A stretch of 64,000 bases of DNA, from positions 3,264,001 to 3,328,000 of the forward strand of contig CBDDIJ010000003.1 of assembly GCA_965228855.1 (NCBI GenBank), written 5' to 3'. Position numbers and translations under genes: made by a program. Below, piece after piece: positions 1-64,000 of the stretch. Position 1 is the first letter of the stretch. Every line of letters starts with the position of its first letter. Under the pieces are notes generated by a model. That model saw nothing but the letters and a program-made list of their open reading frames with translations. It searched no databases and was not told where the DNA came from. This stretch comes from Candidatus Obscuribacterales bacterium (GTDB lineage: Bacteria; Cyanobacteriota; Vampirovibrionia; Obscuribacterales; Obscuribacteraceae).

Positions 1-2331
1 GCAGCTTGCCAGGAAAAGCTTGTGCGCTCACTCTATGTGTCAGGTTTGCAAGATTACGAGCTGGGCAATTACAAAGAAGCCCTGAAGAAACTCCGCAAAG
101 CGATGGCTCTTTCCGAGGGCGTAAAGTTCAACGCCTTCGAGCGCTCGCAGGGCTTACTCACTCTGGCTGAGACGCTGCGCTCATTGGGTCATTACGAGGA
201 AGCCGAGAAAACTTTCAATGAGTCGATTAAATATGCCAATCAGGCAGGGTTCAGAAAGAACATCACCCTCTCCCGCGTTTACAACAACCTCGGCGTTCTC
301 TACTTCGAAAACTCCGATTTCCCAAAAGCCGAAGCAGCCTGGAAAGAGTCTGAGAAGATAGGTTTTGACTTCAAGTATCTTCCGACAAACAACCTGGCTC
401 GGCTATATCTCAAGTGGGGAAAACTGGCGGAGGCCGAAGAGTATCTGGCCAAGGCGAAGAAGTTCGCGACAGGCCTGCTCAACAACAAGGATATCACCCA
501 GCCTTACTACTACTATAATCTAGCAACTTACAACAAGCTCAAAGGAAACTTCGACGAAGCCGAACAGAACTATAAGAAGGCTATCGCCGGAATTCAAAAA
601 CTTGTCACCGATAGCCATGTCTACTACACGATTGTATTAATGGGCTTGTCCGAGCTATACATCGATCAGAGTAGATTCGAGGAAGCTGAGAAAGAAATCC
701 GCACGATCGTAAAAACGCGGGAGAACGCCCTTGGTGACGAGAATCCGCTGGTTGCCGAAGCGTATGTTTTGCTTGCCACTGTGCTTGCCGACGAAGGTAA
801 GTACAACGAGGCAAGAGAATTCGCCGGAAAAGCGATTGAATTGAACAACCGGATCTTCGAGGGCGGGGACAATCTCTTTGTCGCCAAGGCAAAGCACGCC
901 TTCGCGAATATCCGAAGACAAGAAGGTCAATATGCAGAGGCCGAGCGGCTGCTCAACGAATCACTCAGCACGGTCAAAAAGATATTGGGAGCAGATCACC
1001 TGGAGGTCGCGGATATCGAGCGCGATCTCGCCAGTCTAAAACTTGACCAATCCCAATATAGAGAAGCTGAGACTCTCTTTCAGTCGGCTTCTAACATCGT
1101 GGCGTCGCGGACAGGCCCCGATCACCCTGAACGCGCGGAGCTAGCCCTGGACCTGGGCAATCTCTACCTTCGAGAAGGGCTCTACGACAAGGCGGAGATA
1201 CAATTTCTCCAGTCCCTGAAACTGTCAAAAGAGGTCTTGGGCGAAACTAGCCGCGCCACCGCCAGTAGTGCTCGGAAGCTGGGCGAACTCTATGTAAAGC
1301 TGGGCAAATCCGATGATGCGATTAACCAGTTGACCACCGCGTGTAATATCGACAAATCTATCTTCGGTGAGGAAGCCCCGCCAGTAGCAGCGGATTTGAT
1401 GGCACTCGCCGGAGCTTATGATTCAGTTGGCCAATCCGAGAAATCAAAAGAACTGCTTGCTCAAGCCAACCTGATCAAACAAAAGTTCTCCGGCGGCAGT
1501 GCAAACGTCAACATGCCGCAACTAACGGTTCCTGCTGCCTTTGCATCAAAAGACGATCGTCCAGTGCGTGACAAATGGGCTCTGGTTATCGGGATCAGCA
1601 ATTTCAAGGACCCATCCATCAATTTAAAATTTGCAGCAAAAGATGCGACAGACTTCGGCAACTTTCTTGTCACTTCTGAGAAATTCAAAGAAGACCATGT
1701 GAAGACTCTGACCGATCAGGAGGCGACGCGCGAAAACATTGTCGCCATGCTCGGCGAAAAATGGCTCGGGAAAAATGCGAAGGAAGACGACCTGATAGTG
1801 GTTTACGTTTCCAGCCACGGCAGCCACTCTCAAGAGGATGCCGGTGGTGTCAATTTTCTCGTCGCGCACGACACCGATAAAAACAGTTTGCTCGCCACAG
1901 GAATTCCCATGCAGTGGCTATCGAAAATGATTTCGGAGCAGGTTAAGTCCAATCGCGTAGTTCTCATACTAGACGTCTGCCACTCTGGTGCGGCGGCCCA
2001 GGGCGGAAAATCACTCAATCGCATTGCCGGACTCGCGCCGGATGTTTTCAAAATTGGCAGCGGTCAAATGGTTTTGTGCTCCTCGATGGCGGAGCAAGTT
2101 TCATGGGAGTCGAAAGAATACGAGAACAGCGTGTTTACCAGGAGATTGATTGAGGCGCTCAGAGTCAATAACGATAAGACCACACTTCTAGACGCGTATA
2201 ACCGCCTCAAACTTTTGGTCGAATCCGAGGTGTTGCGGGACCGCTCGAACCTGCAGACGCCGGTTCTCTGGAATGAGAAGTGGGTCGGTAAAGATCCGAT
2301 GCTGGCTGTCGATACAGCCACTGGCCACTAG
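1..2331 (+). CDS. TPR-repeat protein with C-terminal caspase-like (peptidase C14) domain; probably 5'-truncated by the window edge
   Basis: Frame is open from base 1 (ORF track starts at GTG 22). About 11 TPR-like repeats (e.g. YNNLGVLY, YYNLATY), then KWALVIGISNF, SSHGS (catalytic His) and ILDVCHSG (catalytic Cys). Confidence 0.9.
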   Translation, partial: AACQEKLVRSLYVSGLQDYELGNYKEALKKLRKAMALSEGVKFNAFERSQGLLTLAETLRSLGHYEEAEKTFNESIKYANQAGFRKNITLSRVYNNLGVLYFENSDFPKAEAAWKESEKIGFDFKYLPTNNLARLYLKWGKLAEAEEYLAKAKKFATGLLNNKDITQPYYYYNLATYNKLKGNFDEAEQNYKKAIAGIQKLVTDSHVYYTIVLMGLSELYIDQSRFEEAEKEIRTIVKTRENALGDENPLVAEAYVLLATVLADEGKYNEAREFAGKAIELNNRIFEGGDNLFVAKAKHAFANIRRQEGQYAEAERLLNESLSTVKKILGADHLEVADIERDLASLKLDQSQYREAETLFQSASNIVASRTGPDHPERAELALDLGNLYLREGLYDKAEIQFLQSLKLSKEVLGETSRATASSARKLGELYVKLGKSDDAINQLTTACNIDKSIFGEEAPPVAADLMALAGAYDSVGQSEKSKELLAQANLIKQKFSGGSANVNMPQLTVPAAFASKDDRPVRDKWALVIGISNFKDPSINLKFAAKDATDFGNFLVTSEKFKEDHVKTLTDQEATRENIVAMLGEKWLGKNAKEDDLIVVYVSSHGSHSQEDAGGVNFLVAHDTDKNSLLATGIPMQWLSKMISEQVKSNRVVLILDVCHSGAAAQGGKSLNRIAGLAPDVFKIGSGQMVLCSSMAEQVSWESKEYENSVFTRRLIEALRVNNDKTTLLDAYNRLKLLVESEVLRDRSNLQTPVLWNEKWVGKDPMLAVDTATGH

Positions 2332-2351
2332 CCACTAGCCACTAGCCACTA
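2317..2351 (+). repeat. 7-bp tandem repeat (GCCACTR)x5 spanning the stop codon of the TPR-caspase gene
   Basis: GCCACTG followed by four GCCACTA units; the TAG stop at 2329-2331 lies inside the repeat. Confidence 0.9.
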
Positions 2352-2383
2352 CTGATGGTGCCGCAGGTGCAACGGTTTGCGTT

Positions 2384-4513
2384 CTAACGAGCGTGTTCCT
2401 TGTCGGCAAGAAGTGATTTTTCAATCGTTGCTAAATCATCCTCATTATCCTCAGAATTCTCATTGGATTGAATATCAACGCCCGATTTTTCCATCGCCCA
2501 CTTCAAGAAAGGCGGTGCCATAATCGTGGTCGCAAGAGCCATCACTACAATAATTGAGTACGTATCCACAGTTAGAATGCCGAGCGAAAATCCAATTGTT
2601 GCAAAGATCAAACCCATTGCGCCGTAAGCGTTTATTCCACAACCCACCGCTACACATTGCCATGTTGGAAGTCCACCAAATTTGGCTCCGCAAAAACCAG
2701 AAACGATCTTGACCACGCAAACGGTGGCAGTAAAACTAAGTGTCGCCACAACCAGAGATGGATTCATCAGCACTGATAAATTCACATTCAATCCAGCCGC
2801 GGCGAAAAAAACAGGCGCAAAGATTGACATCATAACGAGACGAAGAGGATGCTCGATGCGTTCCACGATGGTCGGTGATTGACCGATCATCATGCCGATC
2901 GAGAAGGCGCCTAAAACCACATGAAGACCAAGATATTGAGTTGTCGCCGCCGCCAGCAAAACTAAAACAGCTATGGCGGTCAGTAAAGCGCCGTCGTTAG
3001 GCAAACTTCTGTCGATCCACTCCAATATTTTGAGCAGTTTTTTATAACCAAAAATCAAAGCGGTGACGAACAGACCGCCACCAATTATCACTTTCAAAAT
3101 TTTGGAATAATCATGGGCCTCGCCCGGATCTGCTAACAGCGCCACACCTGACAATAGACAACAGCCGAAGATGTCCTGAACAAGAGCTGCGGTGAGGATG
3201 ATTTGTCCCACCGATAGATGCATCAGCCTCATATCGACTAGGATTTTTGCAACGACGGGAACGGAAGAAACAGAAAATAATGCTCCTAGAAACAGCGATA
3301 GAGCCGGTCTGTGTTCTGGAGCAACAAGAAACTCTTCCGGTAAGAAATGCCCGAACAGGAACCCAATAACAAAAGGGATTAAAGATCCAAGAATTGCTGC
3401 TCCACTAGCGGGCTTCTTATGCTTTTTGATCAGCGCGAAATTGACTTCCATACCGGAGAGCATGAGCAGGAAAAGTACGCCGAACCATGAGACGACTTCC
3501 AGCAAGTTTGATTGCGCCTTTTCGACTGGAAACACAACAGCCGACAACTCAGGAGCAAGGGCTCCTAACACAGAAGGTCCAATCAAGATCCCTGCGACAA
3601 GTTGACCGATGACCCGTGGTTGTTTGAAGTATGCCACCACTTCGCCACCAACGAAAGCAGATAGGAGCAGGATTGCGACCTGGAGCAACAACAGCAATAC
3701 ACGATGTTCACGTAATACCGATACCGTGCCAAGCTTTTCGGCTCTGAGTGAAAGAGGCTGTAGCTGCTTTATTTGCGCTTTTAATTTGATAGCCCAGTCT
3801 TCAGCTAACGCGGCTTGAGTTTGTCCATACAAAGAAGCATCAGCCTTGCTGACTGCAACTATGATGAAGTCATCCAAGACAACGCTCGGACTGCCATCCA
3901 ACGAAGTCGCCGTACTAATCTTAGCCGGATCCATCTGCGCATTTTTGAGAATCTTCTCGATTCGCCGCGTCACAATACCTGCTCGTTCTTCGGCGGAGAA
4001 GCCGGGACTGTTCGAAATTGAGAATGAATGCCTCGACCCGACAGCGACCTCGGCAGATTCTGGATTTTCAAACTGCTCTTGTTCAAGTTGCTGCTGTTCC
4101 GAATCAGGGGCAGAACTGCTTGGAGAAATTGCAGAGGGAGAGTGGTCTTCAGTAGTTGGCGGCGAATCCTTACTTTGATTGATCTCTAAAGATGGAGCGA
4201 CATCCGGGAGCGCCACGCCACTGGCGTCAGAACCAGTAATTGCATTCGCGCTCGAAGATTCAGAGGACTCATGATTCGTTCCCTCTCGGACAACAGGATG
4301 TGTCGTCTCACTAGATTCACTTTGGCGAGGAGCAGCATCTGACGTTCTCTGTTCGAGAGAAACGTCTGGAAGTGATCTCACCGCCATTACAAATGGTTCA
4401 GTGTTGTTTTCCGCACTCTGAGACAATGCTTGTTGTGGAAAAACAATCGAGGCGATAAAACACAAGATTAGAAGCAGCACTTCAAGTCCTCGCGACATAC
4501 TTTCGCTCCTCAT
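2384..4513 (-). CDS. Cation:proton antiporter (CPA2/Kef-type) with signal peptide and long N-terminal extracytoplasmic extension
   Basis: C-terminal ~420 aa with 12-13 hydrophobic helices and CPA2 motifs (QPRVIGQLVAGILIGPS, SVSSVPVVAKIL, FAPVFFAAAGL). N-terminal signal peptide, Ser/Glu-rich linker and a small globular domain. Confidence 0.85.
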   Translation of the reverse strand: MRSESMSRGLEVLLLILCFIASIVFPQQALSQSAENNTEPFVMAVRSLPDVSLEQRTSDAAPRQSESSETTHPVVREGTNHESSESSSANAITGSDASGVALPDVAPSLEINQSKDSPPTTEDHSPSAISPSSSAPDSEQQQLEQEQFENPESAEVAVGSRHSFSISNSPGFSAEERAGIVTRRIEKILKNAQMDPAKISTATSLDGSPSVVLDDFIIVAVSKADASLYGQTQAALAEDWAIKLKAQIKQLQPLSLRAEKLGTVSVLREHRVLLLLLQVAILLLSAFVGGEVVAYFKQPRVIGQLVAGILIGPSVLGALAPELSAVVFPVEKAQSNLLEVVSWFGVLFLLMLSGMEVNFALIKKHKKPASGAAILGSLIPFVIGFLFGHFLPEEFLVAPEHRPALSLFLGALFSVSSVPVVAKILVDMRLMHLSVGQIILTAALVQDIFGCCLLSGVALLADPGEAHDYSKILKVIIGGGLFVTALIFGYKKLLKILEWIDRSLPNDGALLTAIAVLVLLAAATTQYLGLHVVLGAFSIGMMIGQSPTIVERIEHPLRLVMMSIFAPVFFAAAGLNVNLSVLMNPSLVVATLSFTATVCVVKIVSGFCGAKFGGLPTWQCVAVGCGINAYGAMGLIFATIGFSLGILTVDTYSIIVVMALATTIMAPPFLKWAMEKSGVDIQSNENSEDNEDDLATIEKSLLADKEHAR

Positions 4514-4800
4514 ATGCTGACCGTATCACTTGATTCTTTCTGATTTCTTTCGCCCCGCCTGCGACGCGCTGTTTGCGAAAGATTCATTAACGTCTAAGCA
4601 TGCAGGCAGCTAAACATCACCACAGAAGATTCGACTTCCAAGGAAAATCATCAGGAGGAATTCTACTCTGGCTCTCAAGCCATTGCGAGCAAACAACAGA
4701 GCGCAATCAAGTATCGGATTTGATATAGTCAGTTTACGTCGGCTTTCGCAGTCGACACGGGTTGTGACGTTCGCCGCGTTCAGGCTCATCTATAAAACTG

Positions 4801-6255
4801 ATGCATCTAACTAGATACTCATCGATAAATTTGTTCAGGGCGTTCGGATTTGCCCTGATCTTAGCCTTCTCCGGATTCACAAGTTCGGTTTTGGCCGCGC
4901 CAGATGCGCGTCCATCGACAGACTCAAAAAAGGATTTTTCTGAGGAAAAGAACGAACTCGAGCTGAGTAGGTATCCTACAATCCACGAAGTCGTGCTTCA
5001 GGTTTCTCATTCAAGGTTGTTTCGCACCGGCAATAAAATAAATCAGGTTTTCACAACTGAGCCAGGGGTCGCTGAACCTGTTGTTGTTGCCGAAAACCAG
5101 TTTGTACTTCTGGGCAAATCGAGGGGTACCACAAATATTGTGGTGTGGGACGATGTCGGGCATGTATCTAACATCAAGCTGCAAGTCGAACGGCGAATTC
5201 ATGGCGCTCACGACCAGGATCTTGCGGACCTGTCCGCCGATCGGAATTGTTTGAAGAATATGTGCGACGCATCAGAAGCGGATCAAATTGCGCTGGGCGA
5301 AGTTTGCAATTTAATCAGCAGAGAAAAGAAACGCGCTGCTCATCGGCAAAGGAATGCAACTCCACCTGACAGAAAACCGACTCCCGATCCATATTACGCT
5401 CAATTTCTCAAACGAGGCGCCGACCTTCGGAGCAAAATCTCATACGATCCGGCGGTAAGCCAAAAGGTACCATCTGGATCAATAAAGCTTGCCATTTCGC
5501 ATGCAACAATCATCACATCGCCGAGATCGCTAAGCTGCGCTATTTACGACCACAAACATGTCGAATACGTTCCGCTATCTGAGCAAGAACTGGCATTAAT
5601 TGGCAAATCGCCAGGCACATCAAAAATTAAAGTAACTGACGGTCACGGAAAGTCGCAGACTATCGAGATCAAAGTAGCCAGGGCGAACTCCAATCTGTTG
5701 GAAAGAATCATCAATAGATTGCATGACTTTTTCTCTAATCGATCTAACAATAGCGACTTGACCGTGCTACCCGTATCGTCGAAATCACCAATTGCTATCA
5801 CCGAAATTAGAGTTACGAAAAGGCTGAACGTACCAACCTCTCACCCAAAGCAAATCAAGCTACAAAACCGGGTCGTGAGAACATCAATAGGAGATCCAGG
5901 AATCGCTGAACCATTCGTCATCTCAGAATCGCAGATCGTCGTTGTCGGGAAGCGGTCTGGAAGCACCACTTTCTTTCTCTGGGACGACGCCGGCAATTGC
6001 GCAGGAATTGAGCTGACAGTTGCTGGCACTAAAAGTGGACTGCAGGAAATGGTCCGTAAAAGGAGTGCAACAGATACGGACGCTGGTGAAAACCAAAGAT
6101 CGACCGCCGAAGAACCAATCGCTCCACGAACCGAAACCGAGAATGAGGACATCGCACAAACAGAACAGCCACCCAGTTTAAATCACAACAAGCTTCACGA
6201 CATAATTATATGGTCTGGTAAGAGAATGGACATTCTCTCCGTGCCCAAGAGTTGA
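4801..6255 (+). CDS. Secreted protein with three CpaC/RcpA-type pilus-secretin N-terminal (T2SS-T3SS_pil_N-like) domains and no secretin domain
   Basis: Signal peptide and three repeats of the pattern P.VAEP....Q..L.GK..GTT...WD..G. Confidence 0.75.
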   Translation: MHLTRYSSINLFRAFGFALILAFSGFTSSVLAAPDARPSTDSKKDFSEEKNELELSRYPTIHEVVLQVSHSRLFRTGNKINQVFTTEPGVAEPVVVAENQFVLLGKSRGTTNIVVWDDVGHVSNIKLQVERRIHGAHDQDLADLSADRNCLKNMCDASEADQIALGEVCNLISREKKRAAHRQRNATPPDRKPTPDPYYAQFLKRGADLRSKISYDPAVSQKVPSGSIKLAISHATIITSPRSLSCAIYDHKHVEYVPLSEQELALIGKSPGTSKIKVTDGHGKSQTIEIKVARANSNLLERIINRLHDFFSNRSNNSDLTVLPVSSKSPIAITEIRVTKRLNVPTSHPKQIKLQNRVVRTSIGDPGIAEPFVISESQIVVVGKRSGSTTFFLWDDAGNCAGIELTVAGTKSGLQEMVRKRSATDTDAGENQRSTAEEPIAPRTETENEDIAQTEQPPSLNHNKLHDIIIWSGKRMDILSVPKS

Positions 6256-6368
6256 CCAGCCAAGAATCAGCGTGGAAGCTTCGTTCGAAAAACAATGCCC
6301 TACTTGATTCCTAATTCAAACTGGAACTAAAACTGATAAACCTAAACCATTCTTCGTGAGCAATTATT

Positions 6369-7526
6369 TTGATTAGCACCAATCGACACTATAAACCGCG
6401 CTCCGTTTTGATATCACGTACATTGGTGATCCTCTTGAGCACAGTCTTCGCATGGACAGAAAGCAGTAAAACTTCAGCTTCCAGCGAAGCACCTCCGACT
6501 CAAGACGCATTCAAGATCGAGTTCAAAGTATTGCAGAATACCGGCTGGACTAACGCGGGTCTCACCAACAACGAAATAGTATGCGCTCATTCGCGCCGTG
6601 GTCCAGATGGCAGCTGGAATGTGGCGGTTGAATTTACTCCAATTGGATACAGCAAATTCAGATTTCTGACAGCTTCCATGATCGGCTATCAGTTCGGAGT
6701 TTTTCTGAATGGTGCCCCGTCTTATGGTGCGACCAAAAGTCATGGGTTCCAGATACTCCAGCCATGCCCTTTAGCAATCCCGGGGAGATTCACTGAAGCG
6801 CAAGCGAAGGAATTGGCAGCGAAATTGAACAACCGCAAAACTAGAATTCAAAAGACCGACAAAGATTTGAAGCACATAAAACTTTCGACGACACTATCGC
6901 AAGAACGATTGTCGTTCGGTCAGAAGCAACTAGAGATGCTGCTCACCGATCGACCTGAGATGAAACCGTTTGTCAAAACAGGCGATTCTTTATGGAACTG
7001 GACGGTCAACCAATTTGCTGGTGAGGGAACTAAAAATAGAATACGCTGGGCTGGCGACTTTCCGGCCAACTCACCGTCAACAGTCGATTCAGCCATAACA
7101 ATATTTGAACAAGGGCCGAACGCTCTCAGACTGAGAAAGAGCAGCAGGTTTGGCGTTCCTGTTGATGGAGAAATGCTCTGGTCCCGGACCGTGTATGAAT
7201 TATTCAATGCGAGGGGAGCCAACGCAAATCTCCAGACGTTAAACGAGAAAGCCAAAAACGGCTTGATAACTCGGGAAGAATATATTCGGCAAATCGCATT
7301 GTTTGAATATGACACGTGGCGACAAACAATAGATTTTTATAAAACAGTTTGGCGGCCGCATGCAGAAGAGCAGAATCTCACGGAGAGCGATATCTACTGG
7401 CAGACGGACCTTCCCGCAACATTTGAAGAGTGGATGAGTGGTTTCACCGATCAAAGTGAGTATCCGTACAGCAGCTACGGGCAAGCGTTCGACCGAATCG
7501 TCGCTCAAAGAAAAGCTCCACAATAA
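6369..7526 (+). CDS. Exported protein with SecDF P1-head-like domain and unknown C-terminal domain
   Basis: WNVAVEFTPIGYSKFRFLT..IGYQFGVFLNG..IPGRFTEAQAKELAAKLN resembles the SecD P1 head; N-terminal hydrophobic segment. Confidence 0.6.
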   Translation: MISTNRHYKPRSVLISRTLVILLSTVFAWTESSKTSASSEAPPTQDAFKIEFKVLQNTGWTNAGLTNNEIVCAHSRRGPDGSWNVAVEFTPIGYSKFRFLTASMIGYQFGVFLNGAPSYGATKSHGFQILQPCPLAIPGRFTEAQAKELAAKLNNRKTRIQKTDKDLKHIKLSTTLSQERLSFGQKQLEMLLTDRPEMKPFVKTGDSLWNWTVNQFAGEGTKNRIRWAGDFPANSPSTVDSAITIFEQGPNALRLRKSSRFGVPVDGEMLWSRTVYELFNARGANANLQTLNEKAKNGLITREEYIRQIALFEYDTWRQTIDFYKTVWRPHAEEQNLTESDIYWQTDLPATFEEWMSGFTDQSEYPYSSYGQAFDRIVAQRKAPQ

Positions 7527-7656
7527 GGACGCGAAAAAAACAAACGGAGCAACCAACGAGTGCTGAAAGCAACTCCTAGAGATAAAAAACTTCGCCAGAC
7601 CAACCCTGCGTCAAAATGTCGCAGACCGAGGTTCTCGCAGGTTTGGTCGCTTCGCA

Positions 7657-8733
7657 ATGGCCATCGCATTTGCACTAGCCTTAGTTTTTCCAACAACGAA
7701 CGAAACGTTGGCCCAACCAGCCGATCTAAAAGATCCCAAAGTCCTGGATAGACTTAACAGACTCGAGTACCTACTGTTAGGTGGGGTAGATACCGAGCAA
7801 TCAATTGAAGTTCGTGTTGATAGACTATGGAAATTTTACTTCAAGAGAAACAGCAATAAAGGAATACCAATCAATGTTCAGCTAGAACAGGTCTTTCGGA
7901 CCGCCAATGTGAAGGAGCTTGACACTCCTCCTTTTGTAGGTGGCTTTTCGTTCCAATCGCCAGGAGAGACGCGCCCACAAGGTCGCTCCAAACCACGACG
8001 ACAGGAACTTTTCAACGATGCGGGAGGCTCGCAGCTAACGACGCCATACTCAAAACATGTCGATACGGACCTAGACACCGCACCAAATATAGTACCGACT
8101 CCAAAACCAGAAAGACAGCCGCTCTCGCTCAAGGATACAAAGAATTTCGTGTTCCTTCTTGATTGTTCCAGATCAATGCAGGAGAAATCTCTCGGACGAG
8201 AAAATAAGATTGAGGTAGCGAAGACACTCATAATCAAGGCCCTGTCGATAATACCTAAAGACCTTCGTTGTGAACTTCGTGTCTTCGGTCAAGAAGAGTC
8301 CATTCCGGGCTTAGAGTGCAGCGCCACCAAGATATTGGTCCCACTCAAAGAAAATCAACGGAAACAGATAAGCCAGGCACTAAGTCTAGTCAAACCTTTT
8401 GGAATGACTCCTCTTACCTACAGCCTGGCAAACGTTTTTGAGAGAGACTTAGCTAAAGTTTCGGGCTCGACCGTGGTCGTGCTAATCAGCGATGGTTCCG
8501 ACACTTGCGGACTCAATCCTGCAGCATATGTTCAAACGCTTAGCTCTCGTGCGGTTCCGCCCCCTCAAATTGCAGTAGCATCATTTGTTTGGAAAACTGA
8601 CAAGCAATCTGTTAGGATGCTTAAATCTCTCGCGAGATCGACCGGGGGAGAGTATTATGACAACACGGAGTTCGAGGATTTCTTCAAAGCGCTCGAAACA
8701 TTGCGCGATACAGAATCAACAACAACGAATTAG
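7657..8733 (+). CDS. Exported VWA-domain protein
   Basis: MIDAS motif LLDCSRSM, GMTPL, VVLISDGSDTCG, and LARSTGGEYY. Confidence 0.85.
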   Translation: MAIAFALALVFPTTNETLAQPADLKDPKVLDRLNRLEYLLLGGVDTEQSIEVRVDRLWKFYFKRNSNKGIPINVQLEQVFRTANVKELDTPPFVGGFSFQSPGETRPQGRSKPRRQELFNDAGGSQLTTPYSKHVDTDLDTAPNIVPTPKPERQPLSLKDTKNFVFLLDCSRSMQEKSLGRENKIEVAKTLIIKALSIIPKDLRCELRVFGQEESIPGLECSATKILVPLKENQRKQISQALSLVKPFGMTPLTYSLANVFERDLAKVSGSTVVVLISDGSDTCGLNPAAYVQTLSSRAVPPPQIAVASFVWKTDKQSVRMLKSLARSTGGEYYDNTEFEDFFKALETLRDTESTTTN

Positions 8734-8811
8734 AGTCGCAAAAGTGACCGGCTGGTCTCTCGGGCGGCTAGAATACTTTGACCTATCTTTTGCCTTAGCG
8801 GGTCATCTATT

Positions 8812-9642
8812 GTGAATATTCAAACAAAAGCTCAGATCGCAAAGCTCACGTTAGCGCTGCTAACGCTTGTCGCGACGCTGTTTCTGCTCGCGCTTGTCGT
8901 AATCGTTGTTTGCGCCGGATTCCAGATCAACCCGTTTAAGCAGGAGACCACCACTTTTTTGTGGTTCGCATTCGTCGGTTTAATAGGACTTGCCACCATG
9001 CTAGTTCTTCTTAACGTCGCGACAAACATTAGTTTGATCGCCGATGCGAAAATTGCAGAGCTGAAACTCGAAAGCAATCCGAGACTTATAAAGAAATACG
9101 TGATCGGCCTATGCCTTGCCGTCATGGGAATAGTGGCATTCATCTTTGTCGGTACTAGCTTGTCGCAACAAAACGAACTCAATAACGTCAGAGCAAAAGC
9201 CGATGAGGTGCTCAAAGAGAACGATAAAAGCATTACCGATATTGCAGCAGCACTCGCATCCGGTCAAAGTGATGATTACACACGAATTTCGCAAATATGC
9301 AGATTTCTACAAGAGCGTCGACGAGGGCTACCGAGAGTTTCCGTCATTTACTCCGGCAAGTTCGAGGACAAACCTGCACTCTTTCAGATACAGAGTGGTC
9401 ACCGCTCGATAGTCAATCCGGAGAAATACGACCCGGAATATTTTTCCTGTACTCAGGACTTCGATTGCGATTACTTGAACAGTTTCTTTGCAGGAAAAAA
9501 CGTAGCAGTCATGCAGAAATTCTCGAAAGAAGATCAAAACGCTTTCTGCATTTACATTCCTATAGTTCGCAAGGATACACGTTTCATTTTGACATTCGAC
9601 AGACGTAACTATTATCCCAATTATGGTTCGTTTGCTTCATGA
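8812..9642 (+). CDS. Hypothetical membrane protein (3 N-terminal TM helices, soluble C-terminal domain)
   Basis: 276-aa ORF with three hydrophobic segments, co-oriented with its neighbours. Confidence 0.7.
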   Translation: MNIQTKAQIAKLTLALLTLVATLFLLALVVIVVCAGFQINPFKQETTTFLWFAFVGLIGLATMLVLLNVATNISLIADAKIAELKLESNPRLIKKYVIGLCLAVMGIVAFIFVGTSLSQQNELNNVRAKADEVLKENDKSITDIAAALASGQSDDYTRISQICRFLQERRRGLPRVSVIYSGKFEDKPALFQIQSGHRSIVNPEKYDPEYFSCTQDFDCDYLNSFFAGKNVAVMQKFSKEDQNAFCIYIPIVRKDTRFILTFDRRNYYPNYGSFAS

Positions 9643-9812
9643 GAAGGCGCAATCGACCCCTGCAGCGCAGACTGCACTCGCAAGGCTCCCACTCCCCCTG
9701 AACAAGTCAGTCGGAGCAATGACCGTTCACCTTATAGACAGCACCAATGCAGTTAAGGTGCCAAGTACCTGAGATATAATCAGAAAACAAAAAGCATTCG
9801 CCTCAGGACCAT

Positions 9813-10919
9813 TTGACCTTGGGATCATCAAACCGGCTTATCATCGAAGAGCTTGTCGACCTCTATAGCGTAGACGACTCTGCAAGCAGCTATGACAGCC
9901 ATCCGGCAAGAGAGCAAAAACTTGCTTCCCTGACGACGGATCAACTCGGCGAGCTGGAAACTTCAATCAACTTCATGATTACGTCGGAAGATGCGTCGCA
10001 ACTTTCGGTCGCTGAAAACATCATGTTGGACTTGCTAGTCTTCACCAACGTCGGTGTAGATTCTTTAATTGTGAGAATGATCATGGCACAAGGATACATC
10101 GCAGAGTCTCTCTTTCGGGGCGGCGGCGCATCAACCAAAGACCTTTTACGAAATATCCTGCCATCAAATCCAGACTTGGGATTGATAGGATTGGCTTGGA
10201 TTGCAGATTCCGAGGTTGTATCCCAATTTGCTGAGTGGAAACAAATACCGCCGTCGTGGGCGACTCAAATCAATCTTCCGGCGCACGAATATAGTTATGT
10301 AGGTGGTTGGGAGCTCACAGCAGACAACCAGAAACGAGATCTTTTTTCAAAAACGTGTTTCGGCGTGACGCGAAGTCAATCGACGGGGACAAAATCCGGT
10401 GATAATCAGACGACCTGCATTCATTGCCGCAGACCCCTCTTCACGACAATACTTGATGCACACTACTTGAACCGCCTGTATTCGATAGCAGTTCCTGTAG
10501 ACCACTTTGAGATCCCTTTTTGCGATCTCTGCACGGGGTCAGTCGTAATGTATTCAACAATTCGTGAAAGCGGTCGTGGTCAGATCGTAGAGCGCGCCTT
10601 GCGTTCCGAGGATGTCCCACAGTGGTACTTTGATGCAGATGCAGATGGTGGTTTAGTCGAGCTTGCAGTGGACACAGAAGCTAGAGATCCGTTTTATGCA
10701 GCACAAGCATTCGCCAGGAAGACATGCTCACAGATCGGTGGTCATCCCACATGGTTGCAGGATGCGAAGTATCCAAAGTGTTCAGGATGCGGGAGAACCA
10801 TGCTATTTTTGATGCAGATCGATACCGATGAATTTGAAAATCTTTATCCCGGAACCTTCTACACATTCACCTGCGATTTGTGCCCGAATCGGCTAGCGGT
10901 GTGTAAGCAACACACATAA
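9813..10919 (+). CDS. DUF1963/YwqG-like protein with CxxC motifs
   Basis: C-terminal QIGGHPTWLQDAKYPKCSGCGRTMLFLMQID; additional CIHC, CDLC and CDLC motifs. Confidence 0.7.
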   Translation: MTLGSSNRLIIEELVDLYSVDDSASSYDSHPAREQKLASLTTDQLGELETSINFMITSEDASQLSVAENIMLDLLVFTNVGVDSLIVRMIMAQGYIAESLFRGGGASTKDLLRNILPSNPDLGLIGLAWIADSEVVSQFAEWKQIPPSWATQINLPAHEYSYVGGWELTADNQKRDLFSKTCFGVTRSQSTGTKSGDNQTTCIHCRRPLFTTILDAHYLNRLYSIAVPVDHFEIPFCDLCTGSVVMYSTIRESGRGQIVERALRSEDVPQWYFDADADGGLVELAVDTEARDPFYAAQAFARKTCSQIGGHPTWLQDAKYPKCSGCGRTMLFLMQIDTDEFENLYPGTFYTFTCDLCPNRLAVCKQHT

Positions 10920-11088
10920 TGAAAGATTAAGTGAAGGGATATCAGTGACCACGCCTTCCGCGCCTGGAGCTTGGACTTTGAAGAGTTCGCGGACGAAGCG
11001 CATAGGACCGGTACATTCTGTGGTTTTAGCGGACTTTAGGTTACCGGCACGTCCAATGAAACTCTACCAAGGCGCCAAGACTGCGGCG

Positions 11089-11391
11089 CTAAGGAGCCGC
11101 ACCACCATTATCCTCAAGCTTGAGCTTGCGATCGAGAATGAAAGTACCGAATGGATAGAGCGAGGCCACGAAGACTTCGGCGATCTTCTTCCGTCCCCAC
11201 TTATGCTCAATCAGCGCGCGGAACATGGCAACCAAATAGGTGATGAAGAGAAAACCGTGAATACTGCCGACTATGGTCACAGCCAGAGGATAGCCCGCCA
11301 CGTACTTGAGCGGCATTGCAATAAATAACAATGCAATAAATGACACTCCTTCTGCTATTCCGGCTATTCGCAACTGACGAATGGTGCTCAT
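11089..11391 (-). CDS. DUF3817 family small membrane protein
   Basis: AEGVSFIALLFIAMPLKY..GSIHGFLF..ASLYPFGTF signature. Confidence 0.85.
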   Translation of the reverse strand: MSTIRQLRIAGIAEGVSFIALLFIAMPLKYVAGYPLAVTIVGSIHGFLFITYLVAMFRALIEHKWGRKKIAEVFVASLYPFGTFILDRKLKLEDNGGAAP

Positions 11392-11448
11392 GTTTCCTCC
11401 AGGCTCCTGTCGAGACTATTCCATATCCTCGAAACTGCCGATACGATT

Positions 11449-13296
11449 TTAATCGGTTACGACATTTGCTTCAATGCAAGTCTTGATCTCAGGCTTCGAT
11501 AGAAGTTCATCGACGGTCAGTGACGTGTTTTGAATTCGCGACAAGATCATGCCACCATAAATCCACTGCTCTTCATTGGTTAGTCCAAGATTGCCGGTTA
11601 TGCGTTGATACTCTTCCACCAGACTATCAAGTTCCTGCGCGTTATCATTCGAGGATTGTTTCCTCATCCATGCGACGATGTCCAGCACTAACGCCCGCCT
11701 CGCATCGAGCGTACTCTGAAACTTGAAGCCGATATAACTGTCCTTGTTCGCGATCATTTTGGCATAAACCTGCTCAAGCCAACGATCAAACTCCGCGCTA
11801 AAATTGTAATTCTGCAAAACCTTTTGAAGATTTTGTGCCGTCACGATCTTTGCTGCTGGTGCACCAGGATAAACATAACTGGATGACTGCCCGGCAAGCA
11901 TCTTCGCAAGACTGTCGTAATAGCCCCAGGTATTTTCTTGGCAGAGTTGCTGTTGCAATGAGGCGTCTGACTCCTTCAATAGACCGGCTCTGATAACGAA
12001 TACTTCATGAGGATTGTCGTTGCAGTCAGCAACTAAATTCAATTTCTTTTGCACGCCGACATGTTCGCCCTGGTCGATAAGCATTCCAACAATGCGACCG
12101 GAAGTTGCCTCCACGACATCGTCACCCGCTACCCAGTAGTGCATCGAATTCGGAGAAATCTTGTTGAAGTTCTCGGCGAAATTAGGATCGCCCGGAATTG
12201 GTTGAGCAAATGCAATAAGAGACATTTTGTCCCAAGACCAGCTCTTAACGTCCCGACGCAACTGGTCACCAAAACATCCTTGCGTTGCGGCACTGACAAA
12301 CTGACTGGCAAGGCCCGCACCCAAACTATGCCCGGTAACGTAGATATGCTCAGGAGCTGGATACTTCTGTTCGAGAATCTGACAGCAAGCCGTAATCGGA
12401 CCGAGCATCGTGGGCAGTGCCTCGGCGAATCCCTCGGTGACTTTACCAACCTTGCTGACTAAGGGCTTCTCCACCTGCTTGCCGCTGCGAAGATCGGTAA
12501 TCCAGTCAGGATTACCTTTAGGCGCTCCAATAAAATCCTGCGCTTTCCAAATTGTCTTGCTCAGGGCGGAGCCACTGCGGCTGCCACGAAACACAATATG
12601 AGCATCATAGCCAGTGGGCGTCTTTTGCATGAGAACAAAACCCATAATGCTCCATGCTGGGTTGGTATTACCAGCGATACCAGTGCCTCCCTCAAACGCG
12701 ATTAAGTGATCTTCACCGCTGGGATATTCGCGGATTCTGACCTCTTCCACATCATTGCAGGGGAAGCTAACTGGCTTACTTTTGTAGCGCACCACTTCAA
12801 TCTCTTTGATGTTTTCCGTTGCGTATGTAGGAGCTTGCACGGCGATAAACCGCTCTCCGTCCCGCGTAAAAGCTGGCAGTTTCACATCCAGTTGCTTGTA
12901 GTTTGTAAGTACGGGATCCAGGTTGAGATTGCTATCGCTCCAACCACGCGCGGCGTTTGGACCACTGTAAAAGCCCGTCGCCGCAATAGAAGCAGCGGCT
13001 GGTCTACCAAGCGTAGCAGCATATTCATGTGTGAATCGACAGATGTTATTGCGTCTGTCGCTGCCAATCCGAGACAAATTGTCGTACCACGGATCGAGCG
13101 GCAGACAAAGAGACTGATGATAAAGTTGATACGCAAGCGTGCATAAGTCTAGATTGATAATCGATTGCGGAATGTTCTGTAACTTAGTATCGCGAGCGAT
13201 CGCCGACGGACAAATCGAAATAGCTAAAATGAACAGGATGAAGCTAGCGACACGTCGAACGTTGACGAACCTCAGACATCTTCTGGTTGATTGCAT
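11449..13296 (-). CDS. Secreted lipase class 3-like alpha/beta hydrolase
   Basis: Signal peptide, IVFRGS, DWITDL, and nucleophile elbow VTGHSLGAGLA. Confidence 0.8.
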   Translation of the reverse strand: MQSTRRCLRFVNVRRVASFILFILAISICPSAIARDTKLQNIPQSIINLDLCTLAYQLYHQSLCLPLDPWYDNLSRIGSDRRNNICRFTHEYAATLGRPAAASIAATGFYSGPNAARGWSDSNLNLDPVLTNYKQLDVKLPAFTRDGERFIAVQAPTYATENIKEIEVVRYKSKPVSFPCNDVEEVRIREYPSGEDHLIAFEGGTGIAGNTNPAWSIMGFVLMQKTPTGYDAHIVFRGSRSGSALSKTIWKAQDFIGAPKGNPDWITDLRSGKQVEKPLVSKVGKVTEGFAEALPTMLGPITACCQILEQKYPAPEHIYVTGHSLGAGLASQFVSAATQGCFGDQLRRDVKSWSWDKMSLIAFAQPIPGDPNFAENFNKISPNSMHYWVAGDDVVEATSGRIVGMLIDQGEHVGVQKKLNLVADCNDNPHEVFVIRAGLLKESDASLQQQLCQENTWGYYDSLAKMLAGQSSSYVYPGAPAAKIVTAQNLQKVLQNYNFSAEFDRWLEQVYAKMIANKDSYIGFKFQSTLDARRALVLDIVAWMRKQSSNDNAQELDSLVEEYQRITGNLGLTNEEQWIYGGMILSRIQNTSLTVDELLSKPEIKTCIEANVVTD

Positions 13297-13386
13297 TACT
13301 TAATCTCGTTTCATTAGAAACTGAGATTATATACGAGTTGGGGCTGCGGCTTCTCGACCATCACTTGACTGACTGGATTGCGATTT

Positions 13387-14085
13387 TCAGCCATCGCCCT
13401 GCGTTTCTGACCTTAACTCTATCCAGACTTCGTTTCGTCGAAGGAAAGGCAGTGTCCACGGTGGATTGTAGACGGCAAGAACGGGCTCGCCGGCAGTGAC
13501 AAAACCGTTTGCTTCGATGAAACCTTGCAATCGTTTTATTTCACGTTCCACTCTATGTTCGTCCGTCAGTCCAGAGAATCTAATTGTCGCGTACGAACAA
13601 GCTGGAATCACTTCGAATTGTATGCGCTTGTCTTCGGGTTCCGGCAGCGTGTCCAGATCGTATTTAGAAGGCATGAAAAACTTCATGGTCATGCCTTTTC
13701 CAGAGGTCGTCTTGGTCACGGGTACCGTCATAGCGATTTTTTCCGGCGCAACTTCCTGTGTCACAGGTACAGTCATGGCAATCTTCTTGCTCGATTTGTT
13801 CTTGCCAAAGATGTAGCCGGCCAGTACTCCGAAGGCGCGGTTGGCCATCTTGTTACTGTCTTCGCCCGTGACTGTAACCGATGCCGCTACCACTCTCGGA
13901 TACTTTCTTACTTCGAATTCGTTTTCCTTTTTGACGCTCTGCCAGCCTGGCTCTTCATATTTAGCATCGGCATTGCCTGACATAACTGATGCGATACCGG
14001 CTATCCCAGCAATTCCAGCAGCAAGCAGGAGAATCGATTTGCCTTTCATTGGTAACGACCTCGAAATAGACCTATCTCCTTTCAT
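13387..14085 (-). CDS. SOUL heme-binding protein
   Basis: AFGVLAGYIFGKN, KIAMTVPV twice, FFMPSKY, YNPPWTLPFLRRNEVW; N-terminal signal or anchor. Confidence 0.93.
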   Translation of the reverse strand: MKGDRSISRSLPMKGKSILLLAAGIAGIAGIASVMSGNADAKYEEPGWQSVKKENEFEVRKYPRVVAASVTVTGEDSNKMANRAFGVLAGYIFGKNKSSKKIAMTVPVTQEVAPEKIAMTVPVTKTTSGKGMTMKFFMPSKYDLDTLPEPEDKRIQFEVIPACSYATIRFSGLTDEHRVEREIKRLQGFIEANGFVTAGEPVLAVYNPPWTLPFLRRNEVWIELRSETQGDG

Positions 14086-14360
14086 TCTGCGTCAACGAAG
14101 TGAGTTTTGCGTGAACAGCAGTCATCCGAATCATGAGCAACACCCCTGCAGTTGGGTCCTAAGTTGGGCTTGTAGCTGGACTCGCACCATCGGCGGTGTC
14201 GAAATATACGGCTTCAGACTCCGTTCTACATTTTTAGCCGTTCTCACCCTCTGTCCGCGCTCAGTTCGTTAGAAACGCTTTGTTGCTAATCGTCCGAAGG
14301 AAGGATGATTATCATCGCCAACACAGCGACAATTTCAGGGTATTTTGATGGAGGCAATTC

Positions 14361-14786
14361 ATGAGTGCTTGGCGCATCGCTATTTGTATCGTTTTGTTTG
14401 CGGTGGTCGCCGACACCGCCGCAACAGCAGCGGATCGCGTGAAGGCGAATCCCAAAACGACAGGCAAGTCGGTTTATATGGCTCGCTGCGAGGCTTGCCA
14501 TATGATGGGTATGAACGTCATTAAGCCTGGCAAAGACATCGTTGTTTCCAATAAACTGGTGAGCCTTGATGAATTTAAGGAGTTCCTCTCTGAACCTCAC
14601 GGAGTGATGCCGGCGTTTAAGGAACTAGCGAGTGATTCTGAGACTGTCAAAGCCTTATATGGATTCACGAAAAAACTAAAACATCAGAACTGGACCTACT
14701 ATCCCCCGCTCGAGAATCAGCCGGAAGAGCCCGCTCAGCCACAAAAGAAGCAAAAACCCGGCGACAATCAGAAGCCCGCGGGCTAA
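14361..14786 (+). CDS. Monoheme cytochrome c (c6-like)
   Basis: Signal peptide, CEACH heme-binding motif, and GVMPAF axial Met motif. Confidence 0.85.
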   Translation: MSAWRIAICIVLFAVVADTAATAADRVKANPKTTGKSVYMARCEACHMMGMNVIKPGKDIVVSNKLVSLDEFKEFLSEPHGVMPAFKELASDSETVKALYGFTKKLKHQNWTYYPPLENQPEEPAQPQKKQKPGDNQKPAG

Positions 14787-14970
14787 AATCGGGGCATCAT
14801 CCTACCGGTTGATTTTTTATCGCATTCAGCCCCTTGCACGCAGAATGCACCGCCAAAATCATCCCTTTGGTGGAATTAAATGAGCCAACGAAGGGCTATA
14901 TTCTTAGCATTGGTACGTGCGAATGTTTCAAGGAGTCCCGCCAAGGCAATCAAGCCGAAGCAAAATAGCT

Positions 14971-16257
14971 ATGTCACATCTGGTAGTCTGCGGTCTTAAC
15001 TATAGTTCTTCTCCGCTCACCATTCGCGAGAAGTTCGCCATTCCCGAGTCCTGCGTTAAGCATGCATTGCGCATGTTGTCGGAATATCCGGAAATTGAAG
15101 AATCCGTTCTCCTTTCTACTTGCAATCGAACTGAAGTCTACGCAGTCGTGACAGACGTAGAAGCAGGTCTGAAACGTCTGGACGAGTTTTTCAAACACGT
15201 ACGCCAGATAGCGGATCATGAATCATTGAAACCCAACTTTCGATTACTAAGAGATGACGTCTGCTTACATTTGTTCCGCGTCGCCTCCGGACTAAACAGC
15301 ATGGTGTTTGGCGAAGCGCAAATCATCTCACAAATCAAAAAGGCGCACGAAGCGGCATCGCAGACCGGCAACTCTGGTGTGGTTTTAAACAGATTATTTC
15401 AATTGGCTCTGGAAACCGGGAAAAGAGTTCGAATGGAAACCTCGATCGGCAGACGCGCAATGTCGATCAGCTCGGTCGCTGTGGAACTTGCGAAAAAACA
15501 GATCAACCTGAATGCTAATTTCGAAGTCACCGTGATTGGTGCAGGCACCATGGCACAGGAGTGCATTTGGCATCTGCAAAAGGTCAAGCAAGCAGAGCCA
15601 CTTTTCGTCTCCAATAGGTCTGCCGAGCGACTCCGCGAGCTCGATAAACAGTACGGTGACCGCGTTAAAACCGATTCCAATTTCGCTGCGATTGCAAACC
15701 GAGTCGCTCGCTCCAGATTGATTCTTGTCGCCACAAGCGCTCCGCAGTATGTTTTGAGATATGAAGAACTGTTGGCAGCTCTTGAAAAGAGCGGTGCTCG
15801 GCGCGATCTTTTGATTGTCGACTTATCAGTACCAAGGAATGTCGATCCCCGAATAGCCACCATTCCTGGTGTCACGCTGAAACATGCTGAGGATTTAAGC
15901 TATATCCTGTCGCGTAACAAGGAAGAACGGCAGGCGCTCTCCGGCGAAGCCGAAACCATCGTCTTCGAAATGCTCGAGAAGTTTCAAATCTGGCAAAATA
16001 CCAGAGCCGTTGTTCCAACAATCGTAAAGATGAGACAACGGCTTGAATCGATTCGGCAGCATCATTTGGACAAGAAGAATGATTCAGTCGGCGGCGCGGA
16101 TGATGAGGAAATTAGCCGAATCGTAGTCAACCAGATACTGCATGGACCCACTGTTGGGCTCAAGTCCACAAAAAATAGAAGATTGCAACAGAGACGGGCA
16201 GAGCTTTTGGAAGAACTATTCGAACTTAATTCCAGATGTGATGGACGGCGGGCCTAG
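14971..16257 (+). CDS. hemA: Glutamyl-tRNA reductase
   Basis: LLSTCNRTEVY (catalytic Cys), HLFRVASGLNSMVFGEAQI, GAGTMA, VDLSVPRNVDP; ATG at 14971 preferred over GTG at 14917. Confidence 0.95.
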   Translation: MSHLVVCGLNYSSSPLTIREKFAIPESCVKHALRMLSEYPEIEESVLLSTCNRTEVYAVVTDVEAGLKRLDEFFKHVRQIADHESLKPNFRLLRDDVCLHLFRVASGLNSMVFGEAQIISQIKKAHEAASQTGNSGVVLNRLFQLALETGKRVRMETSIGRRAMSISSVAVELAKKQINLNANFEVTVIGAGTMAQECIWHLQKVKQAEPLFVSNRSAERLRELDKQYGDRVKTDSNFAAIANRVARSRLILVATSAPQYVLRYEELLAALEKSGARRDLLIVDLSVPRNVDPRIATIPGVTLKHAEDLSYILSRNKEERQALSGEAETIVFEMLEKFQIWQNTRAVVPTIVKMRQRLESIRQHHLDKKNDSVGGADDEEISRIVVNQILHGPTVGLKSTKNRRLQQRRAELLEELFELNSRCDGRRA

Positions 16258-16284
16258 CTGAGGGACAGAAGAGAATAAGGCTCA

Positions 16285-17565
16285 CTAAGGCTGCTCGACC
16301 GGCACAAAATCCTTTTTGCTTATATGTGCATGCACCCCTTTTGTCTCATCAACAACTTGGGTAATTTCGAAGTCTGCAGCCGCACTCAAATAAGAGAGTG
16401 CAGAAGCGCTGTCCATACCCATCTTATCGACGAGAAATTTGATTGACGCGCGAACGGTTTTTTTCATAGCGGAATCAAGCGAGGGATCTAAGCCGATTGG
16501 AATCCAGTAATCCGGAGTTTCGGCAAATGGGGCGGTGAGCGGTTTTACAGGTATCTCCGGATCTCCTGCTTTCAGCAACGTTAGCCTCACCGTTGTCCTC
16601 AGTGATGCCTCCAGCGCAGTTAAAGCTACTTCTCCATCGCCTTGATTGAAGTGCGGGTCGCCCATGAAAAACATCCCGCCCTCCAATTCGATCGGAAGGA
16701 AAAGCGACGTACCAACCGTCAAATCTTTGAGATCCAGATTGCCACCGTATGACGAAGGCGGTATGGAGTTGACCTTGCTCGATGTATCGGGTGCAACTCC
16801 CATCGTCCCCATAAAAGGATTGAGTGGAAAATGGACCTGCCGGCCGGAGTCTGCTTTTACAATGCCGTACAAGGCGCCCTTGCGTTCCTCTATGGGAATA
16901 AATGTAAACACGCTTCCATATAATTCTGGATGCTCCTTATCGGCGCCCGGCTTCGGACCGTCGTTTTTTGGATATTCACCAGGCAATGCTCCCTTGCCAT
17001 GCCGATTTCCTACAATTCCATAAGGGACTCTCGGCACAAGCGAAATCATGTCGACTTTGAGAACGTCGCCTGGTTGGGCCCCTTCTATGGCAATTGGTCC
17101 CATAATTATGTGCGGCCCGTCCGTGACCATATTATGTTCGGTATTCGAGGCGCATATCTCAATTGCATCCTGAAGAACTTCGCTTTTAGGAACACCGAAC
17201 TTCCCAAAAAACTTGACAGGATCGCGGCCCTGATCCTCGACCATCCCTTCAGACGAAAGGGTATCAAACGTAATCACACTTTTCGAAGGAACGGTCAGAA
17301 TAGCCTTTGAGTTTTTATTGGGCAAGAAACCCCATTGCATTGTACTCAGGGTAGCCGGGACGTAGAAGTTACCATCAGGCAATTTGCATGGATTATCGCC
17401 CATCCTTTGCAGCACGGCGATTTTTTTCTCAGGAGAAACCTTAGCAGCCGCTCCGACATCGTCAGATGCGGCTGCACCATTGGCGGTGAGTAGCGAGCTA
17501 ATGGTCGCCACGGAACAAGCGTACAATTTAAGATCGCAAAAGAATTCGAAAACGCGTTTCTGCAT
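16285..17565 (-). CDS. Acetamidase/formamidase family protein, possibly exported
   Basis: GPHIIMGPIAIEGAQPGDVL, PFMGTMGVAP, GGNLDL, GDPHFNQGDGEV..TALE; N-terminal signal-like stretch. Confidence 0.9.
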   Translation of the reverse strand: MQKRVFEFFCDLKLYACSVATISSLLTANGAAASDDVGAAAKVSPEKKIAVLQRMGDNPCKLPDGNFYVPATLSTMQWGFLPNKNSKAILTVPSKSVITFDTLSSEGMVEDQGRDPVKFFGKFGVPKSEVLQDAIEICASNTEHNMVTDGPHIIMGPIAIEGAQPGDVLKVDMISLVPRVPYGIVGNRHGKGALPGEYPKNDGPKPGADKEHPELYGSVFTFIPIEERKGALYGIVKADSGRQVHFPLNPFMGTMGVAPDTSSKVNSIPPSSYGGNLDLKDLTVGTSLFLPIELEGGMFFMGDPHFNQGDGEVALTALEASLRTTVRLTLLKAGDPEIPVKPLTAPFAETPDYWIPIGLDPSLDSAMKKTVRASIKFLVDKMGMDSASALSYLSAAADFEITQVVDETKGVHAHISKKDFVPVEQP

Positions 17566-17685
17566 TAATTATGCTCCTCAATCACTCATTTGGGGGATGT
17601 CCGCCCATTGCAAGCACAGTTTCAATTGATCAGTCGACCATAACTGTTTATGCCCCAATTGAACAACTTGAATTGCAAAACATTA

Positions 17686-18690
17686 TTAATCTAAGGTCTG
17701 AAGCAACTCCACGAGACCCGTATTAAGTCTATCAATCAACGCCCTCAGATCAAACAGCATCGAAATTCTGGCATTCATAAGCTTGATTGTTTCGCACCGC
17801 CTATGGTGCCGTGGCCCATATCCTGAAACGCGTTCGATAGTTACATCCTTCTTGATATTTATCGGGAGGACCTTTGTGGTTTCCCAATACTTAACGAGTT
17901 GCTCCCGCCGGTTAAGTCCAGTAGTGCTCCCTGGAGGCACGGAATTCAGGTAGTTCCACAATATCGGATGGAGATGTTCGGAAGGAGGCGTTTGCAGGTC
18001 AAATGCTTGTCCAAGCAGATTTGGATCCGATTTAACGTGGCGAGCGCCACCTTTCTGCGCGCACAGGGAAAGAAACGCGAGACTGCCTACCGTTAGACCT
18101 GACACAATATTGAGCCGATCTCCGCGCAAGTTATATTTTTTCTTTGTCGTTATGCCGAGCGGTCCATCAATAATAGTGCTACCTATTCCTAGCTGAAGGA
18201 AGTTTATGTCGTTGAGCACCGCCACAGTTAAATCGCGATTTCTAGTAACACGATCAAGCGCTTGTTGCTCCAGGATTATTTCTCTGTCAAACTGAGCCGA
18301 AACAACTCTGAGTTGCAATCCGGTTGACATCACTTTCCGCACCAGCTCAAGCTGCAGCTTCATCGCATCTTTGTCATAAATTTCCAACCGTCCGGAGTTC
18401 TTCAAATCGATCAGTCGTTGAACGTCTTGCTCGATTTTCATGAGCTTCGCAGCTTCTCTAGCGTGCTCCGTCAAGCCGGTGACCGGCGCAGAACTAACCG
18501 ATGCGACAAGTTTTGCACTTTCTTCAGTTTCGTGCAGTGGTACTTCGGAAGTGGCCTCTTCATCTGCGAGAACAGGACTCATCGTGAGTAACGAGACTAA
18601 CAGCGCAAAAATTATTCGCTCCAATCTAGGAATGGCGGTGTGATTCCCACTTCGATTTACCCCTTCGTTTATGGTTATCTTCTGCGACAT
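17686..18690 (-). CDS. Secreted hypothetical helical protein, paralog of both halves of 18691-20421
   Basis: Signal peptide; shares NF.Q.G, I/VSG, PN.L and LNS.PPGS..G..RRE.L...W motifs with the neighbouring gene. Confidence 0.75.
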   Translation of the reverse strand: MSQKITINEGVNRSGNHTAIPRLERIIFALLVSLLTMSPVLADEEATSEVPLHETEESAKLVASVSSAPVTGLTEHAREAAKLMKIEQDVQRLIDLKNSGRLEIYDKDAMKLQLELVRKVMSTGLQLRVVSAQFDREIILEQQALDRVTRNRDLTVAVLNDINFLQLGIGSTIIDGPLGITTKKKYNLRGDRLNIVSGLTVGSLAFLSLCAQKGGARHVKSDPNLLGQAFDLQTPPSEHLHPILWNYLNSVPPGSTTGLNRREQLVKYWETTKVLPINIKKDVTIERVSGYGPRHHRRCETIKLMNARISMLFDLRALIDRLNTGLVELLQTLD

Positions 18691-20421
18691 CTATCTATCT
18701 TGCTCCGTGCTAACCAGCACATTAAGAGCTTCCGCCTGAAAGGATTCGAGTTCCTTCTTCAAGGATTGAAGCAATGCGATTCGATTTTTTACTACTTTTA
18801 TCGTGTCATAACGGTGCGACGGCATAGCTGAAACAGCTTGAAGAGTCTTTGGCGAATCCAGATCCATCGTAGTCAGATTGCTCCGTCTCCATTCCTCGTT
18901 CAATAACTCCCTTCGTGATTTTCCATCGACAGATCCGGGAGGTGGCGAGTTTAGAAGTTTAGATACAAAGGTAGAAAATCGATAATCTTCGCGCGCTTTC
19001 AGACCTAAAATATCTGCGAGCGAGTTTGGTCCCGTATCGACTTTCCTCCAGAAGCCATGCATTTGCATCGCAGCCAGTAGCGTTAGCGCAGTACCGTTGC
19101 TTCCAGAGATCACAAACATCTGATCGCCGGCGAAAGTATGCTTGCTGAGATATAGTTTGCCTGCAACGATGCCGAGAATACCGGATTGGAGGAAGTTGGC
19201 ATCGTAGTTTAGCTGAAGCCATTTGGCTCGGCTGCTCGCCAGGTCCGAAAGAACGATGTGGTAGTTGTAATAAAGTTCTTCGTCAACCTTATCAGTGGCT
19301 ACCTGAATCTCGAGAGCCCCTTCGAGGGTTCTCTCCAGAATAAGCACCTCCAGCTCAATGATTCTGTCGAAATCGGCTCCGCTTTGCTTAAGACGCCTCA
19401 CCTCTTCCATCTGCGGAAGAATCCTGAGAGAGCGCGCAAGCTCGCTCTCAGTCGCGGAAGAAGCTGAAGAAGAAGACGAAGACCCGGAAATTTGCTCCTG
19501 AGAAACGCCAATCTTTTTGAGGAGTGCAAGCAAGTCGCAGTCGAACTGCAAAACGGCCGTGCGTAGCGACCACAAGAGTAATATGCGAGATCTAAGCAGA
19601 TTTAAGCTTGCTTTCTTTTTGTCAGCCAGCGAACATAAATTTTCCTTGTCCGATGCATCAATTCCATATTGTCGAAGCCAAAAGGAATAAATCTCTTGCC
19701 TGCGAGTCTTTCCAGAATTCGGCAGAGGGGCATCGAAAAAACTGTCGAGCAAAGGAGGCATGCGACTTCCGTCGACCGGACCGCCTTCAACCAGATTACC
19801 GAGCACCGCTGGCGGTGCCACATTGTTTGCCTTCGCTAAGGCGCTATGAACTCGAGAAAGAGTCGAGATAGAGGTGTTTAGAGAACCGCTCACTGTAGTG
19901 AAAATTGCGGAGGTCTTAAACTGGTCCTGCATACGCATGAACGGCTCTAAGGTATAGAAGGTCGAGAGCTGAGCGAAGTTCGCCGCAGTGAAAATCTGCC
20001 CGACGAAGGTTTGCCGCCTGGCTTCCTTCTGCATAATGTCATAAGTGTATGCACGCTCGAGGTCAAGCCTGTTGCAGTATTGTCTTACTTCCAACGAACC
20101 TCGTAGAATTTTTCTCAAGATAAGTGCCCGCAGTAAGAGAATCTCTTCCCTGTCGGCACCAGGGTCCTTCCTCAAAAGCTCGAGTCGTTCAACTTGCGAA
20201 CGCACGCCGAGAATTTCCGCAGCCTGGAAAGGATCGGGTCGACTAGAAAGAATATTCTCCGTCCTTGCGTGGCACTGGTTAGCAAAGATGATGCAGCACA
20301 TCAACAGTGCAGCGATGCATCTCCAGCGCAGGCAAAGAAAATTCCATTTGACCACAAATCTTCCTGGCTCTCGAAATTTGAACAGAGACTTACCAACGCG
20401 AATATTTTGACACATTGACAA
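18691..20421 (-). CDS. Secreted hypothetical protein made of two tandem homologous helical domains
   Basis: Internal duplication joined by a poly-Ser linker; its stop abuts the start of the next gene (0-bp gap). True start may be downstream of 20421. Confidence 0.75.
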   Translation of the reverse strand: MSMCQNIRVGKSLFKFREPGRFVVKWNFLCLRWRCIAALLMCCIIFANQCHARTENILSSRPDPFQAAEILGVRSQVERLELLRKDPGADREEILLLRALILRKILRGSLEVRQYCNRLDLERAYTYDIMQKEARRQTFVGQIFTAANFAQLSTFYTLEPFMRMQDQFKTSAIFTTVSGSLNTSISTLSRVHSALAKANNVAPPAVLGNLVEGGPVDGSRMPPLLDSFFDAPLPNSGKTRRQEIYSFWLRQYGIDASDKENLCSLADKKKASLNLLRSRILLLWSLRTAVLQFDCDLLALLKKIGVSQEQISGSSSSSSASSATESELARSLRILPQMEEVRRLKQSGADFDRIIELEVLILERTLEGALEIQVATDKVDEELYYNYHIVLSDLASSRAKWLQLNYDANFLQSGILGIVAGKLYLSKHTFAGDQMFVISGSNGTALTLLAAMQMHGFWRKVDTGPNSLADILGLKAREDYRFSTFVSKLLNSPPPGSVDGKSRRELLNEEWRRSNLTTMDLDSPKTLQAVSAMPSHRYDTIKVVKNRIALLQSLKKELESFQAEALNVLVSTEQDR

Positions 20422-20662
20422 TTGAAGATTGAAAATAGAACAGCATATTGGAGCTTTATAACAGACGGACTACAGTCACTGTGGCAGGTCAAAAACAACA
20501 TCATCGATCGTTGCAAACGGCACATTGCGTTTTCTTTCGAAAACGCCACCAACAATGGTGCAGCTTCCGTAATCGAACGAGCAGTGACTATCAGCTTTGC
20601 CACGATTTGTTAGCAAACCGCGTCAAAGAGCTCTTTCTTAAGGACTCCTTCGGGGAAGCACT

Positions 20663-21427
20663 TTATGGAGGACCAATCGATTTAGCCAGATCAAGCATCG
20701 GTCTTTGTGGCGTCTTTATGATACCTTCAAGCGGCCGATCCAGGTCGGCGACGAGCATCATCACTAGACCGAACGCCAGAACCAGAATGCTGGTTCCGAA
20801 GAAAGTCCTGTGGCCTGATAGTCCACATTGAAAACCGATTCCCGCCATCGCTAACGCGGTAATCAGAAGCAAACAAATCCAGACTACCGGCGGCACTCGC
20901 GAATAAAGCGCGGTGACGCGAGTTTCATGGCTATCGATCAAGTCATTCAATGTATTCACGAACGTAGCAGTGATGGGGGTCGGGTGCTTAGCAGAAGCAG
21001 CAGCAGCCTCCGCCCATAATTCATTCTGCAACTTAGTTGCCTTTGGCAAGAATTCCTCCACCTGATGGGGCTCGATGTTGATCCGCATGGCGACATATTG
21101 GCGCAACAACTTTCTAACGTGGTCTCTGCTAGGCGGCTCCAGAAAGTCCGCTCGCAGATAGGTAGTTCCAATCGCATTAGCTTCATTCAGGACAGCCGCC
21201 CTTCTTTCTTCAAATCGGTTCGCTGCCATGTTAAACGCAAAACCAAGAATGAATGCCAGGAGCGCAAGTGTCGATGCGATCATTGCACCAATCGCGGCTT
21301 CCGGTTCGTGCGCATGAACATCTCGGCGATACCTTCCGAAGCGGAATCCAAGTTCGACACAGAGAAATGCCGATACTAGAAAAATCGTAAATACCAGTCC
21401 AATTGGAATAAAGTCTAGGGAGTGCAT
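20663..21427 (-). CDS. DUF4239 family membrane protein
   Basis: LALLAFILGFAF..RFEERR..EANAIGTTYLRA..DLDRPLEG signature. Confidence 0.8.
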   Translation of the reverse strand: MHSLDFIPIGLVFTIFLVSAFLCVELGFRFGRYRRDVHAHEPEAAIGAMIASTLALLAFILGFAFNMAANRFEERRAAVLNEANAIGTTYLRADFLEPPSRDHVRKLLRQYVAMRINIEPHQVEEFLPKATKLQNELWAEAAAASAKHPTPITATFVNTLNDLIDSHETRVTALYSRVPPVVWICLLLITALAMAGIGFQCGLSGHRTFFGTSILVLAFGLVMMLVADLDRPLEGIIKTPQRPMLDLAKSIGPP

Positions 21428-21524
21428 GTCAAGTATGATTTGAGTTAGCCAGCAAGTTCACGATCCAGAGTTAATAGTACCCCAGGTATATTCGCTCCTA
21501 TCTACTGACAGAGGACATTTAAAT

Positions 21525-22121
21525 CTAAATCGGATCATTTAGCTTTTTTGCCGTTTGGAATAAGACATCGCATTCCTTCTCGAGAACTCCGCCAATAATT
21601 GTGCAGTCGCCATAATCAAAGATTGCGGCATCAACAATTCTCTGTGCTCGAATGTCTATTTGACCGAATCCACAAGTTTGAAGGAATGGAATAGAGCTAC
21701 CATAAACGGCGAGCGGCATCTTGGTCCAGACGATTGCCGACTGACACATCGGACAGGATTCGCCGGTCGTATACAGGCACATATCCTGCCATTTAAACTC
21801 GTCGTTGCTGTCCGGGCAACCCAGAATGGCAGTCATCTCTCCATGCCAAACCGGAGTTTTATCCATCCGAACCCAGCCGTCAGATACCACTTTCCCTGTG
21901 GTGGCGTTGACGATGACAGCGCCGAATGGACAATTGGGAACCTTCTTCGCTTGCTCGATGGCTAGCCGCATATAGCGTTCATGATCGAGTTTCTCAAACT
22001 GCGCGGGCAACACTACTGTTTTCTTGCGTGCCTCCACTGGCGGTGCTCCGGTGGCTGCGATCAAGCCCGCCATTCCAACTTGTATAAGTAGCGAACGCCT
22101 GGACAATTTTTCGCGCATCAT
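21525..22121 (-). CDS. Nucleoside/cytidine deaminase-family protein with twin-arginine signal
   Basis: SRRSLL Tat motif; PFGAVIV, HGE and YTTGESCPMC zinc motifs. Confidence 0.85.
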   Translation of the reverse strand: MMREKLSRRSLLIQVGMAGLIAATGAPPVEARKKTVVLPAQFEKLDHERYMRLAIEQAKKVPNCPFGAVIVNATTGKVVSDGWVRMDKTPVWHGEMTAILGCPDSNDEFKWQDMCLYTTGESCPMCQSAIVWTKMPLAVYGSSIPFLQTCGFGQIDIRAQRIVDAAIFDYGDCTIIGGVLEKECDVLFQTAKKLNDPI

Positions 22122-22486
22122 TAACCTCGGAAACCGAGAAGCACTACCTACGGAAACAACAGATCGACACTCTTCGCTTAACAGACCCGCATCAAGTGTC
22201 GAAGCCTTAACAGTATAAACTACCGGCGACTAACGGCGGTAAAGAATGGAGCTGCGTCCAGTATGAAAGTGGTTGAGAAGATGACGTCGCGCCAGCGGCT
22301 ACTTCGAGGAACGTACAATGAGTGCCGCGAGACGAAGGCAATGCTAGATAATCGACTGTAGCATCCGATTGATTGATTCTTCAAAAATCACCCGGGGGAC
22401 TTTCAGCATCCTTAGTGTAAACACCATTCCCTAAGCCGCACTCGGTCAATACAGTCGGAATTAAGTCCCCTTCTAAAGTCAGAGAT

Positions 22487-25400
22487 ATGGCAACAAAGTT
22501 TCTCAGCCGTCTGCGCTCCGCGTTCGTTTTTCTTTGCGCATTGCTACTCGCTGGCAACATAGTCAATCCAACACTAGCGATTGCTTCAGGCCTCCCAGAA
22601 CTAAAACTAGATGCAGATCCCGTTGCAGCAGAACCTTGGGACTCTCGATACCAATTTTTCGAAGACTTCGAGCGAGCACTACACAACGCATCAGAAGCCG
22701 AACCAGAACTAAATATTACCTGCATTCCAGTGGATGATAAGAACTCAGGCTCAACGGGCATAGCAACAAGCGAAATTAATCTGCAGTCGTTCGCATCCAG
22801 TGATGCCAAAACCCTGAGAAACAAAAATCATTGCGCCGAGGTGCTGGACCCTGAAACATCGCCGGAAGCGGATTATGCTCAACCACCAGGAAAAATGGTT
22901 GTGCGGCGGACTGTAACATCGAGTTCACCGTTGCCAAAGAACTCAGGCAGCACCACTTGTAGTAGCACAGCAGCCATCATTACCGCAGTGCCGACATCGC
23001 CAACCGACAAATTCGATCTAGTCTCGGTCGAGCCAAACGAACTGTACTCATCTCCCACTACAAACTTCGCTTTCGACCGGTTTATCTTCACCTTCAATGA
23101 GCCAGTCGTGAGCAGTTCCGAAGTGGCAAAATTTCAGGCTACCAACATACCGGTAATAGCAAAACCCTCTATCCAGGGACGATCTTATTGGTTTGATCCT
23201 CAAACATTCATAATAGAACCAAAGGGGAAGACCCTGCCTGCTGCAACCTCCTACGAAATAACAACAACATCCAACTTGAAATCTCTGTCTGGGGAACCGC
23301 TCGTCAAGGCACACCGTATTCGATATCAATCATCGAGACCAGAGGGATCTCTAGGCACAATCGGTCCTCAAAAAGCGTTTGCAGTTCATTTCGGACAAAA
23401 GGTCAAACCCGATTCCGTTCTTTCTGCACTTAACGTCACAAGCGGAGGAGAAAAGCTTTCAATCAGACCTGCGACAGATCAGGAATTGCACGAAATCTAC
23501 CAGCAATCTTATGTGAAGAAGAAGCTGTTTGCGTTCTATCCGCTAGGTTACACCTTCGACAATCCAATCAATATAGAGCTCAAACCTGGCATTGAGTCAG
23601 AAGAAGGTCCGCTCAAGAGCATAGGTACGCGAAACCTAACCATAACCTTTCGAAATCCTCTTAATCGATCCCAGCAGCCACAATACAGTTATGAGCCTGG
23701 CGAACCTCTCGAAATCGATTTTCCGAGACCGCTAAACGGCGCCAAGATTGACATATCGGAAATCAAAATCGACCCACCCGTCGATAAACTGAGATGCAGC
23801 TTCAAGGATAGAGCCATTATTCTGCAGGGTGACACCAAACCTAATACCACCTACAAGGTCTCAATTCCGAAAGGATTCGCCTCTGATGATTCAGAAGTTG
23901 CGGCAGAGGAGCACCGAAACTTTGTCGTAGGAGATTATCAACCACGACTATTTCCCCCAGGCCAAAAGCTTTTGAGAATTCCAACAGCACAGAAAAGCAT
24001 CCAGATTCGCTCTATCAACATGAAGCGCATACGAATTCAAGTTTTCAATGCAGACGGTGCTCCATTGAATGACTATTTCTTCGCCAGAGAAAATAAAGAG
24101 CCAGTATACGAAACTATCCTTGAGCCGACGGCTGAGCTTAACGCGGTGGCATCGACACCGCTGGACTTGCGCGAAATAGATGCAAAGAAACTCCATTCAT
24201 TCTGGTTGAAAGTTGAGGACGCCGACTTCGAACCGTCGAAATTATCACGAGAAGAGCTAATTAAGCGCAATCTCCCGTCGCATCCGTCCGGCATGGCTCG
24301 CCCTCGTTTATGCAACAAGGTATTGCTGGCGATTCAAAGAACAAATCTGGCCATGACTCTGACACCTTCAGATCAGTTAGTCTCTTGCTTTGTCGTAGAT
24401 TGGAAAACCGGCGAGCCGGTATCAAATGCGACAATAATTGGAACTAGTGGCGTCCCTGATCGGTATCATCCCGGTCCACGAAGCTCTCGAGTTGATTTTG
24501 ACGCGATTGCAGAAAGAGCAAAAGTAAAGGTTAGCGGAGTTACTGATTCAAATGGAATTTGCGTTTTCAACTTTGAAGCAAATAAAAAGCTTTCCGAATG
24601 CAACTCTTTCACTGTAAGTGCAAACGGCGACGAGCTTAGAATGTCGCTCAACTGTGGTAGACCGCCCACGGAAACTTCACGTTATTCTTGGTTCGTGGAT
24701 TCCGAAAACTACGAATGTATCCGCGAACAGCCAGTCAAAATATGGGGCTGGGTCAAAGGTTTCGACGGAAAAGAATTGACGAATCTGCGTACTGAAGGTT
24801 GCACAGTTACCTACACCATCAAAGATTCCCAATCTCAAATCCTGGGCTCTGGTCAATTGCCGCTAACCGCCAATGGTGGCTTCCATGGATCTTACTCTTT
24901 ACCGTCATCAACTTCTTGCGGAGAAGGAACGATAAATTACAAGCTCGTCGATGCCCACGGTACGGAGCTTTCCGAAAACACTGGTTGCTTTACAGTGGCG
25001 GAAGAGCAAGAATTTTTTGGTGGTCTGGTTATGAGAATGGATTCTCAAACCATTTTGGGCAAACCGAATCGAATCATCGCAAGAGCAAAAGACAGGCTGG
25101 GAAAAGATCTACCAAATCGTCAGCTTGTTTGGAACATTTATTCTGCAAGGATCCCGTACTCGCCGCCAGGCTGGTCAAACTTCAAATTTACACAAACTTC
25201 TCTAACTGGCGCGCGCTCATATCGCTGGGCCCAGACCAAGCCATTAAGAACGAAGACTAATTCTGACGGAGAAACTGCGATTGACCTTAAAGTAACTGGC
25301 AGCAATACGCCACTACCAGCGATGCTTGTGGCGGGTACAACCGAAGATGTTGAAGGTCAGCAGCTGAGGCGGTCACAGGCGGTACAGAGTGTGCTCCATG

Positions 25401-28400
25401 CACCGGCATATGTAGGCATCAAACTTGACGTGAAAACCTCTGACGGACGAAAGACGCTTGCTCTGTCACACATCACCACAGATTACAGAGGTCAAGCTGT
25501 CCCCGGCAAATTTGTCAGGCTTCGCGTCTCCAGCCTCAAACGCCCATTCGGAGAAAAGCGAGTCGCGCCGGACAAAGCGATCTGGGAAAAAATTGCGGTT
25601 TCTTCCACACACATAGAATCAGAAGAGATTCCCATAACTGAGACTGGTGCAATGCTAGTATCAGCGGACATTTTGGATAATTTCAAAGCTGATTCGAAAG
25701 TCGTCCAATCAGCAAGCATAATCTTGAACTCTCCAAGTCTTTGGACGTGGTCAAAGGATGGACTGTTCGTAGCAGTGTCATCAAACAAAGAAGAATATGC
25801 AGCTGGCGACGATTGCACGTTATCGGTTAAAAGCCCATTTAAAAACGCTCAGGGCTATGTTCTCATTGATACCGCATATGGCATCCAAACACCGGTCATT
25901 CCAATTGCAATTCACGACTACAGGGGGACTGTAGTGGCTCCGCTTCAGCGCCTAACCAGTGCAGAATCTCCGGTAGCCCTCTCCGGCATCATCAAACTGT
26001 ACGAAACAGACCTGAATTCCAATCTCCCAGTTGAAAATAGTCGCTCAGCATCTCAGATTTTTTCGATTGCACGCAGACCGCAATCAAAACAATTGGACAT
26101 ACGCGTGAGCGTAAGCGATGTTGTGGAGGTTGGAGAAGCCACCTCCGTGAACCTCCAAGTACATCTTCCAGACGGTACACCGGCGGCAAATGCAGAGTGT
26201 GTTGTCTCGGTGCAGCCACTTACGAGCTTCGGAGAAGAGTATCCACGAGTGCTTTTCAATCTACCATCCGAATCAAATCCGGTTCGCAATTCGTACAGCA
26301 ATGATCGATTTGCGGAGTGGGGTTCGAAGTTGAATACCGGACCGGAAGATTATGTTGAACGCACTGTAAGAGACAATCTTCGACTTGAAGGACTTCCCCA
26401 TGCCACAGGCATTCTTGGCGCTGTCTGCAATCAAACAACCGACAGCAGAATGTTTTTCGATCGTTCTACTGAGAGACTGACTTTGGATGACAAAGGTCGC
26501 GGTAGCACAAAACTTACAATTCCCCAACACGCGGGCAATTACAGGGTTGTCTGCACCGTAATTGATAGCACCAATAGAGGGGAGAAGTCGATGTGTATTC
26601 AGGCCGTGGAACCCATATCGGCAAGTTGCTACGTTCCATCCCAGGTGAACGAAGGTGACAAATTCGACCTTTTGATAAATCTCGAGAACCGTACGAACTC
26701 ACCAAAAGGTGTTTCCATAAAACTGATGACCGAAGCTACCGCCTACACAGATAAGATAACAGCGGAGCCGGGGCTCACCAGAGTCAGGCTCAAGGCTGCA
26801 TCAGCCGTACCCAAATTAAGAGTCGAGGTAGGAAGCGGCGCGCAGAGCTTTAGCTTCGATTGCGCACCGCATGTAGTTCCAGGGAACAATATAATCACGA
26901 AGAGAATTCGCCTCACCCAGAACGCCGAGAAAGCAGAACTGCTCGAGAGTCCAGAGTGGCGTTTGGCTTCAATACGAACAAAAGTATCGACGGATAGCAC
27001 AGCCCTGATTACGAGCGCACTGACTGCTATGTGCGAAAAGAGACCTGACTCGACGATTGAGATCGCCGGCAGAGCCTTGGCGATCCTTCAGTTTCATAAA
27101 CTTTGCGCCCAATCCAAAAGAGTAGAATTAGATGCAGTGTACAAAAGCTTTGAACCGCTCCTTCGAGAAGACATCTGTAAATTGACCAAAAGCTATGAGC
27201 AGATGAGGTCAGGCATTTGTTGGCTGCCTGGAAGTTCTAATGCACGCAATTTGCAGTCGCCCTTCCTGATGGCCGCACACGCTATCTCGAATGCAAATGC
27301 AGCAGGAATTTCTGTTTCAGAGCAACTGCTCAATCGAATTGCTACTGATGCGGCCATGCCTCGCAATGGCTCAAACACGCTGAGAGGAAACCTTTCAAAG
27401 AAAGAAATGGCTTACTTCGTTTACGTAACCTCGATTATGGACCCGAGTCAGATGTGGGTGGATGAGAAATATAAGGCGCAGCAGTTCGAAAAATTCGTCC
27501 AAAACTTTGTCATTGAAACAATTTCGGGAGAAGAATTGAACTGGCTCTGTCTCTCTCTTTCAACAAATCTCCCGATAGAGGAGTCGGTAAAATCCAGACT
27601 GACGAATAGGCTGCGGGAAACAGCGCAAGACGAAACCATCCTGAGAGATCAAAAGCCGACTCTCGAAGTGGACGGCATAGTCTACTCATCAGCCACCACG
27701 CGTGATGCCACAAAAATTCTGGCATTGATCAATAGCCCGTTAGGTGCGAGAGATATAGAAAAGGCGCTTGAGAGATTGGCATCGAACTTGAAAAATCGCG
27801 GAGTGACCGCATCATGGAACGGTCCCATCGAATCGGCGTTAGCGGTTTCTGCACTGTGTGAGTATGAGGCTTGGAAGAACAAGCAAACGCGTATACCGCA
27901 CGCGGCATTTACGGACACATCCATTCCGATTACCATAAACGGAACTCAGATAGTTGCTGCAGAAAACGGTGATGAAGCTGTTTTAACCGCAGTTTTCCGC
28001 AGGAAGGCAGCCGTTCGGCGACCAGCATTGAATACCGGCATCGCGCTCAAGCGAGAGTTCTTTGCTACGAACGAGGACTCCAGGGTTTGGCGAGATTCGA
28101 ATGGCAACTGGAATTGCACGCGAGGTTCAACCTTGATAGAAAAGCTTTCTTTCGTCCCACAGGGAAGAATTGATAAAGTCGTGTTGCTCGATCAAGTCGC
28201 TGCGGGATTCGGCTCAATCGAGCCATTTATGAAGCAGGAACACTTGTTCGAGGGTCCAACAGCATTCCCATCCCGAGCGATTTATTGGGCTGAAGCCGGC
28301 GAATTCTGGGCACAGGAAATCGACAGAGACGGACACAACTTTAGAGTGTATGCAACCGCGGTCGGGCCAGCACTATACGAATTCAAATACAAACTGGATG

Positions 28401-28540
28401 CGGCGTTGCCCGGCAAATTCTTCATGCCTGCTGCTGAAATAAAAACGGTTTTCAGTGACAAGACGGTCGGCATCAGCGATAGCGCATTTATGACCATTCA
28501 CGAGTCCGATCCGAGAGTCCCAAGCCCCGCCCTCAAATAG
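22487..28540 (+). CDS. Bacterial alpha-2-macroglobulin-like large secreted protein, no recognisable thioester motif
   Basis: 2017 aa; signal peptide, Ig-like N-terminal domains (LPAATSYEI), MG2-like GGFHGSYSLP, YVGIK, KEEYAAGD..VKSPF, and C-terminal A..PGKFFMPAAEI. Confidence 0.8.
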   Translation: MATKFLSRLRSAFVFLCALLLAGNIVNPTLAIASGLPELKLDADPVAAEPWDSRYQFFEDFERALHNASEAEPELNITCIPVDDKNSGSTGIATSEINLQSFASSDAKTLRNKNHCAEVLDPETSPEADYAQPPGKMVVRRTVTSSSPLPKNSGSTTCSSTAAIITAVPTSPTDKFDLVSVEPNELYSSPTTNFAFDRFIFTFNEPVVSSSEVAKFQATNIPVIAKPSIQGRSYWFDPQTFIIEPKGKTLPAATSYEITTTSNLKSLSGEPLVKAHRIRYQSSRPEGSLGTIGPQKAFAVHFGQKVKPDSVLSALNVTSGGEKLSIRPATDQELHEIYQQSYVKKKLFAFYPLGYTFDNPINIELKPGIESEEGPLKSIGTRNLTITFRNPLNRSQQPQYSYEPGEPLEIDFPRPLNGAKIDISEIKIDPPVDKLRCSFKDRAIILQGDTKPNTTYKVSIPKGFASDDSEVAAEEHRNFVVGDYQPRLFPPGQKLLRIPTAQKSIQIRSINMKRIRIQVFNADGAPLNDYFFARENKEPVYETILEPTAELNAVASTPLDLREIDAKKLHSFWLKVEDADFEPSKLSREELIKRNLPSHPSGMARPRLCNKVLLAIQRTNLAMTLTPSDQLVSCFVVDWKTGEPVSNATIIGTSGVPDRYHPGPRSSRVDFDAIAERAKVKVSGVTDSNGICVFNFEANKKLSECNSFTVSANGDELRMSLNCGRPPTETSRYSWFVDSENYECIREQPVKIWGWVKGFDGKELTNLRTEGCTVTYTIKDSQSQILGSGQLPLTANGGFHGSYSLPSSTSCGEGTINYKLVDAHGTELSENTGCFTVAEEQEFFGGLVMRMDSQTILGKPNRIIARAKDRLGKDLPNRQLVWNIYSARIPYSPPGWSNFKFTQTSLTGARSYRWAQTKPLRTKTNSDGETAIDLKVTGSNTPLPAMLVAGTTEDVEGQQLRRSQAVQSVLHAPAYVGIKLDVKTSDGRKTLALSHITTDYRGQAVPGKFVRLRVSSLKRPFGEKRVAPDKAIWEKIAVSSTHIESEEIPITETGAMLVSADILDNFKADSKVVQSASIILNSPSLWTWSKDGLFVAVSSNKEEYAAGDDCTLSVKSPFKNAQGYVLIDTAYGIQTPVIPIAIHDYRGTVVAPLQRLTSAESPVALSGIIKLYETDLNSNLPVENSRSASQIFSIARRPQSKQLDIRVSVSDVVEVGEATSVNLQVHLPDGTPAANAECVVSVQPLTSFGEEYPRVLFNLPSESNPVRNSYSNDRFAEWGSKLNTGPEDYVERTVRDNLRLEGLPHATGILGAVCNQTTDSRMFFDRSTERLTLDDKGRGSTKLTIPQHAGNYRVVCTVIDSTNRGEKSMCIQAVEPISASCYVPSQVNEGDKFDLLINLENRTNSPKGVSIKLMTEATAYTDKITAEPGLTRVRLKAASAVPKLRVEVGSGAQSFSFDCAPHVVPGNNIITKRIRLTQNAEKAELLESPEWRLASIRTKVSTDSTALITSALTAMCEKRPDSTIEIAGRALAILQFHKLCAQSKRVELDAVYKSFEPLLREDICKLTKSYEQMRSGICWLPGSSNARNLQSPFLMAAHAISNANAAGISVSEQLLNRIATDAAMPRNGSNTLRGNLSKKEMAYFVYVTSIMDPSQMWVDEKYKAQQFEKFVQNFVIETISGEELNWLCLSLSTNLPIEESVKSRLTNRLRETAQDETILRDQKPTLEVDGIVYSSATTRDATKILALINSPLGARDIEKALERLASNLKNRGVTASWNGPIESALAVSALCEYEAWKNKQTRIPHAAFTDTSIPITINGTQIVAAENGDEAVLTAVFRRKAAVRRPALNTGIALKREFFATNEDSRVWRDSNGNWNCTRGSTLIEKLSFVPQGRIDKVVLLDQVAAGFGSIEPFMKQEHLFEGPTAFPSRAIYWAEAGEFWAQEIDRDGHNFRVYATAVGPALYEFKYKLDAALPGKFFMPAAEIKTVFSDKTVGISDSAFMTIHESDPRVPSPALK

Positions 28541-28548
28541 AATTAATC

Positions 28549-28568
28549 ACAAGACAAGACAAGACAAG
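28549..28568 (+). repeat. (ACAAG)x4 microsatellite
   Basis: Four perfect 5-bp units just after the A2M-like stop codon. Confidence 0.8.
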
Positions 28569-28651
28569 CAAAATTCAGAGTGTCAAAATGTCTGCAGAAG
28601 AAACGTCCAGAGCAAGCGAGATCTGCAGCTTCGAGAAGACACTGAGAGTCA

Positions 28652-29455
28652 GTGAGAGCAAAATATATGGTTCAGAACGAGATAAAGCTACTCCAGACGG
28701 ATACGACTCCCGACGAAAACTTCCGCCGCGAATGTCTACTGCTTCGCCCGTTCGCGCAAGAGAGTTATCTTGAAAGTCTGGCGAGTGAAGCGGAGTTGAT
28801 TGAGCTGGAATGCAATGGTGCGAGGTGCGGTTATGCACTCGTCAGAGATTCATGCATCGTTGAGTTCTTCGTTTATCCAACATCCATCGTTGATGAAACG
28901 GCAGTGCTCGAGTCGGTCGTTAGTTTAACCGGAGCTAAAGCGGCTCTTTGTCAGTCGTTCGATTCAGTAATGACTAACGCATGCTCGAGTCTAGGGTGGG
29001 GGTCGAAAGTAGTCGCTCACTTGTTTCGAGATTTCGACGATACCGCTATCGATGTCGGGCTCGTGGCGCAGCTCGCAACGAGCGAATGCTTGTCTAAAAT
29101 ACAATCAATACATGATGGATTTTTCGACAGTGAAGACGAGATCAGATCATACCTCGACGAGGAGCATGCAAGAATGTTTCTCTACTATCGAAATAGCCAA
29201 GCCGTCGCATGCGGCATAATTAAACGTGTTGTAGCCTGCCGAAACGACTATGATATCGGAATGGTAGTAGCACCAGCCTTCCGTGGCACCGGCTACGGTG
29301 CTGCTGTGGTATCACACCTGAAACACTTTTGCATGTCCCAGGGATGGCAACCGATCGCCGGCTGCAGCGTCGACAACGCTGCATCAAAGCGAAGCCTGGA
29401 ACGTGCCGGTTTCATCGCCGAACACCAACTGCTAAACTACGCTCAACAATTCTGA
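28652..29455 (+). CDS. GNAT family N-acetyltransferase
   Basis: DIGMVVAPAFRGTGYG (motif A) and NAASKRSLERAGF; start may be ATG 28667. Confidence 0.85.
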   Translation: MRAKYMVQNEIKLLQTDTTPDENFRRECLLLRPFAQESYLESLASEAELIELECNGARCGYALVRDSCIVEFFVYPTSIVDETAVLESVVSLTGAKAALCQSFDSVMTNACSSLGWGSKVVAHLFRDFDDTAIDVGLVAQLATSECLSKIQSIHDGFFDSEDEIRSYLDEEHARMFLYYRNSQAVACGIIKRVVACRNDYDIGMVVAPAFRGTGYGAAVVSHLKHFCMSQGWQPIAGCSVDNAASKRSLERAGFIAEHQLLNYAQQF

Positions 29456-30048
29456 CTGAGTGCTTGAGGTATCGTTCTTGCATATTTCTTACGCAAAGTC
29501 AGCGCGGAACTGACGCTGCTTACGTTAGTTTCCGCGCGGCCTAAAATTAGCGTGATCGTAATTCCCTCGAGGCAACAAACAATCCACGCGATGATCATTG
29601 CAGTTAGAAGAAGAGGTAGTTTCAGATACCAGAATGCGAGCATCGTAAAAAACATCCCGTAAGCACACAGCCGAGAGAACGTGCTGTGATATGCGGGATA
29701 ACAGCCATGCCGAAATTGAGCAAGCCACCAGTGAAATAGTTGCAGGGTCAAGCCGACCGCGAGATATGGATATGATGGCGCCAATAGAGGCGCGGCATGG
29801 AGGGAGAGAAAGACAACCACTGCGAGGTAGAACACTAGATCAGATACGCTATCAAGACGCGCACCGAAGTCACTGCACCAATTGAATGTTCTCGCCATCC
29901 AGCCATCAAGCATATCCGAGACACCACCCAGGGCAAACAGAGTCAGAAAAGAAGTGTTCGCCAGTTCGCCGTTTAAGATTGAAAGAAAAATCAACGTGAT
30001 GGCGGCAAACAATCTTACGCTTGTAATAATGTTGGGAAGTTGTTTCAT
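29443..30048 (-). CDS. CDP-alcohol phosphatidyltransferase family protein
   Basis: LPNIITSVR and SDMLDGWMAR....SDFGARLDSVSD signature. Confidence 0.92.
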   Translation of the reverse strand: MKQLPNIITSVRLFAAITLIFLSILNGELANTSFLTLFALGGVSDMLDGWMARTFNWCSDFGARLDSVSDLVFYLAVVVFLSLHAAPLLAPSYPYLAVGLTLQLFHWWLAQFRHGCYPAYHSTFSRLCAYGMFFTMLAFWYLKLPLLLTAMIIAWIVCCLEGITITLILGRAETNVSSVSSALTLRKKYARTIPQALSQNC

Positions 30049-30217
30049 AACCGTAGTTTAGGAGAACTATCGCGTCCTAAACCATCGCCCCCACAGATCA
30101 AAAAGTGTTGTTCGCGTATGGTGTCGCTGAAGACGAATCGTACGACTGGTAATTTCGAGCAGGAACCAGCGATGATAGAATCGAATTCTAGAGACGTTAA
30201 GGGTTTTTGCTCAATTA

Positions 30218-32296
30218 ATGACCGAAGCCGACTTCTCCCACTGCAAAATTGCTATTGTTGACAGCGACAATCTATTCTGTCAGCAGCTTCAGGCTTGCTT
30301 GCGGGATGCCGATTTCCAGGTAGAGTACGAGCGTAATGCGGTTTCCGGTCTTAAGAAGATCAAAAGTTGGAAGCCGCATATTGTAGTCTCAGACTACGTT
30401 GTTCACGGCATGGACTACTTCGACTTCGCTCAACAGGTCGAGGCACTACCGTTCAAAACACATTTGATTGTCGTCAGCAGTCACTACCTTGACGGTCCGC
30501 TTATCTCGCAACTGGCGAACATTTCGAGAGTCGCGTTAACTGTGCAGAAACCGATTAAGCCTCAAGATCTACTCAACAAAATTATCGATTTAATCCCCCA
30601 GGTAGACTTCAGCGAGCAAACTGAGCCGCCTGAACCAATTGATACAGAGTCCGACTACAGTCTGAACGATAAAGATTTACAGCAGGAAATCTCCAGACTC
30701 CAGTTCGAAGCTAAAGAGTTGCCCAGGTTCGTGGCGAGCATGAAGGCTCTCACATCACTGGCACGCCAGCAACCACATAAATCCCAATACCTCCGCGAAG
30801 CGCTGGAGCAGAGCAAGAAAACGTTCGAGGAGGTTCGCCGCCAGCGGCTTCCCCATCTTGAAGAACCCATCGAACAAGTTACAAACTTGCTTGCAGAAAT
30901 TATAGATAGAGGTAGCCTTCCCAGTCTTAGGGCCTGGGATCAGGTTATGTCTGAGCTAGACGCGCTGTCTGAGCAGAAGAATCGAATTGGGACCTCAACG
31001 TTGCCTGACTTTGATTCAGAGGAGACAGAAGAATTACATTCGATGTCGGACATCCAGAGTATACTGCCACTTCCAACGAATATGATTCAAACTTTTCGCC
31101 CAAAGCCACGGCTTCCCACTCTCCCGAATAACCAAACATTTTTGGTTGTGGGCAATGATCCCGGCGAAGAACTTCTCAATCTCGGCAGCCGATACGGCGT
31201 TTCAATTACACTCAGAGAACAGTTGGAACAAGCGCGAGAAGCATGTCAGTCAGCAAAGTTTGATCTCGTATTGCTTTTGTTGCCTCCGAATCTATCCGGA
31301 GAGAGAGCGAGAGAAACTGTCGTTTCTATGCACGAAACTCTGCGCGGAATTGATACATACAACGAAACACCGCTGGTTGTGCTCTCAGACCTGGAATCAA
31401 TGCACACTAGAATCGTGACGGCACATCTGAACAATTCTCACTGGTTAAGTTGGGCCGAGCTGCGCCGAGATGAAACTGTGTTCTTGACCTTAAAGTCCAT
31501 TGCCGCCCGGACTGGAACTCGTCCATCGGTTCTTATAGTCGACTCCGACATATCCGACTCCGAAGAGCTTTTGAGAGAGCTGTCACGGAAATGCAGCAAG
31601 GTCGACACTGTACGCGAGCCAGATACAGTCATCAAAGTCATTCAGGACTGCCGACCAGACGTGATTTTAGTGAGCGAACGAATCGGTGATTTGAGCGGTC
31701 TCGATTTATGCCGCGCGATTAACAGTTGTATCTCTTTTGAATCCATAACTCTAATCCTTGAGGTAACCTCGACCGACGCCGGAACGCTGAAAGGGGCATC
31801 CCGAGCCGGGATCGATGGCATCATCTACAGGTCGGACAGCAAGGATTTAAGCGCCGAGCTAATGCTCAAAATCTGGCGAAGATGTTCCACGCTGCGGAAG
31901 TCTGGTGAAGTATTAAGAAAACCGTCGCTAGAGGTTTCAGCAGATATAAGAGCTTCCATTGAGCAGGATCTGAAAAGATCAACCGATGAACAGCTACCGT
32001 TGACAGTCGGTGTAATTGATATCAGTGATAACGAATTGACTGGTGAAGATGTCGCGCGCAGGTTGCAGTCGAGCCTGAACGAGCAGACTGTTAGCACCGT
32101 TCACCATCTTGGGCCGACAAAGTTGCTTATATCAGTCATCGGCTTGCGCAAATCGGCAGTTAGCAAAATTCTTCAGGACATGCTTGAAGCAACTCACCAA
32201 AACACGCTTGGACAACGGACCAACGCCTTTGTGTTTCTATGTCGATCTTATCCCGACGATGCTTTGAGCCTGTCAGATCTTCTGGCATCTTTCTAA
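30218..32296 (+). CDS. Multi-domain response regulator-like protein (REC, helical region, two pseudo-REC, degenerate GGDEF-like)
   Basis: N-terminal REC with VVSD and KP; later REC-like segments lack the phosphoacceptor Asp; C-terminal PLTVGVIDI..LGPTKL. Confidence 0.7.
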   Translation: MTEADFSHCKIAIVDSDNLFCQQLQACLRDADFQVEYERNAVSGLKKIKSWKPHIVVSDYVVHGMDYFDFAQQVEALPFKTHLIVVSSHYLDGPLISQLANISRVALTVQKPIKPQDLLNKIIDLIPQVDFSEQTEPPEPIDTESDYSLNDKDLQQEISRLQFEAKELPRFVASMKALTSLARQQPHKSQYLREALEQSKKTFEEVRRQRLPHLEEPIEQVTNLLAEIIDRGSLPSLRAWDQVMSELDALSEQKNRIGTSTLPDFDSEETEELHSMSDIQSILPLPTNMIQTFRPKPRLPTLPNNQTFLVVGNDPGEELLNLGSRYGVSITLREQLEQAREACQSAKFDLVLLLLPPNLSGERARETVVSMHETLRGIDTYNETPLVVLSDLESMHTRIVTAHLNNSHWLSWAELRRDETVFLTLKSIAARTGTRPSVLIVDSDISDSEELLRELSRKCSKVDTVREPDTVIKVIQDCRPDVILVSERIGDLSGLDLCRAINSCISFESITLILEVTSTDAGTLKGASRAGIDGIIYRSDSKDLSAELMLKIWRRCSTLRKSGEVLRKPSLEVSADIRASIEQDLKRSTDEQLPLTVGVIDISDNELTGEDVARRLQSSLNEQTVSTVHHLGPTKLLISVIGLRKSAVSKILQDMLEATHQNTLGQRTNAFVFLCRSYPDDALSLSDLLASF

Positions 32297-32385
32297 AAAA
32301 ATAGACTCAATCGACACGCGAATCCAGCACAAAGGCGCTTGGACACAGGCTCGGCAATTACCTGTGCGGGTGATCGATCGCTCAC

Positions 32386-33579
32386 ATGGTATCGAAACGA
32401 GTTCCCTCACAAGAGCGATTAAAAAAACGCTCGGAAGGTCGATGTGGTATGCAGTCCAATCAGCTAGATTTGAAGTCGCGGGTCTTGATGCGCCTACAAA
32501 ACCACAGGTATCTTCTCATGTCAGAAAGACGAGAACTAATTTTCGCTTCCAGCAGAGCGAGCGCAAAGCACTGTTTATGGAATAGAGCAGGCAGAGATAT
32601 AGGCAATATGATCACAGGCACGAGCAACAGAAAGATTATCAAAGCTGAAGAGTTTTCGAGTAGTGAGGCCGAACAGGACATTAGTCTCGATGAGCTTTGG
32701 GGCGAACTCGCCCTTTTGGCTCGCGAAGAAACGAGACCAGCTGTCCTCTATCTCAAGCAATTGCTCTCCAAGTTAGAAGGACGGAGAGTAATTCGATCTA
32801 CTTTCAACAAAATGCTTTTGAAAGCACGGATCGAGCTAAAACTGGATAAAAAACATACCGAGAATTTGCGCATTCGAGCGACAAATGCACTACATCTTAG
32901 CGGATCAGAGCTACAGATAGGAAAGGATTTCTGCTTCGAAGCGAGCCTCGTGGATGACGGAATCGTCCTCACTGGAGTGACTGGACTCTCGGTACAGATC
33001 TCAGTGTTAAAGGGAACATTTCGTTGTGACGTGCTACAAGCAAGAGTCCAGGTGCGTGATGGAAAATGCCGCTTGCGGCTGAAGACGCGCAACCCACTGA
33101 TTGGTCAAACAGATGATGATTTTTCACTCGTGGACCTGGATACTGACGTCTATTGCGACCCAGAGAAGGCTGAAGTTGAAAACTTGCAGGCCCAATCAAC
33201 TGACAAAAAGCAAAAGGCTAAACGTTTACGCACCACATACACTAATTTGAGAGCGTTTGGTGTAAGCGATAAACTGATTGATACTATTGTACCGCCCCCT
33301 GCAAGCACCGATGGCACGAGTTTCACTGGAGGTTTGCGTCTCGAATATTTGAAGAATTTGTGTTCGCTGTACGCAGTTTCACTGGTGTTAGTTTCCTGTT
33401 ACCTTTTCCTGATGAATCATGTGCCGCAGGTCGTTCCAGTCGTCATGATACTGTCTGCAGTATCACTGCTGACAATCGGATTCGACACGCAATGGAACCT
33501 TAAATTGCTCCTGAAGGTCATAGCACTGAATGCAGTGTCAATGATTGTCGTGACGATTCAACTTTACCTTATCTCCTAA
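32386..33579 (+). CDS. Hypothetical protein with C-terminal TM helices; start uncertain, possibly ATG 32608
   Basis: Long ORF with three hydrophobic C-terminal segments. Confidence 0.6.
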   Translation: MVSKRVPSQERLKKRSEGRCGMQSNQLDLKSRVLMRLQNHRYLLMSERRELIFASSRASAKHCLWNRAGRDIGNMITGTSNRKIIKAEEFSSSEAEQDISLDELWGELALLAREETRPAVLYLKQLLSKLEGRRVIRSTFNKMLLKARIELKLDKKHTENLRIRATNALHLSGSELQIGKDFCFEASLVDDGIVLTGVTGLSVQISVLKGTFRCDVLQARVQVRDGKCRLRLKTRNPLIGQTDDDFSLVDLDTDVYCDPEKAEVENLQAQSTDKKQKAKRLRTTYTNLRAFGVSDKLIDTIVPPPASTDGTSFTGGLRLEYLKNLCSLYAVSLVLVSCYLFLMNHVPQVVPVVMILSAVSLLTIGFDTQWNLKLLLKVIALNAVSMIVVTIQLYLIS

Positions 33580-33634
33580 AACTGCTTCAGGAGCGAATTG
33601 CTGTCAGGGATGGCGCATCACGGGAATTTAACTG

Positions 33635-34090
33635 ATGAAGACTTTGACAAATCGAAATAATAGAGGAAGTGTGCTGTCCGAGTCGGTAGTGTCAGTAGCA
33701 CTGATGGTACCGCTCACGGTGATAACTATTCTGGTAGCTCTGGAAGCGAGCAGAGCCTTTGTGATCTCCGAGGGCATGACGCAGGCAGCGGTTCTCGCCT
33801 GCCGGGCAATCGCCTATGAATATAAGACCAACAAATCGATCGTTACTGATCCCGAAGCGCAGCAGTCAATCTTCAGCAACATCAGAATTATCAACATGGT
33901 CCACAGCAACTCGCAATTCAAAATTGCGGGCTGGAATCTCACACAAGATCCAAAGACGGTGACAGTGCAGACAACGTACCTACCAGGCGAGGGAACGCCT
34001 CCGCTACCCGCTTTTCCAAGCACGGGAACTCTCAACTTGGGCAGCGCGTTTCGTATCTCTCAAACAGTCAATTACAGGCTCAGCGAGTAG
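33635..34090 (+). CDS. TadE-like pseudopilin
   Basis: NRG/SVLSE prepilin-like site, hydrophobic helix, and AA..ACRAIA. Confidence 0.75.
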   Translation: MKTLTNRNNRGSVLSESVVSVALMVPLTVITILVALEASRAFVISEGMTQAAVLACRAIAYEYKTNKSIVTDPEAQQSIFSNIRIINMVHSNSQFKIAGWNLTQDPKTVTVQTTYLPGEGTPPLPAFPSTGTLNLGSAFRISQTVNYRLSE

Positions 34091-34130
34091 CTCAGACGCA
34101 AAGGAGCGCCGACGTTAGAGACAGGAGTGC

Positions 34131-34604
34131 GTGATGGCAGATAGATTACGAGTTAGCAAACCGCATCGAAGATCGACCTCGGGCTTCGCGATACCAGAAC
34201 TTGCCGCCGCTCTTATGTTGCTATTGCCCCTCACGATCGCAATCTGTTTTGTCGCGGCGGAAGCAATGCAGTTTTGCATGATAAAAAGCGTTCTCAACCG
34301 GGGGGCTGCAGTAGCCGCCCGCCGCCTCGCGATAGCTTATGGAACAAATGCCGCCGGTGCAATAGCAAATCCGCAAGATTCATTCTCGAACTGCAGAGTA
34401 GCTAACATAATCGTCGACAATCAGCAGTTTAACGTACCTCCCGGAACGGCCGGATGGAACCTATACAGCAAACCTCCCACTGTCACCGTAGAAGTTACTT
34501 TCGCCAGCGGTCAGTACGGTCTGCCCACATTTCCAAATCCGGATCCACTCGGACTGGGAAGGAATTTCTCCATGACATCGAGCGCCAAAGCAAATTTAGA
34601 GTAG
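34131..34604 (+). CDS. TadE-like pseudopilin (paralog of 33635-34090)
   Basis: SG/FAIPE site, hydrophobic helix, AAVAARRLA; shares GWNL..P.TVTV and LP.FP..G.L.LG..F with the upstream gene. Confidence 0.75.
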   Translation: MMADRLRVSKPHRRSTSGFAIPELAAALMLLLPLTIAICFVAAEAMQFCMIKSVLNRGAAVAARRLAIAYGTNAAGAIANPQDSFSNCRVANIIVDNQQFNVPPGTAGWNLYSKPPTVTVEVTFASGQYGLPTFPNPDPLGLGRNFSMTSSAKANLE

Positions 34605-34619
34605 TACAGGTGAATTGAC

Positions 34620-35666
34620 ATGAACAAAATTGTCGAGGTTATGTGCCGAAAGAGGACGCCCCAACGCAACAGCAAAGGATTGGTGTCAACGGTGTTCTGC
34701 TGCTTGATCGTCCTGATCACGATGATGCTTTCCTGCCTCGCAGTTGACATTGCTCATTGCGTGCATGTCCAGGCGAAGCTTCAGGCTGCCACCGATGCCG
34801 GTGCGCTGGCCGGTATTGTAGAGATAGTGAAAAAGGAGCCGACTGACGCGGACCGGGCAAGAGCATACAACTATGCATTGTCGGTCACCGGAAACAATGA
34901 AGCAGACAATATTTTCTTCCGCAATGATAATCCTGATACCACTGTCGAGGTCCACGTCAACACAGAGACCGAGCCGAAAACAGTCACCGTAGTCGCGTCA
35001 CGCCGGGTAAACTCGATATTTGCAGGTCTTCTCTCTTTCGGAAGAGATGGAGTCATCGGAATGAACATTCGTCCAGATGCACTGTTCGTTCAAAGTGCTT
35101 TCGCGAGCGATGCGCATGCATCCAGCAACTGGCTTGGTGCAAAATCAACCGCGGCCCCATTCCTGATCGACGCAGTCTATCCTTATCAAATCATCGGGAT
35201 GATACCGTCCATCGACGTAGTGCCGACCGGTGGACCCGCGGAAGGACAGAAGATTGCGGATGTGCTCAACAGCAACAAATCGTTTACTCTATGCTGGAAT
35301 CCGCAACAGAGTAAAAATGTTGGCTGGGTCAAGGATTGGTTGAGAGACAATACAACTCAGGTAAGAATCGGTGAAATCATGAGGCTGCAAAATGGTGTCG
35401 TAGAGAGCACGCTTTCTCAGATCCATTCAGGAGACGTCATCGGAATTCCGGTAACAGAAGGTGATGTGCCGTTGAATGAGGACAGACCGATACTCGGTAT
35501 CATAACCGTCGACGTCCTATCCACTAACAGCAACAGCATGACAGTGAAAATGCACGAGCCTATTCTGTTTCACGGTGTAAAAGGCTCGCCGAACGTTTCC
35601 ACATCGGCACAGAATCAAGCGTTTCTGCAGCGCTGGCAGCCGTGGACTGTTCAACTCATTGAATAG
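34620..35666 (+). CDS. TadG-like Flp pilus assembly protein (Tad domain)
   Basis: LAVDIAH...LQAATDAGALAG Tad-domain signature. Confidence 0.8.
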   Translation: MNKIVEVMCRKRTPQRNSKGLVSTVFCCLIVLITMMLSCLAVDIAHCVHVQAKLQAATDAGALAGIVEIVKKEPTDADRARAYNYALSVTGNNEADNIFFRNDNPDTTVEVHVNTETEPKTVTVVASRRVNSIFAGLLSFGRDGVIGMNIRPDALFVQSAFASDAHASSNWLGAKSTAAPFLIDAVYPYQIIGMIPSIDVVPTGGPAEGQKIADVLNSNKSFTLCWNPQQSKNVGWVKDWLRDNTTQVRIGEIMRLQNGVVESTLSQIHSGDVIGIPVTEGDVPLNEDRPILGIITVDVLSTNSNSMTVKMHEPILFHGVKGSPNVSTSAQNQAFLQRWQPWTVQLIE

Positions 35667-35711
35667 CGTCTCCCAGCTAACTAATTCAACGTCTCTGGAG
35701 TTTGGTGCGCA

Positions 35712-36596
35712 ATGAATTTATTCGGAAAATTTCAGGGTCGTAATTGGATCGCGCCTGCGCTCTATATACTACTTGCGCTTTTCTTTGCAGCGCAGCTGGT
35801 GATAATCACCGCGTTAGGCACCTCCTTTACCGGACCAAAATCCTCGGCAACCTCGCAACAGGCGAGCCACACGAAGGCGACTAGTTTTAAGGTCGTGAAT
35901 AGCGGACTTAGTCAACCAAGTCTGAAAACCCGCAAACAAAGAGCCCTCCGCATTAAAAACAGATTCACCAGCTTGTCGCACTCGCCTGAAAACAACCAGA
36001 AATTTCCACTGCTCAAGAACCCGACATCATGGCCGCCGGCAGAGAATCGACTGTATCCGGATATGGAACTCTACAATCAAGACGGCAAATTATGCAGACT
36101 TTCAGATCTTGCCGGCAACGTGATTATTGTTCAACCTGTCGCGATGGGCTGTCCCTTGTCACAAGCGTACTCTGGGGCCAATCAACAAGGCAAGACAGCA
36201 TTCGGACTTTGTTTCCCCACGCTGGGCGTGAAGAGCTTTGGGGAGAAGATGCTGGAGTCGACCGGAATAGGCATGGAGAAACCCGATCTGGTATACGTTC
36301 AGATTCTGCTGTTCAACATGCAAAACAAGCCGCCAGTCCGTGAGGATGCCAGACGTTGGGCACGACATTTCGACCTGAGGACCTCAAAAAATCAGTACGT
36401 GCTTGTCGCCACTCCTGAGATGTCCGAAAAAAGTAAATCACTCGTGCCTGGATTTCACTTGATTGACAGATCGTTCCATCTGAGATCAGACAGCGCGGGG
36501 TTATTACCGAAACGCTCTCTCTGCAGCCATTTCTTTCCAACCCTCCAGACACTCTTCCCGCGAGTTCTGGTATATAGAAACGAGAACTTGAATTAA
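35712..36596 (+). CDS. Membrane-anchored thioredoxin-fold (redoxin/SCO-like) protein
   Basis: YPDMELYNQDGK..LSDLAG..GCPLS (CxxS), PGFHLIDR; N-terminal TM helix. Confidence 0.6.
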   Translation: MNLFGKFQGRNWIAPALYILLALFFAAQLVIITALGTSFTGPKSSATSQQASHTKATSFKVVNSGLSQPSLKTRKQRALRIKNRFTSLSHSPENNQKFPLLKNPTSWPPAENRLYPDMELYNQDGKLCRLSDLAGNVIIVQPVAMGCPLSQAYSGANQQGKTAFGLCFPTLGVKSFGEKMLESTGIGMEKPDLVYVQILLFNMQNKPPVREDARRWARHFDLRTSKNQYVLVATPEMSEKSKSLVPGFHLIDRSFHLRSDSAGLLPKRSLCSHFFPTLQTLFPRVLVYRNENLN

Positions 36597-36662
36597 ATAT
36601 CTGGTACCACTTACGGTGCCTTAACATAACCAAAGAGAAACGTGCGAGTCTGTTCGGTCTCC

Positions 36663-36685
36663 AATATTCAGTTTGTTTGAATATT
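36663..36685. promoter_or_regulatory. Perfect inverted repeat AATATTCA-N7-TGAATATT upstream of the CorA-like gene
   Basis: 8-bp arms read directly from sequence; function unknown. Confidence 0.4.
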
Positions 36686-36770
36686 CTCTTAAAGCGCTCT
36701 TAAACTCGCTTCAGCGATAATGGGTTTGAATAAAGCAGAGAAAACAAAGTGAAAAGAAGAGACACTAAAT

Positions 36771-37598
36771 ATGAAAACAATAGTGCCGGAGAACTGGAAG
36801 GTCCCTCTTAAGATTCGCAGTCGATTCGGCGAAACCGCCGGCAAGCAAAGGATCATGACTGCTGACGGACACTTGGTTATTGTTTTGCACGAACCGCCCG
36901 GACCAGACGATGTTGATCGGAGGGCTCGAATTTTATGGCGCGACACCAGTGGTCGTTGGGCATGGAATTGCAGCGGCGATACCATGCACTTACTGAAAAA
37001 GCATATCGCTGACTTCACTCAACACGCCGAACAGCTGGAAAGAAAACTGCAGGTGGCCGCCTGCGCGTCTGATTACTTTTGCATGCTCCAGGCGATCGCG
37101 CCTTTGCATCGCACCTCACGAAACTTGCATGCGACGCTTCAGCAGGCTCGCGAAGCAGTTCCCGATGACCCCGAACTAATTGTCGCACGCGACTCGGCAA
37201 GCGATCTGGAGAGAACGTTTGAACTTCTGCACACTGATGCGAAAAACGGTCTCGATTTTATGGTGGCACAACGAGCGGAGCAGCAATCCCAACGAACATA
37301 CGAGATGGCCGTTTCATCGCATCGACTAAACATACTTGCAGCCGTCTTCTTTCCGATCACAGCAATGAGCAGTGTGCTCGGAATGAACGTTGTTTCCGGT
37401 CTTGAATTCTTACCTGCAAGCACGACATTCTGGGCTGTTCTTCTAATCGGTTTCGGCTCCGGATTGCTCCTCGCCAGAGTAATTTCTGATAAACCGACTA
37501 CAGAGCAAACTGCAACATCGCCTAAAACGAAAACAACAAAGACTTCAGCGATTTATTCCAAAACATCCTCTGGGAAATTGCAAAAGACCGCTCGCTAA
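36771..37598 (+). CDS. CorA-like divalent cation transporter (short form)
   Basis: RLNILAAVFFPITAMSSVLGMN (GMN motif) followed by a second TM helix, preceded by long helices. Confidence 0.75.
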   Translation: MKTIVPENWKVPLKIRSRFGETAGKQRIMTADGHLVIVLHEPPGPDDVDRRARILWRDTSGRWAWNCSGDTMHLLKKHIADFTQHAEQLERKLQVAACASDYFCMLQAIAPLHRTSRNLHATLQQAREAVPDDPELIVARDSASDLERTFELLHTDAKNGLDFMVAQRAEQQSQRTYEMAVSSHRLNILAAVFFPITAMSSVLGMNVVSGLEFLPASTTFWAVLLIGFGSGLLLARVISDKPTTEQTATSPKTKTTKTSAIYSKTSSGKLQKTAR

Positions 37599-37651
37599 AT
37601 CATACTGACGGTGCGCCAGCGACTTCGCCGGCCGGCGCAACCCTCACGAGT

Positions 37652-38449
37652 ATGGTAATTGTCATGAATGCATACGTCTTCGGTCTATTGTCTGTAGTTT
37701 CCGCCACGCTGCTGGCCGTTGGTGGCATGCTCCTCGTGCGCAAACGAGTCGGGGTTGATGCGCTCTCGTCATATCACGAAGTGGCGGGTTATCTGCTATC
37801 GGTAGTAGGGACTTTATATGCAGTATTGCTTGGTTTCGTTGTAGTCGATGCAATGGAACATACACAAGAATTAAGAGTGCTCGTCGACCAGGAAGCGAGC
37901 GGTTTGTGCAACATTTATTTGTGTTCCAACGGACTGCCCAGCACAAAGAAAGTAAAGATTCAGTCGCTCTGTAATCATTACGCGGACGCGGTTATCAATG
38001 ATGAATGGCAGGCCATGCAGACGGGCAAGTATAGTGTCACGGCATTTAAAACGGTCTGGTCGATCTGGAAGGAAATTACAAGTTACGCTCCAGAAACCGA
38101 AAGCGAAAAGACTCTTCATCAACAACTCGTGAATGAAATTTGCACTATGACGCAGAATCGCCGCACCAGGATCGTCAGCGCCAGTCACGGAGTAAATCCG
38201 ATCATGTGGACGGTGCTGATTATCGGCGCGATTTTCACGGTTATGTTCACTTATTTTTTTGGAGTGCGAAATCTCAGAGCGCAAATTATCATGACCGTTC
38301 TGGTCGCAATGACGCTCGCGCTCAACGTGCTTTTGGTATTTATTTTCGGAAATCCGTTTTCAGGCGAGTTCGCAATTCAGCCGGATTCATTCAAACTGGA
38401 TCGCATGATTTTCGAAAACTTCGACAAAGGTGTTCCGCCCACGCCATGA
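37652..38449 (+). CDS. DUF4239 family membrane protein
   Basis: GTLYAVLLGFVVV..EASGL..Y...VINDEW..M..NPFSG signature. Confidence 0.85.
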   Translation: MVIVMNAYVFGLLSVVSATLLAVGGMLLVRKRVGVDALSSYHEVAGYLLSVVGTLYAVLLGFVVVDAMEHTQELRVLVDQEASGLCNIYLCSNGLPSTKKVKIQSLCNHYADAVINDEWQAMQTGKYSVTAFKTVWSIWKEITSYAPETESEKTLHQQLVNEICTMTQNRRTRIVSASHGVNPIMWTVLIIGAIFTVMFTYFFGVRNLRAQIIMTVLVAMTLALNVLLVFIFGNPFSGEFAIQPDSFKLDRMIFENFDKGVPPTP

Positions 38450-38577
38450 CCGCGCACAAGTCCTACGATCTAGGTCAATGACGGTGGTGCTTTTATCAAA
38501 AAGAACAGAGCACGATCTTTACGAAAATTCAGGAGACAACGTTGGTGACCAGAATCAGTCGATGAGAGGTTTTAGTT

Positions 38578-40845
38578 ATGAGTTACTCCAGATTATGGAT
38601 CACATTTGCCGCCGTTGTCGGATTTTCCTTTTTGGTCCTGGGCTACTTCGGTTACGAAGTATACATGCAGGCTCCACCAGTGCCGGAACAAATACGTTCG
38701 GAAGAAGGCAAAGTTCTCTTTACCGAACACGATATAAAGGAAGGTCAGAGCGTATGGCAGTCAATTGGCGGACAAGAGGTCGGCTCCGTCTGGGGGCATG
38801 GTGCTTACGTCGCGCCCGACTGGTCTGCGGATTTTTTGCACAGACAACTCCTCGTTATTCTTGATTGCTGGGCACAAAAGGAGGCTGGTCTAGAATTTTC
38901 TAAACTGGATCCTGAAAAGCAAGCGGCACTTGGTCAACGCCTCAAGAATCTTGTTCGAAAAAACAGGTTCGATCAGGCGAGCAAGGTGCTGACCATAAGC
39001 ACTGACGAATCCTCGGCAATAGACAAAGTAGGAAAACATTATACGGCGCTGTTCACAGGTGATCCGTCCATGCATGAGTTGCGCGACGCTTATGCATTAC
39101 AACCACAGGCAGTTAAAGACCCTGTCAAAATGCGGCAGATGGTCGCATTTTTTTACTGGACCGCTTGGGCGTGCAGTACAAACAGGCCCGGAAGTGACGT
39201 CACCTACACCAACAACTGGCCCGCCGAATCTTTGATCGGGAACGCGCCAACCGGTGCGATTATAGTCTGGTCTGTTTTGAGCTTTGTGTTTCTGCTGGCC
39301 GGCATTGGAGCACTTTCCTGGTATTTCGCGGCAGAGCGCGGGAGAGAAACAGAACACTCGCACGACATTCCGTCAAGCGATCCACTGTTGGCATTGACCC
39401 CGACCCCTTCAATGCAAGCAACGCAAAAATACTTTTGGGTTGCTGGTGCATTGCTAGTAGTGCAGGTCGGTCTTGGCGCAGTGACGGCGCACTACGGAGT
39501 CGAAGGTTCCGGGTTCTATGGCATTCCACTTTCGAATTGGTTGCCATACGCAGTGACGCGAACGTGGCATACACAACTTGGTATTCTTTGGATCGCTACA
39601 ACTTGGTTAGCAACAGGATTGTTCATTGCGCCGGCTGTTTCTGGCTATGAGCCTAGATTTCAGCGCGCTGGAGTGAATATCCTTTTTGCGTGTTTACTCA
39701 TAATTGTTGTCGGCTCAATGGCCGGTCAGTGGTTGGGAGTTCAGCAAACACTGGGACTGGATGCCAATTTCTGGTTTGGACACCAAGGATATGAGTATGT
39801 CGACTTAGGAAGATTCTGGCAGATATTTTTGTTTGCTGGTCTCTTCATTTGGTTGGGTCTTATGGCAAGAGCTTTGATGCCCGCATTTAAACGTCCTGAA
39901 GAAAACAAAAGTCTGCTGTCATTATTTCTGATTGCCTCGATCGCGATCGCTTTATTCTATGGGGCAGGGTTGATGTACGGTCGTCACACGAATCTTGCCA
40001 TCGCTGAATACTGGCGCTGGTGGGTTGTTCACCTGTGGGTGGAGGGATTCTTCGAGGTATTCGCAACAGTCGTGATTGCCTTTTTGTTTACACGGATGGG
40101 ACTGCTAGCTCATCGAACAGCAACTGCCAGCGTGCTTTTCTCAACGATCATATTTCTTGCCGGCGGCATCATCGGTACGATGCATCACCTTTACTTCTCA
40201 GGAACCCCTACACCAGTGCTTGCGTGGGGAGCGACTTTCAGCGCACTGGAAGTGGTACCGCTGATTCTTATTGGTTTTGAAGCCTACGGCAATCTCACTT
40301 TGAGCAAAGCTAAGTCATGGGTTAAAGCATATCGATGGCCGATTAATTTCTTTGTGGCCGTCGCCTTCTGGAACATGGTAGGTGCAGGATTGTTCGGTTT
40401 CCTCATCAACCCACCCATAGCTCTGTATTACATGCAGGGACTGAACACCACAGCGGTTCACGGTCATACAGCGCTCTTCGGCGTCTACGGAATGCTCGCG
40501 ATCGGTTTGATGCTTTTCTGCCTGAAAGGACTCGCAACACGCAATTTGTGGAAACCCGGAACTGTGCGGTTTGCGTTCTGGTCGATAAATGTCGGTCTGG
40601 GATTAATGGTGCTTCTCAGCCTTTTGCCAGTAGGGCTATTACAAACGTGGGCAAGCGTAGAACACGGACTCTGGTACGCGCGTTCTGCCGAATTCATGCA
40701 AACTCCTACCATGAACCTCCTTCGGTGGCTGAGAGTAATCGGAGACACGATTTTTGCAGTCGGCGTTTTCGCACTTGGCTGGTTTGTTCTTGGTCTGAAG
40801 ACAGGCTGGTCTATAGCAGGACATGTAGATCCGGATTTGCCATAA
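38578..40845 (+). CDS. norB: Quinol-dependent nitric oxide reductase (qNOR)
   Basis: GSVWGHGAYVAPDWSADFLH, RTWHTQL, QGYEYVDLGR, WWVVHLWVEGFFEVF, GTMHHLY, HGHTALFGVYG; 755 aa. Confidence 0.96.
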   Translation: MSYSRLWITFAAVVGFSFLVLGYFGYEVYMQAPPVPEQIRSEEGKVLFTEHDIKEGQSVWQSIGGQEVGSVWGHGAYVAPDWSADFLHRQLLVILDCWAQKEAGLEFSKLDPEKQAALGQRLKNLVRKNRFDQASKVLTISTDESSAIDKVGKHYTALFTGDPSMHELRDAYALQPQAVKDPVKMRQMVAFFYWTAWACSTNRPGSDVTYTNNWPAESLIGNAPTGAIIVWSVLSFVFLLAGIGALSWYFAAERGRETEHSHDIPSSDPLLALTPTPSMQATQKYFWVAGALLVVQVGLGAVTAHYGVEGSGFYGIPLSNWLPYAVTRTWHTQLGILWIATTWLATGLFIAPAVSGYEPRFQRAGVNILFACLLIIVVGSMAGQWLGVQQTLGLDANFWFGHQGYEYVDLGRFWQIFLFAGLFIWLGLMARALMPAFKRPEENKSLLSLFLIASIAIALFYGAGLMYGRHTNLAIAEYWRWWVVHLWVEGFFEVFATVVIAFLFTRMGLLAHRTATASVLFSTIIFLAGGIIGTMHHLYFSGTPTPVLAWGATFSALEVVPLILIGFEAYGNLTLSKAKSWVKAYRWPINFFVAVAFWNMVGAGLFGFLINPPIALYYMQGLNTTAVHGHTALFGVYGMLAIGLMLFCLKGLATRNLWKPGTVRFAFWSINVGLGLMVLLSLLPVGLLQTWASVEHGLWYARSAEFMQTPTMNLLRWLRVIGDTIFAVGVFALGWFVLGLKTGWSIAGHVDPDLP

Positions 40846-41039
40846 CAGATCCTGTTAGTTAGCGTTTCACATCGAATTTCGAGTGAGCAACGTCTGAGAA
40901 AACTCTTGAACCTGCTATCGAATCAAATTGATTTCGATCCATCTTTTCACAGGAGTTCGTTCTGTGAAGAGATTCAACTGGAGAAACGGTAAACATCAGA
41001 GAAACACGTATTTCTTGCAGATATCCACAAATCACAATG

Positions 41040-41085
41040 TCTAAATATTCAAACTCTTGCACATTTGCATAAGAAGTGCTAAATT
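41040..41085 (+). promoter_or_regulatory. Operator site 1 (AATATTCA-N6-TGCACATT, 41044-41065) overlapping the -35 of a putative sigma70 promoter TTGCAC-N17-TAAATT with extended TG
   Basis: 22/25 identical to 46976-47000; -35 at 41057-41062, -10 at 41080-41085. Confidence 0.65.
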
Positions 41086-41151
41086 CGGAATTGTCATCTG
41101 CTCGACCGAACGCGGGCGACTGAAAAAGGTTGCCGCGTTGCTGGAGTAAAC

Positions 41152-42945
41152 GTGCAAAGTAATCACGACGAACACCACAGTGCAACTCCAATGCAGCGCC
41201 TCGGAGCGCTGCTCGTTGCCGACAAACATGACCTCGGTATTCTGGTTGTATACACTTTAATAACCAGTCTAATTTCACTGGCAGTGCCACTTGCGGCCCA
41301 GGCGTTAGTTAACACTATTGCCGCCGGAATCTTTCTGCAACCGCTGATAGTTCTGTCGTTGCTCGTTCTTTCCGGACTCCTCTTCGGTAGCGTGGTAAGA
41401 ATGCTCAAGTTTTGCATTGTGGAGAATCTGCAACAGAGAATTTTCGCGCGAATTACTCTTCGCCTCAGTGAACGCATCCCGGCTATAAAATCATCCGCGT
41501 TGAATGCTGAATACATGCCGGAACTCATAAACCGCTTTTTCGACGTCGTAACGATTCAAAAAAGTTGGGCGAAACTACTTCTCGAGGTACCCACAGCAGT
41601 ACTACAGGTAGTTCTGGGTCTGGTGCTCATGGCCTTTTACAGTCCCCTCCTGCTCGCCTTCGATGTCCTCATCATCCTGTTTATCATCTTCGCCGTCAGC
41701 GTCCTTGGCATAGGCGGTCTGCGGACCAGTATCAAGGAGTCAGTATTAAAGTACAGGGTGGCAGAGTGGCTCGAGGACATGGGAAGATGCCAATCAAGTC
41801 TAAAAACGAATGGAATCACGCACTTTCTCTCGCGGCGTTCCGATAGCCTGGTCATAAACTATCTTAAAGCGCGAAGTGAGCATTTTGCGGTTTTGTTCCG
41901 GCAGGCACTGGGGACCTATTTCTTCCAGGCGTTTGCAAGCGCTGGAATCTTAGCCATCGGTGGATGGCTCGTCATAAACCGTCAGCTTACACTAGGTCAG
42001 CTTGTGGCGGCCGAGCTAATCGTGTTGAACGTCCTATCTGCCCTGGAGAAATTAGTCCGTAATTGCGATACGTTTTACGATCTTCTCACTGGCTTAGACA
42101 AGGTCGGTCATATCAGCGATCTCCCGATTGAACGAAATAACGGGCTCGACCTTCCGCAAACGACAGAAGGGCTTAGCATAGAGTGCTTGAGACTGCACTT
42201 CTCCTATGACCAGACCCGTGAGATTCTGTCGGACATGGATCTCTCGGTGGAAGCCGGTGAGCGAGCTAGTTTGGTCGGAGCCAGCGGCGCAGGTAAGACG
42301 ACTCTAGCGTCCCTGGTATGCGGACTGCAAGACCCCAGTCACGGCACTGTAGAAGTAAACGGTTTCGACGTAAGAGATCTCAGTTTGTTGAGTTTGCGTC
42401 GCCAGGTTGGTATTGTCGGCGATATCAATGAAATTTTCGACGGCACGATCGAAGAGAATGTCGGATTAGGCAGACCGACTGTGTCTCACCGGGATATACG
42501 CTGGGCACTCGATGTCGCACAGTTCACCGAGGATCTCGTGGTGCTTCCGAATGGAATCAACACAATGTTGGTGAGCGGTGGTCGAAATCTGTCCCGCGGT
42601 CAGGTGCAACGACTGTTGATCGCAAGAGCGATTGCGGAGCGACCGAAACTTCTAATTCTCGACGAAGCGTTTACCGGAATAGATGAAAAAACCAAGCTGA
42701 AAATCATCGATGCGCTCTTTTCCAAAGATAACAGGTGGACCGTGTTCGATATCTCCCACGACGCCGAAGTAGTAATGCGGTCAGACAAAGTTTACGTACT
42801 CAGCGATGGAAAAATATGCGAATCAGGGACACCGACAGACCTCGCTTGGCGCGACCAAAGCGAGTTCGGACACCTGTTCCCGGAACTTGCTCGGCAAATT
42901 CGTGCGGTGGAGAGAAGGAAAAAGGAGCGTGTAGAAAGCAGATGA
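41152..42945 (+). CDS. Type I secretion-like ABC transporter (permease plus ATPase, no C39 domain)
   Basis: TM domain with LTLGQLVAAE; Walker A GASGAGKT, signature LSRGQ, Walker B LILDE, ISHD. Confidence 0.9.
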   Translation: MQSNHDEHHSATPMQRLGALLVADKHDLGILVVYTLITSLISLAVPLAAQALVNTIAAGIFLQPLIVLSLLVLSGLLFGSVVRMLKFCIVENLQQRIFARITLRLSERIPAIKSSALNAEYMPELINRFFDVVTIQKSWAKLLLEVPTAVLQVVLGLVLMAFYSPLLLAFDVLIILFIIFAVSVLGIGGLRTSIKESVLKYRVAEWLEDMGRCQSSLKTNGITHFLSRRSDSLVINYLKARSEHFAVLFRQALGTYFFQAFASAGILAIGGWLVINRQLTLGQLVAAELIVLNVLSALEKLVRNCDTFYDLLTGLDKVGHISDLPIERNNGLDLPQTTEGLSIECLRLHFSYDQTREILSDMDLSVEAGERASLVGASGAGKTTLASLVCGLQDPSHGTVEVNGFDVRDLSLLSLRRQVGIVGDINEIFDGTIEENVGLGRPTVSHRDIRWALDVAQFTEDLVVLPNGINTMLVSGGRNLSRGQVQRLLIARAIAERPKLLILDEAFTGIDEKTKLKIIDALFSKDNRWTVFDISHDAEVVMRSDKVYVLSDGKICESGTPTDLAWRDQSEFGHLFPELARQIRAVERRKKERVESR

Positions 42946-44393
42946 ATGGCAACATTGACTGTTCAAACGAAACAGAAGCGCCGGCAACTGTAAAGACGAT
43001 CACCCCGGAGACCGGTCATAGAGAGATTGGGAACTATGAATCGCTAAAGATAGTTGAGTCGAAAAACGGCTACACCATCGTCGCCTTGATATTCTCCGCG
43101 TTGCTCACATCTCTCTGCGCAATGCTCGTTTACGTTCCATGGCAACAGAGCGTTCATGGATCGGGCAAGATAATCATTTTTTCTCCGATGCAACGACCTC
43201 AAAACATCGAATCACAAATACCCGCTCGCCTCAAGCATTGGTACGTCCGAGATGGCCAGACCGTAAAGAAAGGGGAACTGATAGCTGAACTGTCAGACCT
43301 GGATCCAAAGTTCCTAGATCCTCTACAAGGAAGCCGCTTAAACGCGCAAAAGCAGGCACTCATTAAAAGACGCGATGCTGCAGAAAACCGACTCAAGGCC
43401 CTGGAAAAACAAATTGGTAGTTTGAAACGCTCGCAGGATGCGGCAGTCCCATCAGCGCAAGAGCGCTCACAGCAGGCGAAAGATCGTCAGTGGGCAGCGG
43501 AACAGTCAGTTGAGGCAGCCAAGCAGAATATGCTCACTACCAAGCTAAATCTCGCTCGATTGAAAGAGCTACATGAAAAAGGTCTGAAATCAAAACGTGA
43601 TCTAGAACTTGCAGAGCTAGACAACACCAGGGCATTGACGGACCTTGAGCGCGCGCAAGCCGGACTGGAAGTGGCCAAACGTGATCAGACAGTAGCGTTC
43701 CTCGATCAGAACAAAGTGCTCGCCGATACGGATGCCACCATAAGCAGTATCGGCGCCTCGATAGCCGCAGCACAAGAAACAATCGAATCTACAACCAGCG
43801 AAATCTTCAAGCTCGAAATAGAATTGCAGAACGTCGCACAACGAACCGAGCAGCGCAAAGTTTTTGCTCCGTGTGCCGGACGAATAGTTCGCTTACTCAA
43901 GGTCGGAACGGGCGAGACGGTGGACGCAGGTATGGTCCTCGCGGTTCTCGCACCAGACACCCAAGACCTGGCAGCTGAGCTTACTGTTAGCGACAATGAC
44001 GCGCCCTTGATTTCGGTGGGACGACCAGTTCGATTACAATTTGCGGGTTGGCCCGCGCTTCAGTTCGCGGGTTGGCCCTCTGTCGCTGTCGGGACCTTCG
44101 GCGGCAGAGTGACGGTGATCGACGCTTGCGACGATGGGAAAAGCAACTACCGAATAATCGTAAAACCAGACTCCGATGCAATTAAAAAGGGCAGAGATGA
44201 GCCTTGGCCTGATGCGAAATATTTGCGACCAGGCGCAGAGGTGACCGGCTGGATAATGCTGGATAACGTTAGTTTGGGCTTTGAACTCTGGCGCCAATTC
44301 AACGCATTCCCACCAACAGTCAAGCCGGAAGAACTGGGTCTACACAAAGCCGGAGAAACCGATTCTTCGAAAATCAAACGCAAGTCGAAATAG
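42942..44393 (+). CDS. HlyD-family membrane fusion protein
   Basis: ATGA overlap with the ABC stop; TM helix, lipoyl halves ([19 protein letters not shown]), long coiled coil, [22 protein letters not shown]. Confidence 0.9.
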
Positions 44394-44404
44394 GAACTGA
44401 CAAG

Positions 44405-45904
44405 ATGCTGTTTTCGCGGTGGCAAATAGCCATCCTTCTCACCTTGATATGCTCCATCGGTGCAATCACCAGATCTGAGGCATTGGCGCAAAATGACCTG
44501 GCTGATCAGACTCTGCCTCCTCTTCGAGGGAACCGCAAAGCGCCACTGCCTGTGGTGCCAGCGAATGATGCAAGTAATGGATTTTCTTTAGACCATTTTC
44601 TGCAACTGGTTGAAAATAATTATCCAAAACTGCAGAGCGCATTCACGGAGAAACGGATTGCAAGCGCCAAACGTCTGGAAAAAGCGGGGGCATTCGATCC
44701 CGTGTTGAGCAGCGTCAATGAGTATCTGCGCGTGCAGGATACATTTACACCAGGCAAAGCGAAAGATGCTGTACACAATGAATCACGAGTCGATTTGCTT
44801 ACACGCTCGGGCATCAAGGTGTTCACAGGAATGCGGCTCAATCCGAATGACACAAAAACGCCATTTGTTCCAACCGGTACAGCTGGAGAATACTATGCTG
44901 GAGTCACGGTACCGCTTCTAAGAGGTCTGGTGGTCAACGAAAAAGTCGCAGCCGAGGACCAGGCCAAGTTAGGAGAGCCATTAGCGGAACAGCTATTCGG
45001 AGCAACACGCCTGGAAGTTCTTCTCAAGGCCGCAGCGGTTTACTGGGACTGGGTTGGAGCAAAAGCTCGCATTGACATTGCTCGGAATCTTTTGAAAATC
45101 GCCGAGACGAGAGTGGAGCAAATTAGAGAGCGCGTAGCAAACGGGGATCTTCCCGCACTGGACATCTCCGAATCCGAGCAGGAAACGCAACGGCGCAAAG
45201 CTGCCCTGATAAAGAGCGAACGAGAGTTCCAAAAAGCCAGTTTCCAGTTGTCTGTTTTTCTTTGGGACAGTAACGGTGCTCCGTCATTAATACCTGGAAT
45301 TAACGAGGTTCCGACTCTGAGCCCGGAACCTCGCAAGCTAAGCGAAACAGAACGTATGGACGGCAGAAGACTGGCCATTGCTCAACGCCCCGAGTTGAAG
45401 AGAATTGCTCTTGAGCGAGAGCAAGCCAAGGTAGAGCTCCGGCTCGCAGAGAATATGAAGTTGCCGGCGATGGACGCATACGTTTTACAGGGTGCCGACA
45501 CCGGAGAAAATGGAATCGGACCGGTTGTGCGCGCCGGCATGGCCGTCAACTTTCCCCTACGCCAGCGAGCCGCACGAGGACAGGCCGAGGCGGCTCGATT
45601 AAAGATTCAGAAATTGAACTTCGATGAAAGTGTCGAGAAACTACGAATCCAGGCAGAGGTAGACGACGCAGTCTCGGCGATAAACACCTCATGCGATAGA
45701 TGGAATGCAACACTGACAGAGGTGAAGAAGGCCCAGCAAGTGGAGGAGGGGGAGCGTCAACGATTCAGTGCAGGCGATGGGAATTTGTTTCTCGTAAATC
45801 TTCGGGAACGCGCAACAGCGGAAGCAAAGATGCGCCTGGCCGAGGTTCATATTGACTACCTGCAAGCACAGGCAGCTTTCCGCGCCGTAACTTGTAGACT
45901 TTGA
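44405..45904 (+). CDS. TolC-family outer membrane channel
   Basis: Signal peptide, GAFDP, YWDW, RPELK, GDGNLFLVNLRE; follows hlyD by 11 bp. Confidence 0.9.
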   Translation: MLFSRWQIAILLTLICSIGAITRSEALAQNDLADQTLPPLRGNRKAPLPVVPANDASNGFSLDHFLQLVENNYPKLQSAFTEKRIASAKRLEKAGAFDPVLSSVNEYLRVQDTFTPGKAKDAVHNESRVDLLTRSGIKVFTGMRLNPNDTKTPFVPTGTAGEYYAGVTVPLLRGLVVNEKVAAEDQAKLGEPLAEQLFGATRLEVLLKAAAVYWDWVGAKARIDIARNLLKIAETRVEQIRERVANGDLPALDISESEQETQRRKAALIKSEREFQKASFQLSVFLWDSNGAPSLIPGINEVPTLSPEPRKLSETERMDGRRLAIAQRPELKRIALEREQAKVELRLAENMKLPAMDAYVLQGADTGENGIGPVVRAGMAVNFPLRQRAARGQAEAARLKIQKLNFDESVEKLRIQAEVDDAVSAINTSCDRWNATLTEVKKAQQVEEGERQRFSAGDGNLFLVNLRERATAEAKMRLAEVHIDYLQAQAAFRAVTCRL

Positions 45905-45916
45905 GAGAACTTATCC

Positions 45917-45956
45917 TTGACTGATTGCTGTATATGTAGATATCCTGATATTTGCA
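45917..45956 (+). promoter_or_regulatory. Putative promoter TTGACT-N18-TATCCT with weak operator-like site (ATATGTA-N6-CTGATAT-TTGCA) upstream of ArsR-1
   Basis: Degenerate match to sites 1 and 3, including the trailing ATTTGCA. Confidence 0.4.
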
Positions 45957-45978
45957 CAAGTCAAATCAGAGGTGGGGA

Positions 45979-46368
45979 ATGCCTTATCGAGCAGTCGTGA
46001 GCGCAGAATTAGCGAAATTATTCAGCGTGCTGTCCCATCCTGTGCGCATCCGTATAATCGAAGAGCTCAAGAAAGAAGACCTTACAGTTGGCACACTGAA
46101 AGATATGCTTGGCATAACTCACTCCGCAGTTTCTCAACAACTTGCTGTGCTTCGCAGTCATCATCTCGTCAACGAGATGAGACAAGGTCGAAACGTTTTC
46201 TATCATTTGCGCCGGCCGGAGCTTGCTGAATGGATAATGGAAGGCGTCACATTCATATCCCCGGACGCCTCTGAACTGGAACAAATGATGTCTGCGATTC
46301 AAAGCGTAAGAGACGTTTGGGGCGCAGATGAAAAGCCGCAGACGAAACGCAAAAAAAGAAACGCCTGA
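45979..46368 (+). CDS. ArsR/SmtB family transcriptional regulator (ArsR-1, no Cys)
   Basis: FSVLSHPVRIRII, SAVSQQLAVLR, RQGRNVFY; ATG 45979 follows GAGGTGGGG. Confidence 0.92.
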   Translation: MPYRAVVSAELAKLFSVLSHPVRIRIIEELKKEDLTVGTLKDMLGITHSAVSQQLAVLRSHHLVNEMRQGRNVFYHLRRPELAEWIMEGVTFISPDASELEQMMSAIQSVRDVWGADEKPQTKRKKRNA

Positions 46369-46385
46369 TCATTGGTCGCATTTGC

Positions 46386-46781
46386 TCACTGAAGCTCAGG
46401 AGCATCAGAATTCTCTGTATCAATGCTGTCTGACGAAGACCATTTAGCGAATACCTTTTGGGCCGCAACGCTCATTGTGGTTGAATCATGTTCATATCGA
46501 ACGATAAAGGGAATTGCCTTGATTATCCAAACAGGTAAGTCTGGAAATGCGAGCCTGTAGAGGACAAAGCGACCATGACGCCTCTCCTTAATCAAATTTT
46601 GCGCTCGAAGTAAAGCCAGATGTTGAGACACCGATGATTGTCTAGCGCCAAGACGCTCGCGCAAAGAGTTGACGCAAAGCTCGCCCTGGCGCAACTCGAT
46701 AAGAATGCGCAACCGGAGCGGATGGGACAGAACATTGAACATCTCGGCCAATTGCTGGGAAACAAGAACTTGGGATGGCAT
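46386..46781 (-). CDS. ArsR/SmtB family transcriptional regulator (ArsR-2, paralog of ArsR-1)
   Basis: FNVLSHPLRLRIL, ELCVNSL, SSVSQHLALLR, RHGRFVLY. Confidence 0.92.
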   Translation of the reverse strand: MPSQVLVSQQLAEMFNVLSHPLRLRILIELRQGELCVNSLRERLGARQSSVSQHLALLRAQNLIKERRHGRFVLYRLAFPDLPVWIIKAIPFIVRYEHDSTTMSVAAQKVFAKWSSSDSIDTENSDAPELQ

Positions 46782-46804
46782 GTGCTCACTCCACGCAACA
46801 CATC

Positions 46805-46870
46805 TGCAAATGTTTAGACTTTTGAATATTAAGACACATAAACACTAGCACATTTTCCACAAGCTGCCAA
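46805..46870 (-). promoter_or_regulatory. Putative promoter TTGGCA-N17-TAGTGT (extended TG) followed by operator site 3 (AATATTCA-N6-TAAACATT on the minus strand, 46809-46830)
   Basis: Minus strand GTCTTAATATTCAAAAGTCTAAACATTTGCA aligns with site 1 GTCTAAATATTCAAACTCTTGCACATTTGCA. Confidence 0.6.
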
Positions 46871-46931
46871 GATCAGCGCGGTGTCAACGTTTTACTTAAA
46901 ACAGCGACCGTGGCCAAACTTCAAAACTCTG

Positions 46932-47001
46932 TTGACGCAGCTAACGGATAGGGTATACTTTCAATCATGCGCACTTCTAAATATTCAAATCTTTGCACAT
47001 A
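46932..47001 (+). promoter_or_regulatory. Putative sigma70 promoter TTGACG-N16-TATACT followed by operator site 2 (46976-47001)
   Basis: -35 at 46932-46937, -10 at 46954-46959; TCTAAATATTCAAATCTTTGCACAT lies between the predicted TSS and the RBS. Confidence 0.65.
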
Positions 47002-47013
47002 ATGAGGTCAACC

Positions 47014-47976
47014 ATGCAACCACAATTTACCGGCGACGAAATCCTGTACGCCACAAACGGCCATCTCAAGTCAGGCACCATATCCGACACCAAGGGGGCG
47101 CTGACCTGGAAGATCGATGATTTGAAACCGGGCGATTGGTTTTTAGCAATACCTTCACCGTTCCGGGATCCGCACGACTGCCTGAATCTCGCATTCGAGA
47201 AAGGGGCGAGCGGTGTTATCGTGAATCGACGCAACAGGTATTCCTCCGCCGCCGATGGTGGCACCATTATTACCGTCTCCGACACAAGAACAGCACTACT
47301 CGATCTCGTCCGCCACTGGCGCTTCAAGGTTAAACCGAAAGTAGTCGCGGTTTCGGGCACCTTCGGTCGACAAGTGACAATGTTATTGCTCAGTCAGCTC
47401 TTAAGTGAAAAATTTAAAACGCACCTAGCTCCAATGGGAAATCTCGGTTGGTTTGGCTGCATCGAAGAAGTCCTGTCCATGCCGGAAGACACTGATGTTC
47501 TTATCTTCGAAGCTGGTGCAATCGAACGTGGTGACATCACACGGATAGGTGGAGCACTGGTTCCTGATTTTGCGGTTCTGACCCAGATACGGCATCCGCT
47601 GCCATCACAAGAGCGTGATGAATTCGCCGCCGCGCTTTACTGTGAGCTTCTGGAGACACTGGCCGAACAACCTCACGGACGGGTCGCAGCAGCCATCTAT
47701 GACCTCAATATGCCAGTGAGAAATCGAGTTGATGAGCTACTTGAGGGAAGCAACCTGATGGCAGCCAGATATTCGATACCCGGCGAATCATCCCTGGCCG
47801 GTGAGGTCACAGACGAGGCTCTAGCCGAGCTGAGCGCCGCAATTAAGAAAGCAACCGGTCAAACAGTCACGCGAGCGGAACTCTGGTGCGCAATAGAAGC
47901 AGCTAGAGCACTGGGCGTGTCCAACGCCGACCTTGAAAGCCTGCTTAATTTAAAACCAATCGCATCGGTTCAGTAG
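47014..47976 (+). CDS. Degenerate MurF-like protein (Mur ligase N-terminal plus central domain, no C-terminal domain)
   Basis: LKPGDWFLAI..DPHD..AFEKGA, VSDTRTALLDL, VVAVSGTFGR, IFEAG, PDFAVLTQI. The P-loop Lys is absent. ATG 47014 follows GAGG. Confidence 0.75.
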   Translation: MQPQFTGDEILYATNGHLKSGTISDTKGALTWKIDDLKPGDWFLAIPSPFRDPHDCLNLAFEKGASGVIVNRRNRYSSAADGGTIITVSDTRTALLDLVRHWRFKVKPKVVAVSGTFGRQVTMLLLSQLLSEKFKTHLAPMGNLGWFGCIEEVLSMPEDTDVLIFEAGAIERGDITRIGGALVPDFAVLTQIRHPLPSQERDEFAAALYCELLETLAEQPHGRVAAAIYDLNMPVRNRVDELLEGSNLMAARYSIPGESSLAGEVTDEALAELSAAIKKATGQTVTRAELWCAIEAARALGVSNADLESLLNLKPIASVQ

Positions 47977-47997
47977 AGCATAAAACAAGAGAGAGTT

Positions 47998-49539
47998 ATG
48001 ACAAACGAATTTATAATCGCAAATGAGCTACTCTGCTTATTAGCTTGCCCTGTGTCACTGATAACCACCGCTTTCGCCCCCAGACAATCGACGGAAAAGC
48101 TGCTGATATCGGCACAATTCGCGGGCTTCACTTTCGCGCTCGTAGCGGCGATCGCCATACTCGTAACTGGACAGGCACCGCCAGTGATGCCGAATCAATT
48201 GCTGTCCTTGAGAATCGATGCGGCGACATCGTGCCTCCTGGCTGCGACATTTTTCATCTCCACCATAGTGATTGCTTACAGCGACCGCTACCTCAGCGGC
48301 GACACGATGCGCACCAGCTTCATGCGACACATCGCAGTTATCTCGTCTGCGGCCGGTTGGCTCATCGCCTCCAACAATTTGATCGTGGCGTTTTTCTGCT
48401 GGGTTACTTTATCGATCGGACTCTGGCTAACCGTTCGCCTTCAGCCTGACAACAGAAGCGCGGCCAATCTGGTACTGGCACATCATCTAGCAAGCGATAT
48501 ATTCTTACTGGTCGCAATCGCTTTATGCATATCGAACGCTGGAGTCGTTCAGTTCAGCGATTTGCCGGAGAGTCTGCATTTGCTGGATTTATCGTTCCTC
48601 AATTACTCGTGCTCCGCGGGTCTAATTGTCACCTCTCTCCTTATCGTTTCTTTCGGAATTAAATCTGCCCTCTTCCCGTTTCATAGATGGTTGTTTGCCA
48701 CTCTGGAAGCTCCGACACCACTATCCGGCTTGTTGCATGCCGGAATCGTTAACGTGTCAGCCATCATGGCATGGCGATTTATGCCTCTGATGCAAGACTA
48801 CTCGACTCCTCTTCTAATATGGGGCATCTGGTCTGGCATATCGGCCGTAATCGGAACATTGAGCATGGCAGCCCAACCTGATGTGAAAAGGAAGCTCGCA
48901 TACTCAACTGTAGGGCAGATGGGCTTTATGTCTCTCCAGTGCGCGACCGGAGCAATCGCAGCAGCCCTGTTCCATCTGGTCGCGCATGGTCTGTTCAAGT
49001 GCCACCTCTTCCTGCAGTCTGGGGGGGCAGTCTCAGAGGGGTTGTTGAAACGGAAATACAACTACTCGAATCACGCGCCCGCCGTCGGGCATAACATCAT
49101 CATTTTGGCATTTCTTTCTCTTTCGATTATAGCCGTCAGCTGTATCACTATGACTTCTGACAGCTCGACTTGGACCGTCATGTCAACCCTCGTAGCCGGC
49201 GCTGCATTGTTGAGTATCGTTCCTGCGTTAAACAGAATTGATTCCAACATGCTGCTATTTTCGCTGCTCACCTTTGCGGCGCTTGCGATACCATCCGTGA
49301 TGGCGTCTGCGAGACTCGAGCAGTTTGTTCATATAGAGCATCAGATCAATACCTGGCTTATTCCTGTCTTCCTGACGATCTTCGCTTCTGTCGCGGTTCT
49401 TCAAGCTTTAGCGCGAAAGAACAGTCTGGTTGAAGCTGTTTATGTCCACAGCCTGAATGGATTCTATGTCGATGAAGCCTGTTCAACCCTAAGCGGTTGG
49501 AGCGAGACTCACAAAAGGATAGTGAAAAATGGCACCTAG
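47998..49539 (+). CDS. dabB: DAB inorganic carbon pump membrane subunit (NuoL/MrpA-like)
   Basis: KSALFPFHRWL..EAPTPLSGLLHAGIVN, DVKRKLAYSTVGQMGFM, HLVAHGLFK; overlaps the DUF2309 gene. Confidence 0.9.
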   Translation: MTNEFIIANELLCLLACPVSLITTAFAPRQSTEKLLISAQFAGFTFALVAAIAILVTGQAPPVMPNQLLSLRIDAATSCLLAATFFISTIVIAYSDRYLSGDTMRTSFMRHIAVISSAAGWLIASNNLIVAFFCWVTLSIGLWLTVRLQPDNRSAANLVLAHHLASDIFLLVAIALCISNAGVVQFSDLPESLHLLDLSFLNYSCSAGLIVTSLLIVSFGIKSALFPFHRWLFATLEAPTPLSGLLHAGIVNVSAIMAWRFMPLMQDYSTPLLIWGIWSGISAVIGTLSMAAQPDVKRKLAYSTVGQMGFMSLQCATGAIAAALFHLVAHGLFKCHLFLQSGGAVSEGLLKRKYNYSNHAPAVGHNIIILAFLSLSIIAVSCITMTSDSSTWTVMSTLVAGAALLSIVPALNRIDSNMLLFSLLTFAALAIPSVMASARLEQFVHIEHQINTWLIPVFLTIFASVAVLQALARKNSLVEAVYVHSLNGFYVDEACSTLSGWSETHKRIVKNGT

Positions 49540-52012
49540 TAACACTGAAATAACGCTAGAAGGGAGCGGAGAACCAATGACGTCCACCACAGCAACTCAA
49601 CCACTAAATCTCAGCGACGAAATTGCAGAGGCAGCAAACTGCATCAATCATCTCTACCCACTCACAAACTTCGTGGCATGCAACTCGCTGAAAGGATATG
49701 AGAACATTCCATTCGAAGAGGCGATGCGGCGAGCCAGGGAGCTTTTCAATGCTCGTGGCTTTCTTCCACTTTCAGAATATCGAGCCATGTATGAATCCGG
49801 TCGGATAGCACCGGTAGATCTGAATGAAGCTTTCAGACGGCATCATACATGGAAGCGCGAAGCGATTCCGATGGAGCGGAGACGACTCAGCATCTCTGAG
49901 ATGTTCGACGAAATCTGCAAAACCAAAATTGTCGATACCATAAACAGGCAATTGATCAAATGGTGCGGCGCATATCTTGATCAGACGCAAGCGCAATGGA
50001 TCCCGATCGAGAAAAAGGGTCTGTACGAGTTTTGGAAACAGTTGGCACGTCACGACAAATCGCTCTGGTGGCATGGCATAAGAGACTTCGCGCAAACAAT
50101 CGACTCACTCCCGGAGACCTCAGAATCCGCCCTTGAGATGCAGCTCCGAGAGCTTGAAATTCATGGAGAAGATATAGCACCATATTTGAGGAGTCACCTG
50201 ATTCAACTTCCAGGATTTGTGAGTTACATCAAATGGAAGGACGCTGCACATCAAGGCAACGAGCTTCTGAGTGACTATCTCGCCATAAGACTTCATTACG
50301 AGAAGGTTCTAGCTAGGTTTCATGCCGACAAGCATTACAAGTGTCAGGATCTCGGTCTTATCAGACCTCTTCTCGAGTCGGAAACCCCAAAAGACAGTCA
50401 CTTCCCGAAGTCGGACGATGACTACGCTCCAATATGGCAAGAAGCTTATGAACTAAACTATCGAGACAAACTGCTTTCAAGCCTGAATCCAAAATTTTCA
50501 GGTGAAACCAGTGACACTCTCTGCCAGTTGGTGTTCTGCATAGACGTACGATCAGAGCCTATTCGCAGGGAGATTGAACAGCGAGGACCATATTCAACAT
50601 ACGGTTTTGCCGGCTTCTTCGGCATGCCCATGAAATTAAACGAACTAGGCAGCGCCTTCGCACTGGACCTCTGTCCCGTGCTGATTAAGCCGGAAAAGAA
50701 AGCAACGGAAACCGGTAATCTGGTAAGCAGGACGCTAAGTTGGCAGGCACTTAAGGCGTCTGCGCTGCAAATGAAGAAAAAGGTAAAAAGCAATCTAGCC
50801 GGAGCCTTTGGCCTGGTTGAATTGATCGGATTGTACTCTGCAATTCCGCTTGCCGTTAAAACCTTCTTTCCATCTCAAACCCAAAGGCTCGGCCAGGCTG
50901 TTGAGAACTTGGTCACAGGCAGCGATAAAACGACACTCGATCTCTCCGCTTTCTCGCTGCAAGATAAAGTCACCTTAGCAGAAGGAGCGATTGCAGGAAT
51001 TGGTTTAAAGCATTTCTCCAAATTGATCGTACTCTGCGGTCACAAAAGCTCCTCGGTGAACAATCCATTCGCTTCATCTCTCGATTGCGGGGCTTGCGGT
51101 GGCAATGGAGGAACCTACAGCGCTCGTTTTGCAGCAGAAATTCTCAATGATAAGAAAGTGCGAGCAGTTCTGGCCGCAAAAGACATCACGATAAGACCAG
51201 ATACAGTCTTTATAGCGGCTGAACATGACACGACCACGGATAGAATTACACTGTTTCGACCAGACTTCCTTGACGAAGACCAAAAACTGACACTTGCAAG
51301 ACTCAGCGAAGACCTGGATCTCGCCGGAGACGCGATGAGGGAAAAGCGCTCCTTGACACTCCCCAAGAGCAGCATGCAAAAACTCAATGACCCAATCGAG
51401 CGCGCATGCGACTGGGCGCAGGTCGCGCCGGAATGGGGACTAGCCGGTAACGCAGCGTTCATCGCCGCGCCTCGTGGAATTTCCGGCAACTCCGACCTCG
51501 AAGGTAGAGTGTTCCTGCATTCGTACGATTGCGACCTCGATAAGGAGAATAAAGTACTTGAGCTAATCATGACAGCACCGCTGGTAGTGGCACAGTGGAT
51601 TAATACACAGTATTATCTTTCAACCGTCGATAACGACAAGTTCGGCAGCGGGACGAAGGTCGTCCACAACGTCATAGGAGACTTTGGAGTCATGAGTGGA
51701 GCGGCAAGCGATCTGAGGCTGGGTCTGCCGCTTCAGTCGATAAGCTCAGAAGCGGGGTTAAGGCACGAACCAATGCGTCTTCTCTCTGTCATAAGAGCCC
51801 GCCGTTCAGCCATCGAGCAAGTTCTTAAAAAGCATTCTGAAATTGCGCAACTAGTGGAAAATCGCTGGATCAGACTGGTCTCGCTGGAACCGGAAGAGAA
51901 GCGATTTTACGAGTTGGCTCCCGGAGGAGAATGGTATCAAGTCAACTTCAATGCAGCAGAGATAAATAAAGAAAGCATAGCTAACGCTTTAGCTGCTGGT
52001 CTTCGAGCATAA
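49529..52012 (+). CDS. dabA: DAB inorganic carbon pump soluble subunit (DUF2309, beta-carbonic-anhydrase-like)
   Basis: FCIDVRSE (Cys and Asp ligands), GFAGFFG, LCGHKS (His), LDCGACGG (Cys), DWAQVAPEWGLAGNA, GRVFLHSY, HEPMRL. Confidence 0.95.
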   Translation: MAPSNTEITLEGSGEPMTSTTATQPLNLSDEIAEAANCINHLYPLTNFVACNSLKGYENIPFEEAMRRARELFNARGFLPLSEYRAMYESGRIAPVDLNEAFRRHHTWKREAIPMERRRLSISEMFDEICKTKIVDTINRQLIKWCGAYLDQTQAQWIPIEKKGLYEFWKQLARHDKSLWWHGIRDFAQTIDSLPETSESALEMQLRELEIHGEDIAPYLRSHLIQLPGFVSYIKWKDAAHQGNELLSDYLAIRLHYEKVLARFHADKHYKCQDLGLIRPLLESETPKDSHFPKSDDDYAPIWQEAYELNYRDKLLSSLNPKFSGETSDTLCQLVFCIDVRSEPIRREIEQRGPYSTYGFAGFFGMPMKLNELGSAFALDLCPVLIKPEKKATETGNLVSRTLSWQALKASALQMKKKVKSNLAGAFGLVELIGLYSAIPLAVKTFFPSQTQRLGQAVENLVTGSDKTTLDLSAFSLQDKVTLAEGAIAGIGLKHFSKLIVLCGHKSSSVNNPFASSLDCGACGGNGGTYSARFAAEILNDKKVRAVLAAKDITIRPDTVFIAAEHDTTTDRITLFRPDFLDEDQKLTLARLSEDLDLAGDAMREKRSLTLPKSSMQKLNDPIERACDWAQVAPEWGLAGNAAFIAAPRGISGNSDLEGRVFLHSYDCDLDKENKVLELIMTAPLVVAQWINTQYYLSTVDNDKFGSGTKVVHNVIGDFGVMSGAASDLRLGLPLQSISSEAGLRHEPMRLLSVIRARRSAIEQVLKKHSEIAQLVENRWIRLVSLEPEEKRFYELAPGGEWYQVNFNAAEINKESIANALAAGLRA

Positions 52013-52019
52013 CGGAAGA

Positions 52020-52910
52020 ATGCGACATCCATACTTCGACAAAACCATCTCGCTGACCACAAAGCATAAGAAGGCTTCGGCGCTCGCCTTGCCACTCCGG
52101 GCGGGCGTCGGCTTGCGAGTTAGCGAGGTCGAAGTTGACACAGATATCTTCGGCACCTTTTCGGGAGAAGTTGAGCGAAGAGGAAGCGCCATCGAAACGG
52201 CCATAAAAAAGGCTCGCCTTGGAATGATGAAAAGTTCCTCGCCACTTGGTCTAGCTACCGAAGGTAGTTTCGGTGCCCATCCACTCATTCCTTTCGTAGC
52301 CGGCTGTGAGGAAGCAATCGTTTTAATAGATGATGTTCATGGTTTTCACGTATCAGAGAGTTTGATTTCAACGAAAACAAACTTCAGGTACTGTGAAATC
52401 GCGTCGATGGACGAGATCGAAGAATTTCTGGACCAAGCTAAATTTCCGTCCCACGGTTTGATCGTTAAACCAAATCAAACTGACCGGAAGTTGTTTCAAA
52501 AAATTGGTCGGCTGTTCGGAAAAACTACGCCCTCCACCATCAAAGGAATACAAGAGCGCGAATCGCTGCAACGGGCAATTGAAACCTGCAGAGCCATCTC
52601 CGGCGATCACCTGGCGCGAGTGGAAACCGACATGCGCGCACATATGAATCCGACTCGCATGCGAGTTCTACGCGAGCTGGGAGTCAAATTGGCTCGGAGG
52701 CTCCGCTCGAGCTGCACTGAATGCAACTGTCCCGGCTTTGGTCGAACGTCGGTAAGTGGGTTCTTGAACTGTTCTGAATGTGGATTCGCCTCTCAGTCGC
52801 CATCTCACGAAATCCACAGTTGCCCCAGGTGCCGATACTCCAAAACGCTGCCCCGGAGCGACGGAGTGCAAAGTGTTGATCCTATGTATTGCGCTCGCTG
52901 CAACCCCTGA
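52020..52910 (+). CDS. DUF6671-like protein with C-terminal Cys-rich zinc-ribbon region
   Basis: TKHKK, DTDIFGTFSGEVER, ATEGSFGAHP, ETDMRAHMNPTRM, four CxxC motifs ending CARCNP. Confidence 0.8.
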   Translation: MRHPYFDKTISLTTKHKKASALALPLRAGVGLRVSEVEVDTDIFGTFSGEVERRGSAIETAIKKARLGMMKSSSPLGLATEGSFGAHPLIPFVAGCEEAIVLIDDVHGFHVSESLISTKTNFRYCEIASMDEIEEFLDQAKFPSHGLIVKPNQTDRKLFQKIGRLFGKTTPSTIKGIQERESLQRAIETCRAISGDHLARVETDMRAHMNPTRMRVLRELGVKLARRLRSSCTECNCPGFGRTSVSGFLNCSECGFASQSPSHEIHSCPRCRYSKTLPRSDGVQSVDPMYCARCNP

Positions 52911-52957
52911 GTTTTAAGTTCAAATAAATGAAGATGATGGAAAGGAATTGATAAGAA

Positions 52958-53761
52958 ATGGACAGAAATTTACAAGACATGGAAAACGAAAGCATCTTCA
53001 TCATTCGGGAGGCCTATGCAAAGGTAAAGGACCTCGCGCTTCTATGGTCAATGGGAAAGGATTCCACGGTACTGCTTCATCTGGTGAAAAAAGCATTCAT
53101 GGGAAATTGCCCTATGCCACTGGTGCATGTTGATGAGAGCTATGAGCCTGAGGCGATGATTGCCTGGAGAGACGAATACGTTAAACGACACGATTTGAAG
53201 CTAATAGTCGGTCAAAATAAACAGGCGTTATCCGAAGGAATGGGCCCGCATCTTGGCCGTCTAACTTGTTGCAATGCACTAAAGACAGTGGCACTGCAAC
53301 AGACCGTTAAAGAACATAACATTCAAGGTCTGCTGGTCGGAATTAGACGCGACGAGGAAGGATCCCGCGGAAAAGAACGAGTGGTATCGCCCAGATCTTC
53401 TGATGGCGCATGGAAGTACAAAGATCAGCCAGCCGAGATCTGGAACCACTTCAATCTGCATACGCCAAAGGATATCCATCTCAGAATTCATCCGATACTC
53501 CACTGGGATGAACTCTCAATTTGGGAATACATTAAGAGTGAATCCATCGAGATAATTCCACTGTATTTCGCCCGCGATGGCATGCGCTATCGCAGCCTGG
53601 GTTGCGCCCCTTGCACCGGCGCGTTTCCTTCCACAGCGGCTACGGTAGAAGAGATTATTGAAGAACTCAAACAGAGTTCCGAATCAGAGAGAGCCGGCCG
53701 AGCGCACGACAAAGAAGAGGCATATGCTCTACAAAAACTGAGAAGCCAGGGATTCATGTAA
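52958..53761 (+). CDS. cysD: Sulfate adenylyltransferase subunit 2
   Basis: ESIFIIREA, LWSMGKDS (PP-loop), GIRRDEEGSRGKER, RIHPILHW, RYRSLGCAPCT, ERAGRA.D. Confidence 0.92.
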   Translation: MDRNLQDMENESIFIIREAYAKVKDLALLWSMGKDSTVLLHLVKKAFMGNCPMPLVHVDESYEPEAMIAWRDEYVKRHDLKLIVGQNKQALSEGMGPHLGRLTCCNALKTVALQQTVKEHNIQGLLVGIRRDEEGSRGKERVVSPRSSDGAWKYKDQPAEIWNHFNLHTPKDIHLRIHPILHWDELSIWEYIKSESIEIIPLYFARDGMRYRSLGCAPCTGAFPSTAATVEEIIEELKQSSESERAGRAHDKEEAYALQKLRSQGFM

Positions 53762-54167
53762 TGCCTGAATTTTTCGCAAGGTGGCGTCTATTAACCTATG
53801 CCAGTTGTGGCTCTACGAAATTATAAACAAAACATAAAAGCACTTCCCATTCAAAAATTTTTTTGATATTTTCAAAGAGTAAGGATTCAATTTCCTTCGC
53901 TTCGAATAGCCAGATTCTGCTTAAAAGGAGGGTTTGAGCATAGTTGAACGAATACACAATTGAATAACTTATGACTGACTTTGTACCAGCCAATCGGCTG
54001 GAATTGGCTAAAGACATGGCAGTCTCAATGGAATTGAGACTGCCTGCCCGCCAACAATGTTGAGCCAGGAGATCGTTCGGTTGATGCCGCATCTCTCTAT
54101 GGCTATTTTCCTTCGTCCGGCACCTCATGCCGGTTTAGCTAAATAGACATAAGGAGGTTTTTCGATA

Positions 54168-54620
54168 ATGTTTGGAATGTCTTGTGAGTTCATTAGCCAA
54201 TACATTCAAGCAGGAAAGCGCGACTGCCCAGAAAAAATCATGCAAGACTTAGCCGGCAGCAAGTACGAAAAGGTACGAATGCGCGTAGCAGAAAACGAAA
54301 AAGCACCAGTGAAAATATTGGAAAGGCTGGCTGCAGACAGGAGCGTCGACGTGAGAATTGCAGTCGCAACAAACTCCAGCACACCATTTGAGATCGTCTG
54401 CAAGTTGGCGTCCGATGAAGACCCTAATGTGCGATTGGGAATTGCAGAGGCGCCAGGCACCTCACTTCCAATTTTAGAAAAGCTCACAGACGACGCAAAT
54501 CCGTATGTGAGCTGTCAGGCGAAAAAGAGTCTGATGATCGCGAGAGCAAAGGAACTGAATTCGCGTTGTTTCGGCAACTCAGTCGAATTCCGAGGTCCGG
54601 ACAGCTTGCTCTACGCCTAG
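54168..54620 (+). CDS. HEAT/LRV-like repeat protein
   Basis: Repeats LA.D....VR..VA.N...P..IL; strong RBS TAAGGAGG at 54150-54157. Confidence 0.8.
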   Translation: MFGMSCEFISQYIQAGKRDCPEKIMQDLAGSKYEKVRMRVAENEKAPVKILERLAADRSVDVRIAVATNSSTPFEIVCKLASDEDPNVRLGIAEAPGTSLPILEKLTDDANPYVSCQAKKSLMIARAKELNSRCFGNSVEFRGPDSLLYA

Positions 54621-54625
54621 CTAGT

Positions 54626-54663
54626 TTCCGGGTCAGAGGGTCTCCCGGTCCTCTGACCCGGAA
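54626..54663 (+). terminator. Strong hairpin after the repeat-protein gene (terminator or RNA-stabilising stem)
   Basis: 14-bp perfect stem TTCCGGGTCAGAGG / CCTCTGACCCGGAA with only a weak U tail. Confidence 0.55.
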
Positions 54664-54770
54664 CAACCTTTACTGAGCAGATTATGAAATCGCCCTAAAT
54701 ATTCTGACCTAACCTGGTCCACGAACTATATGCTGGTAAAAGCCACCGGGCTTTCACCAGCATTGAGGGC

Positions 54771-55445
54771 GTGGACATGAACGTCTTAAAAAAACTCTTG
54801 ACAGAGCTACGGTATTTGCTTGAAGGTCTGTATTACCTGACGTTTGCTATCATCGGAGTTTTGAGCATTCCATGGCTCCTCTCAGGATCCGTTAAGGGTC
54901 GCTATTCGGCCAGCGGTGACTTCACCCCGACTAACGTTCTCGGAGGCACCTCTGCATTAAGCAATCTGCCTACAGCTTGCGCCACATCTAGTGGTACTAC
55001 ATCCAGTGCCTTCTCGACTAACGCTCATGCCACGACGACCTTCGCTTCACATCTGCAAAGCGGAGCCGTTTGGTTGGTCGCCGTGCTAGCTATCGTCATC
55101 GTTTTGATGACGGTCGTGGTCACCTATCAGAGCATTATCAACCGCGCCAGCTCACGAGAAGCAAGCCTGACCCGAATGATCGAGTTTTACGGCTGGAATC
55201 GATACCTGCAAAAGGTGAACGCTAAGATTGTTTCCTCAGATAAATACGGCACTCTTTATCAGAAGAGATTCTTTGTCGGTGAGAATCTCGCAATCCTAGC
55301 CGTCAAAAACTCGACTGCGGAACCTGATGGTTCGTTTAAAACTTATTACTTGCGCGTACCGCCGCACACTAGAACGGCGCGCGAAGCGGTAGCCTGGACT
55401 TTCGCCGTCGAAACGGAACAGTATCGACCGGCAATTGAAACTTAG
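54771..55445 (+). CDS. Membrane protein with C-terminal DUF6745-like domain
   Basis: Two TM helices, then VKNSTAEPDGSFKTYYLRVPP..TAREAVAWTF. Confidence 0.75.
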   Translation: MDMNVLKKLLTELRYLLEGLYYLTFAIIGVLSIPWLLSGSVKGRYSASGDFTPTNVLGGTSALSNLPTACATSSGTTSSAFSTNAHATTTFASHLQSGAVWLVAVLAIVIVLMTVVVTYQSIINRASSREASLTRMIEFYGWNRYLQKVNAKIVSSDKYGTLYQKRFFVGENLAILAVKNSTAEPDGSFKTYYLRVPPHTRTAREAVAWTFAVETEQYRPAIET

Positions 55446-55474
55446 ATTGTTGTTTTAAGCGACCACAGTGAACA

Positions 55475-56848
55475 ATGAAACCTGATGAACTGAAAACAGA
55501 AAAATATCCCATTCTCGCGCCAGCTAGTTTGGCAAGTTCTGACGGCATTGGAGCAATCTTCATAAGCGCATTGTTCTTTTCCACGCTTGCTTGGCTCGTT
55601 CTATCAACGAAACTCGGTCTGGAGCCGAAGCTGCAGTGGATGTTGGTCGGAGGTTTGCTGATGTATAACCTCGCGCGTAGCGATACAACCTTTCCGAGGT
55701 CTGATCTTGAACTGAAAGCAAAGGGGCTGGATATCAAAGATCGCCGTCTCAACGCGATCATGCCGTGGGACTGGGTAACGAAGGTAGAGATTCGTCAACG
55801 AACGCTGAGTATCTTCCCGAATTACGTCTACTTCCAATTCAAGGATAAATCAGATGTGCTGATTCTTTGGGAGGACGTTTGCGACAAAATGGATTCTACG
55901 ACTCTAATCTCATGCGTGCGAACCTGGGCTCCCCATGCGGAAATCAAGGGAGATGCGAAGCTGACAAAATCGGAATCGATTGCAACATACACTGAACTCT
56001 GGCTTTCAGGAATGAACTCAACTAAATCGACCAAACGATTGAGACAGGACCATGCCATTCCAGAAGAAACGATACTGAATAACAGCTACAAGATTGAACG
56101 CCTTTTGAGCGGCGGAGGACAAGGTACAGCTTACCTTGCGTCGGTCCTACCGCATGCAGAGGTTCCGAATATGCCACCACAAGTGGTGATAAAGGAGCTT
56201 ATCCTACCGTCGACTGACCGAGGATTGAAGAAGGCAACAGACGGTCTAATTAAAGAAGTCGCCATTTTGAGACGTATTTCCAGTGACAAGATTGTCTCGC
56301 TCTACGATTTCTTTATTGAAGACATGCGCGGCTACCTCGTCATCGAGTATATCGATGGAGAGACGCTGCGGCAGCTCGTCGCACGATGCGGTCCGCTTCA
56401 AGAATCTAGGGTCGCAGAAATTGGAGTGGCACTGTGCGATGCGCTTTCGTATCTTCATGGACTCACTCCGTCAATCATTCATGGAGATGTCACGCCCGAC
56501 AATATCATGCTCGACAAAAGTGGTGCAGTAAAGTTGATGGACTTTGATGCATCACAAGAACTCACGAGAAACAAAACTAACACGGTAGTCGGCAAACACG
56601 CATATATGTCGCCTGAGCAATTCAAAGGAATTTTGAATGAATCGAGCGACACATATGCGCTCGCATGCACAATGCATTTTTTGTTGACGGGAAACGATCC
56701 GGAGCCTATTAGTGAAAGTCATCCCGCTGACTTTGTGAATACCGTGGGAGTTGAGATGAATAGGATTGTATCGACTGCTACCAAGTTCAACTTTGAAGAA
56801 CGACTTCTAGATCTTAAACAAATGAGGTCTCAACTTGAGCGAATCTGA
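55475..56848 (+). CDS. Membrane-anchored Ser/Thr protein kinase (non-RD, HGD)
   Basis: Two TM helices; GGGQGTAY, VVIKE, IIHGDVTPDNIML, DFD, YMSPEQ. Confidence 0.9.
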   Translation: MKPDELKTEKYPILAPASLASSDGIGAIFISALFFSTLAWLVLSTKLGLEPKLQWMLVGGLLMYNLARSDTTFPRSDLELKAKGLDIKDRRLNAIMPWDWVTKVEIRQRTLSIFPNYVYFQFKDKSDVLILWEDVCDKMDSTTLISCVRTWAPHAEIKGDAKLTKSESIATYTELWLSGMNSTKSTKRLRQDHAIPEETILNNSYKIERLLSGGGQGTAYLASVLPHAEVPNMPPQVVIKELILPSTDRGLKKATDGLIKEVAILRRISSDKIVSLYDFFIEDMRGYLVIEYIDGETLRQLVARCGPLQESRVAEIGVALCDALSYLHGLTPSIIHGDVTPDNIMLDKSGAVKLMDFDASQELTRNKTNTVVGKHAYMSPEQFKGILNESSDTYALACTMHFLLTGNDPEPISESHPADFVNTVGVEMNRIVSTATKFNFEERLLDLKQMRSQLERI

Positions 56849-58340
56849 CGAACTGAAAAAGATTGACTTTCCAAACCATGATGGCGGCAGCTTTCGAATT
56901 GCCTTGAAGCTACCATACGAGCGAGCCGGTATTATTTTGCTGAAGATGACCTGGCCCTGCCTGCCTTTCGCAGGGTATTACATTTACTTGAGAACATCGC
57001 TCGGGTTTCAGGAGTTTTCAGGGAGCCTTTTTGAAATAATCAGCGTTGCCATCGGCGTGCTGCTATTCTGCTCGTATATCGCAATGCTGATCATCGTTTC
57101 AAACAAACAACTCATTCTTCGCCAATCGACTATAACTCTTCCGGCTCAGTTCTTCTTGCTCACTTGGAACAAACTAACCTGGCGATGGTCGCATTTGGTC
57201 GGAGTCACCTTTGCAAAGAGCGGACCGGACGTGGGTTCTGCAAATCAAATAATTTTGAATTTTCAGGACGAATATATGGACCAGCCAATACGCGCTCACA
57301 TTAAGCTCACCGAAATCAATCAGCTAGACTTGAAGAAGCTGGTTTACGCTATCGTGACAAACGCACCGCATGCGGTGATTGAGCCGGCACTAAATGAGGT
57401 GGCATTAGAATTCCCGACCATATCCGGTATTAAGCATTTGAACTTTCACAGCTTCACGAGCCTCTGGGATGAAGAATTTTCAGCGCGCTATTCTCTGACG
57501 CTTTTCGTGCCTTTAGCGCCCGCGGACGAGCTGAGAAACGGCTCAATTAAAATAACAGAATTAGTTGCATGTGGCGGTTCTGCTGCGATTTACTCTGCCA
57601 GAGATTCGAAGGGCGATCAAATAATTGTCAAAGAAGCAGTGATACCTAAAAATACTCCCGAAGCTCTAAAGGCGAAGGCAATTGAAATGTTCAATCGTGA
57701 GGCGATGTTTTTGAGCCTTCTCGACCATCCCAATATTGCCAAAGTGATGGACCACTTTGTCGAAAACGATCATCACTACGAGGTTATCGAGTTCATAGAT
57801 GGGCTTGACTTAAGGCGATTCGTGAAGGAGCGCGGACCGCAACCGGAAGATTTTGTTCTGAATTGGGCCCAGCAAATCTGCGAGATTCTGGTCTACCTGC
57901 ATTCGCAAGAACCGCCAGTTATCCACCGAGACCTCACTCCGGACAACCTGGTTCTTCGAGTGGATGGTCAACTGGTTCTAATCGATTTCGGTGCAGCTAA
58001 CGCATTTGTGGGGACAGCGACAGGCACGATGGTCGGCAAGCAATCGTATATGCCGCCCGAGCAATTGCGTGGTAAGGCAGTTCCACAGAGTGATATCTAT
58101 TCGCTCGGCGGCACTTGCTATTTCCTCCTGACAGGAAAGGATCCGACGCCTCTAGAGGTTTCTAAGATCAAGGGTGAAAATCAACCTGGCGCGAACCTTA
58201 ATCCGCTTCTGGCAAAGTGTACGGCATTGGAAGCATCAGCCCGCTACCAGTCCGCCACGGAGGTGCTGGACGACATTCTCCGAATCCGCCAGCAACGAGT
58301 CCTGGAAGCTTCGTCCGATACCGTGAAAAAGATCAACTAA
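56835..58340 (+). CDS. Membrane-anchored Ser/Thr protein kinase
   Basis: Two TM helices; IIVKE, IHRDLTPDNL, DFG, YMPPEQ, SDIYSLG; overlaps the upstream kinase. Confidence 0.92.
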   Translation: MSESDELKKIDFPNHDGGSFRIALKLPYERAGIILLKMTWPCLPFAGYYIYLRTSLGFQEFSGSLFEIISVAIGVLLFCSYIAMLIIVSNKQLILRQSTITLPAQFFLLTWNKLTWRWSHLVGVTFAKSGPDVGSANQIILNFQDEYMDQPIRAHIKLTEINQLDLKKLVYAIVTNAPHAVIEPALNEVALEFPTISGIKHLNFHSFTSLWDEEFSARYSLTLFVPLAPADELRNGSIKITELVACGGSAAIYSARDSKGDQIIVKEAVIPKNTPEALKAKAIEMFNREAMFLSLLDHPNIAKVMDHFVENDHHYEVIEFIDGLDLRRFVKERGPQPEDFVLNWAQQICEILVYLHSQEPPVIHRDLTPDNLVLRVDGQLVLIDFGAANAFVGTATGTMVGKQSYMPPEQLRGKAVPQSDIYSLGGTCYFLLTGKDPTPLEVSKIKGENQPGANLNPLLAKCTALEASARYQSATEVLDDILRIRQQRVLEASSDTVKKIN

Positions 58341-58360
58341 ACCGAGCAAGTTTTGAACAA

Positions 58361-58383
58361 AAGGGGGAGCTTTCCTCCCCCTT
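58361..58383. terminator. Likely bidirectional intrinsic terminator
   Basis: AAGGGGGAG-CTTTC-CTCCCCCTT stem flanked by A-rich and T-rich runs between convergent genes. Confidence 0.7.
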
Positions 58384-58410
58384 ACTTTTCAGCTGATTTG
58401 GTGATCCCAA

Positions 58411-58674
58411 CTAGTCGACGTTACCGTCTCCATCATAGTGCTTCATGTGATACTGATGGGTTCGGTAATACTTACCGTAATACGGATTGTTCTCGTAGTA
58501 GTATTTCCGTACTGGTCTAACTACGGGCACGTCCACCTTGCCACCCGTTCGGGCTCTGTCGCCAATCCCGCCCTTGGCGCTTGAATGGCGCAAGTTATCC
58601 GGTGCGGCATTCGCAGCTGGAACTGTGAAACCAACTATCACTGCTGTAGCGAGCAGTAAATTCAAACCTTTCAT
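58411..58674 (-). CDS. Small secreted Tyr-rich hypothetical protein (87 aa)
   Basis: RBS AAGGAGG, MKGLNLLLATAV..ANA signal peptide. Confidence 0.7.
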   Translation of the reverse strand: MKGLNLLLATAVIVGFTVPAANAAPDNLRHSSAKGGIGDRARTGGKVDVPVVRPVRKYYYENNPYYGKYYRTHQYHMKHYDGDGNVD

Positions 58675-58863
58675 GCGATCCTCCTTGAAAAAACTTAGAC
58701 TCGCAGCTGACCGCCGCGAACGTTTCGTACTTGTATAAATCTTCTCACTTGAAGTAGCATGCAAAACGGCTTGCCATGCCCTTTTCGCCAACTTTGCAAA
58801 CCAATTCAGTGGACAAAATACACGCCCGGTTGCGTAATTCGAAGAAACTGCAAGAATGGTTGT

Positions 58864-59496
58864 ATGCTAACCGGCTCTGATTTTAAAAACTTTGTGCAAT
58901 CTCAGCTACTGAAGTCTGAGAGTCTCACGTACCTCTCCCACGAGAGACGCTCTTCCTCAGCACGAATAGGTGAGCTCTGGCAGGGGACCGCGGCCCTGTT
59001 CGCACTGATTTTTGCCATCGGTATTCTTCACCCGACGAAGGGTGCCGAAGTATACGATTTGCAACAGAGACTTTTAGGTTCAGCTGCAATCTTCGCTATC
59101 GCCGAACTCTGTTTTGTAACCTTTTGCTGGTTCCTTTTCAGGAAAACGGAAAGAAGCATTACAGCTTTTACTAATCAGCGGATTTTACAGTTTAAATTCA
59201 AAAAGCCTGTTACAGAGCTGGATGCAAACGATCTGCGACAAGCGGAAACTGAGAAGAAACAGGAGATTCCCTACGATCTGATCAAATCCGCACGATTGAT
59301 TTCACAGCCCGATGACAGTGGACTGTTAGTTATGGAAGTCTACGATGGTCCCCAGAGGTCCACGTGGTATCACATCCAATTGGAAATCTACAACAGCAAC
59401 GAAGCGAGGTTATCGATACCGAATTCGGTGCGGTTAATTTTTGAGAGTACTAAAGGAAAGGACCACTCCCGCTTTCTAAGCGACCGTGATACCTGA
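58864..59496 (+). CDS. Hypothetical protein with 2 TM helices and a bacterial PH-like C-terminal region
   Basis: L...E, two TM helices, then AFTNQRIL pattern; ATG 58864 chosen within ORF 58759-59496. Confidence 0.6.
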   Translation: MLTGSDFKNFVQSQLLKSESLTYLSHERRSSSARIGELWQGTAALFALIFAIGILHPTKGAEVYDLQQRLLGSAAIFAIAELCFVTFCWFLFRKTERSITAFTNQRILQFKFKKPVTELDANDLRQAETEKKQEIPYDLIKSARLISQPDDSGLLVMEVYDGPQRSTWYHIQLEIYNSNEARLSIPNSVRLIFESTKGKDHSRFLSDRDT

Positions 59497-59537
59497 CCCC
59501 TCTTAACTCTCGTCGGTGCTTTACCCGACAACAACAA

Positions 59538-59870
59538 CTACACCACCAGCAAGTCCTGCAAGCTCAGTTGCCGACCAAGTTTGCTGGATTCATGCGCAAT
59601 CACTTTCCGCAGTCGATGTGGTCGCAAACAGAACGACTTGTTTCTGCGATAGACAAAACCAAGTTTCTCCAGTTTTTTGACAGTTTCAGTAAATTTTGAC
59701 GGCAAATCCGGTGTCGGTCCTTCGGCGTCTAACCAACGTATTGCGGCTCGACATTCAGATAATGTTCGCAATATAGGTGTGCCCGAGAAGGATATCTCGA
59801 ATTGAGAGGTCTCGGTTTCCCCAGCGCTTACCACTTCCACTTCACTCGTTGTTTTTTCGTTAACCAGCAT
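59538..59870 (-). CDS. Hypothetical protein (possible winged-helix-like)
   Basis: RBS AAGGAGG before ATG; VKKLEKLGFV motif. Confidence 0.55.
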   Translation of the reverse strand: MLVNEKTTSEVEVVSAGETETSQFEISFSGTPILRTLSECRAAIRWLDAEGPTPDLPSKFTETVKKLEKLGFVYRRNKSFCLRPHRLRKVIAHESSKLGRQLSLQDLLVV

Positions 59871-60287
59871 CTTGCCTCCTTAAGTATTCATCAGCCCGTT
59901 CCGCGTGACTCACCTCCAATGCGAGATCTGCCCGCAAGCGAAACTTGCGGAGCGAAAGACTTTTTTCCTCTATCCCTATTATAGCACAGAAACCGCAAAC
60001 GGTGCCACACTCAACACCCGAAGCAATCAGTCAATTTCTGCCACCATCTGCGGTGTCACCAACTTACTTAGCAATTTATTTACTGTTGATTTTGATGAAG
60101 GTGGTCTTGCAAGAGCAATTCGCCCACCCACAGGTGTAACGGAATCGATTACTCCACCTTGCTTGTAAATGTCTAAATGAGGTAACCTTACTCGAACTCT
60201 TCAGGCGCAGGGAGTTGAAGCACCTCAGACCTCCTGAAGCCGCAACGTCCAATACCCTGGCGAGAACAGTAGACCTGAGGAAGTCCA

Positions 60288-61676
60288 TTGAAAGAGAACA
60301 GTTGCTCGTCGGTTGCAACCAACGAACAAGTACAGAAGAATGCCGAAGGGCCAAACAACTGGATATCACGCGTATTAAGCCCGCCCGCTACTGGAACAGA
60401 AATGCCACCTTTCTTCAGACACGTATCAGAACCTGGTCTCTCGTCGCTACAGCGTCGCCTGGAAGATTTGAGCCGGTTGACGACCTCGTTTCTGATGCTC
60501 CTGTCGGCGTCTACAGTAATTGCTACCCTCGGTTTGTTTCAAAACAGTCCAGCCGTGATAATCGGCGCCATGATCATCGCGCCTCTGATGCGACCACTGG
60601 TTGGTCTGTCGCTAGGGACCTTGACTGGAGATAGCCGCCTTATTGCTCGTGCCGTAATTACTCTTGCCGTTGGAACGATCCTCGGAGTGATTTTATCGGC
60701 GATTCTTGGCCTCATCTTTCGGTCACTGGAACTGACTCCCGAAATATTGAACAGAACGCACCCAACCTTGCTCGACATGGGAGTCGCCATCGCAGCCGGA
60801 GCGATAGGTGCTTATTGCCAAGCCAACGAAAAGCTGAGCGAATCACTTGCAGGTGTTGCAATATCTGTGGCTCTTGTCCCTCCGCTGAGCGTCGTAGGAA
60901 TTGGTATCGCTTTCGGTGCTATTACAGTGTCCTTCGGAGCGCTGCTGCTATATGCAACAAACCTTGTCGGGATCACAGTTGCCGGAGCAATCGTTTTTCT
61001 GTTGCTCGGATACACACCGCTGCATCAGGCGACTAAGGGCTTAGCGCTGTCAGCCTTCGTAAGCCTGGTTCTTATTATTCCACTGGGATTTAGTATGCGC
61101 GAACTGGTCGTTGAAAACCAGATAAGCGCAAATATCAAATACATTCTCAAGGAGAAAACCCTGACGTTTAAGGACGTCCAACTTGATTCTGTAAAAGTCG
61201 AGCGCTTTAGGGAGCCGATGATCGTGTCAGCAACTGTGATGGCGCCGGAGCAACCGATTACACAGCGCCAGGTCACTCTCGTACGAGAATTTCTGGTAAA
61301 GGAATTGAACATACCGATTGAATTCAAACTGAAAATAATTCCTGTTACTCAAATTCAATCAGAGGTCTCTGCGACTGATGGAAATGCCACAACTGTGGAT
61401 CATTCAATCCGACCAGAGCGTACGGATAATCAAAACAGCGACAACTCACCTGTAGAGCCAGATCAAACAACGGCAGCAGAAACTGAACCTTCTACGGAGA
61501 ACTCTTCCGAAGGAAATTCGAGTCCAGCAGAACAGATACCGCCATCGGCTCTAGGCTCGACCAAACAGCCTCAAGTTCAGCAGTCCCAGCAGCTGCAGCA
61601 GGAACAACAACAATCAGCGCCGCAACAACTACCGCAGCCGACAGATAATCAATCTGGCGCCAACACCGAACAGTAA
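60288..61676 (+). CDS. DUF389 (TIGR00341-like) membrane protein with Gln/Ser-rich tail
   Basis: IATLGL..NSPAVIIGAMIIAPLM, RTHPTLLD, LAGVAISVALVPPL. Confidence 0.9.
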   Translation: MKENSCSSVATNEQVQKNAEGPNNWISRVLSPPATGTEMPPFFRHVSEPGLSSLQRRLEDLSRLTTSFLMLLSASTVIATLGLFQNSPAVIIGAMIIAPLMRPLVGLSLGTLTGDSRLIARAVITLAVGTILGVILSAILGLIFRSLELTPEILNRTHPTLLDMGVAIAAGAIGAYCQANEKLSESLAGVAISVALVPPLSVVGIGIAFGAITVSFGALLLYATNLVGITVAGAIVFLLLGYTPLHQATKGLALSAFVSLVLIIPLGFSMRELVVENQISANIKYILKEKTLTFKDVQLDSVKVERFREPMIVSATVMAPEQPITQRQVTLVREFLVKELNIPIEFKLKIIPVTQIQSEVSATDGNATTVDHSIRPERTDNQNSDNSPVEPDQTTAAETEPSTENSSEGNSSPAEQIPPSALGSTKQPQVQQSQQLQQEQQQSAPQQLPQPTDNQSGANTEQ

Positions 61677-61830
61677 TGTCGAATCCGTTTTTCTTCTATT
61701 TAATGTCGCGCCGGATGTTGTCAAAGGAGATATCTTTATGGCGATAAACATCGCGCAGGCCTGATCAGTGAAACCATTCTGAAACAGTCCTTTTGCGATC
61801 ATCGCAAATCCCGAAGGGAATCTTTCGTTG

Positions 61831-62838
61831 ATGAATATCTGGATCCAATTCACTCTTTGCGCGGGCGTAATTCTTTACGCAGGCAGTCGCCTGAGCATCT
61901 ACGGGGACGCAATTGCCGACAAAACAGGACTTGGCAAGAGCTGGGTCGGATTAGTTCTACTTGCAACCGTGACCTCTCTGCCAGAACTCATCACCGGAGT
62001 TAGCTCGGTCACCTTGAACGATCTTCCCGACATGGCTGTGAGCGGCACCATTGGCAGTTGCATGTTCAACATGATGGTGATCGCCATTTTAGATCTGCTG
62101 TCCAGACATCGCCCGGTATCGCATATGGTGCATCAGGGACACATGATCTCGTGCGGTTTTGGGATAATTCTCTTGTCATTAGTGTCAATCGACATTGTTT
62201 TTGGAAAACACTTTCCAGCCATTACCGCACTCAATTCCCTTGATCCTGCGAGCATACTTTTCGTACTAATTTATCTACTTGCGATGCGACTCATCTATGA
62301 CTATGAAAAGGGCCGACTCTCGGAATTCGTTGAAGAGGTAGTAGAAGCAACCGCTAACACTCAAAAAAGTTTGACTTACATCCTTGGCATGTTTTTGCTA
62401 AATTCTCTGCTCATCGTGGTTGCGGCATGCTATCTTCCTGGCATTGGCGAGCAGATAGCTGCTCAAACCGGCATGGGTGAGAGCTTTATCGGCACATCAT
62501 TCATAGCCATAACCACATCATTGCCGGAAATTACTGTGTCGATTGCAGCCGCTCGCATGGGCGCGTTCGATATGGCAGTTGGCAACTTACTCGGAAGCAA
62601 TCTGTTCAACATCGGAATTCTTTCAATCATCGATGCCTGTTACACCAAGGCGCCGCTTCTGCGAACCGTTTCGCTCACAAATTCCGCGACAGCTCTGTTC
62701 GCGAGTATTGCTCTGGCAATCGTTGTAATTGGACTGACCTATCGATCGGAAAAGAAATTCTGGTTCCTCGCCGGCGATGCGATTGCGATTTGCCTTGTCT
62801 ATTGCGCCTCTTGCGCACTCCTGTTCTTCGCGAATTAA
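61831..62838 (+). CDS. Sodium:calcium antiporter (YrbG-like, CaCA family)
   Basis: Two alpha-repeats ATVTSLPEL and AITTSLPEI; GNLLGSNLFN. Confidence 0.92.
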   Translation: MNIWIQFTLCAGVILYAGSRLSIYGDAIADKTGLGKSWVGLVLLATVTSLPELITGVSSVTLNDLPDMAVSGTIGSCMFNMMVIAILDLLSRHRPVSHMVHQGHMISCGFGIILLSLVSIDIVFGKHFPAITALNSLDPASILFVLIYLLAMRLIYDYEKGRLSEFVEEVVEATANTQKSLTYILGMFLLNSLLIVVAACYLPGIGEQIAAQTGMGESFIGTSFIAITTSLPEITVSIAAARMGAFDMAVGNLLGSNLFNIGILSIIDACYTKAPLLRTVSLTNSATALFASIALAIVVIGLTYRSEKKFWFLAGDAIAICLVYCASCALLFFAN

Positions 62839-63043
62839 TCCGTTGAGAAGGTGCAGCCGCGCACGGCTTTCCGTTAACCTCCCAAGCAAAACTATCCGCT
62901 GAAATTTCGCTGGACCCTCTATGCGTATACGTTTTCAAAGAAATGTCGGAGCAACCGAATAAAGTTCAAGAGTAGTCGGCCAATGCTCAGCTTTGAATGC
63001 CATAAAACGGGAAGAACATAGAAAGAGTAAAAGGGTTTGCCCA

Positions 63044-64000
63044 TTGTCGGATTATCAAACGGAAAAGGAAAAGGTCGTCCTCAAGACCACGCAGAGCTCG
63101 CCGGAAGACGGTTTGAGCGATTCGTCGCTTGATGGCTCACCTGATCTTGGCGCTCGTTATGAAATCCACGAGTGCCTCGGTCGCGGGGGAATGGGTGCGG
63201 TTTACAAAATCTATGATAAAGACCTTGCATGCTTTCTTGCCGCCAAAGTAATCCGTCAAGAATTGGCAGAAAATGCGCAAGCTGTTAAACGTTTCGACCA
63301 AGAGATTAAGGCAGCGTCGAACCTGTCCCACGAGAATTTAGTTCATGTGTACGGCGGCGGTCGTTCTGAATCAAACGTGCCGTACATGCTTATGGATTTT
63401 ATCGATGGAGTCAGCTTATCTGATGCACTCAAACGCGGTCCACTCGGTGCGGAGCGCGCTCTGAATGTTTTTATTCAAGCGTGCTCTGCTCTCGAGTACG
63501 CCCACAAGTCCAACGTTATTCACCGTGATCTTAAACCAAGCAACATAATGCTCAAGAAGACCGAATCCGGAGAAGAGTGCGTTCGTCTTCTAGACTTTGG
63601 AATCGCCAAGGTTTTGCCGAGCGAAGGCGCCGATTTTAGCAAAACAAATCTGACGCAAACCGGAGACGTCTTCGGAAGCCCGCTCTACATGTCGCCTGAG
63701 CAGTGCCAGAACAATCCCCAGGACGCCCGCTCAGACATCTACGCGCTCGGTTGTGTTATGTATGAGGCGCTGACAGGCATCCAACCCTTTGCGGAAGATA
63801 ATCCAGTCAAAATAATCTTGAAGCATATGAACTACGAGCCGCCATTGGTATCGACGCGCCTTCCCAATTTCCCGCATTTAAAAGTCTTCGACGCTGTCAT
63901 TCAAAAGTGCCTTGAAAAAGATCCGGCAGATCGATATCAAAAAATTTATGATCTCAAACGAGATCTGGAGAATATCGCTAATGGAAAACCGCCAAGCGCA
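63044..64000 (+). CDS. Ser/Thr protein kinase (PknB-like), 3'-truncated at the window end; absent from the ORF track
   Basis: Translated by hand: RYEIHECLGRGGMGAVYK, AAKV, HRDLKPSNIML, DFGIAK, GSPLYMSPEQ. Start TTG 63044 (alternative TTG 62993). Confidence 0.9.
   Translation, partial: MSDYQTEKEKVVLKTTQSSPEDGLSDSSLDGSPDLGARYEIHECLGRGGMGAVYKIYDKDLACFLAAKVIRQELAENAQAVKRFDQEIKAASNLSHENLVHVYGGGRSESNVPYMLMDFIDGVSLSDALKRGPLGAERALNVFIQACSALEYAHKSNVIHRDLKPSNIMLKKTESGEECVRLLDFGIAKVLPSEGADFSKTNLTQTGDVFGSPLYMSPEQCQNNPQDARSDIYALGCVMYEALTGIQPFAEDNPVKIILKHMNYEPPLVSTRLPNFPHLKVFDAVIQKCLEKDPADRYQKIYDLKRDLENIANGKPPSA

Follow-up and report, generated by a model that had tools for sequence, protein, structure and literature searches.

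The ten-gene cluster described here, part of a 64,000-nt window (the whole stretch of DNA analysed), probably serves a heterotroph as a regulon for CO2 shortage: an ArsR poor in cysteine would repress four promoters through one conserved palindrome until cytoplasmic bicarbonate is low. Its nearest named relatives mark the host as an Obscuribacterales bacterium, a member of a non-photosynthetic group related to cyanobacteria. Our ORF and profile analysis of the window found all ten genes in the order and on the strands given in a preliminary description of this DNA and reproduced the gaps of 21, -11, 7, and 47 bp separating the murF-like, dabB, dabA, DUF6671, and cysD genes. The starts of the HlyD, arsR1, and MurF-like genes were reassigned, probably to 42942, 45979, and 47014, respectively. 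No Rubisco was found in the host genome (8.2 Mb, 95% complete); since this genome also has two beta-CA matches, the DAB may serve only as a reserve. We do not count the qNor and bestrophin-like genes upstream as regulon members, because neither has an operator and qNor adjoins the cluster only in the closest relative.

The cluster contains dabB (47998..49539, plus strand) and dabA (49529..52012, plus strand), so that a PF10070 protein adjoins a PF00361 membrane subunit. DabA matched PF10070 at 783 bits and PDB 9rd0 with an E value of 7e-105; its motifs align with those of 9rd0, and the four residues of the beta-CA-type zinc site (C337, D339, H505, and C520) are all kept. DabB, the predicted proton-conducting membrane subunit, matched PF00361 and scored below the cut-offs of NF006029 and NF006373. 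According to the accessible part of 10.1101/476713, the DAB is an energy-coupled inorganic-carbon pump, and the presence of DAB/MpsAB in heterotrophs is already in print (accessible parts of 10.1101/476713, PMC8552792, and PMC13622662). We predict that the DabAB of the cluster is a CO2-to-bicarbonate pump. DAB2 (DabA2/DabB2) of Halothiobacillus neapolitanus (PDB 9rd0) shares with it the adjacent dabB-dabA genes, the PF00361 and PF10070 domains, and the four zinc-site residues, and adjacent genes of the dabB-dabA type also occur as MpsAB in Staphylococcus aureus and within ndhF-mpsB-canC in Bacillus subtilis. Unlike these known systems, however, the cluster carries a pseudo-murF, a DUF6671 gene, and a CysN-less cysD alongside, with predicted ArsR operators in front. 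The regulators in the H. neapolitanus screen were LysR and Crp/Fnr (accessible part of 10.1101/476713), ArsR is not mentioned in the accessible part of the paper on B. subtilis ndhF-mpsB-canC, and the proteobacterial plasmid DABs that we examined have a divergent LysR instead.

Four copies of a 28-bp imperfect palindrome were found, each upstream of one transcription unit. These predicted operators precede the ABC gene (operator 1, 41037..41064, plus strand), arsR1 (operator 2, 45932..45959, plus strand), arsR2 (operator 3, 46810..46837, minus strand), and the dab operon (operator 4, 46973..47000, plus strand). Operator 1 had the top genome-wide score, and operator 2 overlaps a sigma-70-like -10 match. 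A promoter-like match at 46932-46959 lies 14 bp ahead of operator 4, the total of promoter-scan matches being that of chance (12 vs. 11.9). In a leave-one-out scan of the 8.2-Mb genome, the scores of the ABC and murF-like sites were each reached by only 4 positions, that of the arsR2 site by 22, and that of the arsR1 site by 130. The shared palindrome of the preliminary description was recovered at every unit; by these counts, its two arsR copies are weak on their own. A matrix from 70 sites of other genomes ranked the four cluster sites 1 to 4 (34.7, 32.8, 27.0, and 24.3 bits), with the best site of the same genome outside the cluster at 17.0 bits; this test is partly circular, because the 70 sites were chosen with the window's own matrix.

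The non-circular evidence for the operators is their position: they precede orthologues that lead a transcription unit, not internal ones. With the closest genome left out and a threshold of at least 14 bits, 10 of 11 ABC orthologues with identities of at least 65% had an operator in front, as did none of 18 more distant ABC orthologues, 10 of 12 pseudo-murF orthologues, all 5 arsR2 orthologues, and 13 of 18 arsR1-type genes; at 12 bits or more, the last count rose to 16. The corresponding control values were 1/82 for internal genes and 11/489 for other genes. A pattern search of 61 genomes yielded 63 matches, compared with 15 for the reversed control, and only 4 of 18 further pattern matches led to ArsR or carbon-uptake genes. 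With the 70-site matrix, no further regulon member above 17 bits was found in the host genome, whose SulP-arsR3 locus scored only 8.6 bits. Gene order and operators are conserved in the family, which supports the earlier proposal of one ArsR-type regulon that unites the dab operon with the exporter and both arsR genes.

ArsR1 (45979..46368, plus strand; 129 aa) and its paralogue (41%) ArsR2 (46386..46781, minus strand) scored 79.8 and 87.4 bits against NF033788 (ArsR/SmtB winged helix; cut-off 55), and the inverted repeats predicted at their own and target promoters are an ArsR/SmtB-type trait. The preliminary description placed the system under the pair, but the pair is not required: many relatives carry only arsR1, ArsR2 often being missing; the conserved member, ArsR1, is likely the main repressor. 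Metal- or persulfide-sensing ArsRs (SmtB, CzrA, ArsR, and BigR/SqrR) have a conserved Cys pair or metal-site ligands. ArsR1 has no cysteine and ArsR2 has one, no Cys column is conserved among 45 aligned clade members, most of which have none or one, and the BigR (54 vs. a cut-off of 155), CmtR, and PagR models all scored below cut-off.

In separate lineages, members of this clade stand at the head of DAB, beta-CA, SulP, and bestrophin genes. An ArsR gene and operator stand in front of SulP in one genome (G010) and of beta-CA/bestrophin/SulP in another (G023), and in a genome of another class beta-CA, IDH, DUF6671, and the exporter follow two divergent ArsR genes. When loci were sought only by their similarity to ArsR1, 5 of the 18 recovered adjoin beta-CA, and 13 of the 18 (nine genomes of a single family) have no inorganic-carbon neighbour; ten DAB loci of that family lack an operator at 14 bits. 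Because this cysteine-poor clade heads beta-CA and SulP genes elsewhere, and because ArsR1 has no cysteine, an inorganic-carbon signal is favoured over sulfur or metals. CO2/HCO3- is accordingly the favoured candidate among the signals first suggested (CO2/HCO3-, pH, or sulfur). The cysD gene in the operon likewise speaks for a lack of CO2 as the cue, not for sulfur status.

What is new here beyond the regulon is a Glu63 CysD in a DAB operon. This spare CysD (52958..53761, plus strand) scored 320.7 bits against NF003587 (cut-off 195) and is 65% identical to the housekeeping copy, with intact PP-loop, RRDEE (alignment to 1zun), and C-terminal motifs. The housekeeping cysD-cysNC lies on contig C2, and no cysN adjoins any spare copy checked, including this one. 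Residue 63 was Glu in 11/11 CysN-less CysD copies tied to DAB or DUF6671 and Lys in 23/23 CysN-linked copies, and the CysD tree forces two independent origins of Glu63. Lysine 63 is not invariant: a wider survey (110 scored of 150 representatives) gave Lys in 74, Asn in 22, Glu in 10, and other residues in 4. To us, Glu63 looks like a carbamate mimic. It could instead mark the loss of CysN as a partner or a change of substrate, in which case the spare protein would be a stand-alone adenylyltransferase or inactive, and we give this reading of CysD somewhat less than an even chance. Glu coincides perfectly with the absence of an adjacent cysN, the nearby Thr60 is also altered (Glu or Ser) in 10/10, and Asn is common at residue 63 elsewhere; however, the kept motifs and the identity to the housekeeping copy argue against it, as does the adoption of the same acidic residue by two independent lineages, both in carbon-uptake operons. 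We rejected CO2 independence as a general property of the spare enzymes, since spare PyrC (2/2) and spare IlvD (4/4) keep their lysine.

The gene described earlier as MurF-like (47014..47976, plus strand; 320 aa) encodes a pseudoenzyme, judging by the residues of its product. The Lys of the P-loop GxxGK[TS] is Arg in this protein and in 52 of 53 homologues, the remaining one being unparsed. A further column, which we take to be that of the carbamylated lysine, holds Tyr in this protein, and among the 53 it holds Tyr in 48 and Lys in none, compared with Lys in three aligned full-length MurF proteins. The homologues have a median length of 324 aa (longest, 368 aa), and the protein of the window has no PF02875 (C-terminal ligase domain). 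Single-sequence fold prediction of this pseudo-MurF gave a pLDDT of only 43.5.

The DUF6671 protein (52020..52910, plus strand; profile match) is predicted to have an ITPase/Ham1/YjjX fold. Its structural model (pLDDT 92.5) gave Foldseek matches to such folds (E values of 5e-4 and 8e-4), and residues 7-238 of the model superimposed on 1vp2 and 1u5w (VIA) with a Z of 12.7 and an rmsd of 3.4-3.6 over 139 aligned residues, at identities of 10-13%. Although the fold would be common to these nucleotide hydrolases, DUF6671 differs from them in an insert (residues 121-206) modelled as an ATP-grasp B domain (Z of 9.2 and rmsd of 1.6 over 64 residues aligned to 4dim) and in a tail with eight cysteines. 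Comparison of its sequence with the PDB and the Atlas features returned nothing usable. In 10 of 12 plasmid matches from two other phyla, DUF6671 lies directly beside DAB or SbtA, often with ilvD, pyrC, Sua5, or carboxylases nearby; one Methylocystis plasmid series reads DabA, bioD, ccrA, CysN-less cysD, fhcA, a carboxylase subunit, DUF6671, pyrC, and ilvD. DUF6671 was rejected as an obligatory CysD partner, since one genome has a spare CysD and DUF6671 was not found there (in a weak search without matches anywhere). A literature search, with most subscription journals and supplements outside its coverage, found no paper describing DUF6671, a CysD lysine carbamate, or the combination in this cluster as a whole.

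The exporter is encoded by an ABC gene (41152..42945, plus strand; PF00664 and PF00005), an HlyD-like periplasmic adaptor gene (42942..44393, plus strand; 483 aa, profile match), and a TolC-like outer-membrane protein gene (44405..45904, plus strand; PF02321). The GWP..F.GWP motif attributed to the adaptor was confirmed in this HlyD and its family. The label of type I secretion system (T1SS) used in the preliminary description rests only on the three-part layout, which agrees with the single operon of ABC exporter, adaptor, and TolC-like channel in HlyB/HlyD/TolC, PrtDEF, and the peptidase-containing exporters. In contrast to these systems, the ABC protein, a membrane domain plus ATPase, has no C39 domain; its Walker A/B motifs and H-loop are intact, but the Q-loop Gln is Asp and the signature reads LSRGQ. 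The ATPase motifs are eroded further in distant members. The ABC protein scored below every NCBIfam cut-off among the models listed, and the T1SS profiles (HlyB, LssB, PrtD, HlyD, and TolC models) were likewise below theirs (TIGR01846, 216 vs. 726; TIGR01843, 81 vs. 209; TIGR01844, 46 vs. 225). RTX cargo was found neither at 162 loci nor in the 95% complete host genome by repeat pattern, and PF00353 gave no match. Because of the missing RTX cargo and the altered ATPase motifs, the T1SS assignment is unproven.

Coupling of the exporter to the DAB, as first proposed, was seen mostly in one clade. DabA and the exporter lie within 10 kb in 7 of 11 family genomes holding both; in two others (G002 and G005), they are on different contigs and operators are kept at both parts. 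More distant exporters are mostly free-standing: among 51 genomes with one, 22 have DabA, beside the exporter in only 2, and DUF6671 adjoins the exporter in 3 of 8. A general link between exporter and carbon uptake across bacteria is not supported, since a carbon-uptake marker occurred at 4 of 80 metagenome exporter loci, within the background (mean, 2.0; maximum, 6), and at 0/7 Planctomycetota and 0/10 Armatimonadota loci. In two genomes (G308 and G310), the exporter, arsR1, and operators are present, and DabA and DUF6671 were not found.

These distributions bear on the possibility that ArsR is the exporter's own regulator, sensing a stress or cargo unrelated to CO2, with the DAB and other carbon-uptake genes drawn in, in some lineages, as part of a general stress response. 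ArsR adjoins the exporter in 7 of 18 distant-exporter genomes with this ArsR type, and five loci (L082, L112, L115, L072, and L076) have ArsR, operator, and exporter without carbon-uptake markers. However, in separate families and another phylum ArsR repeatedly accompanies beta-CA, SulP, or DAB where the exporter is absent, and family f2 has arsR1-murF-dab with an exporter match in 0/3 genomes; we consider this explanation unlikely. Still less probable is a response to cytoplasmic pH or anion balance, with the DAB, CA, SulP, bestrophin, and exporter serving pH homeostasis. These genes would also act on bicarbonate in its buffering role, the cluster of one genome (G009) has an NhaA-type antiporter at its flank, and the accessible part of 10.1101/476713 suggests that CAs and DABs could function in pH control, but the spare bicarbonate- or CO2-using enzymes beside DUF6671 and DAB (Sua5, bioD, ccrA, pyrC, and ilvD) would be left unexplained. 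A regulon that responds to sulfur or metals (BigR/SqrR- or SmtB/CzrA-like), for which cysD would be the informative member, is very improbable: cysD is in the operon and the nearest solved ArsR structures include SmtB and BigR, but the scarcity of cysteines and the low BigR score speak against it, most clusters outside the genus lack cysD, and the unit has no metal efflux gene.

For the CO2-shortage regulon, we propose that ArsR1 dimers bind the four sites, with ArsR2 as a dispensable helper, and that CO2/HCO3-, or a metabolite tracking it, keeps ArsR bound until shortage causes its release. DabAB would then draw on the ion gradient to convert CO2 to bicarbonate, thereby supplying carboxylases and CO2-dependent enzymes. 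The spare CysD might work with the housekeeping CysNC in trans; with Glu63 in place of a CO2-modified lysine, sulfate activation would therefore continue at low CO2, a step that we find plausible but on balance rather doubtful. DUF6671 may be a nucleotide-using helper of the low-CO2 response and pseudo-MurF a non-catalytic binding protein. The co-repressed exporter would move a non-RTX cargo; its role is the weakest step of the scheme, and we would not quite expect it to hold. More tentatively, and with a probability well short of even, the cluster may mediate a "CO2-sparing" response in which the cysteine-free ArsR senses CO2/bicarbonate directly, Lys-type CysD needs CO2 as a lysine carbamate, and low CO2 brings in the Glu paralogue, evolved at least twice, together with the DAB pump, pseudo-MurF, DUF6671, and the exporter.

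In the low-CO2 regulons of cyanobacteria, which are controlled by NdhR/CcmR and CmpR of the LysR type, a repressor governs inorganic-carbon uptake genes according to carbon supply, as proposed here. The present cluster differs in its ArsR rather than LysR fold, its host, in which no Rubisco was found, and the exporter and spare biosynthetic enzymes among its members. The zinc-sparing starvation regulons of Zur likewise combine uptake systems with spare paralogues of those enzymes whose cofactor has become scarce. Here, in contrast, the scarce cofactor would be CO2, and only CysD shows a cofactor-sparing change, the spare PyrC and IlvD having kept their lysine.

In air, many heterotrophs grow only with CO2 supplementation or with a carbon pump, yet how they sense CO2 shortage and which enzymes fail first are poorly known. 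This locus offers a candidate sensor together with its exact predicted operator, testable in Escherichia coli, and a single-residue prediction: sulfate activation by Lys-type CysD should depend on CO2, and the Glu paralogue should escape this dependence. If this is true, sulfur assimilation would be a further CO2-dependent process, and the neighbourhoods of DAB genes would provide a route to hidden CO2-dependent enzymes.

The window is part of contig C3; the source genome measures 8.2 Mb and is 95% complete. Among named relatives, those closest to the window's HlyD protein belong to the Obscuribacterales, which are non-photosynthetic cyanobacterial relatives; no Rubisco was found in the source genome. 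All ten genes assigned to the cluster in the preliminary description were present, and the gaps in the murF-like-dabB-dabA-DUF6671-cysD operon (21, -11, 7, and 47 bp) agreed with its values. The shared palindrome was also recovered, as four 28-bp imperfect copies, one preceding each transcription unit; these predicted ArsR operators start at 41037 (+, ABC unit), 45932 (+, arsR1), 46837 (-, arsR2), and 46973 (+, murF-like unit). A genome scan leaving out each site in turn showed that only 4 positions matched the ABC site and only 4 the murF-like site, with 22 and 130 matching the arsR2 and arsR1 sites, respectively. A matrix of 70 sites from other genomes ranked the four sites first (best outside site, 17.0 bits), a test that is partly circular because the training sites were picked with the window's own matrix. 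The regulon appears to be local within the source genome. A bestrophin-like gene (37652-38449) and norB, encoding a quinol-dependent nitric oxide reductase (38578-40845), lie directly 5' of the cluster; no operator precedes either in the window, and the reductase gene adjoins the cluster only in the closest relative. TadE/TadG-like pilus genes upstream (33635-35666) and two Ser/Thr kinase-like genes downstream (55475-58340) were judged from translations alone.

Among 36 other genomes of the family, DabA and the exporter (pump) were each present in 16 and occurred together in 11, at most 10 kb apart in 7 of these. The complete order from ABC to DUF6671 was found again in G007, G027, G022, and one metagenome contig; in the remaining clusters, arsR2, pseudo-murF, or DUF6671 is missing, genes are rearranged, or little of dab is left. 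In G001 (L047:13025-15221), pseudo-murF, dabB, and most of dabA are gone, and the operator, DUF6671, and the spare cysD are retained. With the closest genome excluded, a predicted operator of at least 14 bits was located upstream of 10 of 11 ABC genes of at least 65% identity, 10 of 12 pseudo-murF genes, 5 of 5 arsR2 genes, and 13 of 18 arsR1-type genes, compared with 1/82 internal genes, 0/18 distant ABC genes, and 11/489 other genes, several of which have an intergenic region in common with a cluster gene. Relatedness makes these genomes non-independent, so the counts document conservation without serving as a statistical test. A degenerate operator pattern matched 63 times in 61 genomes versus 15 times for a reversed control. 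An MFS/spermidine-synthase fusion in G002 and G022 and, in G022, a divergent 199-aa protein that belongs to no family also have strong operators upstream (L208:3871-6162 and L035:15019-18138); both are possible further regulon members.

Of the MurF domains, only the first two have a match in the murF-like product. The P-loop Lys is Arg in 52 of 53 homologues, and the AKxE-motif Lys of full-length MurF, which we take to be its carbamylated lysine, is replaced by Tyr in 48 and retained in none of them. All named homologues are Melainabacteria or MAGs labelled as cyanobacteria. In 14 other aligned loci, pseudo-murF lies directly 5' of dabB or is separated from it by one carbonic anhydrase (CA)-like gene, and it accompanies more than one DAB type. 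The source genome encodes a second, more degenerate pseudo-MurF (C2:1073632-1074522; 296 aa, 27% identical to the window copy), and the only full-length MurF-like gene found there (C3:1929342-1931036; 564 aa) has an unusual hydrophobic N-terminus; a MurF of the G038/G309 type was not found in this genome. Divergent beta-CA-like proteins (weak PF00484 matches) occur in or beside other DAB units (L048:11516-12181, L049:11045-11695, and L033:4050-4757), with Sua5 and PurK/PurE also downstream in L049. DabB and DabA are fused into one 1369-aa protein in G052 (L046:5694-9803), which has three DAB loci.

The DUF6671 fold was predicted with confidence (pLDDT 92.5). The model resembles an ITPase/Ham1/YjjX domain over 139 aligned residues (Z 12.7, rmsd 3.4-3.6); an ATP-grasp B domain is inserted into it (64 aligned residues, Z 9.2, rmsd 1.6), and the tail carries eight invariant cysteines. 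Among 12 plasmid matches from Proteobacteria and Actinobacteria, DUF6671 directly adjoins DAB in 7 and SbtA in 3, often with ilvD, pyrC, Sua5, cysD, or carboxylases nearby. Sua5, BioD, and CcrA use CO2 or bicarbonate, and IlvD, Mur ligases, and FhcA contain a carbamylated lysine. A carbamylated lysine has been described in dihydroorotase (PMC8659124, PMC8497156). Approximately 25 kb of the Methylocystis rosea plasmid pGW6_1 (L087, L302) carries DabA, bioD, ccrA, a CysN-less cysD, bioA, two fhcA genes, an acyl-CoA carboxylase subunit, DUF6671, pyrC, and ilvD. No other locus seen has so full a set of CO2-related enzymes.

The source genome contains a second cysD, encoded with cysNC, that is 65% identical to the window copy. 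A search of 40 genomes found both copies in members of the genus, the spare copies 3' of DUF6671 without cysN and the others with cysN. One column, residue 63, separates the two sets fully (Glu in 10/10 spares, Lys in 20/20 CysN-linked copies, leaving out two partial matches that do not cover the region), and PDB 1zun has Lys there. The CysD tree requires the spare state to have arisen twice, once in Obscuribacterales and once in Alphaproteobacteria. The CysN-less CysD of the Methylocystis DAB cluster carried Glu, as predicted, and three CysN-linked controls carried Lys, giving 11/11 and 23/23. Glu is the usual replacement for a carbamylated lysine and may act here as a carbamate mimic; the rival is a CysD with a changed function. 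Counting against the mimic, Glu is confounded with the absence of an adjacent cysN, a Pseudomonas plasmid cysD near DUF6671 has both cysN and Lys, and the lysine is retained in the spare PyrC and IlvD. The variety of residues in this column also counts against it: of 150 representatives, taken irrespective of gene context, 110 could be scored, with Lys in 74, Asn in 22, Glu in 10, and another residue in 4.

The exporter had been described as a type I secretion system, and its three-part layout fits; however, its proteins scored under the type I family cut-offs, the ABC protein has no C39 domain, Asp replaces its Q-loop Gln, and its signature is LSRGQ. The ATPase motifs are more eroded in distant relatives (106 homologues), and neither 162 loci nor the source genome yielded RTX repeats. 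This subfamily occurs widely. Across 51 genomes with distant pumps, the pump adjoined DabA in 2 of the 22 that have it, DUF6671 in 3 of 8, and this ArsR type in 7 of 18; the adjacency of DabA and DUF6671 exceeds the approximately 0.1 or less expected by our own estimate (20-kb window, genome of several Mb) but is still a minority. Among 80 metagenome pump loci, 4 had an uptake marker (own-genome background 2.0, maximum 6), rising to 9 when CO2-related enzymes were counted as well (3.6, maximum 10); among 147 pump loci, a marker was found in 9/16 close versus 11/131 distant ones. These counts tie the pump firmly to ArsR and loosely to carbon uptake. The proposal that exporter, arsR pair, and dab operon form one regulon is upheld within the family by conserved order and operators and weakened by the minority adjacency of distant pumps and DAB. 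A stress regulon centred on the exporter is a rival explanation. Three unrelated lineages have PEP carboxylase within the pump operon or close to it (L066:10378-16190, L143:1855-8526, and L083:2455-11239), and IDH is found close to the pump or to DUF6671 in L033, L079, L110, L178, L182, L187, L248, and L257. In one metagenome contig (L178:6997-19200), TetR-ABC-HlyD-TolC faces a DUF6671-IDH pair with its own TetR paralogue (42% identical), possibly a second regulator family joining the same genes.

Eighteen further pattern matches led to four ArsR/carbon loci (arsR-SulP and a DabB-like fragment in G010, arsR alone in G018, and arsR-beta-CA-bestrophin-SulP in G023), one MFS/spermidine-synthase fusion, and 13 unrelated loci. 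In a less biased test of 18 loci picked by ArsR1 similarity alone, beta-CA adjoined ArsR in five, with SulP in three of these; the five came from two other families of the phylum and Armatimonadota. The other 13, all from one family, had no carbon-type neighbour. In G109, from another class, a single run of beta-CA, IDH, DUF6671, and the pump follows a divergent ArsR pair. Inorganic carbon is the shared theme of the clade's targets, and we infer that it is also the ArsR ligand; a pH regulon is a rival reading. ArsR-family chemistries include metal and persulfide sensing, and the lack of cysteines in ArsR1 and of any conserved Cys column among 45 clade members argues against these and against a sulfur or metal regulon, a further rival. 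A third ArsR of this clade (45% identical to ArsR1) lies on contig C2 (L307:618-4753), 3' of a SulP gene and followed by Usp and a protein that is CA-like by eye without a Pfam match; its upstream site scores only 8.6 bits.

The observations of the preliminary description were confirmed, and its interpretation is supported in part. As long as CO2/bicarbonate suffices, ArsR1 probably represses all four promoters; a shortage would release DAB for uptake together with helpers sustaining CO2-dependent metabolism. Only tentatively do we give the exporter a real role in this response, and the CysD step is more doubtful still. DAB/MpsAB in heterotrophs has already been published (10.1101/476713, 10.64898/2026.03.13.711513, PMC8552792, PMC11394868, PMC13622662); the portions of these texts available name LysR, Crp/Fnr, or ResD as regulators, and no ArsR. 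Literature searches with thin coverage of subscription journals returned no paper on ArsR with bicarbonate transport at low CO2, on CysD with carbamylation, or on DUF6671. Low-CO2 regulons are a known kind, and the type of regulator proposed here is new; the CysD swap gives a sharp, testable prediction.
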